Source of the DNA: Terriglobia bacterium | GTDB lineage: Bacteria > Acidobacteriota > Terriglobia > Acidiferrales > UBA7541 | Reading direction: 5' to 3' | NCBI GenBank assembly: GCA_963695545.1 | Contig: OY968796.1 | Location: 1,536,001-1,600,000 of the forward strand | DNA length: 64,000 bases | Shown: piece by piece, positions 1 through 64,000 of the stretch | How positions within the stretch are numbered: position 1 is the first letter of the stretch | Layout of the letters: the number at the start of each line of letters is the position of its first letter | Made by a program: the position numbers and the translations under genes | The notes under the pieces: generated by a model | Told to the model about the DNA's origin: nothing | The model's input: the letters and a program-made list of their open reading frames with translations, nothing else | Databases searched by the model: none

Positions 1-1
1 C

Positions 2-199
2 GCGGCGTGGTGGATTCCGTACTTCCGTGGCGCCGATGAGAAAACCAAGAAACTCTACGCGGATATGTATGCGGGCACGCGAAACATTTTGCCGCCGCGG
101 GGCGACAATCCGCGGCCCAACCTGCTTCATCTTTATTTTCACGCGCTGTTTCTGATCACGTTGGTGTTGGCCACAGCTCTGAGGATGGGACTCGCGTAA
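2..199 (+). CDS. 3' end of a hypothetical membrane protein (partial, runs off window)
   Basis: Open frame from base 2: AAWWIPYFRGADEKTKKLYADMYAGTRNILPPRGDNPRPNLLHLYFHALFLITLVLATALRMGLA, TAA at 197-199; hydrophobic C-terminus; convergent with rpoD. Confidence 0.7.
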   Translation, partial: AAWWIPYFRGADEKTKKLYADMYAGTRNILPPRGDNPRPNLLHLYFHALFLITLVLATALRMGLA

Positions 200-211
200 G
201 GCGCGGGCGCG

Positions 212-1936
<1,725 letters not shown>

Positions 1937-2180
1937 GGGGCCCTCCGTCGATCAGTTAAAGCAACGCGCTCCGCGCAGGTCGGCAGGCGAACCGGGATGT
2001 GCCCGGAGACCAGCAACCGCGCCAGGGAAAAGGCATCGAACGAATGAATCCGCTTGTGGGATTGCCGTGAGTCTCGTGCTCTCAGCCCGATTCTGAATCA
2101 TCCCGATTGCCCATCGGGGGAACGCCGCCCAAAGGATTAGATGCGCGTTACCCAAGGACTGTTCCGCGTGAAACTCCGTG

Positions 2181-2210
2181 ACGTTACACGCGGAAATGCG
2201 CGTTCGTCAA
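2181..2210 (-). promoter_or_regulatory. Putative sigma70 promoter for rpoD
   Basis: Minus strand TTGACG (2210-2205), 18 nt spacer, TAACGT (2186-2181) in the dnaG-rpoD gap. Confidence 0.5.
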
Positions 2211-2255
2211 CACCCTGTGTCCAACAAATTCCTGGCCGGACGGGCGAGGCCCGGT

Positions 2256-4040
2256 TCAGTGCGCGGCGTCGGACCGACGCCGGCCGAGCGCTTGTTTGCG
2301 CTCGAGCAAGCGGCGCAGCGCTTCGGCGCTTTCGGCGGATTTCGATTTCATCTGGACTTCGATTTCCGCCTGGATCGCCGCGAGTTCGGTTTCAAAGCGC
2401 AGACGGCGCAGCGTGCCGAGGCAACTTTCGGCTTCTTCCCAGGTGAAATCGCCGCCGGTCTCGAAAGCGATCTGGAACAGCAGGCGGCGATCGCGTTCTT
2501 CGAGCGCTGCGCCCAGCACGACAGCATCCGGTCGCGCATCCGAGGCATTGGAACCGAGGATCGACTCGAGCAGCGCTTCGAGGATGTGCTCGGTTTCAAG
2601 GCCGCGGTGCAAATCTTCGGAGCGAATGGCTTGTGCGAGTTGGCGGCGAAAGCCTTCGGACTCGAAGAGCAGCTGGATGAGCCGGCGTTCGACGGGTTTG
2701 CCCGGGCGAGCCACAAGTTCTGGATGCGTTTGGACTTTGTCGCGGCGCTCGGCTGCGGCGCGTTTCAAGGATTCACGCAGGACGGGTTCTTCGACGCGCA
2801 ACTGCTGCGCGATTTGGCCGGCCCATTCCGAGCGCAGCAGACGATTGGGGCTGCGCTGCACGTAGGGCAGAAGGAAGTTCACGGCGCGCAATTTTCCTTC
2901 GGCTGTGGTGAGATCCATTTGGCGTGCGCGCGCGATCAGATAGTCGAGATAGGGCGGCGCGGCTTCGAGAAGTTTGGTGTAAGCGGCAGCGCCTTGCGCG
3001 CGCAGAAAGGCGTCGGGATCTTTGCCGCCGGGCAATTGCAGCACGCGCACTTCAAAACCTTGTTCGAGCAAAAGCGTGAGCGAGCGCTCGGTGGCGGCTT
3101 GACCGGCGGAATCGGGATCGTAGTTGACGACGACGCGATGCGTGAAGCGGCCGAGCAGACGCGCCTGCGGTTCGGTGAGGCTGGTGCCGCAACTGGCCAT
3201 GACATTCGCGATTCCGGCGCGCGCGACGGCGATGGTGTCCATATAACCTTCGACCAGGATGGCGAAATCGCGCTGGCGAAGTCCTTCTTTGGCGCGATCG
3301 AGATGATAGAGCACGGCGCTTTTCGAGTAGATCGGCGTTTCGGGGGAATTCAGATATTTCGGCGGGTCGTCGCCAAGAGCGCGGCCGCCGAAGGCGATCA
3401 CTTTTCCCGATTCGTTGGCGATCGGGAAAATAATGCGGCGGCGAAAGCGGTCGTAGAGGCGGCCGGAGGAATCGCCGCTCGCGAGACCGGAAAGCGAGAG
3501 TAATTTTTCGGGATACTTCGCGCGAAGGACGCGCAGCAGCGCGTCGCCGCCGGAGGGCGCATAGCCCAGGCCGAAGCGCGCGATGGCCTGAGCGTCCAGG
3601 CCGCGATCTTCGAGATAGGCGCGCGCGGCTTTGCCTTCGAGCGTAGTTTCGAGTTGGCGCGAGAAAAACGTTTGTGCTTCGCGATGGATTTCGACGAGCG
3701 CGGTGCGCTGCTGATTTTCCTGCCGCTCTTCGGGACTGCGCTCGCGCGGCCGCGGCACGGCGATGCCGCATTTTTCCGCTACCGTGCGCACCGCATCCGG
3801 GAAGCCGCATTTTTCCATCTCCATCACGAACTGAAAAACGTCGCCGCCCACGCCGCAGCCGAAGCAATGGTAGATCTGCTTCACGGGATGCACCGCGAAC
3901 GAAGGCGTTTTTTCGGAATGGAAGGGGCACAGGCTGGTGAAATTCTGGCCGGATTTTTTCAGGCGCACGTATTCGCCCACCACGCGGACGATGTCCGCTT
4001 GCTGCTTGATCTTGTCGGCGAATGAGCCTGCTTCAGCCAT
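2256..4040 (-). CDS. dnaG: DNA primase
   Basis: Zinc finger CPFH..CFGC, KYLNSPET, TOPRIM motifs VEGYMD and YDPDSAG, KDPD. Confidence 0.97.
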   Translation of the reverse strand: MAEAGSFADKIKQQADIVRVVGEYVRLKKSGQNFTSLCPFHSEKTPSFAVHPVKQIYHCFGCGVGGDVFQFVMEMEKCGFPDAVRTVAEKCGIAVPRPRERSPEERQENQQRTALVEIHREAQTFFSRQLETTLEGKAARAYLEDRGLDAQAIARFGLGYAPSGGDALLRVLRAKYPEKLLSLSGLASGDSSGRLYDRFRRRIIFPIANESGKVIAFGGRALGDDPPKYLNSPETPIYSKSAVLYHLDRAKEGLRQRDFAILVEGYMDTIAVARAGIANVMASCGTSLTEPQARLLGRFTHRVVVNYDPDSAGQAATERSLTLLLEQGFEVRVLQLPGGKDPDAFLRAQGAAAYTKLLEAAPPYLDYLIARARQMDLTTAEGKLRAVNFLLPYVQRSPNRLLRSEWAGQIAQQLRVEEPVLRESLKRAAAERRDKVQTHPELVARPGKPVERRLIQLLFESEGFRRQLAQAIRSEDLHRGLETEHILEALLESILGSNASDARPDAVVLGAALEERDRRLLFQIAFETGGDFTWEEAESCLGTLRRLRFETELAAIQAEIEVQMKSKSAESAEALRRLLERKQALGRRRSDAAH

Positions 4041-4065
4041 GGGACGATTCCAGTTTAGCCCGCTT

Positions 4066-6510
4066 TCAATTTTTCAGCTCAACGACCGTGATGGCGTCTC
4101 CCCCGCGCTCCGCCGCCTCGGCGGAGATGCGTTCGACCAACGGATGCGTGGAGAGGAAGTCGGCGAGGCCGCGGCGCAGGGCCCCAGTGCCGTGACCATG
4201 GATCAGGCGCACGCGCGGCTTGCCGGCGATTGTGGCTTGATCGATGAATTTGTCCACGCGGCGCGTGGCTTCGTCGACGGTGCAACCGATGAGATTGATT
4301 TCGTCGACGGGCGCGCCTTCGGCGTCCTCGTCTTCCGGTTCCAGTTTCGCGCGCACCGTCACTCCGGTGCGGCCCTGCAACCGCGACGGCGCGGGCGCTG
4401 CGGCGGGAAGGATCGCGACGATGTCGTCGAGCGCGATTTTCATTCGCAGCGAGCCGGCTTCGACTTCGGCGCTGGAATTATCGACGCGGCTCAGCGTGGC
4501 CGGAGCGGGCCAGCCGCGCACGCGGACGCGCGCGCCGGGGACAAGTTGCTCGGCGCGGGGCGGGGCGTTCGCGTCTTGCGGCGCGCCGGTGCCGAGATCG
4601 GCTTGCGAAGCGGACAGTTGCTGGACCACGGCGGCGTCGGCGGCCGCTTTTGCGTCAGCGTGCAGTCCCGAAAGTTTTTTGCGCGTTTGCTTTTCGATCT
4701 GAGCGCGCAGCTCGCGATCTTTTACGCCTTCGATGGCTTGCGCGATTTGCTGCTCGTGCAGTTTCATGGTCTCGGCGAATTCGCGTTCGAGTTCGGAGAT
4801 GCGGTGGCGCTGGCGCTCGATCCATTCGGTGCGAAGTTGCCGGCGCTCGGCGTCGAGTTCGCGAGCCTGGAGAGCGGCGTCGCGCTGCGCTTGCTCGAGA
4901 TCGTCGCGCACGCGATGCAAGTAGGCGATCAGTTGCGCGGCTTCGCGCGCGGCGGGCTCGAGCAATGCGCGGGCGCGCTCGATTACTTCGTGCGGCAGGC
5001 CGAGGCGCTCGGCGATGTCAATGCCGCTTGAACCGCCGGGGACGCCGACGCGCAGGCGATATGTAGGGCGCAGCGCGACCGCATCAAATTCCACCGACGC
5101 GTTCAGCACGCCGGGCGTAGCGGCGGCGTAGGATTTCAGGCGATCGTGGTGCGTGGTTGCGAGAGTGAGAGCGCCGCGGGCGCGAAAGGCATCCAGGAGA
5201 GCGACGGCGAGCGCCGCGCCTTCTTCGGGCGCCGTGCCGGTGCCCATTTCGTCGGCCAGCACGAGAGAAGCGGGCCCGGCGATTTCGAGCATGGCGCGAA
5301 GATTCAGCATGTGCGCGGAAAACGTGGAAAGATCGGCGGCGATGGATTGCTCGTCGCCGATGTCGGCAAGGATGCGATCGAAGATGGGAAGCTCAGCCGA
5401 TTCGGCAGCCACGGGAATTGCGCATTGCGCCGCGAAGGCGGCCAGACCGACGGTTTTGAGCGCGACGGTTTTGCCGCCGGTGTTGGGGCCGCTGATGACG
5501 AGCACGGTCTCCGCTCCGCCGAGTTCGAGCGTGATCGGCACGGCCGCGCGGCCCTGGCGGCGAAGCGCGTCGTCGAGTACGGGATGGCGGGCGGCGCGCA
5601 GCGCGAGGCGGGCCGCGGCCGGGGGCGCTGCCGAAAAAATCGGGCGCGCGCAATCGAGGCGGCGACTGAATCGCGCGCGAGCGAAAATCGAATCGAATTC
5701 GGCGACAGCGGCGGCGGCCGCGCGCAATGGACCGAGCGCGGTCTGCACGCGCTCGGTGAGTTCGGCCAGCAGGCGCGCGATTTCCGCGGCTTCTTCTTCG
5801 GAGAGTTCGACGAGGCGATTGTTCAACTCGACGGTCTCGAAAGGTTCGACGAATAGAGTTTGGCCCGTGGCGCTCGACGCGTGCACCACGCCGGGAACGG
5901 CGCGACGTTCCGCGGCGCGCACGGGGAGAACGAAGCGATCGTTGCGGCGCGTGACGTAATCTTCGCCGGGCGGCAAACCGCGCTCGCGCAAGATGCGCTC
6001 GAGCGCTTTTTCGATGGAGGCGCGCGTGCGGCCGAGCGCGGTGCGGGCGCGCTTCAGAGCGGGCGAAGCGTCGTCGGCGATCGCGCCGTCGGGCAGAATC
6101 ACGCGGCGGATTTCGCGAGCGAGTGCGCGCGAATCGGCCAGCGCCGCGGCGCGCGCGGCCAGCAGCGGAAATTCCGGCACATCGCCGCGAAAAGTTTGGC
6201 GCAGCGATTCAGTTGTCTCCACGAGCGAAGCGGCGTCGAGCAATTCGAGCGGTGTGAGGATTTCGCCGACGGCTTCGGCCTTCGCGAGCCACGATTCGGG
6301 ATCGGGCAAAGCGCCGAAGCCGAGATCGCTGCCGGTGCGCAGATAGGAGACGGCTTCGGCGATCAGATCGAATTGGGATTCGAGATGAGCGCGATCGGTT
6401 GAGAACTTGAGGGCGTCGACGGCACGGCGTCCGAGCGCGCAGGTGGTCTCGCCGCGCACGAGGTCGCGCAGGCGATCGAGTTCGAGGACGTCTTGTGCCG
6501 TGCGAGACAT
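4066..6510 (-). CDS. mutS2: MutS2 ATPase with C-terminal Smr domain
   Basis: Walker A SGPNTGGKT, DIGDEQSI, STFSAH, DEMGTGT, coiled coil, Smr motif IHGHGTGAL. Confidence 0.95.
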   Translation of the reverse strand: MSRTAQDVLELDRLRDLVRGETTCALGRRAVDALKFSTDRAHLESQFDLIAEAVSYLRTGSDLGFGALPDPESWLAKAEAVGEILTPLELLDAASLVETTESLRQTFRGDVPEFPLLAARAAALADSRALAREIRRVILPDGAIADDASPALKRARTALGRTRASIEKALERILRERGLPPGEDYVTRRNDRFVLPVRAAERRAVPGVVHASSATGQTLFVEPFETVELNNRLVELSEEEAAEIARLLAELTERVQTALGPLRAAAAAVAEFDSIFARARFSRRLDCARPIFSAAPPAAARLALRAARHPVLDDALRRQGRAAVPITLELGGAETVLVISGPNTGGKTVALKTVGLAAFAAQCAIPVAAESAELPIFDRILADIGDEQSIAADLSTFSAHMLNLRAMLEIAGPASLVLADEMGTGTAPEEGAALAVALLDAFRARGALTLATTHHDRLKSYAAATPGVLNASVEFDAVALRPTYRLRVGVPGGSSGIDIAERLGLPHEVIERARALLEPAAREAAQLIAYLHRVRDDLEQAQRDAALQARELDAERRQLRTEWIERQRHRISELEREFAETMKLHEQQIAQAIEGVKDRELRAQIEKQTRKKLSGLHADAKAAADAAVVQQLSASQADLGTGAPQDANAPPRAEQLVPGARVRVRGWPAPATLSRVDNSSAEVEAGSLRMKIALDDIVAILPAAAPAPSRLQGRTGVTVRAKLEPEDEDAEGAPVDEINLIGCTVDEATRRVDKFIDQATIAGKPRVRLIHGHGTGALRRGLADFLSTHPLVERISAEAAERGGDAITVVELKN

Positions 6511-6548
6511 GGAAGTTTCAGAAGAGCGCGAGCGAGGGCGCGCTTCAA

Positions 6549-8387
6549 CTAGCGCTGATTCTCCTTCGGAGTGTTTTTCGGCGCGGCGGTCTTCGCGCGG
6601 GGCGACACACTTGGCGAAGGTTTGATTTCTTCGACCATGGCGACCGCGATCGAGTCGAGCACGGCCTCGGCGTCGTGTCCGGGCATGGCGTGATCGTCGC
6701 TCAAGAAAGAAAAAACCAGATGCGCGCCGCCGACCGATGTGGCGTAACCCGAAAGCGCATTGACGTGCTCGAGCGTGCCGGTCTTGGCTTGGATGCGGCC
6801 GTCAGCGGACGTGGCCTTCATGCGATTGCTCAACGTTCCGTCTTCGCCCGCGACGGGCAGCGTCGAGCGGAATAGATCGCCCCAGGATTGTTTTGACGCG
6901 TATTCGAGAAGCGCGACGACGGCGCGCGGCGTCACCAGATCCTCGCGCGAAAGGCCCGAGCCGTCGGTGAGCAGTGCGCCGCCTGCGGGCAGACCGGCGG
7001 CGTCGCGCCACGATTCGGCGAAGGGCAGTGCGTCTTCCATCGACGTCGCGCCGGTTGTTTCTCGCGCCGCCACGCGGAGGAGCAATTCGGCGTGCAGATT
7101 TTCGCTGATCTTATTCACGAGGCGCACGTCTTCGGCGAGCGGCAACGAAACGTGTTCGGCCAGCACGGTGGACGGAGCGGCAGTAGCGGTTACCTCGGGC
7201 GCGGCGCTTGGCGCGGCCGGAGCGCTCGCTGCATTAGGCGCGGCTTGCGGGGCTTGTGCGTCCGGCGCTTGCGCATCGGGAGGAATCGGTGCGCTTGGTG
7301 CATTTGCCGCGTCGGGCGCACCGGGCGCGGGCGGCGGCGTGCCGAAGTCGCGCGCGGGCAGCGTTTCGGCGGGAGGTTCGGCATGCTGCGCACGCGGCTG
7401 ACCGAAAATTTTCACGCCGCGCGTTTCGAGCAATTGCGTGAGCAGCGCCGCGGCGTATTCCGCGGGCTCTTCGATCGCGATGGTCAGCGCGCGGGGCGCG
7501 GCGCCGATGGGGATTGAGCCCGAGAGATGAATCGTTCGCGAGCCGGGCTCGCGCGTGACGCGCAACTTTACGGGCGAGCCGTGCGCGCCAGTCGAGATCT
7601 GGTTGTCGATGGTGTAAAAGCCGGCCCAAGGCTCGGCGTCGAACGAAGCGGCGTCGCCCTCGCGCGCGGCAGGACGCAATTCGAGAGCGAGAGTATTGTC
7701 GTTGACGGCGATGGCGTCGACCGCGGCGCCGGAATTCCACTGAATATCGTCGACAGTCCAGCCAGCGGGAAAGCGCTGATAGGAAAAATAAGTGTCGTCG
7801 GCGACCACGTCTCCGGAAATCTGGCGCACGCCGCGCGCCACGACCTGATCGGCTAGATCGGCCAAGACTTTTTCCGGCGGACCGTCGCGCTCAACTTCCT
7901 TGTCGAAAGGAAACTTGCGATTCGAGAGATTGGGATCGCCGCGTCCCATGAGAACCAGGTCGCCGGCGAGGCGGCCCTCGGGCGAAAGCGCGCCGCGCGT
8001 TTCGATCGTGGTGCGGATGCGGAATTCGGGGCCGAGCGTTGCGAGCGCCAGCGCGGTGGTGAAGAGCTTGGTGTTCGACGCGGGCGCGAAATATCGATCG
8101 GCGCCCGATTCGTAGAGCACAGCCCCGGTGTCGGCGTCGGCGACGAGCAAGCCCCACGATCCGGTGTCGGCGCCACGCGCGGCGAGTTGCGCTTCGGCGC
8201 GCGCGGCGAATCGCTGGACGTCGGCGCGCGCGGCGGCGCGGCCGGCGCCTGCCGCAGCAGGCGTGGTGTGCTCGGGGTGACCGTGCGGCGGGCGGGACTG
8301 CGCGGCAACGCCGAACGCCGCTGCCAACATCATAAGGAGTGCGCCGCCAATCGGCCGTTTCGCGCGGCCGAAAGTACGCGGCGGCAT
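6549..8387 (-). CDS. dacB: D-Ala-D-Ala carboxypeptidase/endopeptidase (PBP4, peptidase S13); start uncertain (8387 or 8411)
   Basis: SxxK (PASNTK), SxN (SEN), KTG (AKTGTL), DGSGLS; signal-like N-terminus; TATAAT on minus strand at 8429-8424. Confidence 0.9.
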   Translation of the reverse strand: MPPRTFGRAKRPIGGALLMMLAAAFGVAAQSRPPHGHPEHTTPAAAGAGRAAARADVQRFAARAEAQLAARGADTGSWGLLVADADTGAVLYESGADRYFAPASNTKLFTTALALATLGPEFRIRTTIETRGALSPEGRLAGDLVLMGRGDPNLSNRKFPFDKEVERDGPPEKVLADLADQVVARGVRQISGDVVADDTYFSYQRFPAGWTVDDIQWNSGAAVDAIAVNDNTLALELRPAAREGDAASFDAEPWAGFYTIDNQISTGAHGSPVKLRVTREPGSRTIHLSGSIPIGAAPRALTIAIEEPAEYAAALLTQLLETRGVKIFGQPRAQHAEPPAETLPARDFGTPPPAPGAPDAANAPSAPIPPDAQAPDAQAPQAAPNAASAPAAPSAAPEVTATAAPSTVLAEHVSLPLAEDVRLVNKISENLHAELLLRVAARETTGATSMEDALPFAESWRDAAGLPAGGALLTDGSGLSREDLVTPRAVVALLEYASKQSWGDLFRSTLPVAGEDGTLSNRMKATSADGRIQAKTGTLEHVNALSGYATSVGGAHLVFSFLSDDHAMPGHDAEAVLDSIAVAMVEEIKPSPSVSPRAKTAAPKNTPKENQR

Positions 8388-8555
8388 TTTGAAATTTGCG
8401 GAGTCCAACATATCGACAGCGCGATTATATGCCAACGCCATGGCAGCCGCCGATTGGCGCGGGCGCGCGGGCGCCGCGGCGCGTTGCAAGGAGTTGTGTG
8501 AAGACCTATCATGAAGTCCTGCCGCGCAGAGGATCGGTCCAAAGGAGAATTCCGC

Positions 8556-9311
8556 ATGAAGAAATTATTTTCGATCGTGATTTCGCTGGGCCTTCTGGGC
8601 GCGCCGCTTGCCAGTTACGCGCGACCGGACGACGATACCAAGAGCTCCGACCGCCTGAGGATGTGCGGCGAAGTGATGAGCGACGTCATCACCATGCCGG
8701 ATAGCATCCCGCAGAAAATCCTCGACAAGGCCGTTTGTATCGCCGTGATTCCCTCGGTGATCAAGGCTGCCTTCATGGGCGGAGGCCTCTATGGTCGTGG
8801 AGCTATGACCTGCCGGTCCGGCGAAAATTTCACCGGGCCGTGGAGCGCGCCGACGATGATGCGCGTTGAAGGCGGCAGCTTCGGCGCGCAAATCGGCGTG
8901 CAGGCGACAGACTTGGTGCTCCTGATCATGCCCGGGTCAGGCGCCGAATCGATTCTCACCAGCAAGGTGAAGATTGGCGCGGATGCTTCCGCGGCTGCGG
9001 GTCCCGTGGGCCGCAATGCCGAAGCCGATAGCGACGCGTATATGCGCGCTGAGATTCTTTCTTACTCGCGCGCGCGTGGCTTGTTCGCGGGCGTGGCCCT
9101 AGTGGGCTCGACGCTGCGTCAGGACGAAGACGCCAACGAAGAAATCTACGGCAAGAAACTCTCCGCCATTCACATCGTACGCGCCGGAGACATTGCGCCC
9201 ACGCCGGAGGCGCATCAACTGCTTGAGGTGCTCAATAAGTACGCGCCGTCACCGGTACCTGCGCCACTGGCAGCTCCGCCGGCGCAGGCGACGCCACCGC
9301 CGTCCAATTAA
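8556..9311 (+). CDS. Lipid-binding SYLF (Ysc84) domain protein, secreted
   Basis: AAAGGAG RBS at 8541; signal peptide; IPSVIKAAF, GGSFGAQIG..TDLVL, AAAGPVGR, YSRARGLFAG. Confidence 0.9.
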   Translation: MKKLFSIVISLGLLGAPLASYARPDDDTKSSDRLRMCGEVMSDVITMPDSIPQKILDKAVCIAVIPSVIKAAFMGGGLYGRGAMTCRSGENFTGPWSAPTMMRVEGGSFGAQIGVQATDLVLLIMPGSGAESILTSKVKIGADASAAAGPVGRNAEADSDAYMRAEILSYSRARGLFAGVALVGSTLRQDEDANEEIYGKKLSAIHIVRAGDIAPTPEAHQLLEVLNKYAPSPVPAPLAAPPAQATPPPSN

Positions 9312-9343
9312 GGTCGCCGTCCGAACCGCGGCGCGATTGGTTT

Positions 9344-9376
9344 CGAGGCCCGGGCAGGAGTAAGGCCCGGGCCTCG
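9344..9376. terminator. 12-bp perfect hairpin, possible terminator
   Basis: CGAGGCCCGGGC / GCCCGGGCCTCG with 9-nt loop AGGAGTAAG just after the SYLF stop; U-tract weak. Confidence 0.5.
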
Positions 9377-9466
9377 GTTCGTCTCCGCTCGCCGATCGGC
9401 GGCGCGTGGCGCTGCTTCGCTCGCGCATTGCTCGCCAATTGCACAAATTGGTCAGGGAGCCCGCTC

Positions 9467-10117
9467 ATGGCCGCATCCGATCCGTGTCCGATTTGCAAGA
9501 AGCGGCGCCGCGAGAGATTTTGTCCCGCGAAGGGAGAAAAGATCTGCGCGGTTTGCTGCGGCCGGGAGCGCGAAGTCACGCTCGACTGCCCGTCCGATTG
9601 TACTTATCTGATCACGGCGCACCGTCGCGAAGACGAGCACCGCGCTCCGCTCACTGAAGCCGACGCGCCGTTCCCGGACGTCGCGATTTCCGCGGATTTG
9701 ATCGAGAACCAGCGCCCGCTGCTGTCGGTTTTTGTGGGCGCGCTGCTCGGGGCGGCGGACGAGCATCGCGAATTGGTGGACGCGGATGCGCTGGCCGCGC
9801 TTGCGGCGCTGGCTGAAACCTACCGAACGCTCGGCGCGGGCTTGTACTACGAGAAGCCGCCCGTGGCGCCGATCGCGCAAGCCCTATACGGCACGCTGAT
9901 GAAATTTCTCGAAGAGTGGAAGCAGCCGGAGCGTCGCGCCGGAGCGCCGGCGTCGAGAGATACCGACATTTTCAAACTGCTGGTGTTCCTCACGCGCGTG
10001 GGCCGCAGCCGGTCAAACGGCAGACCGAAGACGCGGGGCTACCTCGAATTTCTTCGCGCGCAATTCCCTCGCGCCGCGCCGGCGCGGGCCGAAACTTCGC
10101 GCATTATTCTCCCGTAA
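9467..10117 (+). CDS. Hypothetical protein with N-terminal 8-Cys metal-binding cluster
   Basis: GGGAG RBS; CPIC..CPAKGEKICAVCCG..CPSDC. Confidence 0.75.
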   Translation: MAASDPCPICKKRRRERFCPAKGEKICAVCCGREREVTLDCPSDCTYLITAHRREDEHRAPLTEADAPFPDVAISADLIENQRPLLSVFVGALLGAADEHRELVDADALAALAALAETYRTLGAGLYYEKPPVAPIAQALYGTLMKFLEEWKQPERRAGAPASRDTDIFKLLVFLTRVGRSRSNGRPKTRGYLEFLRAQFPRAAPARAETSRIILP

Positions 10118-10164
10118 GCGCACCGAGCGAATCTTCGGCGGGAATTTCAAAGCGCCGCGACGCG

Positions 10165-11271
10165 TTAGAAAAGCCTCCGCTCCGCCGGAGCGCGTTCGGC
10201 GCGGTCGGGGCGCGAGACGAATCCATATTTTCGCCGAATCGCGGCGACTCGCGCCGAAAGTTGCGTGCGATATTCTTCCGGCGCGTAGGCATTGTGCGCG
10301 TACCACGCGCGATAGCGGCGCGCGAGTTTGGGCCAGCGCTTTTCGAGAAACGGGAAGAACTGTTTCTGCGCGGACGGCATCAGAAAAACGGCGTTCGCCG
10401 CAAACCATTGCGCGCCGGCTTCGGCTGCGGCGCGCGCCAGCGCATCGAGATCGCCTTCTCGGTCGGTCAATCCGGGCAGCACCGGCATCGCCAGCACTCC
10501 CGCGGACAATCCCGCATCGCGAAGTTTGCGCACGGCGGCCAATCGCAAATCGGGGCGCGGCGCGCGCGGCTCGAGCAAACGCGCAAGTCGCGGCCGCAGC
10601 GTCGTGATGCTCAGATTGATCGAGATCGATGAGCGCGCGGCGATCTCACGCAGCAGATCGATATCCGTTGTGACGCGATCGGATTTCGTGGTGATCGAAA
10701 CGCTCAAGCCCTCGCGCCGCGCCATGCGCTCCAGAATCGCGCGCGTGTTGTGGAACTCACCCTCGGCCGGCTGATAGGGATCGGTGGCGCTGCCGATGCA
10801 GATGTGCTCGCCGGAGACGTCCTCTTCGGCCAGATCGCGCCCGGCCAGCCAACCCGCGTGTTCCTTGACGTAAATCTTGCGCTCGAAATCGGCGCTGTCC
10901 AGCTCCATATATTCGTGCGTGTACCGCGCATAGCAGTAAACGCAGCCGAATTCGCATCCGCGATACGGATTCACGGTCCAGCCGAAGGGCACGCGCTCGG
11001 AATCGCAGCGATTCAAAATCGATTTCACGGGCAACAGAAAATATTCCGTGCCGCGCTTGGCGGCACTCAAAGGGGAGGAAGCGGCGAGGCGGGCAATGCC
11101 GGCGTTTGGAGCCGGCAATTCGAGTGTTCCGCTGGAATCGCGGTTGGCCTGACTGTCTGTGTCCCCGTGGCTGGGGACGATGGGGAATAAGGAGGGAGTG
11201 GGTTGGCCCGCACCACGCCGGAAAGCCCGAGGGCTTGCCTGCGTCGTGTGAGCCGTGGGAGCAGTGGCCAT
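10165..11271 (-). CDS. Radical SAM protein, SplB-like/Rv2578c-type (putative DNA repair)
   Basis: NPYRGCEFGCVYCYAR (CxxxCxxC), TDPYQPAE, ITTKS, LEPRAP, PVLPGLTD. Confidence 0.9.
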   Translation of the reverse strand: MATAPTAHTTQASPRAFRRGAGQPTPSLFPIVPSHGDTDSQANRDSSGTLELPAPNAGIARLAASSPLSAAKRGTEYFLLPVKSILNRCDSERVPFGWTVNPYRGCEFGCVYCYARYTHEYMELDSADFERKIYVKEHAGWLAGRDLAEEDVSGEHICIGSATDPYQPAEGEFHNTRAILERMARREGLSVSITTKSDRVTTDIDLLREIAARSSISINLSITTLRPRLARLLEPRAPRPDLRLAAVRKLRDAGLSAGVLAMPVLPGLTDREGDLDALARAAAEAGAQWFAANAVFLMPSAQKQFFPFLEKRWPKLARRYRAWYAHNAYAPEEYRTQLSARVAAIRRKYGFVSRPDRAERAPAERRLF

Positions 11272-11292
11272 AACCAACCTCGCCGTGGGACC

Positions 11293-11342
11293 ATTATTCG
11301 CTTTTCTTTCGTCTTGTCAAGTAGTTTTCGCTTTTTATTCTC
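11293..11342 (-). promoter_or_regulatory. Promoter of radical SAM gene overlapped by two TTCG direct-repeat boxes (candidate SOS/LexA operators)
   Basis: Minus strand TTGACA (11320-11315), 16 nt, AATAAT (11298-11293); + strand TTCGC-N6-TTCGT (11297-11312) and TTCGC-N6-TTCTC (11327-11342). Confidence 0.6.
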
Positions 11343-11521
11343 CGTAAGATAAGCCGCACTCTCTCCGCGACCGGGCCCCGCTGTCGCCCACCGCCCTGAT
11401 AAGCGCTGCTGCATACTGTTGACCCACCCCATTGACCTATAGGCCCCGGCCCGGCACAGACGTCCGCAAGCCCTTGCCTTGTGAGCGCTATACTCGACGT
11501 TCGCTTGCAGAAAGGCCCTTC

Positions 11522-12157
11522 ATGCCCAGCGTCGGCATCCTGATCGTTGACGATGATCGCTCGAGCCAGGCCTCCTTGCGCGAGCTGCTTGGCGCGGAAG
11601 GTTGGCGCGTGGGAATTGTTCCGGTTGCCAGCCAGGCGCTGCCCGAGCTTGCGGGAGGCGATTGGTCCCTGGTGATTGCTAACGTTTCTTTGACCGGCCT
11701 CGAAGGGCCTCTGTTCACGACGCTCAAGGAGCTGGCGCAGGCCGCGCCCCTGGAAAACGGGCACAAGCGCGCCCGCGTGCTGTTTCTGGTGCCGGAGCTG
11801 GCCGGCGCAGTCGCTCAGCCCGTGCTGGAGCGCGAGCACGTGCCGTACGCGCTCAAGCCTTTTCACCTTCACGATTTTCTCGAGAAAGTCAGCGACCTGC
11901 TTCTCGAAACCTCGTCTATCGAAGCCCCCATTCGCAACGTGCGTCCCGATTTCGAGAGGTTCGGCGCGGCGCGCACACTGGGGCGCGTCGAGCGCGAGAA
12001 GGCCGGCTCTCGCAACGCGCCCCGCGCCACGAACATGTTTGCGAAGCGCGAAGATTATCAAATGACCGAGGAAGAAATGATCGAGTACGAAAAGCAGGAA
12101 GCGGCGGAATCGCAGCGCAGGAAGAAAAAGAAGGATCCGAACTCGCGTCTCGGATGA
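11522..12157 (+). CDS. Atypical response-regulator receiver protein
   Basis: ILIVDDD, LKPF..LEKV; phospho-acceptor position reads LVIAN; charged C-terminal tail; TATACT at 11488-11493. Confidence 0.8.
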   Translation: MPSVGILIVDDDRSSQASLRELLGAEGWRVGIVPVASQALPELAGGDWSLVIANVSLTGLEGPLFTTLKELAQAAPLENGHKRARVLFLVPELAGAVAQPVLEREHVPYALKPFHLHDFLEKVSDLLLETSSIEAPIRNVRPDFERFGAARTLGRVEREKAGSRNAPRATNMFAKREDYQMTEEEMIEYEKQEAAESQRRKKKKDPNSRLG

Positions 12158-12211
12158 GACTGTCTGCGCGCTCCGGCGCCTTTGCCTTGAATTCCCGCCA
12201 TGCTGTTGCCA

Positions 12212-12721
12212 TCAAGCTCCAAGCGTTCGATGTTGCTTCTGATGCTTAAGCTTTGCGGTCTCCGTGCGCATTATCTCGGTGGTTTCGCGGAAGAACTTCG
12301 CAATCGCGGTCAACTCCGCCGAATTGTAGTGGCTTGCTGCTCCAGCCATCGCGCGTCCCAATGACTGAAAGATCGGCGCAATTCGTTCCTTGATCTCGCG
12401 CATGTGCCGCGGTTGCACGATCACGCTGCGCCGATCGCTGGGATGTGGCTCACGCCGCGCGTAGCCGGCGTGCTCCAGGCGATCGACCACACCGGTGATG
12501 GCGCCGGTGGTAAATCCGGATAATTCGGCCAGACGGCTTGCCGTCAAAGGCCCGTGCTGATCCAAGAGCCCGAGACACTTCCACTCCGCCGCGCTGATTC
12601 CCAGGTGGGAAGCAATCGCTTCGTGGAAAAAAACCACGGCATTGCTGAGTTCCCGGCCCATCAGCTCCTGATGAGGCGGGGACGAGGCCGGGGTTGCCGA
12701 GCGCGATTTCTTGTTTGGCAT
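12212..12721 (-). CDS. MarR family transcriptional regulator
   Basis: LTASRLAELSGFTTGAITGVVDRLEHAGY..DRRSV winged helix. Confidence 0.92.
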   Translation of the reverse strand: MPNKKSRSATPASSPPHQELMGRELSNAVVFFHEAIASHLGISAAEWKCLGLLDQHGPLTASRLAELSGFTTGAITGVVDRLEHAGYARREPHPSDRRSVIVQPRHMREIKERIAPIFQSLGRAMAGAASHYNSAELTAIAKFFRETTEIMRTETAKLKHQKQHRTLGA

Positions 12722-12726
12722 ATATC

Positions 12727-12758
12727 TATCTTAGATGTAAGATACTTTGCAGCAAGAT
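12727..12758. promoter_or_regulatory. Palindromic MarR-type operator plus adjacent degenerate copy
   Basis: TATCTTA-gatg-TAAGATA (12727-12744) and TACTTTGCAGCAAGAT (12743-12758) in the 59-bp divergent gap. Confidence 0.7.
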
Positions 12759-12780
12759 TATTCTACCAGAAAGCCGAGCC

Positions 12781-13836
12781 ATGCCAAATCGCGAACACTC
12801 CTCACTCATAGCCGTTCCGGGGCGAGAAACATCCCGGTGGCGGCGCATCGGTCCGATCGTCGCCCTGTTGTTGCTCGCGCCGGTTATCGCCGAAGTGCTC
12901 TTTGGATCCACTCGCCTTAGTGTGATCTTGGTTCTGATCCCCGAGATCCTCACGTGGGGCTGCGGCGCTTTGCTGATCCGCGAGTGCGTGCGGCGATGGC
13001 GCAAGGGCTGGCAAAGCATGTTGCTGTTAGGACTGGCCCTGGCCGTGGCCGAGGAGTGGGTGATCCAGCAGACCTCCATTTCGCCACTGGTCAGCCTCGG
13101 CCAACACGGATACGGCCGTGTCTGGGGTGTGAACTGGGTCTATTTCTTGTGGGCGCTAGGTTATGAAAGCGTTTGGGTTGTCCTGGTTCCCGTGCAACTC
13201 GTCGAATTGATTTTCCAAGACAGGCGCGAGGAGTTATGGTTGCGCGCGCGTGGTCTCGTTTTCGTGAGCATGGCTTTCTTACTGGGCGCCTGCATGGCGT
13301 GGTACGGATGGACTCAGCGGGCTCGCGTCAAGATTTTCCACATGCAGCCTTACAGTCCTTCGGCTCTCTGCCTGCTCATCGGACTTGGCTCGATCCTGCT
13401 GCTCATCCTTGCCGCATACGCGTTGCCCTCAGGGCGTCCGCAAGGCGGCGATTCCGCTTCGCGCTCCGCACCGCCTCCGTGGGCAGTGGGAGCAGCCATC
13501 TTCGCGCTCGGCGCGGCGTGGGCCGTGTTCGTCGAGCTCGGATGGGGCGTTGGTTCACTTCCCGGTGCGCCGGTTGGATTCGTTCTGGCAAGTGGAATTG
13601 CATGGGTTGCTCTTACTTTTTTCCTTGTGCGGCGATGGACCTTCAGCGTTGACTGGAACGACGCGCACCGTTTTGCGCTGGTGTTCGGCGCAGTGGTCGC
13701 CTGCGTGCTCGGAGGGTTTGTCGATTACAAAATCGGCGGAGCATTGCGCATCGATTGGATCGGCAAGTTCGTGTTCAATGCGGCCGCGGTAGCGTGGCTC
13801 GTCTGGTTCCGGCGCAACGTAGCGCGACGCACGTGA
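12781..13836 (+). CDS. Multi-pass membrane protein of unknown function
   Basis: About ten hydrophobic segments; divergent from marR. Confidence 0.75.
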   Translation: MPNREHSSLIAVPGRETSRWRRIGPIVALLLLAPVIAEVLFGSTRLSVILVLIPEILTWGCGALLIRECVRRWRKGWQSMLLLGLALAVAEEWVIQQTSISPLVSLGQHGYGRVWGVNWVYFLWALGYESVWVVLVPVQLVELIFQDRREELWLRARGLVFVSMAFLLGACMAWYGWTQRARVKIFHMQPYSPSALCLLIGLGSILLLILAAYALPSGRPQGGDSASRSAPPPWAVGAAIFALGAAWAVFVELGWGVGSLPGAPVGFVLASGIAWVALTFFLVRRWTFSVDWNDAHRFALVFGAVVACVLGGFVDYKIGGALRIDWIGKFVFNAAAVAWLVWFRRNVARRT

Positions 13837-13925
13837 CATAGCCGGTTCTATCTGTCGCTGTGGCGTTTTCCCATACCCTTATCGCGCAATGTCCCACAAT
13901 CCGAAAACCGACTTATGATGTAGGC

Positions 13926-14921
13926 GTGCCAACACTGCTCGATCTGCGACGTCTGACGGTGGAATTGCCGACGCCGGGCGGTTGGGTGCGTCCGGTGAAC
14001 GACGTAAGTCTTGCGCTCGTCGCCGGAGAGACGCTGGGCCTGGTGGGCGAATCCGGCAGCGGGAAGACCATGTTGTCGCTCGCGCTGATGGGTCTTCTGC
14101 CGCGCGGCGCGCGCGTGATGGGACAAGCGTGGTTGGCGGGAAGCAACGGCGATCTCGATGGACGGCGCGAATTGCTAGCGCTCGACTCGGCCGGGCGCGC
14201 CGAGCTGCGAGGCCGATCGCTGGCCATGATTTTTCAGGAGCCGATGACCTCGCTCAATCCCGTGATGCGCGTCGGCGCGCAGGTGGCGGAGGCCGTGCGC
14301 GTGGGCGGCGGAGCAGCATGTCCGCGGCCAGAAGTGGAGCGGCGCGTTCTCGAAGCGTTCGAGCGCGCGCGCATTCCCGATCCCGAAATGCGCGCACGGC
14401 AATTTCCCCATCAGCTCTCGGGCGGATTGCGGCAGCGCGTGATGATCGCCATGGCCGTGGCCAGCGGGCCGCGCCTGCTGATTGCCGACGAGCCGACCAC
14501 CGCGCTCGACGTTACGGTGCAGGAGCAAATCCTTGAATTACTGGCTACGCTGCGGACGGAACTGGGTCTCACGTTGCTGTTCATAACGCACGATCTTGCC
14601 GTGGTCGCGCGAGTGGCGCAGCGCATCGCCGTGCTCTACGCTGGCCGCGTGGTTGAGGTGGGGCCAGTGGATGAAATTCTGGCGCGGCCGCGTCATCCTT
14701 ATACTGAAGGGCTGCTGCGCGCCTCGCCGAGATTGAAACGCGAGCGGCTTGAGCCGATTCCCGGCGCCGTACCGCGTCTTGACGCGTTGCCGGCGGGCTG
14801 CGCGTTTGCGCCGCGCTGTCCGTACGTTCGCGCGGAGTGCGAGCAAGCGGTGCCGCAGCTTCGGCGCGCCGGACCTGATCATTTTGCGCGTTGCATCCTT
14901 GTGGAGGAGGCCGCTTCGTGA
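13926..14921 (+). CDS. Oligopeptide/dipeptide ABC transporter ATP-binding protein (OppD/DppD-like)
   Basis: [41 protein letters not shown]-terminal Cys cluster; GTG at 13926. Confidence 0.92.
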
Positions 14922-15721
14922 CGCGACACGAAAAAGAGCATCTCGAACTGATCCGCGAGCGCTTCACGCGCACCGCCGAAGAGTTCTCAAAATTCGTGGA
15001 GGCGCGCCGCGCGGGCGAAGGCGAGCGGCTCACGCGCATGCTCCTGGCAGGATGGGTGGCGGCCGAAGAAGCGTTCGCGCTCGATGTGGCTTGCGGACCG
15101 GGCACGTTCACGCTCCCTCTCGCGGCGCGCACGCGGAAAACCTGGGGCCTTGATTTCACCGCCGCGATGCTCGAGCAAGCGCGCGCGGGCGCCAAGCGCG
15201 CGGGACGGCGGAACACGGCATTCCTGCATGGCAGTGTTTACGCCCTGCCGTTTCGCGACGCGGCGCTGGACGCCGTGATCTGCGGTTACTGCTTCCACCA
15301 TTTTCAGCAGCCCGATCGCGCCCTGGCCGAGATGTTGCGCGTGACCAAGCCCGGTGGCCGCGTGGGATTGGCGGACCTTGTTGTTCCACTGGGCGGCGAC
15401 GCCAAGCGCCACGACGCGATCGAGCGAGCGCGCGATCCCTCGCACGCCTCCACGCTGACTGCCATCAAATTGCGCGGTCTGTTCGCCACAACCGGATTGC
15501 GTGTGATCGCCGAAGAGCGCTGCGAGAACGTGCGCGCTTTCGAGGAATGGATGCGCGTGGGCGGCCACGAAAAAGAAAGCAACGTTTACGGCGAAGTGGA
15601 AGCATTGATGGAAGCGACGTTGGCCGGCGATGCCGCAGGTTTTCGTCCGCGGCGCAACGAATCGGGCGGGCTCGAATTCGTGCAGACCACGCTGTTCCTG
15701 ATCGCGGAGAAGCCGCGGTGA
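14918..15721 (+). CDS. Class I SAM-dependent methyltransferase
   Basis: LDVACGPG, LPFRDAALD, FHHF, RVTKPGG; GTGA overlaps with both neighbours; GGAGGAGG RBS. Confidence 0.9.
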   Translation: MTRHEKEHLELIRERFTRTAEEFSKFVEARRAGEGERLTRMLLAGWVAAEEAFALDVACGPGTFTLPLAARTRKTWGLDFTAAMLEQARAGAKRAGRRNTAFLHGSVYALPFRDAALDAVICGYCFHHFQQPDRALAEMLRVTKPGGRVGLADLVVPLGGDAKRHDAIERARDPSHASTLTAIKLRGLFATTGLRVIAEERCENVRAFEEWMRVGGHEKESNVYGEVEALMEATLAGDAAGFRPRRNESGGLEFVQTTLFLIAEKPR

Positions 15722-16527
15722 GCGCCGCGCCCGGCGCTCCGTTGCTTCAGGCGCGCGATCTGCGCAAAACGTTCGTCGCGCCCGCCGGCGGATTTTCTCG
15801 CGCTGCGCGGCGAATCGTCGCGGTTGACGGCGTCAGCCTGGAGCTCGCTGCCGGCGAAACCCTCGCGATTGTCGGCGAATCCGGCAGCGGGAAAACCACA
15901 CTCGCGCGATTGCTCATGCGCCTCGAAGAGCCGGACGCCGGCGCGATCCAGTTCGATGGCGAAGATTTCCTCGCCGCGCGCGGCACTCGCCTGCGCGCGC
16001 TGCGCCGCGAGATGCAAATGGTTTTTCAGGATCCGTACGCGTCGCTCGATCCGCGGCTTTCGGTCGAAGCGCAGGTCGGCGAACCTCTCGCGATTCATCA
16101 GGCGCAATTGGGCCGCGCCGCGCGCCGCGCGCGCGTTGTTGAAGCGCTCGAAGCCGTGGGCCTGGGCGCCGAAGCGCTCGCGCGCTACCCGCACGAATTT
16201 TCCGGCGGACAGCGGCAGCGCATCGGAATTGCGCGCGCGCTGGTGCTGCGGCCGAAACTCGTGGTGGCTGACGAGCCGGTCTCGGCGCTGGACGTTTCCG
16301 TCGGCGCGCAGATTCTGGCGTTGCTCGCGCAATTGCAGCGCACTTACGCGCTCACTTATCTGATCGTGTCCCACAGCCTGCCGGTTGTTGCGCAGCTTGC
16401 GGCGCGCATCGCCGTGATGCAAGGCGGCCGCGTTGTGGAAACGGGCTCTGCCGAGCAGATTCTCGAGCACCCGGCTCATCCTTATACTCAGGCGCTCGTC
16501 GCCGCCGTGCCCGCGCTTCCGTCCTGA
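15718..16527 (+). CDS. Oligopeptide/dipeptide ABC transporter ATP-binding protein (OppF/DppF-like)
   Basis: [41 protein letters not shown]. Confidence 0.92.
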   Translation: MSAAPGAPLLQARDLRKTFVAPAGGFSRAARRIVAVDGVSLELAAGETLAIVGESGSGKTTLARLLMRLEEPDAGAIQFDGEDFLAARGTRLRALRREMQMVFQDPYASLDPRLSVEAQVGEPLAIHQAQLGRAARRARVVEALEAVGLGAEALARYPHEFSGGQRQRIGIARALVLRPKLVVADEPVSALDVSVGAQILALLAQLQRTYALTYLIVSHSLPVVAQLAARIAVMQGGRVVETGSAEQILEHPAHPYTQALVAAVPALPS

Positions 16528-16642
16528 ACTGTGCGGCAAGCAAGACCATCCGGTGCGGCGCGAGAAAAAGCGAAACTTATTGGCAACGCCTCTCGATAGG
16601 GGCTAGAATCCCCGCCGACTCGCCATACGGAGGAGTCCTCCC

Positions 16643-17392
16643 ATGTCCAGCCCCACCAGCATTCCCGTGCCAGAAGCCCCGGCGGAGATCGGCTCGATCG
16701 GACGTCTCGTCGGCGCGATCGTCAATCCCAAGCCGACGTTTGAGTCTATTGTCCGCCGGCCCGATTGGATTCTTCCCATCATTCTCGGATGCCTGATTTT
16801 CATGGCGGTCGTTGCCGCGTTTACCTATCGCGGTGGTTGGCCGAGTTTTTTTGAAAAGCAGGCCGCGAACAACTCGCGCATGGAGCAGATGACCCCGGAG
16901 GCCCGCGAGTCGTTGATCGAAAAGCAGGAAAAAATTGCGCCGGCATTTGGTTACATCGAGGGCGCAGTCTTGCCTTTTCTGAGCGTGCTCGTAGTTTCCG
17001 GCGTGCTCCTCGGCGCCTTCACGATGACGGGCGGAACCAAGACCACTTTCAAGACGTCGCTGGGAATCGCCGCCTATGCGGGTTTGCCGTGGGTGATCAA
17101 CGGACTGCTTGGCGTCTTAGTTATATTTTTGAAGGATCCTGCCTCGGTAGATTTGCAAAACCTGGTAGCCTCGAATCCGGGCGCGTTCCTCGCGAGCGAT
17201 GCACCGAAATGGCTCGCCGCGCTACTCACTTCCATTGATATCTTTGCAATCTGGAACATCGCTTTGATCGGGCTGGGATTCAGCGTGATCAACCCGAAAA
17301 AACTTTCTTTTGGCAAGGCCTTCGGCACGGTCCTCGTGCTTTGGATGTTTTACGTCGCGGTGAAAGTGGGCGCGATCGCGTTGCTCACTTAA
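16643..17392 (+). CDS. Yip1 family membrane protein
   Basis: GGAGGAG RBS; NPKPTFESI..RP, five hydrophobic segments, IDIFAIW. Confidence 0.8.
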   Translation: MSSPTSIPVPEAPAEIGSIGRLVGAIVNPKPTFESIVRRPDWILPIILGCLIFMAVVAAFTYRGGWPSFFEKQAANNSRMEQMTPEARESLIEKQEKIAPAFGYIEGAVLPFLSVLVVSGVLLGAFTMTGGTKTTFKTSLGIAAYAGLPWVINGLLGVLVIFLKDPASVDLQNLVASNPGAFLASDAPKWLAALLTSIDIFAIWNIALIGLGFSVINPKKLSFGKAFGTVLVLWMFYVAVKVGAIALLT

Positions 17393-17505
17393 ATTTCTTT
17401 CGCCGGCGATGCGCACGATCCTGCGCGGCCCGCGATTTTGCGAACAAGTTCCTTCGACTCCGCGCTCCGCTTAGAGCCTGCCGGCACTCTGATAAACTCC
17501 ATTGC

Positions 17506-18639
17506 ATGGAATTTCGCTTCGAGGTGTTGAAGACCGATCCCAGCGGCGCGCGCCTCGGCCGGCTGACCACGCCGCACGGCACGATTGACACGCCGGCGTT
17601 CATGCCCGTCGGCACCGCGGCGACGGTGAAGGGCCTGACGCAGCAGACGCTCGAAGAACTGGGCGTGGGCATCCTGCTGGCCAACACCTATCATCTTTAT
17701 CTGCGTCCCGGTCACGAGCTGATTGCGCGCATGGGCGGGCTGCACCGTTTCATGTCCTGGCCGGGCGCGATCCTCACCGATTCCGGCGGCTATCAAGTCT
17801 TCAGCCTCGCGAAACTCCGCAAGGTCTCGGACGAAGGCGTGCGCTTCCGCTCGCATCTCGATGGCTCCGAACACATGCTCACGCCCGAGAAGTCGATCGA
17901 AGTGCAGCAGGCGCTCGGTTCCGATATCGCCATGGTGCTCGACGAATGCATCGAATATCCCGCCGATCGCGCCCGCGCCGAACAAGCTCTGGCGCGCACG
18001 ACGGAATGGGCGCGGCGCTGTCGCGATTACGCGCGCGCGCACGCAAGCCCGACGAATCCCGGCCAGCAGCTTTTCGGCATCGTGCAAGGCGGAACGTTCG
18101 CCGATCTGCGCCGCGCGAGCGCGCGCCAGCTTGTCGACCTAGATTTTCCCGGATACGCCGTCGGCGGCCTCGCGGTTGGCGAGCCGCAAGAGATGAGCCG
18201 CGAAATGACCGCCGAAGCCACCGCGCTGCTTCCGCCGGAGCGGCCGCGCTATCTGATGGGCGTCGGTTTGCCCGAGCAGCTTCCGGATTTCGTGCGCTGC
18301 GGCGTGGATATGATGGATTGCGTTCTGCCCACACGCAACGCGCGCAACGGTTGCTTGTTCACGAGCGGCGGGCGCCTCGCGATTCGCAACGCCTGCTTCG
18401 CCGACGATGCACGCCCATTGGACGAAGCCTGCGCGTGCGCAGTTTGCGCGCGTTATTCGCGCGCGTATTTGCGACATCTGTACATGTCGGGAGAAATGCT
18501 CGGTCCGATTTTGGGCAGCCACCACAACGTCCACTTTTTTCTTGACATCATGAGTCAAATCCGCAACGCTATCGCGTTTGGGAACCTCTCAGGATTCTCC
18601 TCTGAGCTTCAGACCCGACTCGGAGCGGGCCATTCCTGA
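17506..18639 (+). CDS. tgt: tRNA-guanine(34) transglycosylase
   Basis: TPAFMPVGT, NTYHLYLRPG, DSGGYQV, LDEC, GGLAVGE, CACAVC zinc site; precedes yajC-secD-secF. Confidence 0.97.
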   Translation: MEFRFEVLKTDPSGARLGRLTTPHGTIDTPAFMPVGTAATVKGLTQQTLEELGVGILLANTYHLYLRPGHELIARMGGLHRFMSWPGAILTDSGGYQVFSLAKLRKVSDEGVRFRSHLDGSEHMLTPEKSIEVQQALGSDIAMVLDECIEYPADRARAEQALARTTEWARRCRDYARAHASPTNPGQQLFGIVQGGTFADLRRASARQLVDLDFPGYAVGGLAVGEPQEMSREMTAEATALLPPERPRYLMGVGLPEQLPDFVRCGVDMMDCVLPTRNARNGCLFTSGGRLAIRNACFADDARPLDEACACAVCARYSRAYLRHLYMSGEMLGPILGSHHNVHFFLDIMSQIRNAIAFGNLSGFSSELQTRLGAGHS

Positions 18640-18723
18640 ATCGAGCGGCATCCGGCGCACTGGCCGGATGGCCCGCACAGACTCCCGGTACGTAAGGACG
18701 CGCGAATTTCACAAGGCATTTCT

Positions 18724-19068
18724 ATGACCTCGCAAATGGCAATAGCGATTCCGACGGCGCACCACTGGCTCCTTCCCGCGGGCCAATCGGCCAGCGGCTT
18801 GATTGCGTTTGCTCCGCTGCTCGTGATCATGGTTATTTTTTATGTCCTTTTGATTCTCCCCGCACAACGCCGCCAGAAGAAAACCCAGCAAATGTTGAGC
18901 GCCCTCAAGAACGGCGATAAGGTCGTCACCAATGGCGGCCTCTACGGAACGATCGTGGGCCTCGAAGACGACGCGATTCAACTTCGCATCGCCGACAATG
19001 TGAAGGTTAAGGTCGCGCGGTCGGCCATCGCCGGCGTGCAACCGGGGGAAGAGAAAAAAGAGGAGTGA
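18724..19068 (+). CDS. yajC: Preprotein translocase subunit YajC
   Basis: TM helix then LKNGDKVVTNGGLYGTI; synteny. Confidence 0.95.
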   Translation: MTSQMAIAIPTAHHWLLPAGQSASGLIAFAPLLVIMVIFYVLLILPAQRRQKKTQQMLSALKNGDKVVTNGGLYGTIVGLEDDAIQLRIADNVKVKVARSAIAGVQPGEEKKEE

Positions 19069-19108
19069 TCGGCCCCGGACGTTCGGTCGCGAGGCATCCC
19101 AGCCACCC

Positions 19109-20731
19109 ATGACTTCGAACCTCAGATGGAAGGCCCTGTTCATCCTGCTCGTGATGCTGGCGTGTATTTTCGGCCTGATTGGCATTCCGAATTCGCCAAC
19201 TTCGTGGACGGCCATCAAGGAGAATTTCGCGCAGCGCATCAAACTCGGGCTTGATCTGCAGGGCGGCACGCATTTGATCCTGCAAGTGCAGGTGCAGGAA
19301 GCCGTGAGTCTTACCACCGATCAGATTCTCGATCACCTCACCACGCAACTCCGCGAAAAATCGATTCACACCGATCAGCCTGTCAAGCAAAGCGACACGC
19401 AAATCCTGGTCCACAATGTTTCGCCCGATCAATCGAGCCCTTTCCGCGACCTCGTCACCGAAAATTTTCCCGATTGGGATGTCGCGCCCGCCCCCGGCGA
19501 ATCGAACGGCTATCTTCTGACAATCAAGCCCTCCGCAATTGCCGCCATCGACGAACAGACCATGACGCAGTCGGTCGAGACCATCGGACGCCGCATTGAT
19601 CAGCTCGGCTTGACCGAACCCGTCGTGGAAGCCTACGGCCGCGGCGAAAATGAGATTCTCGTCGAACTGCCCGGTGAGAGCGATCCGACGCGTGCCAAGG
19701 CCGTCATCCAGGCGGGCGGGCAACTCGAGCTCCGCCGCGTCGAAGATCCGAATCCCTATCCGTCCGAAGTGGAAGCGCTCGCCGCGCATGGTGGCGTGCT
19801 GCCGCCTGGAACCGAACTCGTTCCGGGTAGTTCGGGCAGTACGGATGCGGAGCAGGCCGGACAAGTCTGGTACTTGCTCGATCGCGACTCAATTATCACC
19901 GGACGCGACATTCGTAACGCCACGGCCGTGCCGAGCACTGACAATCCCGGATATTACGAAGTCTCCTTCACGCTTTCCACGGACGCTGCCCGGCGGTTTG
20001 GACCGTTCACCGAGGCCAACATTGGCCGGCCCATGGCTATCGTGCTCGATCACAAGGTTCAGTCCGCGCCGGTGATCGATGGTCGCATTGACGATTCCGG
20101 CGTGATCAGAGGCCAGTTCGGCGAGCAATCCGCCAACGATTTGGCGTTGGTGCTGCGCGCCGGAGCACTGCCGGCCTCGATTGTGTATCTGGACGAGAGC
20201 ACTGTCGGCCCCTCCCTGGGCGCGGACTCGATTCGCCACGGCGTGCAGGCTTCGATCGTAAGCCTCCTGGTGGTGCTGGTATTCATGGTGGTCTATTACA
20301 GATTGTCCGGCGTCAACGCGGTCGTCGCGTTGTTGTTCAACCTTTTGATTCTGCTCGCGGCGCTTGCGTACTTCGGCGCTGTGCTCACGCTGCCCGGAAT
20401 CGCCGGCGTGATTCTGACCATCGGCATGGGCGTCGATTCGAACGTCCTGATTTTCGAGCGCATCCGTGAAGAGCTGCGCGCGTCGAAGGCGCCGGTTTCG
20501 GCCGTGGATATCGGATTCAAGCGCGCCTTCCTGACGATCATCGATACCCACGTCACCACCATGGTTTCGGCGTTGTTCCTGGGAGTTTTCGGCTCCGGAC
20601 CCGTGCGCGGTTTTGCCGTCACGCTCGTGGTTGGCTTGGCGGCCAATCTGTTTACGTCGGTTTACGTTTCGCGCGTGATTTTTGATTGGCACCTCGCGAA
20701 GATGCCCCGTAACGGGGAGTTGAGTATCTAA
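19109..20731 (+). CDS. secD: Protein translocase subunit SecD
   Basis: LGLDLQGG, RIDQLG, LRAGALPA, GPSLG, GMGVDSNVLIFERIREE. Confidence 0.97.
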   Translation: MTSNLRWKALFILLVMLACIFGLIGIPNSPTSWTAIKENFAQRIKLGLDLQGGTHLILQVQVQEAVSLTTDQILDHLTTQLREKSIHTDQPVKQSDTQILVHNVSPDQSSPFRDLVTENFPDWDVAPAPGESNGYLLTIKPSAIAAIDEQTMTQSVETIGRRIDQLGLTEPVVEAYGRGENEILVELPGESDPTRAKAVIQAGGQLELRRVEDPNPYPSEVEALAAHGGVLPPGTELVPGSSGSTDAEQAGQVWYLLDRDSIITGRDIRNATAVPSTDNPGYYEVSFTLSTDAARRFGPFTEANIGRPMAIVLDHKVQSAPVIDGRIDDSGVIRGQFGEQSANDLALVLRAGALPASIVYLDESTVGPSLGADSIRHGVQASIVSLLVVLVFMVVYYRLSGVNAVVALLFNLLILLAALAYFGAVLTLPGIAGVILTIGMGVDSNVLIFERIREELRASKAPVSAVDIGFKRAFLTIIDTHVTTMVSALFLGVFGSGPVRGFAVTLVVGLAANLFTSVYVSRVIFDWHLAKMPRNGELSI

Positions 20732-20818
20732 GGTTTTGCAGTGGGCCGCCCGCCGAAGGCAAGGCGACGCGGGAACTAAATCACCGTAATCGGTGTCTAA
20801 TGGGATGCGACAGAAGAT

Positions 20819-22024
20819 ATGGAATTCTTTAAGCAGGTAGATCTCGACTGGATGGGCAAGACGAAGTACTTCGTCGCCCTTTCCTTGAGTCTGTTGATCA
20901 TCGGCGGAGCCTCCTGGATTCACAAGGGAAGTCTCCAGTACGGTATCGATTTCAAAGGCGGAACGCTCGTTGACGTGCTCTTTGCCGGCGCGCCGCCGAT
21001 CGACAAGATCCATCAGGGTTTGGCCCAACAGGGCCTGGGCGACAGCGAAATCGAGCCAATGCGGGAAACCTGGGCCACAAGTTCGAATGAGGTCGAGATT
21101 GGCCTCAATGAAGCAGGGGAAGGCCAGCAAGCTCTGGACTTCGGCAAGACCGCCGTTCTGAATGCCCTCCATGGTATATACGGCGCGGGCGAACCGGGAA
21201 AGAGCGATTTCAATGCCACGGGTCCAACGGAGCTGGCTGACTATTTGACGCGCAAAGATCCTCTGAATCTCGGAACGGCTGCCGGCGACAGATACACGCA
21301 ATTGGCCAAACAATTGACCGATTATCGCGATCACGATCTGCACGGATTAGTCACCGACCTGGGACAACTTGCGAGCGCCGGCGCCACTCCCGCCGTCGTG
21401 TCCGCCCTGAACGATGGTTACTATCCAGGTGACTTTGCCGTCATTCACACCGAGATCGTTGGTCCCAAAGTGGGAGCCGAGCTCCGCAGGCAGGCGATCT
21501 TGGTTACCCTCTATGCTTTGGCGGGCATGTTGGTATATATTGCGTTCCGCTTCGAGTGGGTGTACGGTGCTGCGGCTGTTCTGGCGGTCTTTCACGACGT
21601 CTTGATCACGCTGGGGCTGTTTTCGCTTCTGCACTTTGAGATTTCGCTGACGGTCATTGCGGCTTTACTGACCCTGGTGGGTTATTCGATGAACGATACG
21701 ATCGTGATCTTCGATCGTATCCGGGAAAATTTGCGGCTGATGCGGCGAGAGCCGTTCACGGCGATCGTGAATCGCTCCATCAATCAGACGCTCTCGCGAA
21801 CCATCCTGACCAGTGGTCTTACGTTTCTCACCGTGCTCGTGCTGTTCCTGATGGGCGGGCAGGTGCTGCGCAGCTTTTCTTTCGCGCTGGTCGTCGGCAT
21901 TTTGGTGGGCACATATTCGAGTTTTGGAATTGCCGCACCCCTGGTGGTGGCTTGGAACCACTGGAGGGACCAGGGAGTGGCGGTCGCCGGAACCGCAGCC
22001 GGTAACAAGGCCCGCAGGGCTTAG
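20819..22024 (+). CDS. secF: Protein translocase subunit SecF
   Basis: GIDFKGG, VGPKVG, HD, GYSMNDTIVIFDRIRE, GTYSS. Confidence 0.97.
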   Translation: MEFFKQVDLDWMGKTKYFVALSLSLLIIGGASWIHKGSLQYGIDFKGGTLVDVLFAGAPPIDKIHQGLAQQGLGDSEIEPMRETWATSSNEVEIGLNEAGEGQQALDFGKTAVLNALHGIYGAGEPGKSDFNATGPTELADYLTRKDPLNLGTAAGDRYTQLAKQLTDYRDHDLHGLVTDLGQLASAGATPAVVSALNDGYYPGDFAVIHTEIVGPKVGAELRRQAILVTLYALAGMLVYIAFRFEWVYGAAAVLAVFHDVLITLGLFSLLHFEISLTVIAALLTLVGYSMNDTIVIFDRIRENLRLMRREPFTAIVNRSINQTLSRTILTSGLTFLTVLVLFLMGGQVLRSFSFALVVGILVGTYSSFGIAAPLVVAWNHWRDQGVAVAGTAAGNKARRA

Positions 22025-22064
22025 GCGTTGCAGGCGCCGAAGCCGTTCGGGAGGAGCGTGCGAT

Positions 22065-22808
22065 ATGTTTGACGATATGATCGAATCGACAGGCAACAGG
22101 GCCACCAGGAAGCCTTGGACCGTATTCGTGTCCTTGCTCTTCCAGGTGTTTCTCATCGGGATACTCGTCCTGATCCCTCTGATCTACACCCAGGCGCTTC
22201 CCAAGGAGTCGCTGGCGATGATGCTCACCGCGCCGCCTCCGCCCCCTCCTCCGCCCCCTCCTCCTCCCCCTGCCGCCGAGGTCAAAATTGTAAAGCCTAT
22301 GGTGCGGTTGCTGCACAACGGCGAATTGACGGCGCCGCGCGCGATTCCTAAGCAGGTCACTATGGTTAAGGAACAGGAAATGCCGCCGGATGTTGCCATG
22401 GGCGGCGTGGCCGGCGGCGTGCCAGGCGGCGTCGAAGGCGGATCCGATGGCGGCGTAATGGGTGGCATCCTGGGTGATACCGGCCCGGCCGCGCCGCCTC
22501 CTCCCAAGCAGACACCTAAGTCCGTTCGCTTGGGCGGCAACGTCATGCAGGCGAAACTGGTCAGCGAGCCGATGCCCGTGTATCCTCCGCTGGCACGGCA
22601 GGCGCGCATCCAAGGCAACGTTGTGCTGCATGCGATCATCTCGAAGGAAGGGCGCGTCGAGCAGTTGTCCGTAATTTCGGGGCACCCTCTGCTGATTCAG
22701 GCGGCGCTTGATGCCGTCCGTCAGTGGCGCTATCAACCCACCGAGTTGAACGGCGATCCTGTCGAAGTAGACACGACCATCACCGTCACGTTTACGATGG
22801 GGAATTAG
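22065..22808 (+). CDS. tonB: Energy transducer TonB
   Basis: GGAGGAG RBS; N-terminal TM, poly-Pro tract, C-terminal YPPLARQARIQGNV..AVRQWRY. Confidence 0.9.
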   Translation: MFDDMIESTGNRATRKPWTVFVSLLFQVFLIGILVLIPLIYTQALPKESLAMMLTAPPPPPPPPPPPPPAAEVKIVKPMVRLLHNGELTAPRAIPKQVTMVKEQEMPPDVAMGGVAGGVPGGVEGGSDGGVMGGILGDTGPAAPPPPKQTPKSVRLGGNVMQAKLVSEPMPVYPPLARQARIQGNVVLHAIISKEGRVEQLSVISGHPLLIQAALDAVRQWRYQPTELNGDPVEVDTTITVTFTMGN

Positions 22809-22923
22809 GGGACGCGGCAGTCGACGGCGCCGCGGCTTTGCGAATTTATCGATTTAGGGCGCGGCCGGATCTCTGTTTGGCTAGCCGCAGCCGATAGTCT
22901 TTGAAAGAAAAGGAGCAACGTCT

Positions 22924-23646
22924 ATGCTTGCAAATGCAGCGGTAATGGCAATGAACACATGGGTCCTGCAGGCCGGCAATTGGGACTTGCGGAGCATGTG
23001 GGGCACCATGAGCGACCTCGCCAGGGTCGTCGTCTTCATCCTGTTCATCATGTCGGCCTGGTCGCTCGGCGTGATGATTGACCGCGTCTTGATGTACAGC
23101 GCGGCGCGCAAGCAGTCGCGCATCTTCGTGCAGCAAGTGGCGGGCGCGCTGCGAGAGGGCAAGCTCGACGAAGCCATCTCCATCGCCGAGCGCAACAAGA
23201 AGAGCCACATTGCCAAGGTTGTGGCCACGGGCCTTTCCGAATTCCAGACCGCCTCCGCGCAGGTGTCCGACGCCGAATTGATCGAAGCCGCAAAGCGCGG
23301 TCTCGAGCGCTCGGTGGCCATCGTGCACGCCGAAATGAAGCGCGGCCTCTCGGGTCTCGCGACCATCGGCTCCACGGCGCCCTTCGTCGGACTGTTCGGC
23401 ACCGTGGTCGGCATCATCAACGCCTTCAAGGGCATCGAGAGCTCCAAAGCTTCCGGCCTCTCCGCCGTCGCCGGCGGTATTTCCGAAGCCCTGGTCACCA
23501 CCGCGCTCGGCTTGCTGGTTGCCGTGCCCGCCGTCTGGGCGTACAACTATTTCGTGAACAAGGTCGAGGCTTTCGACGTCGAGATGGACAACTCCTCGAT
23601 GGAGTTGGTCAACTACTTCATCACGCGTCGCGCCGGAAAGAAGTAG
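22924..23646 (+). CDS. exbB: MotA/TolQ/ExbB proton channel protein
   Basis: LATIGSTAPFVGLFGTVVGI, GISEALVTTALGL. Confidence 0.93.
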   Translation: MLANAAVMAMNTWVLQAGNWDLRSMWGTMSDLARVVVFILFIMSAWSLGVMIDRVLMYSAARKQSRIFVQQVAGALREGKLDEAISIAERNKKSHIAKVVATGLSEFQTASAQVSDAELIEAAKRGLERSVAIVHAEMKRGLSGLATIGSTAPFVGLFGTVVGIINAFKGIESSKASGLSAVAGGISEALVTTALGLLVAVPAVWAYNYFVNKVEAFDVEMDNSSMELVNYFITRRAGKK

Positions 23647-23650
23647 GCCC

Positions 23651-24100
23651 ATGGCGTACAAACCCCAAGCCGGCGCGGTGATGGCCGCGCCGAACGTCGT
23701 GCCCATGGCCGACGTCATGCTCGTGCTGCTGATCATCTTTATGGTGATCACGCCCATGCTCACGCACGGCGAAGCAGTGAACATGGCCACCGTGCAGAAC
23801 GCCACCGATATGCCCGATGCCGATAAGGACGACGCGATCATCGTCGCCGTCTCCCAGAGTGGCGATGTGTACCTCGGAACCGACAAGATCTCGCTCGGAG
23901 ATCTCACCACCAAAGTTGAGGACAAGCTCTCGAGTCGGACCGATAAAACGGTTTTCGTGCGAAGCGATGCGCGCGCCCATTACGGCGACGTGGTTGCCGT
24001 CGTGGACGCCGTGCGCTCCGCCGGCGTGGATCATATCGGTCTTTTGACCTCGCGCTCGCAACCGCAGGAAGAGGCGCCACCACCGCCTCCATCGGATTAA
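23651..24100 (+). CDS. exbD: ExbD/TolR family protein
   Basis: NVVPMADVMLVLLIIFMV with conserved TM Asp. Confidence 0.92.
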   Translation: MAYKPQAGAVMAAPNVVPMADVMLVLLIIFMVITPMLTHGEAVNMATVQNATDMPDADKDDAIIVAVSQSGDVYLGTDKISLGDLTTKVEDKLSSRTDKTVFVRSDARAHYGDVVAVVDAVRSAGVDHIGLLTSRSQPQEEAPPPPPSD

Positions 24101-24153
24101 CGCACGAACATAGTTTGTTTCGGCGGATGCAATCCGCCAGGAGCTGAACTGCC

Positions 24154-24585
24154 ATGGGAATGGAAGTAGGAGGAAAAAAGGGCGGGCCGATGGCTTCGAT
24201 GAACATCGTGCCGCTGATCGATATTTTGCTGGTGCTGCTGATCATTTTCATGGTCATCACGCCGCTGAATGAGCACGGGCTGGACGCGCTCGTGCCCCAG
24301 CCCCCGCCGCCGAATCAGCAGGACCAACCGACTGCCAACACCACGATCGTGGTCTCGGTGCTGGCCGACGGAAAAGTCGAAATCAACCAGGATCCGCCCA
24401 CCGATTGGGATGCGCTCGGTCCGCGTTTGACGGACATCTTCAAATTGCGCGCCGAAAAAGTGGCCTTCGTCAAAGCGGACGACTCTGTCCACTTTGCCGA
24501 CGTCGCCCGGGCCATTGACATCATGAAAGCATCCGGCATCGACTCGGTAGGCTTGATTACGGCCAAGATCCTGGCTGGCCAGTAG
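24154..24585 (+). CDS. exbD: ExbD/TolR family protein (second copy)
   Basis: NIVPLIDILLVLLIIFMV with conserved TM Asp. Confidence 0.92.
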   Translation: MGMEVGGKKGGPMASMNIVPLIDILLVLLIIFMVITPLNEHGLDALVPQPPPPNQQDQPTANTTIVVSVLADGKVEINQDPPTDWDALGPRLTDIFKLRAEKVAFVKADDSVHFADVARAIDIMKASGIDSVGLITAKILAGQ

Positions 24586-24714
24586 TTGGTTGCGTTTGGA
24601 TCGGCGCCGCCCCCGTCGGAAGCTGGGAGTGCTGCGCGGCGAAAATCGACGGAAATTCTAATGACCCGTCTCGGGGAGATGCACAAAACCTTCGCACGAA
24701 TGGAACCTCGAACT

Positions 24715-25575
24715 ATGACTCCAGTCGCAAGCCGTGTGTGCTCTCGAAAGAATATGTCTGCCGCCTGGCTGATGCTGGCCGCCGCGGCGGCTCTGGTTGG
24801 CGCGGGAGGTTGCGACAAACTGAAAGCGCGCGACCTCTTGAACAAAGGCGTCGCAGCCTACCGCAACCAGCAATACGATCAGGCCGTCGAGGATTTCAAG
24901 GAAGCCAAGGACCTCGATCCCAGCCTGCTCAACGCCAGGCTTTATCTCGCTACGGCCTACGCCACTCAGTACATTCCAGGCGCGCCGTCTGACGACAATC
25001 TCCGAATGGGGCAGCAGGCCATCGCCGAGTTTCAGGACGTTCTGCAGATTGACCCGGCCAATCTCACGGCCATTGACGGTATCGGCTCCATGACGTTCCA
25101 GATGGCGGCCAGTCCATTCAATGCGGATAAACTTAAGGAAGCGGAAAGCTACCAGGAGAAGCACATCGACATTAAGCCGGACGATCCGCAACCCTATTAC
25201 TGGGTCGGCGTGATCGATTGGACCCTCGCCTATCACGCGAACGCCGAAATTCGCGCGAAGTACAATTCGGAAAATCCCAGAAAACAAATCCACGATGCGG
25301 ATCCGCTGCCGCCCGCTGTTCGTGACCAATACGCCCAGGACTACGGCCCCATGGTCGACGATGGCATCGCGAAGCTCAACAAAGCCATCGAGCTCCAACC
25401 CGATTACGATGACGCCATGGCCTATCTCAATCTTCTGCTGCGTCGCAAGGCCGACATGGTCACGAGTGACGATGAGCGCGCCGCCCTTGAAAAGCAGGCT
25501 GACGATCTGGTCGATAAGGTTAAGGAAATCAAGGAACAGAAGGCCGAAGCGGCGGCAACCGCAAATCCCGGCTAA
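24715..25575 (+). CDS. TPR-repeat lipoprotein (start uncertain)
   Basis: Lipobox-like AGGC; TPR-like helices (LNKGVAAY..AKDLDP, KAIELQPDYDDAMAYL). Confidence 0.8.
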   Translation: MTPVASRVCSRKNMSAAWLMLAAAAALVGAGGCDKLKARDLLNKGVAAYRNQQYDQAVEDFKEAKDLDPSLLNARLYLATAYATQYIPGAPSDDNLRMGQQAIAEFQDVLQIDPANLTAIDGIGSMTFQMAASPFNADKLKEAESYQEKHIDIKPDDPQPYYWVGVIDWTLAYHANAEIRAKYNSENPRKQIHDADPLPPAVRDQYAQDYGPMVDDGIAKLNKAIELQPDYDDAMAYLNLLLRRKADMVTSDDERAALEKQADDLVDKVKEIKEQKAEAAATANPG

Positions 25576-25621
25576 CATCTGACCGCGCGCGATTCATCAC
25601 CAATTCTTCGAGGGTCTTTTC

Positions 25622-25653
25622 AAGCGGCGCCTCTCACGCGAGAGGCGCCGCTT
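25622..25653. terminator. Probable bidirectional intrinsic terminator
   Basis: AAGCGGCGCCTCT-cacgcg-AGAGGCGCCGCTT 13-bp perfect stem between convergent genes. Confidence 0.75.
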
Positions 25654-25685
25654 CCTGTTACGGCTCGTGTCCGCGTCCGTAACTC

Positions 25686-27617
25686 TCAGCGCAGCGGAAT
25701 GTCGATCACTTCAATGGTGTTTCCCGGCACGCCATACTTCCACGGACTTGCGGTGACCACCACCTTCGACGTGATGGGGTGAATTGCGTTCGGATGCTCG
25801 ATCGTGTTCGTGGCCCAGCGTGTCGCGCCATGCAGCGTGTACATCGTCGCCTGGCCCGGCACGGCGCCTTTCAGATCGATCGTCAGCAGTTGCGATATGT
25901 CCGAAGCGTTCACCAGCTTGAGGTGCAAAATCTTATGCGACGTCGATACCGTCGCCGACCAGAAAAAGCGCGGATTCAGGTTGCTTCCCGCGGATTGCAC
26001 CGTGTGGTCGCCAATGTGCCCCGCAAAGAGTGCCTGCGCGTAATAGCTCGGCGAGCCATACGAGCTTAACGCATTGTAGCCAATCAAGTCCGTGGCCCAC
26101 TGCATTCCGCCCGGATTTACGTTGGTGAATAGCGGCGCGTAGCTGGCCATCACGATCAGATCGCTATTGCGCTCGAGACTCGTCATCCACGCGGCGTCGC
26201 CCAGCGCCGCGCCAAAATCCGGCGTCGGAGATCCGGTGCGCGTGGCCCATTCGCCCACGAAAACCTTCGGCCCGCTCGTGCGGTCCACACTGTCGTACTT
26301 GTGCACCAGCGCGAACATCTGGTCCGGCGTTTCGTAGTAATGGTCGTCCACCACGTCCGGCGCCACCGTCTTCACCGGCGTGGTCGCGATCAACTTGTAC
26401 TTCGGATACTTCGCGCGAATGGCCGTGGCGAATTGCGCGAAGCGCGCATCGTAGCTGCCCGATTTATCGAACCAATCTTCATTGCCGATCTCGATGTAGT
26501 GCAGCGGAAAGGCCGCCGGATGCCCGTCCTTCGCGCGCTCCGCGCCCCATTTCGTATCCGTGCCGCCGGTCACGTACTCGATCTCGTCGAGCGCGTCCCG
26601 CACGTACGGATCGAGATCCGCCCCCGGCGTCACATGTTCGCCGCGCAGCGAATAGCCCGCATACACCGCCAGCACCGGCTCGATCTTCAGGTCCTCGCAC
26701 CACTCCAGATATTCCAGCAAGCCCATTCCGTCGCTCGAAATATAATTCCACGGACTCCGATGCGTCGGTCGATCCACCAATGGCCCGATGGTTTTCTTCC
26801 AGTCGAATCGCTCCGCGATCGTGTCGCCTTCCAGATAATTCCCTCCCGGCAATCGTAAAAAATGCGGATGCATCGCCGCGAGCAATTCCATCAGGTCCGG
26901 GCGATTTCCATTCGCACGATTGTTGAACGTCGGCGGAAACAGCGAAACCAATTGCAAAGATATCGTGCCCGGCTGCGAGAACGTAATCTCCAGATGGTTC
27001 GTCAAGCTTGCGCCCGCATTTCCGCTCTTCATCGTGTACGCGTAGCGCTGCCAGTCGCCATCCGTCACCGGGATCGTAGCCGTCGCCAGCACCGCGCCAG
27101 TCGTATCCGAAATCAAGCGCGCATGCGCCGCGCCCACGCCCTGAGCCTTGGCATAAAACGATCCGCTGTAGGTCGTCTCCGGACGCACCGCCATCCCCCA
27201 ATAACCGGAATTCGCAACACCCGCTTCATTCCCCGCGGAGGCATCCGCAATCGTCAGCTTCATGCTCCTCCCGAGCGCCGCGCTCGGCCCCGAATCATCG
27301 GCGTCGATGCTCGCCTGCGCATCGCCGTGTGTTACGAGCGTCCAGTGCTCAAATCGCGGCCACCGGCTGCTCAGCGCGCGATTGTTCACCATCTCCGCAT
27401 AAAGCCCGCCATCGTACGAGTAATTGATCTCCTCCGTCATCAACCCATACAGCGTCGGACTAACATCCGACACGCGCGCCGTTGCATCCACAGACAGTTG
27501 CCCGCCGCTCGCCGCTGCACTCGCCCCCGCGCCGGACTGGCTGCCACTTTGCGCACTGAGCGCCGCACCACCGAAAATCAACACGGCAAGTCCCAATCCA
27601 ACCATCGCTTTGATCAC
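25686..27617 (-). CDS. Alpha-L-arabinofuranosidase, GH51, secreted
   Basis: YGLMTEEINYSYDGGLYAEM, RLPGGNYLEG, EIGNE, VGEWA, MASYAPL; signal peptide. Confidence 0.9.
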   Translation of the reverse strand: MIKAMVGLGLAVLIFGGAALSAQSGSQSGAGASAAASGGQLSVDATARVSDVSPTLYGLMTEEINYSYDGGLYAEMVNNRALSSRWPRFEHWTLVTHGDAQASIDADDSGPSAALGRSMKLTIADASAGNEAGVANSGYWGMAVRPETTYSGSFYAKAQGVGAAHARLISDTTGAVLATATIPVTDGDWQRYAYTMKSGNAGASLTNHLEITFSQPGTISLQLVSLFPPTFNNRANGNRPDLMELLAAMHPHFLRLPGGNYLEGDTIAERFDWKKTIGPLVDRPTHRSPWNYISSDGMGLLEYLEWCEDLKIEPVLAVYAGYSLRGEHVTPGADLDPYVRDALDEIEYVTGGTDTKWGAERAKDGHPAAFPLHYIEIGNEDWFDKSGSYDARFAQFATAIRAKYPKYKLIATTPVKTVAPDVVDDHYYETPDQMFALVHKYDSVDRTSGPKVFVGEWATRTGSPTPDFGAALGDAAWMTSLERNSDLIVMASYAPLFTNVNPGGMQWATDLIGYNALSSYGSPSYYAQALFAGHIGDHTVQSAGSNLNPRFFWSATVSTSHKILHLKLVNASDISQLLTIDLKGAVPGQATMYTLHGATRWATNTIEHPNAIHPITSKVVVTASPWKYGVPGNTIEVIDIPLR

Positions 27618-27854
27618 AGGTTACTCCCTTTCAGTTTGCGCAATCGATTGCCCGGCAGCATGCGCTACGGGTATACGTTTACCTGAGCACGCGAGTCAAT
27701 ACCTTCCTGCAGGCAGGTGGGTGTAGCATCACAAAGCTTGAGGCCAATGGTATCGTCATCGATCCTGAGCGCGAGTCCGCGGTCGTAGGCGCGCCGCATT
27801 ACCGTGGCCTGTGCCGAATTCACGGTCTTCGTATCGAATGAGAAGGAATCACGA

Positions 27855-30221
27855 ATGACTTTGCGCGCATTCGCATGCCTATTGATCCTAACCGCTGCAA
27901 TTGCCGGCACTCCCCTGCGGGCCACGCCGGTCACAGCCGTAAGCAAACAAGCCGATGGCGTATCACTCACGATGCAGCCAGGTTTGCTGCGGTTACAGGT
28001 GATGTCCGACGCCGTAATCCGCGTAACCTATGCCGCGGGTAATCAGCTTCCACAACTCCAGAGTTATTCGGTCGTCGCAAAGCCCGACCCCGGCACGAAG
28101 TGGGATATGCGTGAAACGCCCGACGCTGTCATCGTCGAGACTCAATTCATAAAGGCGCGAGTGGATCGGAAGACCGGCGCTGTCGAGTTCCTGGATCGCA
28201 TGAATCATCCCATCCTCACCGAGAGCGCCGCCGGCAGAGACATTTCGCCCGCAATCGAAGCCGGCGTTGCGGGCACGCTCGTCCGCCAGTCATTTGTGCT
28301 CTCGCCCGATGAGGCCATCTATGGATTGGGTCAGCACCAACAGGGAATCTGGAACTACCGCGGCCACGCAGTTCGCCTCTTGCAGGAAAATCGAGAGGTC
28401 GGAGTTCCCGTAATCCTTTCCAGCAAAGGGTATAGCCTGCTCTGGGATAATCCGGCAGTTACGGACATCGATGTCGGCGTCCCAGCGCAGCCTGACGTCA
28501 TCCGCTGGACATCCGAAGTGGGCGACGCCATCGATTACTACTTCATCTTCGGTCCCACGCCGGAAGCCTCGATCCGTCACTACCGCGCACTCACGGGCGA
28601 AGCTCCGTTGATGCCCGAATGGCTTTTTGGTTTTTGGCAAAGTAAGGAACGCTATCGCACCCAAGACGAAGTTCTCGGCGTGGCGCGCCAATATCGCCAG
28701 CTCAACGTGCCGATCGACGGAATCATTCAGGATTGGCGCTATTGGCCCGACAACACCTGGGGGTCTCATCAGTTTGACCCCGCCCGTTATCCCGATCCAG
28801 CCGCGATGACCGCACAACTCCACGACATGCACTACCACATTCTGATTTCGGTGTGGCCGAAGTTCGACCTCGGCACATCCAACTTTCGGCAGCTGGAACA
28901 AGCCGGTGCAATGTTTGACCCGGTAATTCCGTATGTCTTCCCGCCAGGCCAGGGCAAATGGTACGACCCTTTCTCTTCCGCAGGTCGCGAGATCTATTGG
29001 AAGCAGATATCTTCCGAAATCTTCTCGAAAGGTTTCGACGGCTGGTGGCTCGATGCGCCCGAGCCGGAACTCTCCGGAAAGTGGGGCGAGTTCCGCGCCT
29101 TCCGAACGTCTGCCGGCCCCGGTGCACGGGTCTTCAATGCTTACCCCTTGATGCACTCGACCGGCATCTATCAGGGGCAGCGCGCTCAGACCGGCCAGCA
29201 ACGCGTTGTAATCCTCACCCGGTCAGCCTACGCCGGCCAACAACGCAATTCAGCCATCACCTGGTCGGGAGACATCCGCGGCACCTGGCAGGTCTTACGA
29301 GATCAAATTCCCGCAGGACTCAACTTCTCGGTCAGCGGCATCCCTTACTGGAATACCGACATCGGCGGATTCTTCGTCGACGCGAATCCCTCGGATCCGA
29401 GCTACGCGGAAATCTTCGCGCGCTGGTTCGAGTTTGGTTCGTTTTGCCCGATGTTCCGTGTTCATGGCAGCGCTCCCGACGGCGGTACCGGCCCGGGTAA
29501 GGAATATTGGCGCTTCGATGATGCGACACAAGCGATCTGGCGAACCTACGACAATCTGCGCTATCGCCTCATGCCCTACACGTATTCAGTTGCGTGGCAG
29601 GTAACCAGCGCTGGCAGCACCATCATGCGCCCTTTGATCATGGACTTTGCCGGCGACAAAGAAGTCCTCAACATCGGCGACCAATATCTGTTTGGCCCGG
29701 CAATCATGGTCAACCCGGTTACCGCTCAAGGCGCAACCTCGCGGAGGGTCTACTTGCCCGGTAAACTGGCCTGGTACGATTTCTGGACTGGTAAGTCCGA
29801 AGGCCACGGCCGTCATATCGACGCAGCGGCGCCTTTGAAAACCATGCCACTGTACGTTCGCGCAGGTTCAATCATTCCCATGGGCCCATTGCTTCAATAC
29901 GTCGGCGAGAAGCCTGCCAACCCAATCGAGCTTCGTATTTATCGCGGCGCGAACGGCTCGTTCAATTTATACGAAGATGAGGGTGACACATACCATTACG
30001 AGAAAGGCATTTACGCGACAATCCTGTTCACCTGGAACGAAGCAAGTCACACGCTGACCATCGGCGCGCGAAAAGGAAGTTTCCCAGGTATGCTGCAGCA
30101 GCGGACCTTCAACGTCGTCTTTGTGACTGCCAATCGCGGCGTCGGCGTAGACGTCACGACGAATCCCGACCGAACGATCACATATTCCGGCCGGTCGCTT
30201 TCCATTCGCGTCCCGAAATGA
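27855..30221 (+). CDS. GH31 glycosidase (alpha-xylosidase-like), secreted
   Basis: YGLGQ, GFWQSKERY, WWLDAPEP (nucleophile), WSGD, WNTDIGGF, MFRVHG, LYEDEGD; signal peptide. Confidence 0.9.
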   Translation: MTLRAFACLLILTAAIAGTPLRATPVTAVSKQADGVSLTMQPGLLRLQVMSDAVIRVTYAAGNQLPQLQSYSVVAKPDPGTKWDMRETPDAVIVETQFIKARVDRKTGAVEFLDRMNHPILTESAAGRDISPAIEAGVAGTLVRQSFVLSPDEAIYGLGQHQQGIWNYRGHAVRLLQENREVGVPVILSSKGYSLLWDNPAVTDIDVGVPAQPDVIRWTSEVGDAIDYYFIFGPTPEASIRHYRALTGEAPLMPEWLFGFWQSKERYRTQDEVLGVARQYRQLNVPIDGIIQDWRYWPDNTWGSHQFDPARYPDPAAMTAQLHDMHYHILISVWPKFDLGTSNFRQLEQAGAMFDPVIPYVFPPGQGKWYDPFSSAGREIYWKQISSEIFSKGFDGWWLDAPEPELSGKWGEFRAFRTSAGPGARVFNAYPLMHSTGIYQGQRAQTGQQRVVILTRSAYAGQQRNSAITWSGDIRGTWQVLRDQIPAGLNFSVSGIPYWNTDIGGFFVDANPSDPSYAEIFARWFEFGSFCPMFRVHGSAPDGGTGPGKEYWRFDDATQAIWRTYDNLRYRLMPYTYSVAWQVTSAGSTIMRPLIMDFAGDKEVLNIGDQYLFGPAIMVNPVTAQGATSRRVYLPGKLAWYDFWTGKSEGHGRHIDAAAPLKTMPLYVRAGSIIPMGPLLQYVGEKPANPIELRIYRGANGSFNLYEDEGDTYHYEKGIYATILFTWNEASHTLTIGARKGSFPGMLQQRTFNVVFVTANRGVGVDVTTNPDRTITYSGRSLSIRVPK

Positions 30222-30278
30222 CGTCCGCGGCCCCCCAATCCTGAAAAAGAAGATTGCTGTTCACAAAGGAGATTCCGC

Positions 30279-31358
30279 GTGCGTTACAGAAAACTAGCGA
30301 TACTGGCGATTCCCGCCGCCCTCGCGATGCTCGCCGTGTCTCTCGAAACTTTCGGCCAGCGCGCGCCCAAATCCAAGCCGTCCCCGCTGATGGCTCAACT
30401 CGCCCGCTTCACCGCCTCCGACGTTCCGGCCCTCGGCCCCGCCGAAATCGCCGTCGCCCCCCGCTCGTGGGATCAACCCATCCCGCCCGGCTTGCCCGGC
30501 AACGGCGCGGCGCAGCACCCCATGCTTTACGTCGGCGAAGGCTACAACAAAATTTTCCTCGTCAACGGCGGCAAAATCATTTGGACCTATTCCGCCGGCA
30601 CAGGCAATGAATACGACGACGTCTGGATGCTCTCGAACGGCAACATTCTCTTCACCCGCATGCAATACGTCGCCGAGGTCACGCCCGCGAAGCAAGTCGT
30701 CTGGCGTTATGACGCTCCCGCCGGCACCGAAATCCACACCTGCCAGCCCATCGGCCTGAACAAAGTTCTCTTTGTCCTCAATGGCCTCCCGCCCAAACTT
30801 TTGGTCGTCAATATCAAAACCAACAAAATCGAAGTTCAACACGATCTTCCCGCTCCCAGCGCGACCGATACAAAAACCATCCACGCACAGTTCCGCCGCG
30901 TGCGATATACCGCGCAGGGCACCTACCTCTGTTCTTTTCTCGAGATGAACCAGGTCGTCGAATACGATAAGCATTTCAAGGAAATCTGGAAATACGAAAT
31001 CAAAAGCCCCTGGGCCGCCCTGCGCCTCAAAAATGGCGACACCCTGATCACCGACGAGCACGATATTCTCACGCGCGAAGTAAATCCCCAGAAAGAAACC
31101 GTCTGGGAACTCCGCCCCACCGATCTCCCCGAGCCCTTCCGCTACATCAACACGCAAAGCGCCACGCGCCTCGCGAATGGCAACACCATCATCTGCTCCC
31201 GCGGCGGCGACGGAAAAGGCCCCCAGCTCGTCGAAGTCACTCCCGACAAAAAAGTCGCCTGGGTCCTCTGGGACTGGTCCGACTTCGGCCCCGCCACCGC
31301 CGTCCAAATCCTCGATGACCCCGCCATCCCCGAAAAACCCGGCCAATCCCAACACTGA
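30279..31358 (+). CDS. Secreted beta-propeller repeat protein of unknown function
   Basis: AAAGGAG RBS, signal peptide; repeated units (LSNGNILF, LKNGDTLI, LANGNTII; EVTPAKQVVW, EVNPQKETVW, EVTPDKKVAW). Confidence 0.75.
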   Translation: MRYRKLAILAIPAALAMLAVSLETFGQRAPKSKPSPLMAQLARFTASDVPALGPAEIAVAPRSWDQPIPPGLPGNGAAQHPMLYVGEGYNKIFLVNGGKIIWTYSAGTGNEYDDVWMLSNGNILFTRMQYVAEVTPAKQVVWRYDAPAGTEIHTCQPIGLNKVLFVLNGLPPKLLVVNIKTNKIEVQHDLPAPSATDTKTIHAQFRRVRYTAQGTYLCSFLEMNQVVEYDKHFKEIWKYEIKSPWAALRLKNGDTLITDEHDILTREVNPQKETVWELRPTDLPEPFRYINTQSATRLANGNTIICSRGGDGKGPQLVEVTPDKKVAWVLWDWSDFGPATAVQILDDPAIPEKPGQSQH

Positions 31359-31463
31359 CGTGCTGCCGCCATCGCTCATCGCACTCCACGTAAAGTCTCC
31401 CAGGCTTTCAAAACCCCGCTAAACGCGGAGCCTCCCTCGCTTCACTTGCAGCTGCATTACAAG

Positions 31464-31492
31464 TTGACATTCCGCACTTGATCGACAAAGAT
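31464..31492 (+). promoter_or_regulatory. Putative promoter for riboswitch leader
   Basis: TTGACA 31464-31469, 17 nt, weak -10 AAAGAT; would start transcription just before the aptamer. Confidence 0.5.
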
Positions 31493-31498
31493 TCCCCA

Positions 31499-31549
31499 AA
31501 GGTGTTGGAGTTCACCGTAACCGCCCTACTGGGCAGATAACTCCTACGA
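31499..31549 (+). ncRNA. Fluoride (crcB) riboswitch aptamer, variant
   Basis: GGTGTTGGAGTTCACCGTAACCGCCCTACTGGGCAGATAACTCCTAC: P1 GGTG/CACC, pseudoknot GGAGTT/AACTCC, P2 GCCC/GGGC, AAC linker and CTAC tail as in the crcB motif. Confidence 0.85.
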
Positions 31550-31582
31550 GGGTTTTTTCGTGGTGAGGGGTTTTCTGCTTTT
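31539..31582 (+). terminator. Riboswitch expression-platform terminator
   Basis: AACTCCT (31539-45) pairs AGGGGTT (31566-72); ACGAG pairs TTCGT; 4-nt bulge; followed by TTCTGCTTTT; excludes the aptamer pseudoknot. Confidence 0.65.
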
Positions 31583-31684
31583 GCGCTCGCTCGCTTCTCC
31601 ATTTTTCTCTCAATTCCCCTTCTTCCGCCTCGTTCTCTGTCCGCGCGCGATTGCTGAAGATCCGCGTTCGCCGGCGAAAATTGC

Positions 31685-33745
31685 ATGAGTTCCGAACCGC
31701 GCAATCCCCCCGAACTAAATCTATCGCAGAAGCGCCGTCTGACGGTGACGTGTCAGCACATCGATAAGCAACTCACGGATGTCGAAGCCGTCTTGAACCA
31801 GAGCGCGTCGAAGGCCGCGTTCCCGAAGTATCGGTCCGAGATTCCCCTGGCCGAGCGAAGAACCATCGAAGGCTACATCGCCCGGATTCGCGCGCAGTTG
31901 CTCCGCGTGCTCGATGGTCAGCGCATTGAGAAGCCCGCGCCGGTCATCTCGCCGGTTCACGCCATCCACGTGAACTTAACCTTCATCGCCATCGCGGCCG
32001 AGGAGCTCTTTCCCCAATACATGCGCGGCTACGGCGAGCTCCCCGAGCCGCTCGCGGCCGAATTAAACGGCATCGCCGGAGAATTGTTGGGGCTCGTGTC
32101 CAAGTTGGATCGATACGTCGGCGCCGGCCTCGGCGAAGATCTAAAAGAGCGCCTCGAACGCCTCGAGAAAACCAGCGATGAATCCACCCTCCTGCGCAAG
32201 ATTGAACGAATAGTTTCCGCTCGCGGCATGGTCGAGTATCGCCAAGCCATCTCGAATATCCTCGACCGCGCGGAGGACCAGACTTTCGAGGTAGCCGTTT
32301 TCGGTCGCGTGAGTTCCGGAAAGTCTTCCCTGCTCAATGCCATCCTCGACACCGCGATTCTCCCCGTGGGCGTCACGCCGGTCACCGCCGTGCCCACGCG
32401 AATCGTTTATGGCCCGCGCGCCTCTCTCACGGTGCGTTTTGCCGAGCGGCCCTCGCGGTCGCTCGATATCGCCCGACTGCCGGAATTCGCCACCGAGCAG
32501 GGAAATCCCGGCAACCAGCGCCACGTCAGCCGGATCGTCGTCGAACTCCCCGCGGCGCGCCTCCAGAATGGCGTGAGCTTCGTCGATACGCCGGGCCTCG
32601 GTTCCCTGGCCACAAGCGGCGCTGCCGAAACTCTGGCCTATTTGCCCAAGTGCGATCTTGGAGTTGTATTGATCGACGCGGGCTCGAGTCTGACGCCCGG
32701 TGACATCCACACCATCGACGCGCTTCAGCAAGCGGCAATTCCCGCCGCGGTGCTGCTCAGCAAGGCGGACTTGCTGAGCGACGCGGATCGCGCGCGCATG
32801 GTCGCCTATATCTCCGAACAGTTGTCCACAGAGTGTCACGCGGAGCTAGCCGCGCACCCCGTCAGCGCGCTCCCTTCTCATCGCGAAATGCTCGATGTTT
32901 GGTTTCGCGCCGAGATTCTGCCGCTCTATGAACGCAGCCAGGAATTGCGCGCTGCATCCTTGAAACGAAAAGTCGGAGCGCTGCGCGATGCCGTCGCGTC
33001 TTCTCTTGCCGCGCGTCTCGGTCCTGGTTCAGGCGCGGCGATCCCGCCCGTGGAAAAACTTCGCGCGGCGGAGTCGCGCCTTCGCGCAGCGCACGGCGCA
33101 ATTGAAGCCATGGCGCGAGCTGTCGATCAGGAAACCGAAAGCATGCCTTCGCAGATTCAAGAGCCAATCGAAGCGGCCGCAGCCGAACTCATCGAATTGT
33201 GGCGCGGAGCGAAGGACTCGCTCGCCTCTCCTGGCGCGGTTGCGCGCGGTGCGATCGTCCGTGCAATTCAATCCCGCGTCCAGCGCATGCGCAAACAGAT
33301 GGAGTCGCTGGCGGAAAGCTTGTGGCGAGAGCTCGATGCGTCCGCCGAAGCGCTGGAAATTCCCGACAAGCCGAGCCGCGAGGAATTCGCATCCCTCGTT
33401 CGGGAATTGCCGGTTTTTGACGCTCCCGTGACGATCGCGAACTTGCGATTGCGCAAACCGGCGAGTCTCACGCTCCTCGGCAAACGAGTCGCGCGGGAAA
33501 TGCTGCGGCGTAAGCTGATGCGGGATCTCGCTTCATCGCTGGCCGTCGCGGTCCAAACCTACGCGGGATTGCTGCGCAAGTCGGCGCTGGCCGTCTTACA
33601 GCACCTGCGCGCGCATTTTGAATCCTATGCTGATAGCTACCGCGCCCAGGCCGCCGCGTATCAGGATGGCCACGCCCTCACCGGCGCGGAAATCGATGCC
33701 ATTCGCTCCGATCTCGAGTCGCTCGGCGTACACATGCATCCGTAA
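31685..33745 (+). CDS. Bacterial dynamin-like GTPase
   Basis: G1 GRVSSGKS, LPVGVTPVT (G2), G3 VDTPG, G4 SKAD; helical N- and C-terminal regions. Confidence 0.88.
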   Translation: MSSEPRNPPELNLSQKRRLTVTCQHIDKQLTDVEAVLNQSASKAAFPKYRSEIPLAERRTIEGYIARIRAQLLRVLDGQRIEKPAPVISPVHAIHVNLTFIAIAAEELFPQYMRGYGELPEPLAAELNGIAGELLGLVSKLDRYVGAGLGEDLKERLERLEKTSDESTLLRKIERIVSARGMVEYRQAISNILDRAEDQTFEVAVFGRVSSGKSSLLNAILDTAILPVGVTPVTAVPTRIVYGPRASLTVRFAERPSRSLDIARLPEFATEQGNPGNQRHVSRIVVELPAARLQNGVSFVDTPGLGSLATSGAAETLAYLPKCDLGVVLIDAGSSLTPGDIHTIDALQQAAIPAAVLLSKADLLSDADRARMVAYISEQLSTECHAELAAHPVSALPSHREMLDVWFRAEILPLYERSQELRAASLKRKVGALRDAVASSLAARLGPGSGAAIPPVEKLRAAESRLRAAHGAIEAMARAVDQETESMPSQIQEPIEAAAAELIELWRGAKDSLASPGAVARGAIVRAIQSRVQRMRKQMESLAESLWRELDASAEALEIPDKPSREEFASLVRELPVFDAPVTIANLRLRKPASLTLLGKRVAREMLRRKLMRDLASSLAVAVQTYAGLLRKSALAVLQHLRAHFESYADSYRAQAAAYQDGHALTGAEIDAIRSDLESLGVHMHP

Positions 33746-33813
33746 CGCGCACGATCGCAGCGGACACCGCGCACGCGGTCGCCGCGATTTCTGATCGCGT
33801 CACGCAAGCGAAC

Positions 33814-34644
33814 ATGAAAACAGAAACGCGCGCAGCTCTCCCGGATCTGATCGGCAGAAATAGTGAACTTCGCCGTGTCCGCGCTGCCGTCCGCGCGAGA
33901 GAAAGTTTCCTGATCTGGGGTCCCGCGGACGCCGGAAAGACCGCTCTCGTGAAAAAGGCCATCTCGGAAGTCCCGGAGAGAGAGCGCCAGGGATGCATTT
34001 ATTGGAGCGGTGCGGCGAGCGTCCGCCAGTTGGCCGAGGAACTTCTGCGGCGTTTCTACGCCGCCGGGGATCCGTGCGTGCACAAGAAAGTACCCGAAGA
34101 CCGAAGCGGTCGCGAAACATCGGCCGACTCTTGGTTTCGGGATCGGTCGAGCGGACAGCTCAAAGCTCTCTTCTATCTCGCCGCCGCGAAGAGCCGCTAC
34201 GCGATTTTCCTGGATCACATGCCGCCCGCCACGCAACCCATGGCGCGTTTCCTGAAGCAGATCATCTGGAGATGCCACACCCCCGTCTATTTGCTCGCCC
34301 CAGGCTGTGATCGCGAGGATATCGGCCACGCGTGGAGCATTTACTTCGCCGAGCAATACCACATCGCAATCGGTCCTCTGTCTCCGGCGTTCGCCCGCGA
34401 ATTGCTCGAGCGATCCATCCGCCGTTTCGCCTTGGACCGATTTGATCTCTCCGGTTTTCGCGACGACATTCTGCGCATGAGCGGCCATCTCCCCGGCAGC
34501 CTCGTCAAAATGTGTGAATTGGCCGCCCAGCCCCGTTACCACTATGGAGACCAAATCAAAGTCAATCTCGTCCACGTCGACTATCTAATGCGCCGCGATC
34601 CTCTCGCCTCTCACCGCGCAGCCTTTACATCCGGCACATTCTGA
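33814..34644 (+). CDS. P-loop (AAA-like) ATP-binding protein
   Basis: LIGRNSEL, Walker A GPADAGKT, Walker B-like YAIFLDH, SGHLPG lid-like motif. Confidence 0.75.
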   Translation: MKTETRAALPDLIGRNSELRRVRAAVRARESFLIWGPADAGKTALVKKAISEVPERERQGCIYWSGAASVRQLAEELLRRFYAAGDPCVHKKVPEDRSGRETSADSWFRDRSSGQLKALFYLAAAKSRYAIFLDHMPPATQPMARFLKQIIWRCHTPVYLLAPGCDREDIGHAWSIYFAEQYHIAIGPLSPAFARELLERSIRRFALDRFDLSGFRDDILRMSGHLPGSLVKMCELAAQPRYHYGDQIKVNLVHVDYLMRRDPLASHRAAFTSGTF

Positions 34645-34685
34645 GTCACGCTGCATACGACCAGCAGGAGTGGCTAAAATCATGA
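34623..34685 (+). pseudogene. higB: C-terminal remnant of a HigB-family toxin
   Basis: Frame starting 34623 reads LYIRHILSHAAYDQQEWLKS*, matching the usual HigB ending (YIRH.LTH.EYD...W); stop overlaps higA ATG (ATGA); upstream of 34623 the frame is unrelated. Confidence 0.75.
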
Positions 34686-35068
34686 TTGCAGTGCCCGAAA
34701 AATACGCGCTCGAAGTCGGCTCCCCCACGCCGATCAAATCCGAGCACCAACATGACCAATTCCTTTCCGTCTTGGACAAGCTGGCCGGCAAGGAACGTCC
34801 AACGCCTGAAGAAGTGAAATATGCCGAAGTCTTGATCACACTGATCGAAGCGTATGAAGAAGAGCGTTACGCCATTCCCGAAGCTCCCCCGATCGAAATC
34901 CTCCGCGCATTGATGTCCGCCAACGATCTCCGTCAAAAAGACCTCGTCCCGATCTTCGGCTCCGAAAGCATCGTATCCGAAATCCTCCACAAGAAACGCG
35001 ACCTCAACAAATCCCATATCTCCAAATTGAGCAAGCGATTCCAGATTTCTCCCGCCGCGTTTTTCTAA
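34682..35068 (+). CDS. higA: HigA-family HTH antitoxin
   Basis: LITLIEAYEEE, LMSANDLRQKDLVPIFGSESIVSEILHKKRDLNKSHISKLSKRF; AGGAG upstream. Confidence 0.88.
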   Translation: MIAVPEKYALEVGSPTPIKSEHQHDQFLSVLDKLAGKERPTPEEVKYAEVLITLIEAYEEERYAIPEAPPIEILRALMSANDLRQKDLVPIFGSESIVSEILHKKRDLNKSHISKLSKRFQISPAAFF

Positions 35069-35136
35069 ATTCGCGGCCCGTCCTCCGCAATTCGAATGAA
35101 TTTCCACAGCCTATTCGAATAACCCACACGTTATCA

Positions 35137-35166
35137 TTGACATCCGCGCCATAACTGTGTTATCCT
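35137..35166 (+). promoter_or_regulatory. Sigma70-type promoter with extended -10
   Basis: TTGACA 35137-35142, 18 nt, TG-t-TATCCT (35158-35166); ATG at 35172. Confidence 0.6.
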
Positions 35167-35277
35167 TCCGCATGACCCACGAACACACGCCCGCGCCGTC
35201 CAGCGTAACGTCTCGCCTAAGCGCACCCCGCGATCCCGCCGCCTCCGGATTCGCCCCACCCCGCCTTTTCCCATCGC

Positions 35278-35467
35278 ACAATTTGCATTCTTCTGCACAA
35301 AATAGCCCCTCCAACCCATTTATTTTCAGTCGATTGCAAATGAGTGCGCATCTCATTGATACAACTCAATATCAACACATTTATTTTCACACTCATCCGC
35401 ACTCTTTCGCTGGAAGTCCCTTATTTACATCATTTTACGTATTTCATACCGGGGGTATATATACCCC
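35278..35467. repeat. AT-rich element with internal direct repeats and terminal palindrome
   Basis: CAACCCATTTATTTTCA (35312-28) and CAACACATTTATTTTCA (35373-89), degenerate third copy at 35414-29; GGGGTATATATACCCC at 35452-67. Confidence 0.6.
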
Positions 35468-35517
35468 AAGCAACTCCTCTGCGGCGCCCGCGCCCTTCGG
35501 AGCTACAATAGGACCCT

Positions 35518-37749
35518 ATGTCGTCGCTTGAACAGCCTCGCGGAGTGCCCGGCCCGGTTGCCAGCGGCGGAACCCGTGCCGATTGGGCACTGCAAGCTCG
35601 CTTCGCCGAGCTTCTGGCCAAGGTGCGCCAAAACCGTCCCTCCGACGACACCGAACAATTGCGCCGCGCCTACGAATTCGCCGCCGAACAGCACAAAGGC
35701 CAAATGCGCAAATCCGGCGCACCCTACCTTTCGCATCCGCTTGAGGTCGCGCATATCCTCGCCGATATGAAGCTCGACACCACCACTCTCTGCGCGGCCC
35801 TGCTCCACGACGTCGTCGAGGACACGCGCGTTCCCATCAGCGAGATCACCGAGCGTTTCGGCGAAGACACCGCTCGCCTCGTCGAAGGCGTAACCAAAAT
35901 CGGACGCCTCGGCCAAATCGCACCTGAAGCCCGTCAGGCCGAAAATCTGCGCAAGATGTTGCTCGCCATGGTCGTCGATATCCGCGTGGTCGTCGTCAAG
36001 ATGGCCGATCGGCTCCACAACATGCGCACGCTCAGTTATCTTCCGCCCGAGCGGCAGGAATATATCGCGCGCGAAACTCTCGACCTCTACGCCCCCATCG
36101 CCCACCGCCTGGGCATGGGCTTGATGCGCGGCGAACTCGAAGATCTCGCCTTCAGTTATCTCGAGCCCACCGCGTTTCTCGAGCTCAAGAAAACTCTCGA
36201 AGCGCGCAGCAAGCCGTTCGAGCGTTTCCTCGCCGAGACGCAAGACGCCATCGGCAAGCGTCTGGTTGAAAACAGCATTCCCGCCGAAGTCGAAGGCCGC
36301 ATCAAGCGCCTCTATTCGATTCGCCAGAAAGCTCAGCGCCAGCAGCGCAGCCTCGACCAGATTTACGACCTGCTGGCCGTGCGCGTGATCACTGATTCCG
36401 TGCGCAATTGCTACGCGGCGCTCGGCGTGATTCACCAGATGTGGCGCCCCGTGCCCGGCCGATTCAAAGACTACATCGCCATGCCGCGCCCCAATCTTTA
36501 TCAGTCGCTGCACACCACCGTGATCCACGCGGGCCAGGCCTTCGAGGTCCAAATCCGCACGCAGGAAATGCATCGCATCGCCGAGCAGGGCGTCGCCGCG
36601 CACTGGAAGTACAAGGACGGCCGCCAGATCGCCGACGCCGACGACCAGCGCATCGTCTGGATGCGCCAATTGATCGAATGGGCCCGCGAGATGGAGGAGC
36701 CCTCCGAATTTCTTTCCACGCTCAAGGTCGATCTCTATCCCGAAGAGGTCTACACCTTCACGCCCAAAGGACGCGTCCTCGCCCTGCCGCGCGGCGCCAC
36801 GCCCGTCGATTTCGCTTACGCCGTGCACACCGAAGTCGGTCACACCTGCGTCGGCGCGAAAGTGAACGGTCAGATCGTTCCGCTGCGCCATCGCCTTTCC
36901 AATGGCGACGTCGTCGAAGTCATGACCCAAAAAGGCCACGCGCCCAGCCGCGATTGGCTCAATTTCGTGCGCACCTCCCGCGCGCGCAGCAAGATTCGCC
37001 AGTGGATCAATCTCAACGAGCGGCATCAAGCCACCGAAGTCGGCCGTCGCCTGCTCGAGCGCGAAGCCCGCCATCTCGGTGTGAGCCTCAAGAAAATTCC
37101 CGAAGAAGATTTGTTGCGCGTCGCCTCCGAACACGGCTGCTCCCGGCTTGACGATCTTCTCGCCGGCCTCGGCTACGGAAGGTATTCCGCGCGCCAAATC
37201 CTCACCAAAGCCGCCGGCGCCTCGCTACCCGAAGGCGCGCCGCCGGAGCGCGGCGCTGAAAAGCCCGTGCCCGCGGGACCGAAACGCGCTGTCGAAGGCC
37301 AGGAACCCGTCGTACTCGTGCGTGGACAGGACGACTTGATGGTTTTTCGCGCCAAGTGTTGCAGCCCGATTCCCGGCGATGAAATCGTCGGCTACGTCAC
37401 GCGCGGCCGCGGCGTCGCCGTGCACTCCACGCGCTGTCCCAACGTTCAGAATCTGCTTTACCAATCCGAACGCCGTATCGCCGTCCAATGGGCCGGCGAA
37501 GCCGAATCGCAATTCCCGGTCACAATTTTGATCCGCGCGCTCGATCGCTCCGGCTTGCTCGCCGATATCACCAGCGTGATCAGCGGCGCCGGCTCGAACA
37601 TCAAAGCGCTCGAAAGCCGCCCAGATCAATTGAATGCTCGCGTCGAAGCCACGCTCGAAATTGTTGACAACAAGCAGCTCGAAGGCATCCTGGCCGAGAT
37701 CAAAAAAATCTCCGGCGTTTACGACGTCGAACGCGTCTACAAAGTTTGA
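35518..37749 (+). CDS. rel: Bifunctional (p)ppGpp synthetase/hydrolase (long RSH)
   Basis: RKSGAPYLSHP, LLHDVVED (HD), ADRLHNMRT, RFKDYIA, YQSLHT, EVQIRT, TGS (TPVDFAY), CCSPIPGD, ACT domain. Confidence 0.96.
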   Translation: MSSLEQPRGVPGPVASGGTRADWALQARFAELLAKVRQNRPSDDTEQLRRAYEFAAEQHKGQMRKSGAPYLSHPLEVAHILADMKLDTTTLCAALLHDVVEDTRVPISEITERFGEDTARLVEGVTKIGRLGQIAPEARQAENLRKMLLAMVVDIRVVVVKMADRLHNMRTLSYLPPERQEYIARETLDLYAPIAHRLGMGLMRGELEDLAFSYLEPTAFLELKKTLEARSKPFERFLAETQDAIGKRLVENSIPAEVEGRIKRLYSIRQKAQRQQRSLDQIYDLLAVRVITDSVRNCYAALGVIHQMWRPVPGRFKDYIAMPRPNLYQSLHTTVIHAGQAFEVQIRTQEMHRIAEQGVAAHWKYKDGRQIADADDQRIVWMRQLIEWAREMEEPSEFLSTLKVDLYPEEVYTFTPKGRVLALPRGATPVDFAYAVHTEVGHTCVGAKVNGQIVPLRHRLSNGDVVEVMTQKGHAPSRDWLNFVRTSRARSKIRQWINLNERHQATEVGRRLLEREARHLGVSLKKIPEEDLLRVASEHGCSRLDDLLAGLGYGRYSARQILTKAAGASLPEGAPPERGAEKPVPAGPKRAVEGQEPVVLVRGQDDLMVFRAKCCSPIPGDEIVGYVTRGRGVAVHSTRCPNVQNLLYQSERRIAVQWAGEAESQFPVTILIRALDRSGLLADITSVISGAGSNIKALESRPDQLNARVEATLEIVDNKQLEGILAEIKKISGVYDVERVYKV

Positions 37750-37766
37750 GCAGTTAGAATGACTCT

Positions 37767-38405
37767 ATGTTCTTCGCGCTCTTTCGGTCTCCGGCTCGTG
37801 GTCGGCTCCTCGCTGCGACTTTCGCATGCGCGCTCGCCGCAGCCTCCGTCCTCGGTGGATGCAAGCGCTCCCAGCCGGCCGAAGAGGAAGCGCCGATCGA
37901 TCAGGCCACGATTCCTTTCTCAAATGCCGACCAACTCCGTCCGCTGAACCCAACTCAATACGAAGTGCTGCAACTCGCCGAAGTGAAGCAGGCCGGTCTC
38001 TCCGATTCAGCCTGCCTCGAGTTGATTCAACTCGCCCGGAAATCGGGCCAGCCATTTTCCGACGGCGATTCAATCGCGCAATTGCTCGGCGCCGGTGAAA
38101 GCCCGGACATGGTTCTCCAGCTCGCGCGCATGGGCGAGCTCGGCGTGTGGTCGGGCCAGGTCCTCGCCATGCATCTCGCGAACATTCCTGACTCCATCAT
38201 CCTCGACGTCGCGCGCCGCCGCGCCGCCGGAGAGCCGTCGCTCTCCGGCGACATGATTGCCCAGTTGCGCGATGCCGGATACACGCAAGCGCAAATCACG
38301 GAGCTGCTGGACAAGGGCACAACCGACCCCGAAGCCCAGAAGATTCTCGATTACCATCACCGCGCCACGGCCCAATTCGTCAGGAACTCTCGCCGCAGGC
38401 ACTGA
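37767..38405 (+). CDS. Hypothetical lipoprotein
   Basis: Lipobox-like VLGGC; repeated short helices (KQAGLSD, HLANIPD, RDAGYTQ); stop overlaps next ATG. Confidence 0.7.
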   Translation: MFFALFRSPARGRLLAATFACALAAASVLGGCKRSQPAEEEAPIDQATIPFSNADQLRPLNPTQYEVLQLAEVKQAGLSDSACLELIQLARKSGQPFSDGDSIAQLLGAGESPDMVLQLARMGELGVWSGQVLAMHLANIPDSIILDVARRRAAGEPSLSGDMIAQLRDAGYTQAQITELLDKGTTDPEAQKILDYHHRATAQFVRNSRRRH

Positions 38406-39910
38406 TGAACGCCAGAACTTTGCGCCGCTCGCGCCGTCTTCTTTGTTTTTTGCTCGTGATGCCCGCTGCGGCGGGCTTGACGAGTTGCGCCGTGCCGCTC
38501 GGCGCCGGGTTCCATCTGGATGCGCGCGAAATTCAAGTTCGTTCGCAGCCTTCCGATCCGCCGGTGCTGCATGTTCTCGTCAGCGACCGCTTGGCAAACG
38601 TCGGCAATCGCCCGCTTGATTCGCTGATTATCGAAATGCCCTCCGGATCGACGTTCGGTCTAAGTAATCTGCGCGCCACCGTCGACGGCGAAGACGCCGA
38701 GCCCGTTTTGCTACCGGCCGCCGCGGCGCAGTTGTATCGCGTTCCTTTCGATCCCGCGTGGCCGGATGGCGCACCGAGCCGAATGCACAGCGTCGTTTTG
38801 GAATATGATCTCGCGCCGGCCGCCGGTGGACGCGGCACGATGGGTTTGGCCACGGAAAGTTTTCACGTGGCCGATCACTCGGCGTTTCCTCTTTGGCAGG
38901 TGCCACCCGGAGTTTTCTCGAAGGGCAATCCCGATGCGCACAACACGATTCTGCGCGTTTTGGCTCCTGCGGATGATCTCGTTGCGGCTTCGGGCGCCGA
39001 GGTCGGCAATCGGCATCCGAAACAGGAAGCCGATCGTGTGTTTCGCATCGCGCGCGGCGATCCGTATCCGTTTGTGGTGGCCGGCCAGTATCAGGAGAAG
39101 CAGATTGACGCATCCGGACGCAGCGTAGTTTTTTGGACGCTCGCGACGTTGGACGCAGACGCTGCGCAGCCACTGGCCTCGCGGCTCGCGATTGCGCGCG
39201 GCGCATACGAAAAGTTTTTCGGCCGCGGCCCGGGCAAAGTAGATGCGACGCTTCGCGTCGTCGAAACCCAGGAATCCATTCCGGCGGAATTCGGCGCGAG
39301 CGACGATCCGGGCGGCGCGTCATTTCCCGGTGGCGTCCTGCTCGATTCGCGTGCCTTCGCGGCAGGGCTTTCGAGCGAGCCGGTTCTCGAACTCGCCGAA
39401 TACGAACTGGCGCGCTCATGGTTCGGCTGGATCGTGCGCCCCAATCCCGCCGCGCAGATTCTAATGGGACGCGGCGCCGGCCTTTATGCCGTCACACTGG
39501 CGGCGCGCGCGCGCGGCGGTGAGTCCGAGCGCGACGCCGCGGTCGCGGATTTGGTGCGGCGTTACCAGAACGCGCGGCAGCGCGCGGCGGACCGCCCGTT
39601 GCTTGAGCCGGCGACGGGATATCCGCACGAGCAACGCGTCGCCAGCGGCTACAAGGCCGCGCTGTTTTTCGTCGCGCTTGAGGAGCGCGCTGGAACCGAT
39701 CCGATGCGCCGCGCGATGCATCGCGTGGTTCACGACATGGCCGGCAAAGAAGTCGGCGCCAACGAATTGCGTTCGGCGGTGGAGGCCGAAACGCACCAGA
39801 GCTTCGCGGAATTTTTCCGCACATGGCTCAACCAGCCGGGAATACCGGCGGCATTTTTGGCGGCGCATCAGGCGGGTGCTTCCGCGACGGTTGCACCGCG
39901 CGGGCGCTGA
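38405..39910 (+). CDS. M1 aminopeptidase-like lipoprotein with degenerate zinc site
   Basis: Lipobox LTSC; YELARSWFG in place of HExxHxWFG; GYKAALFFVALE..G, FFRTWLNQPGIP C-terminal M1 pattern. Confidence 0.7.
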   Translation: MNARTLRRSRRLLCFLLVMPAAAGLTSCAVPLGAGFHLDAREIQVRSQPSDPPVLHVLVSDRLANVGNRPLDSLIIEMPSGSTFGLSNLRATVDGEDAEPVLLPAAAAQLYRVPFDPAWPDGAPSRMHSVVLEYDLAPAAGGRGTMGLATESFHVADHSAFPLWQVPPGVFSKGNPDAHNTILRVLAPADDLVAASGAEVGNRHPKQEADRVFRIARGDPYPFVVAGQYQEKQIDASGRSVVFWTLATLDADAAQPLASRLAIARGAYEKFFGRGPGKVDATLRVVETQESIPAEFGASDDPGGASFPGGVLLDSRAFAAGLSSEPVLELAEYELARSWFGWIVRPNPAAQILMGRGAGLYAVTLAARARGGESERDAAVADLVRRYQNARQRAADRPLLEPATGYPHEQRVASGYKAALFFVALEERAGTDPMRRAMHRVVHDMAGKEVGANELRSAVEAETHQSFAEFFRTWLNQPGIPAAFLAAHQAGASATVAPRGR

Positions 39911-40018
39911 GCCGCCGCGCGCAAACATCGTTCGCAAGATTTGCAATCGCACCGACGCGACGCGCAACAACATTCGTGGCAGCGCTAATGAGAGCGCTCG
40001 CGACAAACGGAGGTCATC

Positions 40019-40396
40019 GTGATCGAAGCTGTGGCGACTGAAGGCGCACCGAAAGCCATCGGTCCATATTCTCAGGGCATCAAGGCCAATGGCTTTGTTT
40101 TTGCCTCGGGACAAGTTGCGCTCGATCCGAGCACGCAACAACTGGTGCAGGGCGATGTCGCTGTTCAAACCGAGCGCGTGCTCGAAAATTTGAAAGCCGT
40201 CGTCGAGGCAGCCGGCTCGTCGCTCCACCGCACGGTGAAGACCACGGTGTACTTGGCGGATCTGAATGATTTCGCCAAAATGAACGAGGTCTACGCGCGC
40301 TATTTTGGAGAGCGGCCGCCGGCCCGCGCGACGGTCCAAGTGGCGCGTTTGCCGCGCGACGCCCGCGTCGAAATCGACTTGATTGCATTGGCGTAG
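40019..40396 (+). CDS. ridA: RidA/YjgF family enamine deaminase
   Basis: [46 protein letters not shown]. Confidence 0.93.
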
Positions 40397-40514
40397 AGCC
40401 CGCGGCGAGATGCGCTGCGCAGTTCGCGCTCGAAACACACCCGCGTCGCGCTTCGCTAGGCAGGCGCGCCGGGCTGATGCTAAAATCGGCGGCACGCGCA
40501 ATTCGCAAGACGAT

Positions 40515-40591
40515 GGGCCTGTAGCTCAGGTGGCTAGAGCGCACCCCTGATAAGGGTGAGGTCGGTGGTTCAAGTCCACCCAGGCCCACCA
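40515..40591 (+). tRNA. tRNA-Ile(GAT)
   Basis: GGGCCTG/CAGGCCC acceptor stem, CACCC-CTGATAA-GGGTG anticodon arm, GGTTCAAGTCC T arm, encoded CCA; TG-c-TAAAAT upstream at 40478-40486. Confidence 0.97.
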
Positions 40592-40721
40592 TTCAATCGA
40601 GTGGTTTACAATCAGCTCCGCCGACTAAATGATCGAGGTAGAGGAAGCCGCGCGAATGGCTTCCATTGGCGAGATCACGTTATGATTCGCGCGCCGCGTC
40701 AGACCGGCTCGGGGGATGGCC

Positions 40722-41822
40722 ATGAAAAGAGTTTGGATCGCATTGGTCGCGCTTCTTGCGGCGGGCTCTGGTGTATCTGCCGCAGCGGGCGTGACGAAAA
40801 TCAAAAGTTTCGAGAACTGGCCCGCGGGAGCTTCGCCGCGGGAAATCGGCACGCGCGTCGCCGAGCGATTCATTGCCACTCCGCACGCGAAACTAGGCGG
40901 CGTGATGGCCGCGGGTAAAATTACATACCCGGAAGTTGTCACCTGGTATGGCGCGCTCACCTTTGCGCAACTCACGGGAAATAAAGATATGACGTCGAGC
41001 TTGACCGAGCGGTTCGCGCCGCTGTTTTCCACCGACGCCGCGATGATTCCCGATCCGGTTAATGTGGACTCCACGGTATTCGGCGCCGTTCCGTTTGAAC
41101 TTTATATCGAGACGCGAGACCCGCGGTATTTGGATCTCGGCAAGCATTTCGCCGATACACAATGGGAGAATCCAACGCCGGACGGGCTAAGCAGTCAATC
41201 GCGCTTTTGGATCGACGATATGTACATGATCACGCTCGTCGAGGTGCAGGCGTATCGCGCCACGCACGATGCGAAATATCTCGATCGCGCGGCGCTCGAG
41301 ATGAGCGCTTATCTCGATAAGCTGCAGCAACCCAACGGACTTTTTTATCACGCGCCGGACGTGCCATTTTTCTGGGGCCGAGGCGATGGCTGGGTGGCCG
41401 CGGGAATGGCGGAATTGCTGAGCTCGATGCCGGCGAATCATCCGCTGCGCCCCAAAATCATGGCGGGCTATCTTAAGATGATGGCCGCGCTGCTGAAATA
41501 TCAGGGCGCCGATGGATTGTGGAAGCAATTGCTCGATCATCCGGAGGCCTGGGATGAAACCTCCTGCAGCGGGATGTTCACCTTCGCGATGATCACCGGC
41601 GTGAAAAACGGATGGCTCAACAAGAAAATTTATGCGCCCGCGGCACGAAAAGGATGGCTTGGCCTGGTGAGCAAGATTGACGCAGATGGCGATATCAGCG
41701 ACGTCTGCGAAGGCACCAACAAGAAAAACGATCTCAATTACTATTTAACTCGCGCGCGCAAAACAGGGGATTTGCACGGCCAAGCGCCGATTTTATGGTG
41801 CGCCTCGGCGTTCTTGCGTTAA
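40722..41822 (+). CDS. GH105/GH88 unsaturated rhamnogalacturonyl hydrolase, secreted
   Basis: FWIDDMYM, GLFYH, FWGRGDGW, GLWKQLL, ETSCSGMF, HGQAP; signal peptide. Confidence 0.88.
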   Translation: MKRVWIALVALLAAGSGVSAAAGVTKIKSFENWPAGASPREIGTRVAERFIATPHAKLGGVMAAGKITYPEVVTWYGALTFAQLTGNKDMTSSLTERFAPLFSTDAAMIPDPVNVDSTVFGAVPFELYIETRDPRYLDLGKHFADTQWENPTPDGLSSQSRFWIDDMYMITLVEVQAYRATHDAKYLDRAALEMSAYLDKLQQPNGLFYHAPDVPFFWGRGDGWVAAGMAELLSSMPANHPLRPKIMAGYLKMMAALLKYQGADGLWKQLLDHPEAWDETSCSGMFTFAMITGVKNGWLNKKIYAPAARKGWLGLVSKIDADGDISDVCEGTNKKNDLNYYLTRARKTGDLHGQAPILWCASAFLR

Positions 41823-41975
41823 GCGCTGCGCGCAACGCGCGGTGCGAGGCTAGACGGATACGAAGCGATTTGCCGGGAGCGCCAGCGCCCGAGGAAGAAC
41901 AACGCTATTTCCTTCAATTCTTGCGGTCCTATAGAATGGCGCCGCTCGTCGGAAACCCATAAGGAGAACAACACC

Positions 41976-42551
41976 ATGAAAGCGCACGTTCGAGTTTTGT
42001 TCATGACCGGAGTCGCATGCTTCATTCTTGGCGCCGGCTCGGTTTGGGTGGGGCGAATGACCGCGAACGCAGCGAATCCGCAGACCACGGCGGCGACCCC
42101 GGCTACGACTACGACGACGACCGAAGAACCAGACAGCATGAGCGAGAAGAACGACGCACATATCAAGATTGCGGATCGCACAAAATCCTATCTTGCGTCG
42201 GTCACGACAAAAAATGCACTCAAGGTGGATGGTTCGGCGGTGACTCAGCCGGTGATCATCGCTTCTCCGGGGAGCGGGCTAAACGGAGACCTTCCCGAAA
42301 ATACCGTCAGCCCGGATCTGGGATATCCGGCGACGCTGACGATGTGCTGGGATGCGGACCAAGTGACCGTGTTGGAATCGGTCGATGGGAAGACTTGGTT
42401 TCCGAATATGTCGACTCAGGCGGGAAAGGATACGGGAATCATGGTCGTGGGAATTGGCTGCATGAGCGTTCCGCCGGCGCGCTTCGTAAAATGGACTTCG
42501 CAGGATTACATGTTTCCGAAGGCCGACGGTATGTTTCAAGCCAGCTACTAG
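41976..42551 (+). CDS. Hypothetical secreted protein with Thr-rich linker
   Basis: AAGGAG RBS; hydrophobic N-terminus; TTAATPATTTTTT. Confidence 0.65.
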   Translation: MKAHVRVLFMTGVACFILGAGSVWVGRMTANAANPQTTAATPATTTTTTEEPDSMSEKNDAHIKIADRTKSYLASVTTKNALKVDGSAVTQPVIIASPGSGLNGDLPENTVSPDLGYPATLTMCWDADQVTVLESVDGKTWFPNMSTQAGKDTGIMVVGIGCMSVPPARFVKWTSQDYMFPKADGMFQASY

Positions 42552-42587
42552 ACGCGTGGGCGAAACGTTGTCGCCAGGAGGCGGACC

Positions 42588-43433
42588 GTGCATCGGAGTC
42601 TAAGTCGAATCAAGATCGTTCTCGTGTGCGTTGCGCTAGCGTGCGGAGCCGCGGCGATCGCGAAGCAATCACCGTCGGCTGCAAGCCGGCCTACGCCACA
42701 GATGATGAACGATTCGTGGCTCAGCGGAATCGCTTCGGGCCAGACGCGCGTCGTCGATCTGACGTATGCGATTGCAGCGGGGCTGCCGTCGTGGCCGGGA
42801 TCGCCGGCGACGTTCGAGGCAACGGTGAATGCGACGATTGCGAAGGACGGTCACTTTGCGCGCACGTTCACGTTGTACGAGCACTACGGAACGCACATGG
42901 ACGCACCGGCGCACTTCGCGGAGGGGAAAGAAACGCTCGATCAGATTCCCGTGAATCATCTGATGGGTCCGGCGGTGGTGATCGACGCGACGGCCGACGT
43001 AACGAAAAATCCCGATTATCAATTACCCGCTTCGAGCGTCGAGCGCTGGGAGGCCGCGCACGGAACGATTCCGGCGGGAGCGATTGTGTTGCTGAATACC
43101 GGGTGGGCGAAGCGCTGGCCGGATGAAGCGCGTTATCGAAACGTGGATGCGAGCGGCACGATGCATTTTCCGGGCTATTCGGCGGATGCGGCGAAGCTGC
43201 TGGTCAGCCGGGGCGTGAGCGGCATCGGGCTCGATACGCTGGCCGTGGATTACGGTCCTTCGACGGATCACATCGTGCATCACATCGTCCTAGGACAGAA
43301 TATTTTTATTCTCGAAAATCTTGCGGACATGAGCGGGCTGCCAGAATCGGGAGCGTTCGTGATCGCCGCGCCAATTAAGCTTGAAGGTGGATCGGGCGGG
43401 GCGGTTCGCGTGTTCGTGATTTTGCCACAGTAA
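42588..43433 (+). CDS. Cyclase family metallohydrolase (kynurenine formamidase-like), with signal peptide
   Basis: EHYGTHMDAPAHF, GIGLDT, ILENL, GGSGGAVR; AGGAGG RBS. Confidence 0.88.
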   Translation: MHRSLSRIKIVLVCVALACGAAAIAKQSPSAASRPTPQMMNDSWLSGIASGQTRVVDLTYAIAAGLPSWPGSPATFEATVNATIAKDGHFARTFTLYEHYGTHMDAPAHFAEGKETLDQIPVNHLMGPAVVIDATADVTKNPDYQLPASSVERWEAAHGTIPAGAIVLLNTGWAKRWPDEARYRNVDASGTMHFPGYSADAAKLLVSRGVSGIGLDTLAVDYGPSTDHIVHHIVLGQNIFILENLADMSGLPESGAFVIAAPIKLEGGSGGAVRVFVILPQ

Positions 43434-43465
43434 TATTCCTCGGCGAAATTCAGCGAGAAAACCAT

Positions 43466-44731
43466 ATGACCAACAGCACGCCAGCGGACGACAGCAAGAT
43501 CGCGCGCGGGATGGTCGCGGTGGTCGTGTTGCTGATGATCTCGGTGCTCATCAATTACATCGATCGCGGCAATCTTTCGATTGCCGCGTCAATGATTCAG
43601 GACGAATTGAAGATTTCGCATTCGCAACTTGGGATTTTGCTCTCAGCATTCTTCTGGACCTACGCGGCATGCCAATTGATTTCCGGCTGGCTAGTGGATC
43701 GATTCAACGTGAACTGGGTGATGGCGGGCGGATTTTTGGTGTGGTCCACGGCAACTGCGATGACCGGACTGGTGCATGGCCTCGCGGCATTGTTTGCGGT
43801 GCGGCTGTTGCTGGGCGTGGGCGAATCGGTCGCGTACCCATCGTACTCAAAAATATTTGCGAACCATCTTCATGAGCGCCACCGAGGTTTTGCCAACTCC
43901 TTGATTGCCGCCGGAGTGTCTCTGGGTCCGGCGCTTGGTCTTTTGGCCGGCGGCGAAGTGATCGCGAAATTCGGGTGGCGGCCGTTTTTCGTCGTTTTGG
44001 GATTGGCGAGCTTGCTGTGGATTCCCGCGTGGATTGTGTTTATGCCGCGCGGGCCGAGTTTGGGCGGCGCGGTCGGCAGGCATGTGGGTCCAGGCATCGC
44101 GGAGATTTTGGAACAACGCTCGCTGTGGGGCTCGGCCGCGGGACTTTTCTGTGTGAACTATGTGTCGTATTTTCTGATTATCTGGCTGCCTTACTATTTG
44201 ACGCGGGAACGACATCTGCCGACCGGAACGATGGTGGTGATCGGCGCGCTCGTTTACGTGATGAGCTCGGTATTCGCGACAATTTGCGGGTGGCTTTCGG
44301 ACCGCTGGATCGCGGCAGGCAGCGGACCGACTTTGGTGCGCAAGGGATTCATGTCGGCGGGCATGATTCTGTCGGCAATTTTTCTGGTGGTCGGCGTCGC
44401 TGCGCCCCGGATGCACATTGCGATGCTGCTTTGGCTGCTCGCGGGAGCGGCGTACGGCGTGTCTGCGTCAAATACCTGGGCGATCACGCAGGCGCTTGCC
44501 GGGCCGCAGGCCGCGGGCAAGTGGACGGGTTTTCAGAATTTCATCGGCAACATGGCGGGAATCGTGGCCGGCGCGCTCACTGGCTATTTGCTCGATCGCA
44601 CGGGGCGATTTTTCTGGCCGTTCACGGCGACCGCAATCATCGCCGTTTTCGGCTGCCTCTGCTACGTGTTCATCGTTGGGCCCATCGAAGAGGCGCGCTG
44701 GCGCTCCAGCCCGCGCCTCGATTCCGCCTAA
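43466..44731 (+). CDS. MFS transporter, anion:cation symporter type (sugar acid-like)
   Basis: INYIDRGNLS, SAFFWTYA, GWLVDRF, RLLLGVGES, GWLSDR; about 12 TM segments. Confidence 0.9.
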   Translation: MTNSTPADDSKIARGMVAVVVLLMISVLINYIDRGNLSIAASMIQDELKISHSQLGILLSAFFWTYAACQLISGWLVDRFNVNWVMAGGFLVWSTATAMTGLVHGLAALFAVRLLLGVGESVAYPSYSKIFANHLHERHRGFANSLIAAGVSLGPALGLLAGGEVIAKFGWRPFFVVLGLASLLWIPAWIVFMPRGPSLGGAVGRHVGPGIAEILEQRSLWGSAAGLFCVNYVSYFLIIWLPYYLTRERHLPTGTMVVIGALVYVMSSVFATICGWLSDRWIAAGSGPTLVRKGFMSAGMILSAIFLVVGVAAPRMHIAMLLWLLAGAAYGVSASNTWAITQALAGPQAAGKWTGFQNFIGNMAGIVAGALTGYLLDRTGRFFWPFTATAIIAVFGCLCYVFIVGPIEEARWRSSPRLDSA

Positions 44732-44865
44732 CGCCGCTGAAGCGCTGCCTTCCAGGTTTTCGAGTGGTAATCCTGCCGCCTACGGTGCTAGACTCCGCCC
44801 GTCTGGACGTTCGCTTCCATGTTGAGGCGGCGCCCCCACGGATTTCCTAGGCCCAAGGCTCGATC

Positions 44866-45213
44866 GTGGCAAAGGAGGATACCCCGGTGGAGGGACCCAG
44901 TCTTAGTCGTTTGCCTCGTACGATCTTCCGTTGTCCTGTAGAGCTTCGCACAAGCGAATCGAATAAGCGGTGTGCTTTGGCTATCGGCAATTTCAACGGC
45001 CACGGGATGTTTCTGATGGCCGAACAACTGCCGATGGGCGCGCCCGTGCATGTGACGTTTCATGCGCGGCACGATGCGGAGCTCGACGGGATCGTACGAT
45101 TTTCGGGCGGCACGGGCACGGGCATCGCGTTCGGCGCGTTGACCGAGGCCCAGCATCAGGCGCTCGATGAGCTGATTGCCGAGTTTACGCCGGGCGAAAT
45201 TCTTTCGGCCTAA
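44866..45213 (+). CDS. PilZ-like domain protein
   Basis: SRLPR, NFNGHGMFL, LPMG..V.V.F, GIVRF..GIAF pattern; c-di-GMP motifs imperfect. Confidence 0.6.
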   Translation: MAKEDTPVEGPSLSRLPRTIFRCPVELRTSESNKRCALAIGNFNGHGMFLMAEQLPMGAPVHVTFHARHDAELDGIVRFSGGTGTGIAFGALTEAQHQALDELIAEFTPGEILSA

Positions 45214-45266
45214 CGGAGCTTGGCGCGTAGGACAGAGAAATTCGTCTTCCGGGGAGGGGTGTTGCC

Positions 45267-47243
45267 ATGAGCGACTTTCAGATCGGCATCGGCGGCGCGG
45301 CAGGAGATGGACTCGACAAAGCGGGCGACACACTCGCGAAAACGGCTGCGCGTCTGGGCCTGTACGTCTACGCCTACAACAGCTATCAATCCGTGATCCG
45401 CGGCGGGCACATCTGGCTGCGCGTGCGCATGGGGCAGGAAAAAGTGCGCTCGCACGGCGACAACCTGAACGTGCTGATCGCGCTCAATCAGGACTCGATC
45501 GAACGCCACGCGCCCGAAGTGGATGCCGGCGGCGTCGTGCTATTCAATTCCGACAAGCTCAAGTGCAACATTCCGCTGCGCGAGGGAGTGACGCAAGCCG
45601 CGTTGCCCATTGGCGCGCTCACGAAACCATTCGGTCCGATGCAGCCGGTGATGCAGAACACCGTGGCGCTGGGAGCGCTGCTGTTTCTGGGGAATCTCGA
45701 ATTCGACGTGATCGCGGAAGTGCTGAATGACACGTTCGGTCATAAGGGCAAGCCGGTGGTGGACCAGAATGTGAATTTGGCGCGCGCGGGCTACGATTAC
45801 GCGAAAGAACATTTCAAGCCGCTGGCGCACAAGTGGAATTTCACGCGCAAGCGCCGGCCGTTCTTGACCGGCAATGAGGCCTTTGCGATTGCCGCCGCGG
45901 CTGCGGGATGCCGATTCTATTCGGCGTATCCGATGACGCCGGCTTCCGCGATTTTGCATTGGATGGCGACGCATGCCGAGCGCTGCGGCATCGTGGTGAA
46001 ACAGTGCGAAGACGAGCTTGCGGTTGCGAACATGGCGATCGGCGCTGGTTACGCGGGCGTGCGCTCGATGTGCGCGACATCAGGCGGCGGTTTTGCGCTG
46101 ATGACCGAAGCGATCGGCATGGCGGGAATGATCGAAGCGCCGGTGGTGATCGTGGAAGTGCAGCGCGGCGGACCTTCGACCGGCATTCCGACGAAGACCG
46201 AGCAGGCCGACCTGAATCAGGTGTATGGCGCCTCGCAAGGTGATTTTCCGCGCGTGATTATCGCGCCGCGCGACGTGGCCGATTGCTACGCGAGCACGGT
46301 GGAAGCGTTCAACTTGGCCGATAAATATCAGCTGCCGGTGATGCTTATCTCGGACTTATTGGTATCGGAGCATCCCGAAACGATCGAGCCTTCGGAGATG
46401 CCGGCCGATGTTCCGATTGATCGCGGCGCGCTGGTCACTTCGTGGGACAACTCGAAGGGCCGATTCAAGCGCTACGCTTTCACGAAGTCGGGCGTTTCTC
46501 CGCGGGCGCTGCCCGGCACGGCCAACACCATTCACGTTGCGCCGACGGACGACCACGACGAAGAGGGCGTGCTGATCAGCGACGTTTTTACGAATTCGGC
46601 GCTGCGACGGAAAATTTCGGAAAAGCGCATGAAGAAAGTGGATCTATTGCTGAAGGAATTGCCGGCGCCGAAGCTTGAAGGCCCGGCCGATGCCGAAGTT
46701 ACGCTGATTACCTGGGGCTCCACGCACGGCGTGGTGCATGAGGCAATCGGGCTGCTTGCCGCAGCTGGAATTCGCGCAAACCAATTGAACTTCAAGTATC
46801 TGCTGCCGTTCCACGCTCGCGAGGCCAAAGAAATTCTGAGCCGCACGAAGCGAACCATTTGCGTGGAAGCTAACTACACAGGTCAATTTGCGCGCCACTT
46901 GCGCGCCGAAACCGGTTTCTCGGTGAGCGATCAGTATTTGAAATACGACGGCGAACCGTTTGAGCCGCTGCAAGTCGTCGATCATGTGCGCGCGATTCTG
47001 GAAGGGCGGGAGCGCTCGCTTGACGTCACGCCGGCCGAAGCGCGCGAAATCGCTTATCACTATGTGCGCGTTCACCTGAACGAGGACTTGCGGCCCGGGC
47101 GCCTGGAGAAAGCTTCGGGCAACGGCGCGGGGGAAGAAATTTGGCGCGTTGAGATCGTGAACCGCGATTCGGGTGAAAAGCGCGGCGAGTTGCAGGTCGG
47201 CGTAGAAACAGGTTCCACGCATTCCTGGCAGGCGCTCGCGTGA
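45267..47243 (+). CDS. 2-oxoacid:ferredoxin oxidoreductase alpha subunit (gamma-alpha fusion)
   Basis: GGAAGDG, YQSVIRGGH, GNEA, YPMTPAS, EDE, ATSGGG, QRGGPSTG.PT. Confidence 0.93.
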   Translation: MSDFQIGIGGAAGDGLDKAGDTLAKTAARLGLYVYAYNSYQSVIRGGHIWLRVRMGQEKVRSHGDNLNVLIALNQDSIERHAPEVDAGGVVLFNSDKLKCNIPLREGVTQAALPIGALTKPFGPMQPVMQNTVALGALLFLGNLEFDVIAEVLNDTFGHKGKPVVDQNVNLARAGYDYAKEHFKPLAHKWNFTRKRRPFLTGNEAFAIAAAAAGCRFYSAYPMTPASAILHWMATHAERCGIVVKQCEDELAVANMAIGAGYAGVRSMCATSGGGFALMTEAIGMAGMIEAPVVIVEVQRGGPSTGIPTKTEQADLNQVYGASQGDFPRVIIAPRDVADCYASTVEAFNLADKYQLPVMLISDLLVSEHPETIEPSEMPADVPIDRGALVTSWDNSKGRFKRYAFTKSGVSPRALPGTANTIHVAPTDDHDEEGVLISDVFTNSALRRKISEKRMKKVDLLLKELPAPKLEGPADAEVTLITWGSTHGVVHEAIGLLAAAGIRANQLNFKYLLPFHAREAKEILSRTKRTICVEANYTGQFARHLRAETGFSVSDQYLKYDGEPFEPLQVVDHVRAILEGRERSLDVTPAEAREIAYHYVRVHLNEDLRPGRLEKASGNGAGEEIWRVEIVNRDSGEKRGELQVGVETGSTHSWQALA

Positions 47244-47265
47244 ATCGAATTCTAGGAGAAATCAC

Positions 47266-48147
47266 ATGGCCACGATCATAGAACTGCCGATTGAAACTTT
47301 CGCAGGACCCGTGGATCCGGATTGGTGTCCCGGGTGCGGGGATTTCGCCGTGCTGAAGGCGGTGAAGATGGCCGCGTCGAAAGCGGGCGTCGCGCCAAAG
47401 GATCTGGTCGTGGTATCCGGGATCGGCTGCTCATCGAACCTGCCGGGGTTTATCCATTCGTATGGCGTGCATTCGCTGCATGGGCGCTCGGTGGCTGTGG
47501 CATCGGGCATTCACTTGGCGAACACGTCGCTCAAGGTGGTGATTACGGGCGGCGACGGCGATGGCTACGGAATCGGCATCGGCCACTTCATCCACGCCAT
47601 GCGCCGCAATCTCGATATGACCTACGTGGTCATGAACAATCAGATTTACGGACTGACGACGGGGCAAGCTTCTCCCACGACGACCAAGGAGATGCGCACG
47701 AAATCCACGCCGCGCGGCAACGTCGAATTTCCGATCAATCCGCTCGCGCTGGCGCTGGTATCCGGCGCCACGTACGTGGCGCGCGCGTTCTCCGGCGAGC
47801 CGAACCACATGGCCGATTTGATCGCCGGCGGAATCCAGCACAAGGGCTTCGCGTTGATCGATGTTTTTAGCCCGTGCGTCACGTACAACAAGCTCAATAC
47901 ATACCCGTGGTTCAAGAAGCGCGTGTACAAGCTCGAGGATGAAGTCGGTTATCACACGGGTGACATGCGCGCCGCGTTTGAGAAATCGTTTGAATGGGGA
48001 GATCGCATTCCGCTCGGCCTGCTCTACGCCGATCAGCAGCCCACCTACGAAGACAGCGAGCCCGCATTCGCGCGCGGCCCGCTGGTTCATCAGCCGCTCG
48101 GCGTCGATCCGGCGGTGTTCCAGTCACTGATCGAAGAGTTGATGTAG
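47266..48147 (+). CDS. 2-oxoacid:ferredoxin oxidoreductase beta subunit
   Basis: WCPGCGD, SGIGCSS, HGR, GGDGD (TPP), NNQIYGLTTGQASPT, SPCVTYN. Confidence 0.94.
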   Translation: MATIIELPIETFAGPVDPDWCPGCGDFAVLKAVKMAASKAGVAPKDLVVVSGIGCSSNLPGFIHSYGVHSLHGRSVAVASGIHLANTSLKVVITGGDGDGYGIGIGHFIHAMRRNLDMTYVVMNNQIYGLTTGQASPTTTKEMRTKSTPRGNVEFPINPLALALVSGATYVARAFSGEPNHMADLIAGGIQHKGFALIDVFSPCVTYNKLNTYPWFKKRVYKLEDEVGYHTGDMRAAFEKSFEWGDRIPLGLLYADQQPTYEDSEPAFARGPLVHQPLGVDPAVFQSLIEELM

Positions 48148-48256
48148 CGGCGGCATCCTCGGAGGTAGCGCGTCCGGCCACGCATCGGGCCGGCTTGAGG
48201 CGCGCTGCGCCCTGTCGTATCATTTCTGTGGGTGGATTCCGGAGTCACACAACTTC

Positions 48257-48898
48257 ATGGCTACGAATACTGAAAGCCCGCGTTTCAGTTATACGCGATG
48301 GATCGGTGTGGTTTGCGGCTGGCTGCTGACGAAAATTGTGAATGCCGTCGCCGCCACGGGCATTAATCCGAATTTTCTGACGTTCCTCGCACTGGTCGTC
48401 AATTTTGGCGCGGCGACGCTATTTGCGCTGGGCAAGTTTCGCTCGGCGGCCGGCGTGATTCTGTTCGCCGCGTTTCTTGACATGCTCGATGGCCAGGTGG
48501 CGCGCCGCGAGAATCGGGTCACGGCGTTCGGGGCGTTTTTCGATTCGACGCTCGATCGCTACGCGGACATGTCGCTATACATGGGCTTGCTCGTTTATTA
48601 CGCGGTGAACGGGCGCTCGAAATATGTGGTGCTGGCCGCGGTGGCCACGGCCGGATCGGTGATGGTGAGTTACGCGCGCGCACGCGCCGAATCGCTGATA
48701 CCGACGTGCAAAGTGGGCTTTATGGAGCGGCCTGAGCGCATGGTGCTGCTGATGATGGGAGGATTTTTCAATCGCATGGCGCCGGTGCTGTGGGTGATCG
48801 CGGTGGTGGCGACGCTCACTGTGATTCATCGCATCGTGTACACCTGGCAAGAGACGCGAGCGGGCCGCACGATCCCCGGAATTCGCCTCAGTATGTAA
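48257..48898 (+). CDS. CDP-alcohol phosphatidyltransferase
   Basis: NPNFLT, DMLDGQVARR..GAFFDSTLDRYAD, SYARARAE, GFMERPER. Confidence 0.92.
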   Translation: MATNTESPRFSYTRWIGVVCGWLLTKIVNAVAATGINPNFLTFLALVVNFGAATLFALGKFRSAAGVILFAAFLDMLDGQVARRENRVTAFGAFFDSTLDRYADMSLYMGLLVYYAVNGRSKYVVLAAVATAGSVMVSYARARAESLIPTCKVGFMERPERMVLLMMGGFFNRMAPVLWVIAVVATLTVIHRIVYTWQETRAGRTIPGIRLSM

Positions 48899-48910
48899 CC
48901 GCGGCACAGC

Positions 48911-49723
48911 TCAGGACATTCGCGAATAGTATTCGTCGATCGGGCGTGCCACGATCTCGCGCACGCTGTCGCGCAGCGCTCCGAGATCTTTTTCCTTGTC
49001 GAGATTCGCGGTTTCGATCGTATCGTGCAGGTAAACCACGACCGGCCCGGGCCGCATTCCCCATCCCAACTTATTATTGAATTCAAACGAACCGACCACG
49101 CTGACCGGCACGATCGGCGTGCCGGTTTGTAGCGCCATACGGAAGACGCCGTTCTTGAACAATCCGACGCGGCCGGTGAGCGTGCGCTGGCCCTCGGGGA
49201 AAACCACCAGGCTGACGCCCGAGTCCAGCGCCTCTCTTGTTAGCCGCCACATGCGTTTCAAATCCGCCGGGCGATGCGTGGCCGGAACGGGCACATTGCC
49301 GAAGCGCTTCATCATCCAGCCATACGCCGGAATCTCGAAGTGCGATTCGAGCTCAAGCCCACGAATGAATTGCGGGACCGCGCAGTACAGCACGAATGGA
49401 TCGAACAAATTTACGTGGTTCACGATGAAAAAACTGGTGCGTGAGGGATCGAAACCCGGCGCTCGGAGCGTTTCGATTTTCGCGCCGGCCAGCCGCATCA
49501 AGTGCTGCGTAAACTTTCGCTGAGTGCGGTCATGTTTGCGCGGATTTACAAACAGCGCCTTGGTGATGATCCACAGACAAAACACGAAGAAATAAGCGCC
49601 GCACACGATCCAGTGATAGAAGCTGCGCAGGTTGGTGAAGAAACCGCGTTTTGGGCGCTGCACGGGGCAAGGGAAAGGCGGTGGCCATGGTGCGCTGGAG
49701 ATCGGCGGGCCGGAGGACGTCAC
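48911..49723 (-). CDS. Lysophospholipid acyltransferase (PlsC-like)
   Basis: NHVNLFD (HxxxxD), FPEGQRT, FKNG, PIVPV; GTG start overlaps upstream stop (GTGA). Confidence 0.9.
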   Translation of the reverse strand: MTSSGPPISSAPWPPPFPCPVQRPKRGFFTNLRSFYHWIVCGAYFFVFCLWIITKALFVNPRKHDRTQRKFTQHLMRLAGAKIETLRAPGFDPSRTSFFIVNHVNLFDPFVLYCAVPQFIRGLELESHFEIPAYGWMMKRFGNVPVPATHRPADLKRMWRLTREALDSGVSLVVFPEGQRTLTGRVGLFKNGVFRMALQTGTPIVPVSVVGSFEFNNKLGWGMRPGPVVVYLHDTIETANLDKEKDLGALRDSVREIVARPIDEYYSRMS

Positions 49724-50631
49724 GCCATCACGTCCAGCGCGGCGGGCAAAACGGTGATGCTCTTGCATCGCGTGGTGAGCACTTCGCCATCGACCATCAC
49801 GTCGACCGGCGCGCCCGCCTCGAATTCGATGCGCTGGACCGCGCGGCGCGACGCCAGCGGATGCTTGATGTGCGTGCCGTCAAACAGGGTCGGGAGATTC
49901 CAAATCAAACCCAGGCGGCTGATGGGGCCCCAGCGCACGTATTCAAGCAAACCGTCGTCGGTTTTCGCGTCGGGCGCGATCATCATTTTGCCGCCGGTGA
50001 ATTTGCTGTTGCTGAAGGAGAGAAACAGGCAGCGCCGGTGATCGGCGTCGGCGTCGCCGTCCGCACGCATCGGAAACGCGCGGCGGTCGAGCGTGGCGAG
50101 GCATGAGAGGACGCCGAGCACGTATCCGAAAGCGCCCAGGCGCTTGAAGCGGCGATTGGCGAGCGCGGCGACGTTGGCGGCGAAGCCCACGCTGACGATA
50201 TTGATGGAATAGGTCGCGCCGCCTTCGTGTTCGAGCATCACTACGTCGCAGGGACGTCGGCGCCCCTCGACGATTGCGCGGGCAGATTGACTCGCTCCGC
50301 CGTGAAAAAAATCGCGCAGGAAGGAGTTGCCCGTTCCGACCGGCAGAAAGCCGAGCGCGGGGCGCTCGCCGCCGATTGCGTCCGGGAGCAATCCATTCAC
50401 GATTTCATACGCGGTGCCGTCTCCGCCGACGGCGATGAAATTGCGCCAGCCCGCGGAGTAGGCCGCGCGCGCAAGTCCGGTGGCGTGGCCGGGGCGCGAA
50501 GTGTGGTGCTCTTCGATTTCAAGACCTTCGGAGCGCAGTTTTTCAAGCGCTGCGGGAGCGTGTTTGCGCGAGCGGCCGCCGCCGGCGGCGGGATTCACGA
50601 TGGCGAAGAATTTCTGTTTCGCTGCGTTCAT
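49720..50631 (-). CDS. Diacylglycerol/lipid kinase family protein (DgkB/YegS-like)
   Basis: [35 protein letters not shown] overlap with upstream gene. Confidence 0.92.
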
Positions 50632-52337
50632 ACCGCAACCACTTCGGATCGCGCGTGAGTTCGGCCGATCTCTTCGGCGAGAACCGTGCGCTTGATTTTG
50701 AGTGACGCCGTCCTTGGAAAGTCGCGGTCGTGGATCAGGTACCCGGCGATGCGCTTGTAATTGCGCAAGCGCTGATTACGCGCGGCGATATCGGCGCGCA
50801 GAGCGTCGTCCATCTCTCGGTCCGGTTCGAGGCGAATCACGATCACGAGTTCTTCGTCGGCCATGGTGTGCTTGGGCCACAAATAATTCGCGGCGAACAC
50901 GGAGAACTCCTTCACTGCCAGGCCCTCGAAGACGTTTTCGATGTCCTCGGGATAAATGTTTTTGCCTTCCGCCGTGACGATCATGTTCTTCTTGCGGCCG
51001 ACGAGTTGCAAGTGGCCTGCGTCATCGAGCTGCCCCAGGTCTCCGGTCATCAACCAGCCATCGACGATCGTTTCGGCGGTGAGCTCGGGATCGTCCAGAT
51101 AATGCGACATCACGGTTTTGCTGCGGACCGCGACTTCGCCGACGCCTTCGGCGTCGGGATTCGCAATGCGCACTTCCATGCCGGGCAACGCGCGGCCGAC
51201 GGTGTCCGCGCGAAAAGGCTTGAAGTCGTTCACGGTTACAGCCGTGCCAGCTTCCGTCAGGCCGTAGGCGTTGGCCACGGGAATTCCGAGATCGTAGAAG
51301 AATTGCAGCGTCGCCGGCTCGGTGAAAGCGCCACCGACGAACAGCGCGCGCAATTCGCCGCCGAACGATTCGTGCACTTGCTTGAGCAGGCGCCGGCTGA
51401 TCTCGACGTTGGGCTGGCTCCGCGTCAACCCGCGATTCGCGCGTATCAGAGTGTTCAGCATCAGGCGTTTCGCTTTCGATAGCTCAGCGAAACGCGCGCG
51501 CAGGCCTTTTTCCAGATTCTTCAGAACGAGCGGCACCAGCGTCATGTAGGTGATCTTGTAGCGCACGAATGCGTCGCGCACGTATTCGGGGCGCAGCGTG
51601 CGCAAATGCACCACGCAGGCGCCGCAGGTGAACGGGCCAATGAAGCCGACCATGAAATCGATCGCGTGATTCGTCGGCAGAATCGAGAGATAGCGCACGC
51701 CCGACCAGAAGGGAAACAGCGCCGTGAGCGCCATGCACTGCTCCAGATAGTTCTCGTGCGTCATCACGCAACCCTTGGGCCGTCCGCCGGTGCCGGACGA
51801 GTAGACGATTGAGGCCGGGTCTTTGCGTGCGCGCGGGCGAAATTCGGGTTCGCCTGCGCCCACGCACTCTTCCCAGCGGCGCGCACCGAAAAGCTCGGCG
51901 TTCGGCGGCGCTTCCGTGACGAGGACGAGCGGCAACGCGCGCGCGCCGAACGATTTTGATTCGGCGATCGCGCGCCACAGCGGATATTCGACAACGAGCA
52001 CGCTGGCCTTGGAATGCGCCAAGAGTTGCAGATGCTCTTCTGGAGTGAGTTTGTAATCGAGCGGCACGAGCACTCCGCCGCAATAAAAAATGGCGTAGGC
52101 CGAAATGAGCCACTTCGATTGGTTGGTCATGATGATCGCGGCGCGATCGCCGGCGGCGAAGCCGGCCTGTTCGAGGCCGGCGGCGAGCGGCAGCGCGATC
52201 TGTTTGAATTGCGCGTAGGTGAGCCGCGCGCGTTCGCGATCGCGATCGGCTTCGATCAGGCACACTTCTTCGGGCCAGCGATCGAGCGCGGCGCGCAGGG
52301 CTTCGCCCAGGCAGGAATATTGTTTCAGGTCCAGCAT
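50628..52337 (-). CDS. Long-chain acyl-CoA/acyl-ACP synthetase (AMP-binding)
   Basis: [32 protein letters not shown]. Confidence 0.92.
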
Positions 52338-52382
52338 CGGCAATCGGAAATTTAGTTTTTCCCGCCTCGCGTCGCGCTGCGA

Positions 52383-52808
52383 TCAGGCGTTGAGCTTGGC
52401 CGTCATGGTGATCTCGGCCTTCAGCAGGCGCGAGATGGGGCAGCCGGCTTTGGCGTTCGCGGCGGCTTTATCGAACGCGGCTTGGCTCGCGCCGGGAATG
52501 CGCGCGACGACGTCGAGGTGAATCTTGGTGACCGTCCAGCCGGCTTCGATTTTTTCGAGCGTGACGGCGGCGGAAGTTTCGAGGCTTTCCGCCGTGATTC
52601 CGGCTTCGCCGAGCTGCGCCGAAAGCGCCATCGTAAAACATCCGGCGTGAGCGGCGCCGATGAGCTCTTCGGGATTCGTGCCGCGGACGCCTTCAAAGCG
52701 CGTGGCAAATGAGTACGGCGTGTTCGATAGCGCGCCGCTTTCGGTGGAAATCGTTCCCTTGCCTTCCTTGAGCGATCCCTTCCAGACTGCTGAGGCTTTG
52801 CGAACCAT
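52383..52808 (-). CDS. osmC: OsmC family peroxiredoxin
   Basis: YSFATRFE, TNPEELIGAAHAGCF, AKAGCPIS; GGAGG RBS. Confidence 0.93.
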   Translation of the reverse strand: MVRKASAVWKGSLKEGKGTISTESGALSNTPYSFATRFEGVRGTNPEELIGAAHAGCFTMALSAQLGEAGITAESLETSAAVTLEKIEAGWTVTKIHLDVVARIPGASQAAFDKAAANAKAGCPISRLLKAEITMTAKLNA

Positions 52809-52889
52809 GATGTTTCCTCCCTATTCGATTTGATATGAACTGTTCGTATCGGATTCAATCAAGCTAACTCGCCGCATCGGACTCAACGT

Positions 52890-53132
52890 TTACAGCCGGG
52901 CCTGAATGCGATCAGCGAGTGTGCGGAAATCGCTGACGCCTTGCACTTCGTAATCCGGCAACTCGATGCCGAAGTGGCTTTCGAGGCGCGAGAGCAATTC
53001 GAGCGCCTGAAGGCTGTCAATTTTGAGTTTGCGATAAAAATCGTCGTTCGGCGAAAGCTGCTCGCGCGGCACTTTGAAATGCGTCGCGGCGAGATCGAGA
53101 ATTTCACCGGTGGTCTGGTCGAGTGTTCTCAT
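52890..53132 (-). CDS. Acyl carrier protein
   Basis: 80 aa; IDSLQALEL phosphopantetheine Ser motif; LESHFGIELPD. Confidence 0.9.
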   Translation of the reverse strand: MRTLDQTTGEILDLAATHFKVPREQLSPNDDFYRKLKIDSLQALELLSRLESHFGIELPDYEVQGVSDFRTLADRIQARL

Positions 53133-53197
53133 TGTGCATCCGATCTCATCTTAATTTCTGGGCGCCCAATCTTATCGCAGCTTTCTGCGCCCGTCTC

Positions 53198-54001
53198 TTA
53201 CGGCAGATAGGGATGCGCGTCGGTGCTTTCGACGAACTTACGCAAGGCTTCCATCACTGCTGGCCGGCCGAACAATTCGCAAAAAATCTCCGTTTCGCGC
53301 CGCAATTCCTCGAGCGGAATTGGTTTCGCAAATTTCTTGCAGACCGCGCTGGTGTGCCGGTCGTATTTCAGCACTTGCGCCGCGGTGGTGCGCGCGAGAC
53401 GCAGGGCTTCGCCTTCGGCGGCCACTTGGCTTACGAGGCCGACGGACTGCGCCTTCGCCGCGTTGATGCTGCGGCCGGTGAAGAGCAGATCGCGAACGAC
53501 TGCGTTTCCGACGTCGCGCCGCAGCCGCGGGATACCGCCGAAGCCCGGAATGATTCCGAGGCGCAACTCCGGAAACGCGAACCGCGCCATCTTGTCGGCG
53601 ACGATGAGGTCGCACGTCAGAGCCAGCTCGAAGCCGCCGCCGAAGCAGATGCCGTGGACGGCCGCAATCGTCGTGAGGGGCGACGCGTCGATCGAATTCG
53701 CGACGTGGTGGACGCGCAGGATGAACGCGCGCATGCTTTCCGCACGCGCTTGGCCTTCGGTTGCAACCGACAGGCGATACAGCTCGCGTAAATCGCCGCC
53801 GGCGGAAAATCCTTCTTTGCGGCTGCTGTAAATGATCAGCGCCGCCGCATGCGATTCGAGTTCCGGCAGCGCATGCACCAGGCGCTCGAGTTCCTCGAGC
53901 ATCGCCGTGCCGATCTCGTTGCAGGGAGCGTAGTGCAGCTCGACTTCAACGATGCCACCGGAGAGTTTCCAGGAAAGCGTTTTGCCTTTGAAATCATGCA
54001 T
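53198..54001 (-). CDS. Enoyl-CoA hydratase/isomerase (crotonase) family protein
   Basis: FSAGGDL, AAVHGICFGGGFELALTCD, PELRLGIIPGFGG. Confidence 0.92.
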   Translation of the reverse strand: MHDFKGKTLSWKLSGGIVEVELHYAPCNEIGTAMLEELERLVHALPELESHAAALIIYSSRKEGFSAGGDLRELYRLSVATEGQARAESMRAFILRVHHVANSIDASPLTTIAAVHGICFGGGFELALTCDLIVADKMARFAFPELRLGIIPGFGGIPRLRRDVGNAVVRDLLFTGRSINAAKAQSVGLVSQVAAEGEALRLARTTAAQVLKYDRHTSAVCKKFAKPIPLEELRRETEIFCELFGRPAVMEALRKFVESTDAHPYLP

Positions 54002-54035
54002 GGATTTCGTGTGAATCCCTAATCTCGCGCATCGC

Positions 54036-55715
54036 TCATACGGCCGCGGTTTCGGCTTTCTTTTGATACATGGCTTCAATTTCCGCGCGGAATTGCGCGG
54101 AGATCGCGTCGCGTTTGAGTTTTCCATTTGCGGTCAGCAGTCCGGATTCGATCGTGAAAGCCGCCGGCTCGATGTGCAGCGCGCGAATCTGCTTGTAGTG
54201 CGGCAGCCCGCCATTGATGCGCTCGACTTCCGCTTCCGCCAATCGCCGCTCGATGGGCCCAGCGATGATCGCGGAAAGATAGCCGCGCCCGTTGCCGACC
54301 AAAACGACTTGTGCGGCGCCGGGAACCGAAAGCCGCAAGTCTTCTTCGATTGGCTCGGGCGCGATATTGTGGCCGGAATTCAAAATGATCAGGTTCTTGA
54401 TTCGTCCGACGATCCGCCAGTTGCCGGCTTCGTTGACTTCGCCCTGATCTCCGCTGTGGAACCAGCCTTCGCGCAGAACCTTGGCGGTTTCCTCCGGCCG
54501 ATTCCAATATCCAGGAAAAATATTCGGGCCGCGCACCAGAATTTCCTGGTTCGGGCCGATTTTCATTTCAACGCCAGGGACGGCGGGGCCGACAGCGCCC
54601 GGTTCGACGCGGCGCGGATCGTCCATCGTGCAAATGGCGGTCGTTTCCGTGAGGCCGTAGACCTGCAAAACGGGTATGCCCAGCATTTCAAAAAATCGCT
54701 GCGTTTCAGAGGCCAGCGGCGCCGAACCGCAAATCAGCGCGCGCAGATTCGATCCCAGCCGTTTGCGGATCGCAGGAAAGATCACCAGGCGCGCGAGCGC
54801 CAGGCGAAAAGCGCCGCCTCGCGTGCCGCCGCCGGCGGTGCGCGCGAACCATTCTTGTTTTGCGCCTTGATAAGTGCGCAGAATCATCCCGCCGCGTTTT
54901 TTCAGATTGTCTTCGATTCCGGTGCGCATGCGCTCGAGCAGCGTCGGAACGTTCAGGAAATAATCGGGCTCGGCCTTGGGAATGTCGTCGGCCAGACGCG
55001 CGAGATCTGTGGAAAGCGTCAGAACGCTGGGCCGCGACAAACACGAAAGCAGAAGAATCCACGAGCCGGCGAAGCAAAACGGCAAATAGTGAAACACGCG
55101 ATCGGCGCGCCGCGACGGGCCCATCAACAAATCGAGGCGCGCGCCGGTGCAGCTGAGCATGTGATCGAGATTGCGGCAATTCAATTGCACGCCCTTGGCT
55201 TCGCCCGACGTGCCCGACGTGTAGATGATCGTGACGATGTCGCTGGGTGCGAGAGGCGCAAGCGACGGCGTGTCGGCCGAAGCTGGCGCCGAATCGGATG
55301 GCGCGGGACGCGCGAAAATTTCGTCGAACAAAATGCGCCGCGGCGCTTGCGGCCACGCAGCCGCCAGGCCGTCGCCGAGCGCCGCATCGCCCGCGAAAAT
55401 CAGCGTGGGCTGCGCGTCGCGGAGCATGGCTGCCAACTCCGCCGGCGCCTGCCGCGCGTAGAGCGGCACGGTCACGATGCCTTCAGCCATCAGCGCGAGA
55501 TCGAGCGCCACCCAGCGAATGCTGTTCGGCGCGACGATCGCGCAGCGGTCTCCGCGCGAAAGCCCCGCCGCGCGAAGATACGCGCGCGCCTCGGCGGTCA
55601 ATGCCAAAAGCTCGGCGCCAGTGACGGAGACCACGCCTTCGGCACGCGCTTCCCGGAGCACCGGTTGGCCGGCAGCGCGGCGCAAATTCTCGAATATGCG
55701 TTCCAGGAAGGTCAC
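54036..55715 (-). CDS. Long-chain acyl-CoA synthetase (AMP-binding), second copy
   Basis: IYTSGTSGEAKG, YGLTE, SGDQG, GRIK, GHNIAPE; GTG at 55715 overlaps upstream stop. Confidence 0.92.
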   Translation of the reverse strand: MTFLERIFENLRRAAGQPVLREARAEGVVSVTGAELLALTAEARAYLRAAGLSRGDRCAIVAPNSIRWVALDLALMAEGIVTVPLYARQAPAELAAMLRDAQPTLIFAGDAALGDGLAAAWPQAPRRILFDEIFARPAPSDSAPASADTPSLAPLAPSDIVTIIYTSGTSGEAKGVQLNCRNLDHMLSCTGARLDLLMGPSRRADRVFHYLPFCFAGSWILLLSCLSRPSVLTLSTDLARLADDIPKAEPDYFLNVPTLLERMRTGIEDNLKKRGGMILRTYQGAKQEWFARTAGGGTRGGAFRLALARLVIFPAIRKRLGSNLRALICGSAPLASETQRFFEMLGIPVLQVYGLTETTAICTMDDPRRVEPGAVGPAVPGVEMKIGPNQEILVRGPNIFPGYWNRPEETAKVLREGWFHSGDQGEVNEAGNWRIVGRIKNLIILNSGHNIAPEPIEEDLRLSVPGAAQVVLVGNGRGYLSAIIAGPIERRLAEAEVERINGGLPHYKQIRALHIEPAAFTIESGLLTANGKLKRDAISAQFRAEIEAMYQKKAETAAV

Positions 55716-57202
55716 CGCGTTCCTGTCGCCGCGCTTGTCGAACTCGTTGCCGCGCTTGACGTCGCACCGATCGCGTTTGTCGTTGCCGATGCCGCGGGTT
55801 CGTAGGCGTCGATGAGCGCGCGCAGCCCGGGAGAAAGCGGCGGCAAATATTCTTCCCAATGATGCACGCCGGTGCGCACGGGAAATTCCGGATAGCGCGT
55901 ATGCACCTGGCGCTCCAGGAAGACGCCCATGCGCGCCATCACTTTTAGATTGCGCACCACGGTCACGCGAATGGCCTCCCGGATGGAATCTTCGTCGCGC
56001 ACCATCGTCTCCATGGCCTCGATAAGTTTTTCGTGGAGCTGCGGATCGTCCACCGTAAGCATTAGATGATTGTGGCCGCGCTCGCGCATCATGTTGCGGA
56101 TGCGTTCGTCCATCGTGACGCCGACGGAGACCACGCCTGCCGGCATCGAGCTGACGATGCCGTGATAGCGCGAGGAAACCATCCAGCGCGCGCAGCGCAC
56201 GATGCTCACGAGCTGGAACATATCGTAATGATCCGCCGCGAAAATCGGCGCCGGAACCTGCGGCGCGATCGCGTGGCAGGCGCGCTCGTCGAGACTTTCC
56301 ATGGCCACCAAAATGGTGAAAACGTCCTGGCGCGAGCGGAACGCATTCACGGCAATGGCCAGCTCGTCGAGATAGCGCTTGTAGGCGCGATCCACATCTG
56401 CGCCCGATTTGTGAAAATAGATCGTGCGGTAGTGGCTCTCTTTGTACGCCCCGAATAGCGTTCGCGCGAGCCACTTCGGGATCGAGGGTGTCACCGGCCA
56501 CCAGAATGGATTGATCGGGCACACGGCCAGCACGGGTTTGCGGCCGTCCCATCCGGCGTCGATCAACACTTTTCGTCCATATTCCGGGCCGTGCGGCTCG
56601 AAGGTCCATGCGGTATCGGTGCCCAGTTCAGTGGGCACGCCGAGCTCGCTCAATATCGCCTGCGATTCTTCGCTGCGCGGAATCACCAGCGAGCGGCTGC
56701 AATACCGGCGCACCATTTTCTCGAGCATGGGGTCCATCTCGCCGGCATCGCCGCCGTAGCCGACCGAAAGTTTGTTCTGCGCAGCGGCGATTCCAAGCGA
56801 ACCGATCATCATGGTCGTGAGCGCGCTCGCGAATTTGCTCTTGAACATCGAGCCTTCGCACGCCACCACGCCGTGATGTCGCGGCACTTCGCGGCGAAGA
56901 AACGGCGGGAAAATATCGGGCAGATGAACTTGTCGCGCGTCGCCGAAATATCCGCGTGAAAGCTCGAAGTTCTGCGTCATCACGGCGAGTTCCAGGCGCT
57001 CGGCGCCCAGCACCTGGCGCACCTGGCGCAGGATTTCGTGAACGCGCAAATCAGAGCCGGTGTTGCGCGTGCCGTTGTAGCCCGCAAAAAGCAATTTAAG
57101 CGGCTCGCCCGGCTGCCACGGCCGGCCCGCGCCGAGCATCCAGCCAAGCCGCGCCCGCTCGATGATCTCGCTGACCCACACCTCGAGAACGAAATCCATC
57201 AT
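55712..57202 (-). CDS. Polysaccharide pyruvyl transferase-like protein
   Basis: [15 protein letters not shown] and VSSRYHG resemble CsaB/WcaK-family end motifs; ATGA overlap with upstream gene. Confidence 0.65.
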
Positions 57203-58368
57203 GGGCGGCCACCTCCACCAATCGAATGCGCCGGCGCGATCTGCGCGGCCGGCCAGGGCCCGGACCAATCGCGGTAAGGATACGAGAAACGGTGCTCCAC
57301 ACTAAAGCGAAACAATGGATGGCAGTAGGTTGAAAACGGAGCGGGGGCGCGACCCATTTCCGCGACCACGCGCGTGTTGTCGAATACCGTGTTCCACGTG
57401 AGATACGGCCAAAAAACTTTCAGCAACGACGCGCCGCGGCCGATTCCGCTTCGCGATCGAGCGAGGCGCGTGATCAGTCCGTTCGCCGGCGATTCAAGGC
57501 CAGGCCAATAGACCGGCGGCATTTTTCCCGCGGCGCGCGAAAGCGTGCTCGTCAATTGGCGGAACGTTTCGGAGCCAGTGCCGGAAGAAAGATGATAAAT
57601 CTCGTGCTCGGGCCGCGGCTTCTGGTGCAGCGCGACGACGGAATCGGCCACGTAATCCACCGGAACGATATCGATGCGGTCGTCGGGGCGAAACGGCAGC
57701 ACCGGCAATCGCGCCAGAAAAACGAACGCGCGCACCATGTCGAACTGCGTGGTCTCAGGCCTGCGGCTATCTCCCAGCACGATGCTGGGCCGAAAAACCG
57801 TGCGCGGAACATCGGGCAACAATTCGCGCACCATGTGCTCGCAGAATTTTTTGGTGCGCGCGTAGGGATCGTAGTCCGAACGATTCCAATCGATTGAGGC
57901 GTCCTCGGTGACGATTTCGCGATTGCGCTCGCCGCACACGGCCACGGTACTGATTTCGCTGAAGCGCCGCAGCCCGTGGCCCGCGGCCGCGCGCCGCGCA
58001 AGCTGGATGACTTCGAGCGTGCCGCGAAGATTTACGTTCAGGCAGGTTTTCTCGGATTTGCGATTGAGCGAAGCCGCGCAGTGGATCACGGAATCGGTGG
58101 TGTCCGTAAGCCGGCGATAATCGGCGTCGTCCAGGCCGAAGTGCGCGTCGGTCAAATCGCCGCGAAAAATAGCGATGCGCGTGGCAAGCGCTTCGGCGAA
58201 CGCGTCGCGCTCCATATGCAATTGCAGCGCGCGCCAAAGCTTGCCGGATGCATCCGGCGAATCTTTCGCGCGCACCAGCACGTTCAAGCGCTCGTCGTGC
58301 CGCTCGAGCAGGCGCGCCGCGATGTGCCCGCCGATGTAGCCGGTCGAGCCGGTCAGGAAGAGGGCCAT
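57199..58368 (-). CDS. Extended SDR, thioester/fatty acyl reductase-like
   Basis: [27 protein letters not shown] (YxxxK), RPSIVLG, VPVDYVA. Confidence 0.88.
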
Positions 58369-60824
58369 GTGGCGTTGGAAACGGGAGCGGATCCCGCGGG
58401 GCCGGGACCGCTAAGCGGCGCGGACGAGTCGGCGCCGGAATCGGGCTCACCGCCCAATCGGAACTGGCGCCGCGGCGTCGGCTCGGGCGCGCGGCCTTCG
58501 ATCAGCGGATAAACCCACTTTCGCAGAGCGGGAATGTGAATCTGAATCCAATATTCCCACCAGTCGATCGAACGCGGCTCGTAACCAAACACAGCGCGCT
58601 CGGATTCCGGCAGCTCGGCCGAAAGCAATTCGACGTTATCGCACTCGAATACCTGCTCGTTGTGCAGGATGAACGGCTCGTACAATTCGATCAGCTTTTC
58701 CACGCGCGCGAGGTCGCGCTCCTGGCGGGCCAGCGGCGGCTTCTTGAATTGCAGCGCCGAGGCCGCGCGATTGATGCCTTTCACCACAGCCTTCTGTGCC
58801 GGCACGGAAAGTTTCTGATAGCGATTCTTGGAAACCGGGATGGTTTCAAATCGCAGACGCATCCAGTGTTCCAGTCCCTGCTGCGCGCGGTAATGCTTAC
58901 GGTGTGCAAGGCCGGTGAGTTCGATCGAGCGACCCATATCGCACGGGTTGGCGGCGGACGTGGCCAGTTGATAAAGCGGCGCGTTGCGGCGCAGCACCAG
59001 AGCCGCGGCGATCAGCGTCATACCGTGGCACACCATGTCGACGGGAATGATGTCCAGGCACTTGCGCGCGTTGGTCGGCAACTGGCGAAAATATGTTCCG
59101 AGCAGATAAGAGAGCGGCGCCGACGTATTGATCCCTTCGTTCCAGCCGGAGAAAGGCTCCGCGGTCGAGGTCTCGACGATCGATGGCCGCACGACTGCAA
59201 TCGGCAGGCCTGCGCCGCGCCGCACGATCAGCGATTCGGCCAGGCTCTTTGTGAACGTGTAGGTGTTGGGCCAGCCCAGATGCCGCGCGCGCCGCGTGCC
59301 GGCGCGCGTCAGGCGATTGCGCAGCCAGCGCGTGCGGTTTTTGCGAATTTGCGTTTCGAGTTCCGCGCCCGGAGGCAGCGCAGTCTGGCGCCGCCGGCCC
59401 AGCACCTGGCGCTCGAGCGCGCCGCGCAGCTCCGGGCTTTCCGAGCGCGCTTCCGCGTTGCGCACCAACTCGCGGAGCTGCTGCCATTCCTGCTCGGCGT
59501 TGAAATCCTCCACGCCCACCGGCGTGTAATTGGGCGTCAATTCTTCGCTGACGCGGCCATCGCGCCCGCCCACGGCGTAACACGTGGAAAGATGCATCAA
59601 CGCGGCGTGACCCGATTCGCGCACAAACTCGATCACGTTGGCCACGGCCTCGACGTTGCTCGCGAGCGCTTCGCGCAGATCGGGATTGAAATCCGTGAGC
59701 CCCGAACTATTCACCACCACGTCCAGCGTGCGCGCGAGACGCTCGCGCACTTCGGGCGCCAAGCCCAGGCCGGGTTTCCCGACGTCGCCCTCGACGACCT
59801 CGACGTGCTCGCGCAGAAATTCCGCAAAGTTCGCGCCCAGTTTCTCTTCGAGCGGCTCGAAAACCGGAGATTCCTCGGCGATTTTCTCGAAGCGCCGCTC
59901 GGCCGTTGTGCTGCGTTGCCGGCGCACCAGCAGCGAAATCTTGCCGATTTCCGGCAGATTGATCAGCAGGTGCTCGAGCCACACTTTGCCGATGAAGCCC
60001 GTGACGCCGATGAGCAGAACGTGTTTGCCGGCCAGCGCACGGCGCACGGAGAGCGGCTCGACGCGCGTCTTCGGGCCAAACATCACGACCGGCAGATGAT
60101 TCGCAGGCGCGGGCCGCGCCGCTGGCCGGATGGCGTCGCGCATTTGTTCGGCGCCGATCAATCCGGTGGAAGTTGACTTCGTGCGCAACCCTCGGGCCAC
60201 GCGCTCGGCGTCCCATCGCCCGTCGGGTTTTCGGCCGCCGAAAATCGCCGACGGCCCGCGCGGCAAAACAATCGGATCGAGCAATCGGCCGGTCGCGACG
60301 CCGTCGCGAAATTCCAAGCGATTCGAGATGATTCGGTCAACGCCGAGATGTTGCGCAAGCGGCCGCATGATGTGGTCAAGCGCCTGGCTGACGAGCACTA
60401 CATCGCCATGCTGCTCGATAATTTTCTGGAGTTGCGCCACGCCGGCGGGACGCAAGAGCGGCTTCAGCACGTATTCAAAATATTCTTCGCCGAGCAGATC
60501 CAGTCGATCGCGGCTGATTCCAGCCAGAAGCGTGTGCACCACGCGTGTGGCGAAAACGCGATTCACAGCGTAGAGCAGCGGACGCAGCAAGCTCAATAGC
60601 AGCGTGGCCGCGTGGCGCGCCCAGCGCTGGGCAAAACTCTGCGCGTTCCACGCGAGATAGGTGATCGCGCGGAGCGAGTTCAGGTCCAGCAGGCTGCCCT
60701 CGACGCGCCAGTAGGTTGGCGAGGGCGCCGTCTCCGGCGGGCCTGCAGACGCAGCGCCCGAGGCGCGGGGCCCCCGGCCGTTGGACCGTTCAGAATGCCC
60801 GGATTGTGTGTCGGATTGACTCAA
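58353..60824 (-). CDS. Fusion of degenerate HAD-like domain and fatty acyl-CoA reductase (male-sterility type)
   Basis: N-terminal [29 protein letters not shown]-terminal [45 protein letters not shown] on minus strand at 60859-60854. Confidence 0.85.
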
Positions 60825-60973
60825 ATCTGAGTCCCAAGCCGCACGAGCAGAAAATTATACGAGTTCACGGGAAGGAACGAAATTAGCACTCTCACGCAGC
60901 GTAGGCAAGGGGCCTAAGGCGAAGACATGGCGAACAAGTCCCCGGGGCCCCCGTCTGGCGTCTGGCCGCGCCT

Positions 60974-62149
60974 TTAGGCGTCGGCCTTGCGGGCCGCGGA
61001 CTGCTGTTTCAAGGTCGCGCCAAGCTCGGCGTTCAAGAGTTCACCGAATCGAACGCAGCCGACCAGTTGGCCGGAGGGCTCGGCAATGTCCGCGGTGCGG
61101 AATCCCCGTTCAAGGACGCGGTCGAGCGCCGATTCAATCGCGGCGGCCTCGTTCGTAAGGCCCAGGCTTTCCCCGAGCAGCATCGCCGCCGAAAGGATTG
61201 AGCCAATCGGGTCGGCCACGTCTTTACCCGCCAGCGTGGGCGCTGAACCGTGAATGGGCTCGTAGAGCGAGGGGCCCGAGCCCAGGCTCATTGACGGGAT
61301 CAGGCCGATCGAGCCGACCAGTGCCGCCGCGCCGTCGCTCAGAATATCGCCGAACATATTCGAGGTCACGATCACGTCGAATTGCGATGGCGCCAGCACC
61401 AATTGCATGGCCGCGTTGTCCACGTAAAGGTGCTCGAGCTTTACGTCCGGGTGCCGCGCCGCCAAACGCGTCACCGTGCGCCGCCACAACGCCGAGCTTG
61501 TGAGCACGTTGGCCTTGTCCACCGAGGCCAGCCGCCGCGTGCGCGCTTCGGCGCGCGCAAATGCGTATTGCGCCACGCGTTCGATCTCGGGTGTGGTGTA
61601 GGTCTCCACGTCCCAGGCGCGCTCCACACCGTCGACGGTCTCGTGGCCGTGCTCGCCGAAATAAATTCCGCCCGCGAGTTCGCGCACGATTTCGATATCG
61701 ATCGAGCGCGCTCGCTCCGGCCGCAGCGGCGAAATTCCGGCCAGCGCCGCGCGCAGCCGAATCGGCCGCAGATTGATGTAAAGCCCCAGGCCCTTGCGCA
61801 GCGCGAGAAGTCCTGACTCGGGCCGCTTGCCAGAGGGCCGCGTGTCCCAGCGCGGTCCGCCGACCGCGCCCAGCATGATCGCGTCGGCTTCAAGGCAAGC
61901 CGCGAGCGTGGTGGCAGGCAGCGGCTCGCCGTCGGCTTCGATTCCGGCGCCGCCGAAGGGCAGCTCGGTGAAATCGAAATTTAGTCCGCTCTCGGAAGCG
62001 CAAGTTCGCAAGACGTCGGCGGCCACGCGCGTCACTTCCGGGCCGATGCCGTCGCCCGGCAAGAGCACGATTTTCTTGGGTCGCACAGAGGCTTTCGGTT
62101 TCGCGCTGAGGGCCGCGCTTGGGCTTGCGCTGATGGTTTGCGCGGTCAT
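60974..62149 (-). CDS. leuB: 3-isopropylmalate dehydrogenase
   Basis: [54 protein letters not shown]. Confidence 0.95.
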
Positions 62150-62179
62150 GTGCGGGTTCGGAGTGTCGGTCGCCGCGGC

Positions 62180-63376
62180 CTAGGAAGCCGCGCGCGCGTC
62201 GTCGGGCAGCGTGGTGAAAATTCGCTTGCGAATCACTTCGTGCGCGATGGCCAGCAAGTCGCGCTGCTTTACGTGTTTGGATTCATCGGCCAGCGCATTG
62301 ACGCGGCGATAGCATTCGGCCAGCTCTTCATCGGTCGGCTCATAGCCGAATTCTTTCAGATTGGCGCGCAGCGCATTGCGTCCGGAATGTTTGCCCACCA
62401 CAAGTTGCCGCGAGGGCACGCCCACCGCTTCCGGCGAAAGAATTTCATACGTGAGCGGATTTTTCAGAATGCCGTCCTGATGAATCCCGGCCTCGTGGGC
62501 AAACGCATTCGCGCCGACCACGGCTTTGTTTGGAGGCACGGAAACGCCCGTGACTTCGCTCAACATGCGGCTGGTGGCGTAGAGTTTCTCAAGGTTCAGA
62601 TTCGTTTTTACGCCGAAGCTTACCGAGCGCACGGCCAGCGCCGCGGCGATTTCTTCCAGCGACGCATTGCCGGCTCGCTCGCCGATTCCATTGATCGTGC
62701 ATTCCACCTGACGCACGCCCGCGCGAACCGCCGCCAGTGAATTCGCCACGCCCAATCCCAAATCGTTGTGGCAATGCGCGCTCCAGGTGATTCCAGCGGG
62801 ATCGCCCAAGCGTTCGCGCACGCTCGTGAACATTGCGGCGTATTCTTCGGGAACAGCGTAGCCAACCGTGTCCGGCAGATTGATCACCGTCGCGCCGGCG
62901 CGGATGGCCGCTTCTACCGTTTGCGCCAGAAATTCCAAATCGCTGCGGCTCGCGTCTTCGGCGGAAAATTCCACTTCCTCGCAATGTTTCCGGCCGTAGG
63001 ACACCATCGTGGAGATGGCTTCAAGCGCCTGCTCGCGCGAAAGGCGCAGCTTGTGATGCAAATGCAGATCGGAGGTGGCGAGGAAAATGTGCAGGCGCGC
63101 ATGCCGCGCCGGAGCCAGCGCCTCAAGCGCCGCGTCCACGTCCTCCCGGCGCGCTCGCGCCAGCGCCGCTACGCGGCAGGTCGTGATCTCCGACGCGATC
63201 GTCCGTACCGCGTCAAGATCCCCACGCGAAGCGATCGGAAACCCGCCCTCGATCACATCCACGCCCAAATCCGCCAGTTGACGCGCCAGGCGCAGCTTCT
63301 CCGGCACGGTCATCGAAAAGCCGGGCGATTGTTCTCCGTCGCGCAGCGTGGTGTCGAAGATTTGAATGTGGTCCAT
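62180..63376 (-). CDS. leuA: 2-isopropylmalate synthase, short form (no regulatory domain)
   Basis: DTTLRDGEQSPG, LPDTVG, HCHNDLG, GIGERAGN, AHEAGIHQDG, GKHSG; ends at 398 aa. Confidence 0.88.
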   Translation of the reverse strand: MDHIQIFDTTLRDGEQSPGFSMTVPEKLRLARQLADLGVDVIEGGFPIASRGDLDAVRTIASEITTCRVAALARARREDVDAALEALAPARHARLHIFLATSDLHLHHKLRLSREQALEAISTMVSYGRKHCEEVEFSAEDASRSDLEFLAQTVEAAIRAGATVINLPDTVGYAVPEEYAAMFTSVRERLGDPAGITWSAHCHNDLGLGVANSLAAVRAGVRQVECTINGIGERAGNASLEEIAAALAVRSVSFGVKTNLNLEKLYATSRMLSEVTGVSVPPNKAVVGANAFAHEAGIHQDGILKNPLTYEILSPEAVGVPSRQLVVGKHSGRNALRANLKEFGYEPTDEELAECYRRVNALADESKHVKQRDLLAIAHEVIRKRIFTTLPDDARAAS

Positions 63377-63477
63377 TTTGGTGTGTCGCGAGCGCCCAAG
63401 GGCGCCGTGTACCCGGTCGAGGTGTGTAGTCTGAGGGCGGCCAGACACCAAGTCCAATTTATATTACTTGTAATCCC

Positions 63478-63494
63478 TATAAGCCTAGATTATA
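63478..63494. promoter_or_regulatory. LysR-type binding site
   Basis: TATAA-gcctaga-TTATA palindrome containing T-N11-A, in the AT-rich divergent gap between leuA and the LysR gene. Confidence 0.65.
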
Positions 63495-63534
63495 AGACAA
63501 ATGGGGGTCAAAAGCATCTTTTCGAGGAAACTTC

Positions 63535-64000
63535 ATGGATCTCTCTCAATTACAAGTGTTTCTGGCCGTCGCTCAGGAGCGCAGCTTCTCCCGCGCGGCT
63601 GAAAAGCTCTATCGCACCCAGCCTGCCGTCAGCATCGCCGTCCGCAAGCTTGAGGATTCGCTGGGCCAGCCGCTGGTGGTCCGCGGCGCGCGCCAGATCA
63701 AGCTCACCGATGCCGGCGAGCTGCTCAAAGACTACGCCGAGCGCCTGCTGAATCTGCGCGACGAATTGGTGAAGGGCCTCGAAGGTTTGAAGGGCCTCGA
63801 CATCGGCCAGCTTTCGCTCGGCGCCAACGAAAGCGCGATCCACGCCCTGCTGCCGTTTCTCGCCCGATTCCATCAAGCCTATCCCGGCGTGCGCATCGCC
63901 GTGCAGCGCGTTTTTTCGCGCGACATTCCGCGCGAGATTCTCAACTATCGTCTCGATCTCGGCGCCGTCTCCTACGTGCCGCAGGACCCGAAGCTCCAGG
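63535..64000 (+). CDS. LysR family transcriptional regulator (partial; absent from ORF track)
   Basis: ATG 63535: MDLSQLQVFLAVAQERSFSRAAEKLYRTQPAVSIAVRKLEDSLG..LTDAG; GAGG RBS; runs off window. Confidence 0.93.
   Translation, partial: MDLSQLQVFLAVAQERSFSRAAEKLYRTQPAVSIAVRKLEDSLGQPLVVRGARQIKLTDAGELLKDYAERLLNLRDELVKGLEGLKGLDIGQLSLGANESAIHALLPFLARFHQAYPGVRIAVQRVFSRDIPREILNYRLDLGAVSYVPQDPKLQ

Follow-up and report, generated by a model that had tools for sequence, protein, structure and literature searches.

What does a fluoride riboswitch control when the gene behind it encodes a dynamin-like GTPase and not, as for a typical crcB-motif riboswitch, a fluoride exporter, and what does such an RNA sense when a tertiary pair of its aptamer is exchanged? 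Both questions are raised by a single locus of the window, by which we mean the whole stretch of 64,000 nt analysed here. The sequence-only reading of this DNA had proposed a fluoride-type riboswitch with a reciprocal U/A swap next to the ion pocket, possibly with altered affinity or ligand. In the light of the results below, we consider it likely that the element is a transcriptional ON switch for the dynamin-like gene, and probably also for the AAA_16-type gene behind it, that the swap is neutral with respect to the ligand and that the GTPase is a member of the fluoride regulon. The regulated gene is the more notable content of the locus than the swap.

Identification of the aptamer

A cmscan search of the whole 64-kb window retrieved the fluoride family RF01734 (Rfam 15) at 31492-31553 of the forward strand; the match reaches 42.0 bits (gathering score 34) and spans model positions 1-64 of 64. 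As its E-value (2.9e-8) was computed for the whole 64-kb window, the match is far beyond chance; apart from it, just one Rfam match in the window exceeds its gathering score, a tRNA at 40515-40588. The Infernal search that the sequence-only reading had proposed as a check on its fluoride-type assignment thus returned a full-length hit above the cut-off. The crcB architecture described there (P1, pseudoknot and a helix called P2, which is P3 here) was likewise recovered from both sequence and cmscan, every element at the same coordinates (Table 1). The pseudoknot consists of six standard pairs that join the P1 loop to the 3' tail.

Table 1. Features of the riboswitch locus, in positions of the window
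Feature	Position	Strand	Evidence and remarks
Putative sigma-70-type promoter	31464-31492	+	TTGACA 31464-31469, 17-nt spacer, AAAGAT 31487-31492
Fluoride riboswitch aptamer, RF01734	31492-31553	+	Covariance model, sequence
P1	31501-31504 with 31513-31516	+	GGUG with CACC; sequence and model
Swapped tertiary pair	U31505.A31535	+	Positions 6/38
Pseudoknot, 6 bp	31507-31512 with 31539-31544	+	GGAGUU with AACUCC; sequence and model
P3	31523-31526 with 31531-31534	+	GCCC with GGGC; sequence and model
Expression platform, proposed intrinsic terminator	31536-31582	+	Bulged hairpin 31536-31575 and U-rich tract
A40.U48 positions	A31537 and U31545	+	Sequence
Second conserved leader island	31639-31666	+	GC-rich; island of identity shared by G000 and G066, about 20-45 nt ahead of the start codon
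Dynamin-like GTPase, 686 aa	31685-33745	+	Dynamin_N PF00350, E 4.4e-21
AAA_16-type ATPase, 276 aa	33814-34644	+	PF13191, E 1.5e-7, exactly at the cut-off

The structure used for comparison is PDB 4ENC, the Thermotoga petrophila fluoride aptamer of Ren et al. (2012). The window aptamer shares with this crcB-motif riboswitch the same P1, P3 and 6-bp pseudoknot, and it keeps the conserved bases aligned with U7, G8, G39, A40, U41 and U48. The two bases of the reversed Hoogsteen pair A40.U48 are A and U in the window and in all 150 aligned aptamers (see below), while position 42 is an A, giving U-A rather than U.G, likewise in 35 of the 150. The difference lies at positions 6 and 38. The base following P1 is a strongly conserved A in the Rfam consensus and the one following P3 a strongly conserved U; at these places the window carries U31505 and A31535. 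According to the available parts of papers citing the T. petrophila structure, the two positions form the reversed Watson-Crick pair A6.U38 there. The swap is therefore truly reciprocal, as the sequence-only reading had it: both partners of this pair are affected, and the tertiary pair appears to be present in the window in a covarying form, U.A instead of A.U. Judged from its sequence, the window element is a genuine fluoride riboswitch with an ordinary mechanism.

Covariation of the 6/38 pair

Aptamers were gathered from three sources. In source (a), RF01734 was searched in 61 genomes of the window's class, its own included, with 39 matches in 31 of the 61; from these, 33 aptamers were read in the 31 loci returned, and six matches without a locus were left out. 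Source (b) was a scan over a single genome of each species; its pattern prescribed the common pseudoknot sequence but allowed any base at positions 6 and 38, and it gave at least 119 loci, of which 115 with an intact P1 were kept and four with a mispaired P1 were dropped. The leaders of orthologues of the dynamin-like gene made up source (c). After removal of duplicates, the three sources together held 169 distinct aptamers, among them two from genomes flagged unpublished (L007 of G013, A/U, and L161 of G204, U/A).

Positions 6/38 read A/U in 135 of the 169 aptamers, U/A in 30, G/C in two, U/U in one (L162) and A/G in one (L130), and A/A occurs in none of them; the U/A count of 30 comes from a sample weighted towards the window's lineage. 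Source (b) alone has U/A in 12 of 115 aptamers among the matches listed, 11 of these 12 carrying Acidobacteriota names (Terriglobales, Acidobacteriaceae, Bryobacteraceae, Vicinamibacterales, Sulfotelmatobacter and Acidiferrales) and one an Eisenbacteria name. We aligned 150 aptamers, comprising all 54 from sources (a) and (c) and the first 96 of the 115 from (b) in locus order. All 12 tested pairs are kept in this alignment, with 99.9% of cells paired (P1 100%, pseudoknot 99.9%), and the whole-structure covariation score was reached by none of 500 shuffles. For the 6/38 pair the alignment counts 118 AU, 29 UA, two GC and one other, although these are counts of sequences and not of evolutionary events, whose number is overstated by the kinship of the sequences.

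The swap is thus, as far as aligned sequences can tell, a recurrent natural covariation that is not peculiar to the window locus, and U/A is apparently the usual state of the 6/38 pair in one, mainly acidobacterial, lineage of fluoride riboswitches. Descriptions of covariation in RF01734 name P1, the pseudoknot and P3 only, in the available parts of PMC12667848 and PMC7657543. A two-sided exchange of A.U for U.A, and rarely for G.C, provides natural evidence for a long-range tertiary pair beside the fluoride pocket. One aptamer, at 3658-3705 on the reverse strand of locus L162 (genome G079), carries U/U at 6/38, is otherwise typical and precedes an orthologue of the dynamin-like gene. Since this is a natural aptamer, complementarity at 6/38 is not absolutely required.

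The Rfam model handles positions 6 and 38 as independent conserved bases. The U/U aptamer L162 scores 50.6 bits, the highest value in its group of dynamin-orthologue leaders, because its U38 fits the Rfam consensus. The U/A aptamer L169, which differs from it solely at position 38 and at one loop base, scores 41.4 bits, so RF01734 charges about 9 bits for A38. Other swapped members come close to the cut-off (L155 with 34.7 and L178 with 35.8 bits), and L161 is not reported at the cut-off. As the model penalizes the swapped subclass, annotation pipelines are expected to under-call fluoride riboswitches in Acidobacteriota.

A second aptamer subtype was observed in the same bacterial family. Its position 7 is occupied by A and not by U (GGCGAAGG), its P3 is long (CUGUCC...GGACAG) and its GAUGAC is preceded by an additional AU; with the Rfam model it scores only 36-40 bits. 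It occurs at L182, L184, L185, L187, L188, L190, L192 and L193, and also at L026, L028 and L030, and heads operons that start with genes for a Na+/H+ exchanger and Usp. Three further loci (L181, L183 and L186) hold aptamer-like sequences that start with GGGCAAGGAGUU and stay below the Rfam reporting cut-off; these are probably genuine riboswitches missed by the model, because they occupy the same operon position as the second subtype.

The ligand of the swapped aptamer

The genome of the window contains a second RF01734 match (39.7 bits) with the same U/A swap, and this riboswitch precedes genes for CrcB (PF02537, E 1.3e-29) and a double DUF190 protein. In two genomes of the same genus (L020 and L023), swapped aptamers stand before crcB-like ORFs. 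The closest relative with an orthologue of the gene downstream of the window riboswitch is G066 (L152), whose dynamin-like protein is 76% identical to that of the window and whose aptamer is one linker base apart from the window's. There, the aptamer is followed by the dynamin-like gene, then by genes for CrcB (E 1.4e-29) and DUF190, and no second riboswitch was found in the L152 locus. The window riboswitch itself is therefore tied to fluoride-resistance genes indirectly, through both its own-genome paralogue and the orthologous leader of G066. The swapped aptamer would thus control the canonical fluoride channel in several settings.

It could still be argued that the swap re-tunes the aptamer, either to a different ligand or to a clearly different affinity or kinetics for fluoride. 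The 6/38 pair adjoins the ion pocket and is reported, in the available part of a simulation preprint, to form only with the Mg-fluoride cluster bound; the swap is penalized heavily by the Rfam model (L162 against L169) and is concentrated in one phylum, so that it could be an adaptation. We nevertheless regard such re-tuning as distinctly improbable, given that the same type of swapped aptamer precedes crcB at L002, L020 and L023 and crcB operons at L152 and elsewhere, that every other conserved aptamer position is retained, and that a strict two-sided exchange that passes A/A by has the look of neutral base-pair covariation. A change of ligand in particular is very unlikely; a modest shift in affinity may accompany the swap. 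The possibility of another ligand, raised in the sequence-only reading, was rejected on this association of swapped aptamers with crcB, in the own genome as in relatives, from which fluoride is almost certainly still the predicted ligand of the window riboswitch.

Promoter and expression platform

The putative promoter ahead of the aptamer would place the start site near 31497-31500. A consensus scan for promoters and terminators between 31200 and 31900 retrieved nothing on the forward strand. It missed the promoter because the -10 element, AAAGAT, matches the consensus at three of six positions, and it missed the hairpin of the platform because the stem is bulged, with G.U pairs, and the U-tract is interrupted. 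The sole call of the scan in this interval, a reverse-strand stem inside the aptamer, is at chance level and was discarded.

A hairpin at 31539-31572 with a U-tract, sequestering the pseudoknot strand, had been described from the sequence; it was found at that place, where the A31539-U31572 hairpin lies within the minimum-free-energy fold, and it fits an ON switch. In this fold, 31560-31575 pairs with G39 and A40 and with the complete 3' strand of the pseudoknot. The segment 31536-31577 folds with -13.5 kcal/mol (z -2.4), a value that five of 200 shuffles equalled or bettered. Folded whole, 31492-31600 is no better than its shuffles (z -0.31), the pseudoknot being outside the fold model. The U-rich tract UUUUCUGCUUUU (31571-31582) is partly overlapped by the hairpin.

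From these elements we infer the following mechanism. Transcription would start at the TTGACA/AAAGAT promoter, a few bases ahead of P1. Without fluoride, the hairpin 31536-31575 would capture AACUCC (31539-31544) together with G39 and A40, and the U-rich tail would stop transcription ahead of the gene, as suggested by sequence, folding and conservation. With fluoride, by analogy with studied systems, a Mg-fluoride cluster would hold both tertiary pairs and the pseudoknot in place, the hairpin would be blocked and the polymerase would read through. The U31505.A31535 swap would preserve the reversed Watson-Crick tertiary pair by covariation and leave the ligand unchanged. In known crcB-motif riboswitches, a hairpin overlaps the 3' strand of the pseudoknot in a like manner, with a like ON logic; the mechanistic reference is the Bacillus cereus crcB transcriptional riboswitch, as presented in the available part of PMC8752731.

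The strongest support for the platform is the footprint of identity between the genome of the window (G000) and G066. Identity starts just upstream of TTGACA, sequence further upstream being unalignable, continues at about 100% through aptamer, hairpin and U-rich tract to about 31582, and then collapses. Promoter, aptamer and hairpin hence form one block of nearly 100% identity between flanks that cannot be aligned, in front of proteins that are 76% identical. An equivalent hairpin, likewise sequestering the pseudoknot 3' strand, was also found in the leaders L153, L155 and L174, in which a GAUGACUCCU segment pairs with a downstream AGGAGUUGUC-like segment and is followed by a U-rich stretch. 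In the leaders L165-L167 and L171, the competing hairpin is not followed by a clear U-tract, so termination is possibly not the sole or general mechanism.

Instead, a functional aptamer could act through Rho-dependent termination. It could also control translation or the stability of the mRNA by way of the long 132-nt leader and the second conserved island within it, which lies just ahead of the start codon and may itself be a hairpin. These alternatives would agree with a U-tract that is weak and interrupted, a bulged stem, the lack of a scan-called terminator and the orthologous leaders without a U-tract. Against it, the G000/G066 identity ends right after the U-rich tract, as expected for the end of a functional unit, and hairpin and pseudoknot strand share sequence just as they do in those transcriptional fluoride riboswitches that have been studied, an overlap between terminator and aptamer that is described as conserved (PMC12667848, available part). 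We consider a platform of this other kind unlikely. We have high confidence in the ON logic of the window riboswitch and moderate confidence in intrinsic termination as the mechanism of its platform.

The same footprint bears on whether the element is a decaying relic without regulatory role, as its score of 42 bits, compared with 50-56 bits in many relatives, and its unusual downstream gene might suggest. However, the covarying pair accounts for the low score (L162 against L169), no helix is disrupted, the module is nearly identical in G066 despite diverged flanks, and a riboswitch accompanies the gene in 26 of 29 orthologue loci. We give this reading almost no credence and rejected it on the conservation footprint.

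The regulated gene and its neighbours

The GTPase motifs GRVSSGKS, DTPG and SKAD (the G1 P-loop, G3 and G4) are present in the dynamin-like protein and vary hardly at all among 60 homologues. The AlphaFold2 model computed from these homologues (mean pLDDT 79.9) shows the layout of a dynamin-like protein, with the GTPase domain at about 201-395 between an all-helical N-terminal part (13-197) and an all-helical C-terminal part (397-680). Pfam searches with the N-terminal 200 and the C-terminal 286 residues at E up to 5 returned only sub-threshold noise (RRM_YTH1, Apolipoprotein and others), so that neither region has a Pfam family. In a Foldseek search against the PDB, the top ranks were taken by IniA (6J72, E 1e-16), Nostoc BDLP (2J69/2J68) and the Campylobacter DLP pair (5OWV), with probability 1.00 and low TM-scores of 0.27-0.36. 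On this model, the product is predicted to be a membrane GTPase of the BDLP/IniA type. At least 120 metagenomic homologues with more than 50% identity were found, under names such as 'dynamin family protein [Candidatus Acidoferrales bacterium]'.

With the known bacterial dynamin-like proteins, i.e. IniA of M. smegmatis (6J72/6J73), Nostoc BDLP (2J68/2J69), C. jejuni DLP1/DLP2 (5OWV) and LeoA (4AUR), the window protein shares the Dynamin_N GTPase domain and helical bundles (Foldseek E 1e-16 to 1e-7). It differs from them in sequence (14-20% identity, TM 0.27-0.36), and its domain arrangement is different or uncertain. Like known paired proteins of this kind, relatives of the window protein often have a second dynamin-like paralogue in their operon. 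A further difference is that the helical N-terminal region of 190 residues also exists as a separate ORF. Such ORFs, of about 180-220 aa, match the region (query about 10-150) with 40-52% identity in G115, G100, G107, G174, G106, G150 and G023 and belong to no Pfam family; the one in G023 comes after a fluoride riboswitch (L028).

The AAA_16-type gene lies 69 nt downstream of the dynamin-like gene on the same strand and is probably the second gene of the riboswitch unit, as gene spacing and order suggest. Right after it, at 34670-35068 on the forward strand, is an ORF of 132 aa with no Pfam match, whose product looks like an HTH antitoxin-type protein; this ORF was not found behind the dynamin-like genes of relatives. 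Upstream in the window are genes for a GH31 glycoside hydrolase (27804-30221) and a Mal s 1-like protein (30279-31358), both on the forward strand and unrelated to the riboswitch unit. A tRNA gene precedes the riboswitch in G066 instead of these two neighbours.

Fluoride riboswitches and dynamin-like genes in relatives

Matches to the dynamin-like protein with E up to 1e-20 occur in 46 of the 201 genomes searched from this order, and a single family accounts for all of them. The best 30 of these matches became loci, comprising the window's own and 29 foreign ones, and the near-full-length matches in G146 and G135 were left out. A fluoride aptamer heads the dynamin-like gene or its operon in 26 of the 29 orthologue loci, 22 of these aptamers reaching the Rfam cut-off and four being recognized by sequence pattern only. 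In 14 loci, an RF01734 match at or above the cut-off lies 130-170 nt upstream of the orthologue, and in L161 the upstream aptamer was found by pattern only. These 15 directly preceding aptamers all have U6, with A38 in 14 and U38 in one (L162).

For the other 14 loci, about 5.2 kb of upstream DNA was searched (2.3 kb for L194, at a contig end). Eight of them have an RF01734 match at or above the cut-off on the same strand, 1.8-4.7 kb upstream, and a recognizable aptamer below cmscan reporting at the cut-off is present in L181, L183 and L186. No aptamer was detected within the searched DNA of L189, L191 and L194; the first two share their gene order with L190, whose riboswitch sits 4.7 kb upstream, at the limit of the searched DNA. 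Where the operon is long, genes for a Na+/H+ exchanger and Usp come next after the riboswitch; between these and the orthologue, four loci also have genes for a metallophosphoesterase, an enolase, a HEAT-repeat protein and a second dynamin-like protein. The Pfam assignments of these partners (Na_H_Exchanger, Usp, Metallophos, enolase, HEAT_2 and a second Dynamin_N) refer to the proteins of L188 and L189. The orthologue is followed by an ORF with a CrcB-type N-terminus, as in the Pfam-verified CrcB of L152, in 15 of the 29 loci, and directly by a homologue of the AAA_16 gene (tblastn, 35-53% identity) in ten.

The classical fluoride regulon, as given in the available part of a 2024 review (PMC11139923), comprises the exporters CrcB/Fluc and CLC-F, Na+/H+ antiporters, pyrophosphatase, HAD phosphatases, enolase, formate hydrogen lyase and chorismate mutase. 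In a similar way, the operons of the relatives carry CrcB, DUF190, the Na+/H+ antiporter, Usp and enolase. The lists in the same part of the review include neither dynamin-like GTPases nor the AAA_16 ATPase or the HEAT-repeat protein, and no GTPase is mentioned in that text. Our literature search retrieved no link between fluoride riboswitches and dynamins, an earlier listing being possible in founding papers or supplements beyond its reach, and no description of fluoride control for the known bacterial dynamin-like proteins. The BDLP/IniA-type GTPase would be co-transcribed in relatives with CrcB, DUF190, the Na+/H+ antiporter, Usp and enolase. The GTPase hence appears to belong to the fluoride stress regulon of the family, in which the loci point to it as a consistent member.

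Fluoride toxicity may have a side that concerns the membrane, as the place of a dynamin-like GTPase beside CrcB, enolase and Na+/H+ antiporters suggests. Metal-fluoride complexes inhibit GTPases. We tentatively propose, as something possible rather than probable, a so far undescribed arm of the acidobacterial fluoride response, in which a module of one or two dynamin-like proteins, sometimes with HEAT-repeat and AAA_16 proteins, would be co-regulated with CrcB by fluoride riboswitches, and in which the U.A pair is fixed within this lineage and may tune folding kinetics or the fluoride threshold. When HF flows in, such a module might serve to repair or reshape the membrane; alternatively, it might replace a GTPase activity poisoned by metal-fluoride complexes.

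Some genomes hold closely spaced fluoride aptamers. Two complete aptamers stand in tandem, about 25 nt apart, in L013 (G009, 1420-1572, reverse strand) and L015 (G035, 1510-1664, forward strand); the first of each pair has its own terminator-like hairpin and U-run, and a gene for a 389-aa membrane protein lies downstream. In G025, contig C3 has three fluoride riboswitch matches within 7.5 kb (862402-869875), one of them before an orthologue of the dynamin-like gene (L025), and this region looks like a riboswitch-dense fluoride island.

Follow-up and report, generated by a model that had tools for sequence, protein, structure and literature searches.

A dynamin-like GTPase operon linked to fluoride riboswitches in Acidobacteriota

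Results

Operon architecture and leader RNA

The stretch of DNA analysed (64,000 nucleotides, C1:1536001-1600000, hereafter the window) carries a short operon in which a fluoride riboswitch is followed by the genes for a dynamin-like GTPase, here called DLP-A, and for a small ATPase (Table 1). The host is a soil acidobacterium.

The aptamer matches the crcB motif over the whole covariance model (positions 1-64 of 64), scoring 42.0 bits (gathering score 34; E 2.9e-08), and it was recovered again by a search of the whole genome. The original prediction had correctly placed a riboswitch in front of the dynamin but had set its start at 31501, 9 nt too far downstream. Among 13 aligned aptamers, compared by inspection of the alignment, P1 reads GGUG/CACC or GGCG/CGCC and P3 reads GCCC/GGGC, CCUCC/GGAGG or AUCUC/GAGAU, which amounts to compensatory changes in both stems, and the segments GGAGUUC and ACUCCU are invariant or nearly so. 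A GUUGG variant of the consensus GAUGG is common to this riboswitch and to the one preceding crcB in the same genome.

The 3' half of the aptamer is overlapped by a candidate terminator, a hairpin (31523-31553) in which GCCCU is paired with AGGGU and encloses an inner stem, followed by six T. The minimum-free-energy fold of 31518-31562 reaches -11.7 kcal/mol, so that the hairpin is moderately stable and not an outlier in comparison to shuffled sequence (z -1.24). Its tail, GAGGGTTTTTT, is also present at loci L013, L016 and L006. The terminator would engage both the 5' side of P3 and the 3' strand of the aptamer pseudoknot and so exclude the ligand-bound fold, as in an ON switch. Such antitermination logic is probable by analogy, as riboswitches of this class typically use the terminator-type ON mechanism (Weinberg 2010, PMC2864571). 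Further upstream, a TTGACA hexamer lying about 22 nt before the aptamer and followed, after 17 nt, by a poor -10 (AAAGAT) is a possible -35 element of the operon; a consensus promoter scan did not report it.

Table 1 Features of the dynamin operon, in positions of the window
Feature	Position	Strand	Basis
Candidate -35 hexamer TTGACA of the operon promoter	31464..31469	+	By eye from the sequence
Fluoride riboswitch aptamer (crcB motif, RF01734)	31492..31553	+	Rfam covariance model
Putative intrinsic terminator of the expression platform	31523..31558	+	Minimum-free-energy fold
DLP-A, dynamin-like GTPase, 686 aa, ATG start	31685..33745	+	ORF, Pfam, AlphaFold2 model
N-terminal helical domain of DLP-A, residues 1 to ~160	31685..32164	+	Clade-specific
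GTPase domain of DLP-A, residues ~198-395	32276..32869	+	Pfam, alignment, model
Trunk tip of DLP-A, residues ~558-600, candidate lipid-interacting loop	33356..33484	+	Model secondary structure, conservation
Small AAA+/STAND-like ATPase, 276 aa	33814..34644	+	ORF, Pfam, AlphaFold2 model

The dynamin-like GTPase and its N-terminal domain

The first gene after the riboswitch is, as had been proposed, a dynamin-like GTPase with motifs G1-G4. The Pfam family Dynamin_N matches residues 203-340 with 76.1 bits (cut-off 27), and the motifs were located as G1 GRVSSGKS (207-214), G3 DTPG (301-304) and G4 SKAD (359-362), with T231 and T234 as the threonines of the G2 region; all of these positions are invariant or nearly so in 42 homologues. 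DLP-A was found by a genome-wide search to be the sole strong Dynamin_N gene of the genome, and homologues of the same length are found at 75-81% identity.

The AlphaFold2 model of DLP-A (pLDDT 79.7, pTM 0.60) has its best structural match in IniA (6j72; VIA-align Z 22.3 over 464 aligned residues), with model residues 163-682 aligning to IniA residues -1 to 588 and a Foldseek E of 5e-17 (TM 0.63 by target). Mitofusins, Cj-DLP and BDLP (Z 17.4-17.9 for BDLP) follow. Neck and trunk helical bundles are predicted on both sides of the GTPase domain, and between the two longest helices of the model the trunk tip is non-helical, basic and hydrophobic, with P563, E567, F568, R573, P576, F578 and P592 conserved in the homologue alignment. 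By analogy, this loop may correspond to the lipid-interacting loop of IniA. A hydrophobicity scan of DLP-A found no segment hydrophobic enough for a transmembrane or membrane-inserting role, so membrane binding would rest on the analogy to the basic loop.

The N-terminal domain appears to be specific to the DLP-A clade and without a known relative: no Pfam family and no PDB sequence matches it, and the structural alignments with IniA, BDLP and mitofusins all begin at model residue 148 or later. With residues 1-195 as the query, 875 representative proteins were returned at E<=1e-3, nearly always as the N-terminal part of proteins of ~680-710 aa, and the domain also occurs as stand-alone proteins of ~155-180 aa (e.g. 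L007 in genome G023). G115, Y116 and G117 are among its invariant residues in the homologue alignment.

The partner ATPase

Exactly 68 bp separate the stop of DLP-A from the second ORF, in agreement with the P-loop ATPase originally placed at this distance. It carries a Walker A motif, GPADAGKT (36-43), and a Walker B region, AIFLDH (130-135); GPADAGKT and LDH are conserved among its homologues, with G41, K42 and D134 invariant. Walker B reads D-H instead of D-E and thus has no Walker B glutamate, which makes ATP turnover uncertain. The Pfam match to AAA_16 is borderline (32.6 bits against a cut-off of 32.6), and family searches returned no named family closer than this one. The predicted model (pLDDT 90.6) has an AAA+ fold with a helical lid, and Foldseek matched it, at E ~7e-6 or weaker, to TnsC, PAB2304, the RFC small subunit, p97 D1, Orc1/Cdc6 and the NB-ARC domain of NLRs. 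A homologue directly follows DLP-A at L014, L016, L017, L019, L020 and L030, and directly precedes a second dynamin, DLP-B, further downstream at L013 and in G023. More precisely, the P-loop ATPase is an AAA+/STAND-like protein, and it belongs in its own right to the conserved components of the module.

Conservation of the riboswitch-dynamin link

The original prediction had named a survey of homologues as the test that could refute it, and in that survey the link to fluoride riboswitches holds. Of 10 loci taken from other genomes, 8 have a riboswitch immediately in front of the DLP-A homologue, at protein identities as low as 31%, and the same holds for three same-family relatives (G017, G021 and G023; 40 relatives searched). 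In G010, a riboswitch precedes a weak and doubtful dynamin match (E 4.3e-4, internal TGA). On a broader scale, a sample of 150 Acidobacteriota genomes yielded 31 related dynamin matches in 27 genomes, and 26 of these matches have a same-strand riboswitch no more than 5 kb upstream (17 within 700 nt, eight at 701-3000 nt and one at 4.8 kb). Seen from the riboswitches, 24 of the 64 above-threshold examples in the phylum sample have such a dynamin no more than 5 kb downstream. Seven dynamins of other types, found by Pfam Dynamin_N only, served as a control, and none of them lies on a riboswitch-bearing contig. The juxtaposition of riboswitch and dynamin is not due to chance. The module is absent from all five genomes of the same genus, and is therefore dispensable.

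Dynamins of this kind occur in operons or riboswitch islands alongside crcB and genes for enolase, DUF190, Na+/H+ antiporter and USP proteins. Examples are the layouts riboswitch-DLP-crcB-DUF190 (G089), riboswitch-enolase-DLP (G095) and riboswitch-crcB...DLP (G188). In G021, crcB comes after DLP-A, and enolase accompanies a dynamin in the same operon or island in G095, G056, G179 and L019. Together with the conserved linkage, these shared neighbourhoods mark the stretch as a genuine member of the fluoride regulon and not a chance leftover. Fluoride control of the dynamin-ATPase operon is well supported, and induction by fluoride would be expected in vivo.

Module completeness and exporters elsewhere in the genome

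Comparison of the gene orders suggests that the full module consists of DLP-A, the ATPase and DLP-B, and that the genome studied here has lost the last of these. The two dynamins form separate clades in a quick tree (SH-aLRT 100). At L013, L016, G186 and G049, a full DLP-A occurs with a DLP-B on one operon or strand, and in G017 and G021 another dynamin match follows DLP-A at a distance of 2-3 kb. DLP-B stands behind its own divergent riboswitch at L019 and L021, and L020 breaks off inside the ORF equivalent to DLP-B behind a divergent riboswitch. In G023, the order is riboswitch-NTD-DUF190-DUF190-ATPase-DLP-B, the first gene being an ORF for the N-terminal domain only. No DLP-B follows DLP-A and the ATPase at L017, L020, L021 and L030, and at L014, a relative with 75% identity, it is shortened to ~95 residues. 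The genome studied here has no DLP-B, its one strong Dynamin_N gene being DLP-A, and the window holds no DLP-B remnant. The expectation that the dynamins work as pairs is consequently not borne out within the window, as the partner dynamin of the relatives is absent from the genome. DLP-B relatives have a hydrophobic stretch near residues 455-476, which is assumed, by analogy to a paddle, to lie near the trunk tip.

The absence of a fluoride exporter, another part of the original prediction, is correct for the window, since the CrcB and CLC matches of the genome all fall outside it, but not for the organism. The sole CrcB match (C1:1807295-1807636) is directly preceded by a second fluoride riboswitch, in a riboswitch-crcB-DUF190 operon located 240 kb from the dynamin operon. 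Three CLC matches lie at C1:39679, 1914968 and 3021226.

Discussion

The reading that we favour, with a probability of about 0.5, is that of a fluoride-inducible operon, a reduced copy of a module widespread in Acidobacteriota, whose proteins maintain membrane integrity under fluoride/HF stress beside CrcB. At low fluoride, the leader RNA would form the terminator hairpin with its U-run, and transcription would end before the genes. Fluoride, bound by the aptamer as a Mg-F complex, would stabilise a pseudoknotted fold that keeps the 3' strand, the terminator would not form, and RNA polymerase would continue into the genes for DLP-A, an IniA/BDLP-type dynamin-like GTPase with a family-specific N-terminal domain, and for the small AAA+ ATPase that accompanies it; in relatives, transcription would run on into the shorter DLP-B, lost in the genome studied here. 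DLP-A and the ATPase would then act at the cytoplasmic membrane where, upon envelope damage by fluoride/HF, they could preserve or re-establish an intact membrane through fission, sealing or tethering, activities of the kind demonstrated for IniA and proposed for DynA, thereby complementing export through the CrcB channel under its separate riboswitch.

The components of this scheme differ in strength. Membership of the fluoride regulon, as the original prediction proposed, is supported by the conserved linkage, and the membrane mechanism proposed with it is still drawn from the fold: a role in membrane remodelling or repair is suggested by the similarity of the model to IniA and BDLP. Coupling of GTP hydrolysis to membrane remodelling is putative, and the membrane, or a particular membrane process, is the presumed target by the same analogy. 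IniA binds lipids via a trunk-tip loop, carries out GTP-dependent membrane fission and has a proposed role in plasma-membrane integrity (PMC6715688). Moreover, DynA gathers in clusters on membranes after exposure to pore-forming agents (PMC12998192), and in several bacteria fluoride stress raises the expression of genes for membrane structure or integrity (Stockbridge & Wackett 2024, PMC11139923).

A different target would leave the fluoride induction untouched. The module might act on protein complexes, on the nucleoid or replisome, as the dynamin-like CrfC, on ribosome assembly, or on the assembly or turnover of the Fluc channel, which we consider doubtful. DLP-A has no membrane-inserting segment, its N-terminal domain could be an adaptor, the ATPase is similar to proteins that load or remodel protein and DNA complexes (TnsC, RFC, Orc1/Cdc6, p97), and DLP-A shows weak partial NCBIfam matches to CrfC and to ribosome-assembly GTPases. 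These matches, however, are far under the cut-offs and cover the P-loop region only, whereas the entire stalk, neck plus trunk, superposes on the membrane remodellers IniA and BDLP; the hydrophobic stretch of the DLP-B relatives also speaks for a membrane. Alternatively, the dynamin could be a victim of fluoride, overmade because metal-fluoride mimics of the gamma-phosphate inhibit its GTPase cycle, so that a housekeeping function is protected as with riboswitch-controlled enolase and pyrophosphatase. In complex with AlF4-, BeF3- or MgF3-, GTPases such as the dynamins become trapped in a form that resembles the transition state. A GDP.AlF4- GTPase structure (7c1o) is found among the fold matches, and enolase does occur in the dynamin operons and islands listed above. 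Furthermore, overproduction of inhibited enzymes is an accepted logic of the fluoride regulon (PMC11777429; PMC5533749). Nevertheless, this explanation is unlikely: the genome lacks another, constitutive dynamin that this one could back up, and in the phylum sample 118 of 151 genomes are devoid of Dynamin_N matches at E<=1e-12, which makes a housekeeping need doubtful. In addition, a gene behind a terminator-type ON switch is off by default, and the conserved ATPase and N-terminal domain would be left unexplained.

The loss of DLP-B bears on whether the copy in the window still works. Because the gene is missing here and shortened in the 75%-identical relative L014, which suggests ongoing loss in the lineage, this copy could be in decay and work less well. 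Bacterial DLPs mostly come in pairs within operons, and pairing is thought to be necessary for function (PMC6104087). That the copy has ceased to work altogether, the module being functional in other lineages, is nonetheless improbable. Both ORFs are intact and full length, no GTPase or Walker A motif has been lost, and neither the aptamer nor the terminator is damaged; homologues of the same length persist at 75-81% identity, four further loci lack DLP-B after DLP-A and the ATPase, and IniA works in vitro without obligate pairing (PMC6715688). It is scarcely credible that riboswitch and dynamin met by chance, or that a Leo-type phage-defence dynamin system stands incidentally behind the riboswitch. 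An AAA_16/STAND-like ATPase beside a GTPase is a common defence-island layout. The PADLOC profiles LeoA and LeoBC match DLP-A (E 1.3e-11 and 5.7e-08), but such matches reflect general dynamin similarity, and the neighbours in relatives are crcB, enolase, DUF190, Na+/H+ antiporter and USP genes and not defence genes. The G+C content of the operon equals that of the window (61.4% against 61.5%), and the link persists in many of the phylum's families and is a specific trait of the DLP clades. Chance and defence are both contradicted by the conservation counts (8/10 loci; 26/31 matches; control 0/7).

Beyond the maintenance of membranes beside CrcB, a bolder version can be conceived, to which we give little credence. 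The two dynamin paralogues, the N-terminal domain and the AAA+ ATPase would constitute a second axis of fluoride resistance, independent of exporters, in which fluoride first induces transcription and then, imitating the gamma-phosphate in the form of Mg- or Al-fluoride, locks the assembled transition-state GTPase on damaged membrane. Aluminium is plentiful in the acid soils inhabited by these bacteria. If this were true, the toxic ion itself would trigger the sealing or shedding of injured membrane.

Given how often the link is found throughout the phylum, dynamins seem to belong to the bacterial fluoride response without having been recognised as such. The structures of bacterial dynamins are well described, while their natural triggers and roles are mostly guesses; a whole dynamin clade would now gain a defined and easily applied chemical inducer, making its function directly testable with NaF. 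About one third of the riboswitches in the sampled Acidobacteriota (24/64) lead to such a dynamin, a large gene class that the reviews consulted do not list for the regulon. This suggests that fluoride harms acid-soil bacteria at the cell envelope, or wherever else dynamins act, and it is in such bacteria that the entry of HF and complexes of aluminium with fluoride matter most. The analysis also delimits two protein families yet to be characterised, namely the N-terminal domain of DLP-A and the ~270-aa ATPase, for which a clear physiological context now exists.

Comparison with known systems

The known fluoride regulon comprises crcB/Fluc, CLC-F, enolase, pyrophosphatase, Na+/H+ antiporter, USP, formate hydrogen lyase and mutS genes, and the dynamin operon agrees with it in aptamer class and in its predicted terminator-type ON design. 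Dynamin-family GTPases and the partner ATPase do not figure in the gene classes listed in the available text of PMC11139923, PMC2864571 and PMC7266159, where the words 'dynamin' and 'GTPase' do not occur. A literature search, with the gene lists of Baker et al. 2012 outside its scope, found no paper linking fluoride riboswitches to dynamins.

With the paired bacterial dynamins, i.e. BDLP of Nostoc, Cj-DLP1/2, DynA and LeoABC, DLP-A has the dynamin fold in common, and the DLP-A/DLP-B pairs of relatives resemble the side-by-side pairs of bacterial DLPs (PMC6104087). Unlike those, the relatives have an AAA+ ATPase gene between the two dynamin genes, and the genome studied here has one dynamin only. 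None of the paired systems is known to have a chemically defined inducer. NCBIfam profiles match DLP-A far under their cut-offs (DynA NF052648, 34 against 1600 bits; CrfC NF007368, 24 against 1146; LeoA NF041922, 17.6 against 325).

The closest likeness is to IniA, which has, as does the predicted model of DLP-A, a GTPase domain followed by neck and trunk bundles, a non-helical trunk-tip loop and no transmembrane segment. IniA is induced by stress, namely by cell-wall drugs (PMC6715688), and DLP-A would likewise be riboswitch-gated and not constitutive. The two proteins share 15-19% sequence identity, and IniA is devoid of the ~160-residue extra N-terminal domain. The partner of DLP-A is a small AAA+ ATPase without an IniB-like gene, unlike the iniBAC operon of mycobacteria, and the expected inducer differs as well: fluoride, acting via an RNA switch, for DLP-A, and drug stress sensed by proteins for IniA.

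Fluoride riboswitch and leader

The fluoride riboswitch (crcB motif, Rfam RF01734) and one tRNA are the structured RNAs that Rfam recovers in the 64-kb window, with no others. Folding of the leader revealed an alternative hairpin which pairs the 5' strand of P3 with the 3' pseudoknot strand of the aptamer, although its stability is only moderate (-11.7 kcal/mol, z -1.24). Such a terminator-type ON layout is the usual one for this class, according to the available parts of its first description (Weinberg 2010, PMC2864571). Upstream of the aptamer, a perfect TTGACA is only a suggestion of an operon promoter because its -10 partner is poor.

The genome is a single 4.16-Mb contig, on which the window occupies C1:1536001-1600000, and probably originates from a soil acidobacterium, the phylum being taken from the source names of close homologues. 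A search for sequencing runs listed four DNA runs of one soil-metagenome study, three of them possible sources, and none of RNA. The genome contains exactly two fluoride riboswitches. The second, 240 kb from that of the window, lies directly before crcB, with a double and then a single DUF190 gene behind it. The two riboswitches have in common a GUUGG variant of the consensus GAUGG and, as the same variant stands before crcB, this organism therefore uses it for a canonical fluoride-channel operon. The genome also has three CLC genes, none of them near a riboswitch.

Coordinates of features in the window
Feature	Position	Strand	Remarks
Perfect TTGACA	31464-31469	+	poor -10 partner
Fluoride riboswitch aptamer	31492-31553	+	full-length; Rfam, 42.0 bits, gathering score 34
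Alternative hairpin, terminator-type	31523-31553	+	runs into six T at 31553-31558; from leader folding
DLP-A ORF	31685-33745	+	686 aa; starts 126 nt past the T-run
ATPase ORF	33814-34644	+	276 aa; 68 bp past the DLP-A ORF
ORF just past the operon	34646-35107	-	153 aa; overlaps the next ORF
ORF just past the operon	34670-35068	+	132 aa; overlaps the previous ORF
Dispersed intergenic repeat	~35061-35469		sub-blocks ~35084-35199 and ~35279-35467
Two ORFs downstream of relA/spoT	37767-39910	+	212 and 501 aa

The two proteins of the operon

The original prediction of a 686-aa dynamin-like GTPase following the riboswitch, here called DLP-A, and of a P-loop ATPase encoded just downstream of it was borne out for both genes. 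The Dynamin_N domain of DLP-A, encoded by the sole strong Dynamin_N gene of the genome, scores 76 bits against a Pfam cut-off of 27, and the GTPase motifs are intact (G1 GRVSSGKS, G3 DTPG, G4 SKAD). An AlphaFold2 model built from 42 sequences (pLDDT 79.7, pTM 0.60) finds its closest fold in Mycobacterium smegmatis IniA, to which VIA-align matched 464 residues between model positions 163 and 682 at Z 22.3 (Foldseek E 5e-17); mitofusins, Cj-DLP1/2 and BDLP come next. DLP-A lacks any segment of sufficient hydrophobicity to cross a membrane, but relatives belonging to DLP-B, the shorter dynamin paralogue which completes the module in other genomes, do have a hydrophobic stretch, located near residues 455-476.

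In the ATPase, the Walker A motif reads GPADAGKT and the Walker B region closes with D-H; the score for AAA_16 is exactly at the Pfam cut-off. The model (pLDDT 90.6) has an AAA+ fold with a lid, and its fold matches, all at E ~7e-6 or weaker, comprise TnsC, an archaeal Walker ATPase, RFC small subunits, p97 D1, Orc1/Cdc6 and NLR NB-ARC modules. The family is compact, with 284 matches of ~270 aa each, and has G41, K42 and D134 as invariant residues; the Walker B glutamate is absent from it. Searches of NCBIfam and PADLOC for a curated family returned only general similarity for either protein, and for the ATPase these and a PDB profile search gave P-loop-level matches only. A prediction of the complex between the two proteins, using both alignments, was uninformative in either direction (score 0.00, mark 0.32).

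The N-terminal domain (NTD, residues 1 to ~160) distinguishes DLP-A. None of the structural alignments reached the region before residue ~150. It is modelled as six or seven helices packed into a bundle, and its invariant residues include G115-Y116-G117. No Pfam family was found for it and no sequence relative in the PDB, where the best match was DisA at E 0.28, and beyond its own family an Atlas search returned only weakly similar helical structures at TM < 0.4. When residues 1-195 were compared with 1.84 billion representatives, 875 relatives were retrieved at E<=1e-3, the match being nearly always N-terminal in proteins of ~700 aa. The Atlas also holds stand-alone NTD clusters of 154-167 aa and, in the related genome G023, the first gene of the module encodes the NTD alone (181 aa). 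This split form and the stand-alone clusters show the NTD to be an autonomous unit tied to the dynamin module.

Linkage of riboswitch and dynamin

The juxtaposition of riboswitch and dynamin is not due to chance, and three independent samples agree on this. Of 40 relatives sampled at genus, family and order level, five match the DLP-A protein. G017 and G021 each have a full-length homologue and G023 an NTD-only ORF, in all three cases with a same-strand riboswitch upstream; G010 has such a riboswitch before a weak N-terminal match (E 4.3e-4) with one internal TGA, and none was found within 1.5 kb of the short dynamin of G009.

A pattern scan using one genome per species yielded ten loci, eight of which (L013-L017 and L019-L021) have a same-strand riboswitch ahead of the match at a distance of 60-450 nt, the linked loci extending down to 31% protein identity. 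At the two loci without it, L018 and L022, both matches lack the N terminus, and the homologue in L022 looks split into two ORFs. About 3 kb downstream of this broken-looking homologue lies an nhaA-I riboswitch (RF03057, L022:10352-10406, + strand, 48.3 bits against 37).

The third sample covered the phylum evenly with 150 genomes, in which 31 protein matches at E<=1e-10 were found in 27 genomes; 71 riboswitch matches were found outside the genome of the window, 64 above the cut-off, in 45 genomes. Measured from the start of the match, an upstream same-strand riboswitch lies within 700 nt for 17 of the 31 matches, at 701-3000 nt for a further eight (two of them second dynamins behind a first) and at 4.8 kb for one. 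The five matches without a riboswitch comprise two NTD-only matches, one at a contig edge and two clear exceptions (G092 and G098). Counted from the other side, 24/64 riboswitches are followed within 5 kb by such a dynamin, or 24/63 when one riboswitch without a dynamin, from the unpublished genome G063, is left out. As a control, Pfam Dynamin_N was applied to the same genomes and returned seven more dynamin genes, all of other types (in G147, G054, G079, G158, G146, G129 and on G095 contig 81), none of which (0/7) shares its contig with a riboswitch. Related genomes are not independent observations; the linked cases still span at least 15 family codes of the sample. All linkage counts rest on the match coordinates of the searches, because longest-ORF calling took wrong-strand shadow ORFs at some loci of high GC content, L033 and L036 among them.

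Gene neighbourhoods and fluoride islands

Annotation of neighbouring genes by Pfam placed several of these dynamins beside CrcB, enolase, Na+/H+ antiporter and USP genes, all recognised members of fluoride regulons in the available parts of PMC11139923 and PMC5533749.

Gene order around riboswitch-linked dynamins in other genomes
Genome	Order
G021	riboswitch, DLP-A, crcB
G056	riboswitch and dynamin on one strand; divergent riboswitch, enolase and AAA_16 ATPase on the other
G089	riboswitch, dynamin, crcB, DUF190
G095	riboswitch, enolase, dynamin; stop and start overlap
G119	riboswitch, MFS gene, DUF190-CBS, dynamin
G179	riboswitch, DLP-A, ATPase; on the other strand of this contig: a second riboswitch, Na+/H+ antiporter, USP, enolase
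G188	riboswitch, crcB, dynamin further downstream

The AAA_16 ATPase of G056 (L028:9424-10089, + strand) aligns with the window ATPase family over the N-terminal 119 columns (hhalign probability 96.6%) and is possibly a more distant relative. Its Walker A motif reads GIGRT, and since arginine replaces the lysine it may not hydrolyse ATP.

Such neighbourhoods include fluoride islands, with up to three riboswitches in 2 to 12 kb and some divergent pairs less than 250 nt apart; L017, L029, L030 and L031 have three each. L029 corresponds to G095 contig 18, L030 to G179 contig 188 and L031 to G188 contig 7. The targets in these islands are enolase, PP2C phosphatase, a P-II-like protein, Na+/H+ antiporter, USP, MFS, a HIT protein and dynamins.

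Module anatomy and its reduction

A quick maximum-likelihood tree of 22 of the dynamins separated two clades with an SH-aLRT of 100, namely DLP-A (~680-760 aa, carrying the NTD and including the window protein) and DLP-B (~550-670 aa). The fullest operons, in L013 and L016, are ordered riboswitch, DLP-A, optional DUF190, ATPase and DLP-B. In L019 and L021, DLP-B stands behind its own divergent riboswitch, and in G023 DUF190 genes come after the NTD gene, then an ATPase gene whose product shares 49% identity with the family, and lastly DLP-B.

The module appears to be shrinking in the lineage of the window. It is complete in L013, where DLP-A is 76% identical; in L014 (75% identical) DLP-B is down to its first ~95 residues; and in the window, tblastn with four DLP-B proteins found nothing better than E 0.12, the cross-match to DLP-A aside. 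None of five same-genus genomes has the module, though they have the relA/spoT neighbour in common at 77-87% DNA identity. The distribution is patchy. Horizontal transfer is unsupported by base composition, the G+C content being 61.4% in the operon and 61.5% in the window.

Downstream of the operon, a dispersed intergenic repeat lies between the ATPase gene and relA/spoT. It matches more than 40 other sites of the genome on both strands at 70-88% identity, rising to 97% for a few fragments shorter than 70 nt, and also many sites in two same-genus genomes. The two overlapping opposite-strand ORFs just past the operon, without a match in Pfam or NCBIfam, adjoin this repeat and overlap its start with their far ends, and for this reason may not be genes. 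The two ORFs downstream of relA/spoT had no significant family match in Pfam or NCBIfam.

Proposed function and alternatives

The operon is very probably a true member of the fluoride regulon. That it also has a role at the membrane is more uncertain, and we place the combined reading at a probability of about 0.5. Fluoride bound by the aptamer would prevent termination, so that DLP-A and the ATPase would be made only under fluoride load. DLP-A would then act at the inner face of the cytoplasmic membrane, preserving or repairing it in parallel with export via CrcB; the ATPase may tune or load DLP-A, which elsewhere would partner DLP-B. The membrane role is suggested by three lines of published work, each cited from the accessible parts of its source: IniA binds lipids and carries out GTP-dependent fission, with a proposed role in membrane integrity (PMC6715688); DynA clusters after exposure to pore-forming agents (PMC12998192); and genes for membrane structure and integrity change expression under fluoride stress, according to reviews (PMC11139923).

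Chance juxtaposition, or a defence system, is contradicted by the linkage counts: the survey of homologues for upstream riboswitches, proposed with the original prediction, found the linkage in 8 of the 10 scanned loci and 26 of the 31 phylum-sample matches. Overproduction could offset inhibition of a GTPase by fluoride, as for enolase, an explanation weakened by the lack of any other dynamin in this genome and of any in most sampled genomes. Further rivals to a fluoride-induced membrane function are that the module is induced by fluoride and has a target other than the membrane, and that the window copy has undergone functional decay after the loss of DLP-B.

Relation to known systems

Taken singly, this class of riboswitch and the dynamin fold have both been described before. 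The link between them was not found in full-text literature searches, which were assessed largely by titles and abstract openings and had the gene lists of the 2012 ligand paper outside their scope; nor did the literature searched, to the same extent, contain the three-part module or the two unnamed protein families. The words 'dynamin' and 'GTPase' are absent from the 2020 riboswitch review (PMC7266159) and from the available parts of the 2024 review of microbial fluoride resistance (PMC11139923) and of the first crcB-motif paper (PMC2864571).

Residues ~558-600 of DLP-A form a conserved basic, partly hydrophobic and non-helical stretch between the two longest helices of the model. IniA carries a lipid-interacting loop at the tip of its trunk, as described in the available text of its structural report (PMC6715688), and the stretch in DLP-A sits at the position of this loop, as a candidate counterpart.

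What the first reader, a model, noticed from the sequence alone, without database searches (positions are those of the whole stretch)
48257..60824. Split ElbD-like lipid operon: candidate new ether/fatty-alcohol lipid pathway
Seen: ten co-oriented genes, many overlapping at stop/start: HAD-like+fatty acyl reductase, second reductase, pyruvyl-transferase-like, acyl-CoA synthetase, crotonase, ACP, OsmC, second synthetase, lipid kinase, PlsC acyltransferase; a CDP-alcohol phosphatidyltransferase converges 12 bp away. Known: Myxococcus xanthus ElbD fuses reductase, acyl-CoA synthetase, carrier and acyltransferase domains to make ether lipids, and Acidobacteria make ether-linked and iso-branched lipids by partly unresolved routes. 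Inference: the same toolkit as separate proteins with extra tailoring enzymes, making an alkyl-glycerol, wax-type or other unusual lipid. There is no ketosynthase, so it must modify existing fatty acids.
Basis: partly seen in the sequence, partly recalled or inferred. Interest (0 to 1): 0.8.

Follow-up and report, generated by a model that had tools for sequence, protein, structure and literature searches.

The report
Conserved fatty-alcohol lipid operon, PEP-transferase core
An uncultured soil acidobacterium carries a tightly packed, strongly conserved lipid-building operon that shares parts with the myxobacterial ether-lipid (elb) genes but is built around a sugar-pyruvylating type of enzyme, and so offers a testable, undescribed route to ether-type membrane lipids.

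Summary
Ten co-oriented minus-strand genes (48911-60824) have the stated domains, five junctions overlap, and a PIP-synthase-like gene converges 12 bp away.

Nine genes are co-conserved in order in 74 species-genome loci and 80 metagenome loci. OsmC is a local insert.

The ElbD link is real but partial:
- The FAR domain, the second ligase and a degenerate ElbB-like HAD domain are homologous to elb parts.
- The FAR clade lies outside all sampled ElbD reductases.
- No counterpart of ElbC (Lar_N family in an acidobacterial elb locus) or ElbE was found in the cluster.

In their place sits a module of thioester reductase, pyruvyl-transferase-family enzyme, CoA ligase and crotonase.

The transferase keeps the PEP-site residues. 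Elsewhere it occurs fused to a FAR, to the CoA ligase, or to a ligase plus ACP.

Best reading: fatty alcohol plus PEP gives a carboxylated ether, which is processed into an alkyl-glycerol-type phospholipid. The product is untested.

The scan has found this operon before on other DNA, and one such report partly fell on a later check. My four literature searches found no description of it.

The parts
58353..60824 (-). g1: degenerate ElbB-type HAD domain (about 60180-60713) fused to a fatty acyl reductase (about 58455-60062; NAD_binding_4 plus Sterile). TTG 60824 is the longest ORF; the true start is uncertain.
   Evidence: Domains. FAR matches PDB 7eoz, fatty acyl-CoA reductase, 154.6 bits. FAR is 36-38% identical to ElbD-type proteins. 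HAD motif I reads W-R-V-E-G-S in 66 of 66 g1-type sequences, against Y-D-L-E-G-T in 5 of 5 ElbB-type.
57199..58368 (-). g2: stand-alone thioester-reductase-type SDR (NAD_binding_4).
   Evidence: Domains. Best solved relative is MxaA 4u7w, 100 bits. Present in 68/68 and 64/64 evaluable loci. Not ElbE-like.
55712..57202 (-). g3: pyruvyl-transferase-family (PF04230) GT-B enzyme, with the PEP-site residues R176, R345, H347 and R367 kept.
   Evidence: Domains. Homologues. Invariant residues in alignment A1. Model pLDDT 94.8. GT-B fold, Pvg1p Z 16.7. hhalign to E. coli WcaK, probability 97%, E 1.2e-10. Fusions.
54036..55715 (-). g4 (AMP1): acyl-CoA-ligase-type adenylating enzyme with AMP-binding_C_3. 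Its GTG start overlaps the g3 stop.
   Evidence: Top solved relatives are malonyl-CoA synthetase (135 bits) and FadD13. 72/72 loci. Found fused to a g3-like domain in P0299.
53198..54001 (-). g5: crotonase / enoyl-CoA hydratase with both catalytic Glu positions (an alternative start is at 54127).
   Evidence: Alignment to 3-hydroxybutyryl-CoA dehydratase 5jbw. 63/70 and 36/39 loci.
52890..53132 (-). g6: acyl carrier protein (the DSL serine is present).
   Evidence: 64/68 loci.
52383..52808 (-). g7: OsmC-family peroxiredoxin. A local insert, not part of the conserved system.
   Evidence: TIGR03562, 200.7 bits. Present in only 3/69 and 4/38 loci.
50628..52337 (-). g8 (AMP2): adenylating ligase, the counterpart of the ElbD A domain and presumed loader of the ACP.
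   Evidence: 219-259 bits to ElbD-type proteins, against 146-174 bits for g4. Best ElbD A-domain match in the genome, 267 bits.
49720..50631 (-). g9: YegS/DgkB-type lipid kinase.
   Evidence: TIGR00147, 134.8 bits, over its cut-off. 61/65 loci. A homologue also lies beside fused ElbD in 7 of 11 elb loci fetched.
48911..49768 (-). g10: PlsC-type acyltransferase (HX4D and FPEG motifs). The start is at 49723 (GTGA overlap) or 49768.
   Evidence: 59/65 loci.
48257..48898 (+). g11: convergent CDP-alcohol transferase of the (archaetidyl/phosphatidyl)inositol-phosphate synthase type.
   Evidence: NF040950, 157.7 bits (cut-off 180); NF045883, 126.7 bits (cut-off 170). Best solved relatives are mycobacterial and Renibacterium PIP synthases. 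53/63 loci, always convergent. A MIPS gene is present elsewhere in the genome.

Best explanation
This is one operon, in two modules, that turns existing fatty acids into a fatty-alcohol-derived, ether-type phospholipid.

Module A (g1-g5):
1. The FAR of g1 reduces an activated fatty acid to a fatty alcohol.
2. g3, a pyruvyl-transferase-family enzyme, uses PEP to put a three-carbon carboxylated unit on that alcohol. The most likely product is an O-alkyl enolpyruvate.
3. g4 activates the new carboxylate as a CoA thioester.
4. The crotonase g5 hydrates it.
5. The thioester reductase g2 reduces it, giving a monoalkyl-glycerol-like product.

Module B (g6, g8, g9, g10):
1. The lipid kinase g9 phosphorylates that product.
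2. The PlsC-type acyltransferase g10 adds an acyl chain supplied by the ACP (g6) and its ligase (g8).

The convergent PIP-synthase-like gene then probably gives an inositol phosphate head group.

Shown here: the domains, the co-conservation, the homology to elb parts, retention of the PEP-site residues, and natural fusions linking FAR, g3-like and g4-like domains.

Inferred: every substrate and product, the order of steps after g3, and the head group.

The HAD-like domain of g1 is most likely not a phosphatase.
For: 1. Operon: overlapping starts and stops and near-complete co-conservation of order and strand in 74 plus 80 loci.
2. g1 FAR has NAD_binding_4 plus Sterile. It matches a solved fatty acyl-CoA reductase and ElbD reductase domains.
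3. g3 belongs to PF04230. hhalign to E. coli WcaK gives probability 97% over 259 columns. R176, R345, H347 and R367 are invariant or nearly so in 58 relatives down to 26% identity. They align with the R, R-x-H and H+20 K of WcaK. This is the spacing of the residues shown or docked to bind PEP in CsaB (R148, R306, H308, K328) and Pvg1p (R217, R337, H339, K361) (passages of PMC10435577 and PMC4872226).
4. No sugar or polysaccharide gene lies in the cluster or its immediate flanks.
5. Fusions:
   - FAR+g3-like: P0394 (1014 aa, NCBI record of a Pseudobacteriovorax MAG, seen on 3 contigs), P0398 (923 aa) and P0249.
   - g3-like+g4-like: P0299 (967 aa; 255 bits to g4 against 124 to g8).
   - Ligase+ACP+g3-like: P0397 (1348 aa, 4 contigs).
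   - All keep the ten conserved g3 residues.
6. g5 keeps both catalytic Glu positions of hydratases, and its solved relatives include a 3-hydroxypropionyl-CoA dehydratase.
7. The best solved relative of g2 is a terminal thioester reductase, MxaA.
8. g9, g10 and g11 are standard phospholipid-assembly families, and the genome encodes inositol-1-phosphate synthase.
Against: - No biochemical or expression data exist. No RNA run could be listed.
- Known PF04230 enzymes make cyclic ketals on sugar diols. An enolpyruvyl ether on a single alcohol has no precedent in this family.
- By fold alone g3 is a generic GT-B. Glycosyltransferases, UDP-GlcNAc 2-epimerases and PimA score Z 20-21, while Pvg1p scores Z 16.7 at rank 29. 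The A1 profile found no solved pyruvyl transferase by sequence.
- The proposed route puts the ether on C2 of the C3 unit. From my recollection of the lipid literature (not checked in any call), the ethers reported from cultured Acidobacteria are described as 1-O-alkyl.
- The crotonase is missing from 7 of 70 genome loci. Module B is missing or moved in several loci: L024, L029, L043, L045 and L069 lack it, and L032, L064 and L065 have it on the other strand.
- Fusions show functional linkage, not the order of steps or the chemistry.
- An earlier follow-up of this scan on the same operon in another genome is marked 'part of it fell' on a later check. Which part is not stated.
Confidence: 0.45

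Rival explanations
1. This is an elb-type system working as in Myxococcus. The split ElbD parts (g1 FAR, g8, g6, g10), with the kinase, make 1-O-alkyl glycerolipids by the same, still unknown, ether-forming step. g2-g5 only supply or trim acyl chains, or decorate the product.
For: - FAR, A domain, acyltransferase and ElbB-type HAD are homologous to elb parts.
- A DAG-kinase homologue also sits beside fused ElbD in 7 of 11 acidobacterial elb loci fetched.
- A preprint describes elb-like clusters with split elbD and with neighbouring acyltransferase, DAG kinase and CDP-alcohol transferase genes (10.64898/2026.06.23.733905, passages).
Against: - g2-g4 are the most strictly conserved genes (68/68, 72/72) and can stand without module B.
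- The fusions tie FAR directly to g3 and g3 to g4.
- ElbC-position (Lar_N) and ElbE-type genes are lacking.
- The g1 FAR clade lies outside the sampled ElbD clade.
- The HAD domain has lost its nucleophile and motifs III and IV.
Confidence: 0.2
2. The product is a pyruvylated diol lipid. A 3-hydroxyacyl thioester (made by g4 plus g5, or taken from fatty acid synthesis) is reduced by a reductase to an alkane-1,3-diol. g3 then does its family's usual chemistry and closes a cyclic pyruvate ketal on that 1,3-diol, giving a carboxylated head that is processed further.
For: - Known PF04230 enzymes form 4,6-ketals, that is, on a 1,3-diol (PMC10435577 passages; the review PMC6801904 was seen only in a search listing).
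- A crotonase plus a four-electron thioester reductase is a plausible route to 1,3-diols (families; the route itself is inference).
- FAR+g3 and g3+g4 fusions fit this reading as well.
Against: - It leaves the kinase, PlsC and the PIP-synthase-like gene without an obvious substrate.
- It needs a FAR that accepts 3-hydroxyacyl chains.
- My searches turned up no such lipid.
Confidence: 0.15
3. g3 is a GT-B transferase that has kept the family's residues but acts on the inositol lipid made by the neighbouring synthase, pyruvylating or otherwise decorating a phosphatidylinositol head group. The reductases make a fatty alcohol or aldehyde for a separate purpose such as wax, signalling or storage.
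For: - PimA, a phosphatidylinositol mannosyltransferase, is among the best structural matches (Z 20.7).
- The PIP-synthase-like gene is conserved next to the operon in 53/63 loci.
Against: - The PIP-synthase-like gene is the least conserved neighbour and is absent where module A stands alone.
- The fusion partners of g3 are a FAR, a CoA ligase and a ligase-ACP, not head-group enzymes.
- There is no wax synthase in the cluster.
Confidence: 0.07

Closest known systems
Myxococcus xanthus elbA-E ether-lipid operon (ElbD = FAR-acyl-CoA synthetase-ACP-acyltransferase; ElbB HAD-like; ElbC unknown; ElbA/ElbE NAD epimerase family). Known to me from passages of PMC9131029; Lorenzen et al. 2014 itself was not seen.
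   Same: - FAR, adenylating ligase, ACP and PlsC-type acyltransferase are all present. The FAR and A domain are clearly homologous to ElbD-type proteins of Cystobacterineae and Acidobacteriota.
- An ElbB-type HAD domain is present.
- There is no ketosynthase.
- Both systems use existing (iso-)fatty acids.
   Different: - The domains are on separate genes in a different order.
- The FAR clade is distinct from the ElbD clade.
- The HAD domain is fused to the FAR and has lost its catalytic motifs.
- There is no Lar_N protein at the ElbC position and no ElbE-type epimerase.
- The cluster adds a PEP-transferase-family enzyme, a second ligase, a crotonase and a thioester reductase.
- No M. xanthus sequence was available here. 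Archangium violaceum P0218 and others served as stand-ins.
elb-like gene cluster families of Acidobacteriota and Poribacteria, including split-elbD variants with neighbouring acyltransferase, DAG kinase and CDP-alcohol transferase genes (preprint 10.64898/2026.06.23.733905, passages only; its supplements are closed. Sinninghe Damste et al. 2018 is cited there and was not seen).
   Same: - Acidobacterial clusters with ElbD parts next to phospholipid-assembly genes.
- Splitting of ElbD between the reductase and the A domain is described there.
   Different: - The word 'pyruvyl' does not occur in that text.
- The module g2-g5 is not mentioned in the passages I read.
- Their figures and supplements, which I could not see, may show more.
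Ketal-pyruvyl transferases of PF04230: Paenibacillus alvei CsaB, E. coli WcaK, S. pombe Pvg1p (PDB 5ax7).
   Same: - Pfam hit over the cut-off.
- GT-B fold.
- Profile match to WcaK.
- The N-terminal G-Y-x-G-x-x-N-x-G-x-D motif is present (sequence). That this motif is a family hallmark is my recollection.
- The four basic PEP-site residues are kept.
   Different: - About 100 residues longer, with extra helices at both ends.
- Below the CsaB equivalog cut-off: 58 bits against 213.
- It sits in a lipid operon with no glycan genes.
- It occurs fused to FAR or ligase domains in other lineages.
- The acceptor is unknown.
MurA/MurB (enolpyruvyl ether formation on UDP-GlcNAc and its reduction). This is an analogy of chemistry only, recalled in part; MurA is discussed in PMC10435577.
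   Same: PEP-derived carboxyvinyl ether on an alcohol, which is then processed further.
   Different: Unrelated fold and family; a sugar-nucleotide acceptor; no CoA activation.
Eukaryotic and myxobacterial FAR1-GNPAT-AGPS route to 1-O-alkyl-DHAP (PMC9131029 passages).
   Same: A FAR supplies a fatty alcohol that ends up ether-linked to a C3 backbone.
   Different: None of the cluster genes hit an AGPS-type family in the Pfam scan. I made no AGPS search of the genome. The backbone is proposed to come from PEP, not DHAP.

Membership tests
elb operon (M. xanthus type) | One multidomain ElbD (FAR-ligase-ACP-acyltransferase) in a single polypeptide | tested here: not met
   The domains lie on four separate genes, g1, g8, g6 and g10. 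Full-length fused forms were found in 56 other Acidobacteriota genomes of 401 searched (my count of the rows; one of them, G049, is an unpublished genome). None of these is among the 15 genomes that carry g3.
elb operon (M. xanthus type) | Homology of the FAR and A domains to ElbD | tested here: met
   FAR 36-38% identity, 302-370 bits. g8 28-33% identity, 219-259 bits. Both are the best matches in the window's own genome. The FAR clade is nevertheless separate from the ElbD clade (quick tree).
elb operon (M. xanthus type) | ElbB: HAD-superfamily phosphohydrolase | tested here: inconclusive
   A homologous domain is present, 31-35% identical to the ElbB-position proteins of five acidobacterial elb loci and 28% to the HAD hit in L102. 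It has Arg in place of the nucleophile Asp in 66/66 sequences, and motifs III and IV are missing.
elb operon (M. xanthus type) | ElbC and ElbE partners | tested here: not met
   In locus L096 the gene at the ElbC position is a Lar_N (PF09861) protein and the gene at the ElbE position is an Epimerase-family protein. g3 shows no similarity to the former. g2 shares only the Rossmann motif with the latter. The L096 Lar_N protein finds nothing in the window's genome. That these positions equal ElbC and ElbE of M. xanthus is inferred from gene order.
PS_pyruv_trans (PF04230) pyruvyl transferases, for g3 | Sequence membership | tested here: met
   Pfam 30.2 bits against a cut-off of 25.3. hhalign to WcaK gives probability 97%, E 1.2e-10. 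The CsaB equivalog cut-off is not reached: 58 against 213.
PS_pyruv_trans (PF04230) pyruvyl transferases, for g3 | PEP-binding residues (CsaB R148, R306, H308, K328) | tested here: met
   R176, R345, H347 and R367 are conserved and aligned with R, R-L-H and the H+20 K of WcaK. The mapping from WcaK to CsaB numbering rests on motif and spacing, not on a direct alignment.
PS_pyruv_trans (PF04230) pyruvyl transferases, for g3 | Glycan acceptor / polysaccharide gene context | tested here: not met
   No glycosyltransferase, flippase or sugar-nucleotide gene lies in the cluster or in the conserved neighbourhood.
PS_pyruv_trans (PF04230) pyruvyl transferases, for g3 | GT-B fold closest to solved Pvg1p | tested here: inconclusive
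   The GT-B fold is clear. Pvg1p 5ax7 scores Z 16.7 (rmsd 3.6, 255 aligned) at rank 29, below generic GT-B enzymes at Z 20-21.
Alcohol-forming fatty acyl reductases (Male-sterility type), for g1 | NAD_binding_4 plus the Sterile C-terminal domain; G-x-T-G-F-x-G and Y-x-x-x-K motifs | tested here: met
   (181 and 39 bits). GVTGFIGK and YTFTK are read in the translation. 7eoz matches at 154.6 bits. That the product is an alcohol rather than an aldehyde was not tested.
HAD phosphatases, for the N-terminal domain of g1 | Motif I D-x-D nucleophile, motif III Lys, motif IV acidic pair | tested here: not met
   W-R-V-E-G-S replaces the nucleophile motif. The stretch aligned with the A-T-K and D-S-x-S-D of ElbB-type proteins is absent or changed.
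Phosphatidylinositol-phosphate synthases, for g11 | Curated model cut-offs; CDP-alcohol motif; supply of inositol-1-phosphate | tested here: inconclusive
   NF040950 157.7 bits (cut-off 180) and NF045883 126.7 bits (cut-off 170), both below cut-off. The D-x2-D-G-x2-A-R...D-x3-D motif is present. The best solved relatives are PIP synthases. A MIPS gene is in the genome.

The most novel reading that the evidence does not exclude
The operon builds an ether lipid whose glycerol backbone is made from phosphoenolpyruvate rather than from glycerol-3-phosphate or DHAP.

Proposed steps:
1. Fatty alcohol plus PEP gives 2-alkoxyacrylate (g3).
2. A CoA thioester is formed (g4).
3. Crotonase hydration gives 2-O-alkyl-glyceroyl-CoA (g5).
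4. Four-electron reduction gives 2-O-alkylglycerol (g2).
5. Phosphorylation (g9), then acylation (g10, g6, g8).
6. An inositol phosphate head group is added (g11).

This would be a third, oxygen-independent and flavin-independent way of making alkyl-glycerol ethers in bacteria. It would also be a new reaction type for the pyruvyl-transferase family.
Probability: 0.25. Interest if true: 0.9.

Novelty: new variant of a known kind. Interest (0 to 1): 0.7.

Why it matters
[quoted passage not shown] The papers I read name only ElbD, AGPS and PlsA/Ger-type enzymes as candidates, and they note that the steps from fatty acid to alkyl ether are unknown even in Myxococcus (passages of PMC9131029, PMC10087280 and PMC13159169). 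These lipids underlie the brGDGT palaeoclimate proxies.

It gives a concrete set of soluble enzymes with a predicted and easily assayed first step, phosphate release from PEP with a fatty alcohol.

If the PEP reading is right, it adds a new route to the C3 backbone of membrane lipids and a new acceptor class for a glycan-modifying enzyme family. If it is wrong, the operon still marks an undescribed lipid of abundant uncultured soil bacteria.

Tried and rejected
- **g3 as the ElbC counterpart: rejected.** The gene at the ElbC position of the acidobacterial elb locus L096 is a Lar_N protein with no similarity to g3.
- **g2 as the ElbE counterpart: rejected**.
- **M. xanthus sequences** could not be obtained.
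- **Profile of the g3 family against PDB sequences:** only chance-level hits (E 0.06 or worse) and no pyruvyl transferase.
- **Foldseek and VIA** did not single out Pvg1p among GT-B folds.
- **The metagenome scan with the alignment** returned only close relatives (64-96% identity), so it gave no deep contexts.
- **Two distant g3 paralogues** (37-41% identity; L189, L190) lie in unrelated contexts with no FAR or ligase.
- **RNA evidence:** no RNA holder listed; read laying was not used.
- **Promoter and terminator scan:** counts no higher than in shuffled sequence.
- **Notes of this scan near this place:** none.
- **Careful ML tree:** not finished in the time allowed, so the quick tree was used. 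It has no stand-alone FAR outgroup other than g2, so 'sister to ElbD' is not rooted.
- **Mutual exclusion of g3 and fused ElbD:** 0 of 15 g3 genomes against 56 of 386 others. About one time in ten this would arise by chance even if the genomes were independent, so it is not evidence.
- **Literature searches that found no description of this operon or of a PEP-dependent ether-lipid step:**
- **Structure-prediction and complex jobs** on g1 or on FAR with g3 were not run.

Full report

On the minus strand lie ten ORFs. Their Pfam and NCBIfam hits are HAD+NAD_binding_4+Sterile (g1), NAD_binding_4 (g2), PS_pyruv_trans (g3), AMP-binding (g4), crotonase (g5), PP-binding (g6), OsmC (g7), AMP-binding (g8), DAGK_cat+YegS_C (g9) and Acyltransferase (g10). 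On the plus strand a CDP-alcohol transferase (g11) ends 12 bases from the end of g10.

Reading the candidate starts gives a 16-nt overlap for g1/g2 and four-base ATGA or GTGA overlaps at g2/g3, g3/g4, g8/g9 and probably g9/g10. The true g3 is about 496 aa and g4 about 559 aa.

The flanks are unrelated housekeeping genes. leuB and a leuA-like gene lie upstream on the same strand. A 2-oxoacid:ferredoxin oxidoreductase pair lies before g11. The window lies in a single-contig 4.16-Mb genome, estimated 93.8% complete.

**Conservation.** g3 has thousands of close relatives, nearly all unnamed or from Acidobacteria MAGs. A scan of one genome per species returned 74 loci, and a metagenome scan returned 80 more.

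Counting only loci long enough to judge, the order HAD-FAR, SDR, g3, AMP1, ECH, ACP, AMP2, DAGK, PlsC with a convergent g11 is kept almost everywhere:
- HAD/FAR 65/65, SDR 68/68, AMP1 72/72.
- ECH 63/70, ACP 64/68, AMP2 62/66.
- DAGK 61/65, PlsC 59/65, g11 53/63.
- The metagenome loci give similar fractions.

OsmC occurs in 3/69 and 4/38 loci, so it is an insert in the window's close kin.

The cluster breaks into two modules:
- In L024, L029, L043, L069 and L045 only g1-g4 (plus ECH in L045) are present.
- In L032, L064 and L065 the ACP-AMP2-DAGK-PlsC block lies upstream on the other strand.

Within the phylum the operon is patchy. g3 was found in 15 of 401 genomes searched, in 13 of 228 genera. 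All 74 species-genome loci are MAGs. A few are labelled as other phyla at the same 62-70% identity, which I take for likely mis-binning.

**Relation to elb.** According to passages of PMC9131029, the M. xanthus operon encodes:
- ElbA and ElbE, NAD epimerase family;
- ElbB, HAD-like;
- ElbC, unknown;
- ElbD, FAR-ACS-ACP-acyltransferase.

The FAR part of g1 finds ElbD-type fused proteins of 1440-1600 aa at 34-39% identity. They include named ones from Archangium, Hyalangium, Anaeromyxobacter and a Pyrinomonadaceae MAG.

Against six of these:
- g1 FAR scores 302-370 bits.
- g8 scores 219-259 bits.
- g4 scores only 146-174 bits.
- g10 scores 41-47 bits.

In the window's genome, g1 and g8 are the best matches to the FAR and A parts of the Archangium protein.

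Fused ElbD homologues are frequent in other Acidobacteriota families. I fetched eleven such loci. In L096 the order is HAD, Lar_N protein, ElbD-type, Epimerase, which mirrors elbB-C-D-E.

- The HAD part of g1 is 31-35% identical to the ElbB-position proteins of five of these loci (28% in L102), and it shares their N-R-L-E-F...A-T-G-R-L-L stretch.
- g3 is unrelated to the Lar_N protein.
- g2 is unrelated to the Epimerase protein beyond the Rossmann motif.
- The Lar_N protein finds nothing in the window's genome.
- A DAGK homologue lies beside the fused ElbD in 7 of the 11 loci.

In a quick maximum-likelihood tree of 47 reductase domains, the 13 g1-type FARs form one clade (support 99) and the 22 ElbD-type FARs another (support 96). 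Both are far from g2. The operon is therefore kin of elb, not a recently split copy.

**The HAD domain.** All 66 g1-type sequences examined read [F/Y]-W-R-V-E-G-S where the five ElbB-type proteins read Y-D-L-E-G-T. The nucleophilic Asp is replaced by Arg. The stretch that holds the motif III Lys and the D-S-x-S-D of motif IV in ElbB-type proteins is missing or changed. I conclude that this domain is not a phosphatase. What it does (ligand binding, scaffold) is open.

**The central enzyme, g3.**
- The family has 807 representatives at 50% clustering with E up to 1e-3, and 224 with E up to 1e-30.
- In an alignment of 58 members down to 26% identity, R53, G150, R176, D196, P236, D305, H347 and D365 are invariant. 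R345 and R367 are nearly so.
- The AlphaFold model is confident (pLDDT 94.8) and has a GT-B fold. Generic GT-B enzymes score Z 20-21, and Pvg1p (5ax7) scores Z 16.7.
- A profile comparison with E. coli WcaK gives 97% probability over 259 columns. It aligns R176, G-T-D-T-A-W, R345-x-H347 (R-L-H in WcaK) and R367 (the Lys 20 residues after the His).
- These are the positions reported to bind PEP in CsaB (R148, R306, H308, K328) and Pvg1p (R217, R337, H339, K361) (passages).

So g3 very probably still uses PEP. Its acceptor cannot be a glycan of this locus, because there are no glycan genes.

**Fusions.** Among g3 relatives of unusual length I found:
- P0394 (1014 aa; an NCBI record from a Pseudobacteriovorax MAG, seen on three contigs) and P0398 (923 aa): NAD_binding_4+Sterile followed by the g3 domain, 44-45% identical to g3.
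- P0249: the same junction, truncated.
- P0299 (967 aa, one contig): the g3 domain followed by an AMP-binding+AMP-binding_C_3 ligase that resembles g4 (255 bits) more than g8 (124 bits).
- P0397 (1348 aa, four contigs): ligase+ACP followed by the g3 domain, 52% identical to g3.

All keep the ten conserved residues. These fusions link FAR, g3 and the g4-type ligase functionally, in the same order as in the operon.

**Mechanism proposed.** The families suggest a chain in which each gene has a role:
1. Acyl activation and loading: g8 and g6.
2. Reduction to the alcohol: g1.
3. PEP-dependent transfer: g3. With a single hydroxyl the expected product is an enolpyruvyl ether, which carries a new carboxylate.
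4. CoA activation of that carboxylate: g4, whose best solved relatives include small-acid ligases such as malonyl-CoA synthetase.
5. Hydration of the resulting 2-substituted acryloyl-CoA: g5. Both catalytic Glu are present, and its relatives include a 3-hydroxypropionyl-CoA dehydratase. That crotonases hydrate methacrylyl-CoA is recalled, not tested.
6. Reduction of the thioester: g2, whose best solved relative is the MxaA terminal reductase. That MxaA reduces by four electrons is recalled.
7. Phosphorylation: g9.
8. Acylation: g10.
9. Head-group attachment: g11. The genome has an inositol-1-phosphate synthase, and the best relatives of g11 are PIP synthases.

Only the family assignments, the conserved residues, the linkage and the fusions are shown. 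All substrates are inferred.

The weak points are these:
- The lack of precedent for enol-ether formation in this family.
- The C2 position of the ether this route would give.
- The loci without a crotonase or without module B.
- The fact that fold alone does not separate g3 from glycosyltransferases.

**Rivals.** The rival readings are:
- an elb-like mechanism with g2-g5 as accessories;
- a cyclic pyruvate ketal on an alkane-1,3-diol;
- a head-group-decorating role for g3.

They are given with their evidence in the Rival explanations section.

**Earlier notes of this scan.** After I had written the PEP idea into my notebook, look-ups by sequence and by words showed that the same operon has been reported by this scan in at least a dozen other genomes, with much the same reading.

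One of those reports (e1-1364856) is marked 'part of it fell' on a later check, without saying which part. I treat that as a reason for caution.

One lead, that a tetraether-synthase homologue is often adjacent (e1-3964166), I tested partly:
- A B12/radical-SAM-like protein follows g4 in only 3 of my 154 loci (L024, L029, L069).
- Its 70%-identical homologue in the window's genome lies about 170 kb away, outside the window.
- Whether it is a Tes homologue I could not test.

**Literature.** Searches for ElbD/ether lipid/Acidobacteria, pyruvyl transferase with FAR or ether lipid, elbD with names of this class, and enolpyruvyl/carboxyvinyl with fatty alcohol or ether-lipid terms found no description of this operon or of a PEP-dependent ether-lipid step.

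The closest is a 2026 preprint on elb-like clusters of sponge symbionts. It mentions split elbD and neighbouring DAG kinase, acyltransferase and CDP-alcohol transferase genes, but not a pyruvyl transferase. I saw passages only, and its supplements are closed. Sinninghe Damste et al. 2018 and Lorenzen et al. 2014 were not available to me.

**Verdict.**
- The core of the system is a different, undescribed module centred on a PEP-transferase-family enzyme.
- I rate it a new variant of a known kind on the conservative reading, with a one-in-four chance that it is a categorically new way of building ether lipids.

Counts that include the unpublished genomes G049, G152 and G024 are the tallies, and my count of 56 full-length ElbD-type genomes (which includes G049).

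Noticed in passing
window 52383-52808 (-): An OsmC-family peroxiredoxin (TIGR03562, 200.7 bits) with its own Shine-Dalgarno-like GGGAGG sits between the ACP and the second ligase. It occurs only in the window's closest relatives: 3/69 genome loci and 4/38 metagenome loci. It is a recent insertion into the operon.
   Followed up: yes
window 60974-63457 (-): leuB (isopropylmalate dehydrogenase) and a leuA/homocitrate-synthase-like gene lie directly upstream on the same strand, 150 bp from the longest g1 ORF. By my count of the table, leuB is next to the operon in about 34 of the 74 genome loci. Leucine is the precursor of iso-branched fatty acids, but this may be plain synteny among relatives.
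   Followed up: partly
L024 13198-14937, L029 3117-4850, L069 10602-12170; own genome G000:C1:1767122-1768774 (outside the window): A 579-aa radical-SAM protein (weak match to the TIGR04013 B12-binding/radical SAM family) follows the g4 homologue where module B is missing. The window's genome has a 70%-identical copy about 170 kb away. Radical-SAM enzymes make membrane-spanning lipids in other organisms, but whether this one is of that kind was not tested.
   Followed up: partly
own genome G000:C1 about 1340500-1343000 (-) and 1350600-1352930 (+), outside the window: Two further genes join an ElbD-like A domain (200 and 81 bits) to an ElbD-like acyltransferase part (57 and 47 bits), without a FAR. 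Similar proteins of about 900 aa are widespread in the phylum.
   Followed up: no
window 45267-48147 (+): A 2-oxoacid:ferredoxin oxidoreductase alpha/beta pair ends 110 bp before the PIP-synthase-like gene on the same strand. These two genes were not found next to the operon in any of the 74 genome loci.
   Followed up: partly
L189 9952-11505 (-), L190 9985-11604 (-): Distant paralogues of g3 (37-41% identity) stand alone in other Acidobacteriota genomes, without FAR or ligase neighbours. One is divergent from a patatin-like phospholipase gene.
   Followed up: partly
L009, L029, L030, L043, L060, L066: Contigs deposited under Verrucomicrobiia, Bacillota, Binataceae, Clostridia, Saccharimonadales and Dormiibacterota MAGs carry g3 copies 62-70% identical to the window's, the same range as acidobacterial copies. 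This looks like mis-binned acidobacterial contigs rather than transfer.
   Followed up: no
P0397 residues 376-469: The ligase-ACP-g3 fusion protein carries a PilZ domain (32 bits) inserted in its adenylation domain. This hints at c-di-GMP control of this lipid pathway in that organism.
   Followed up: no
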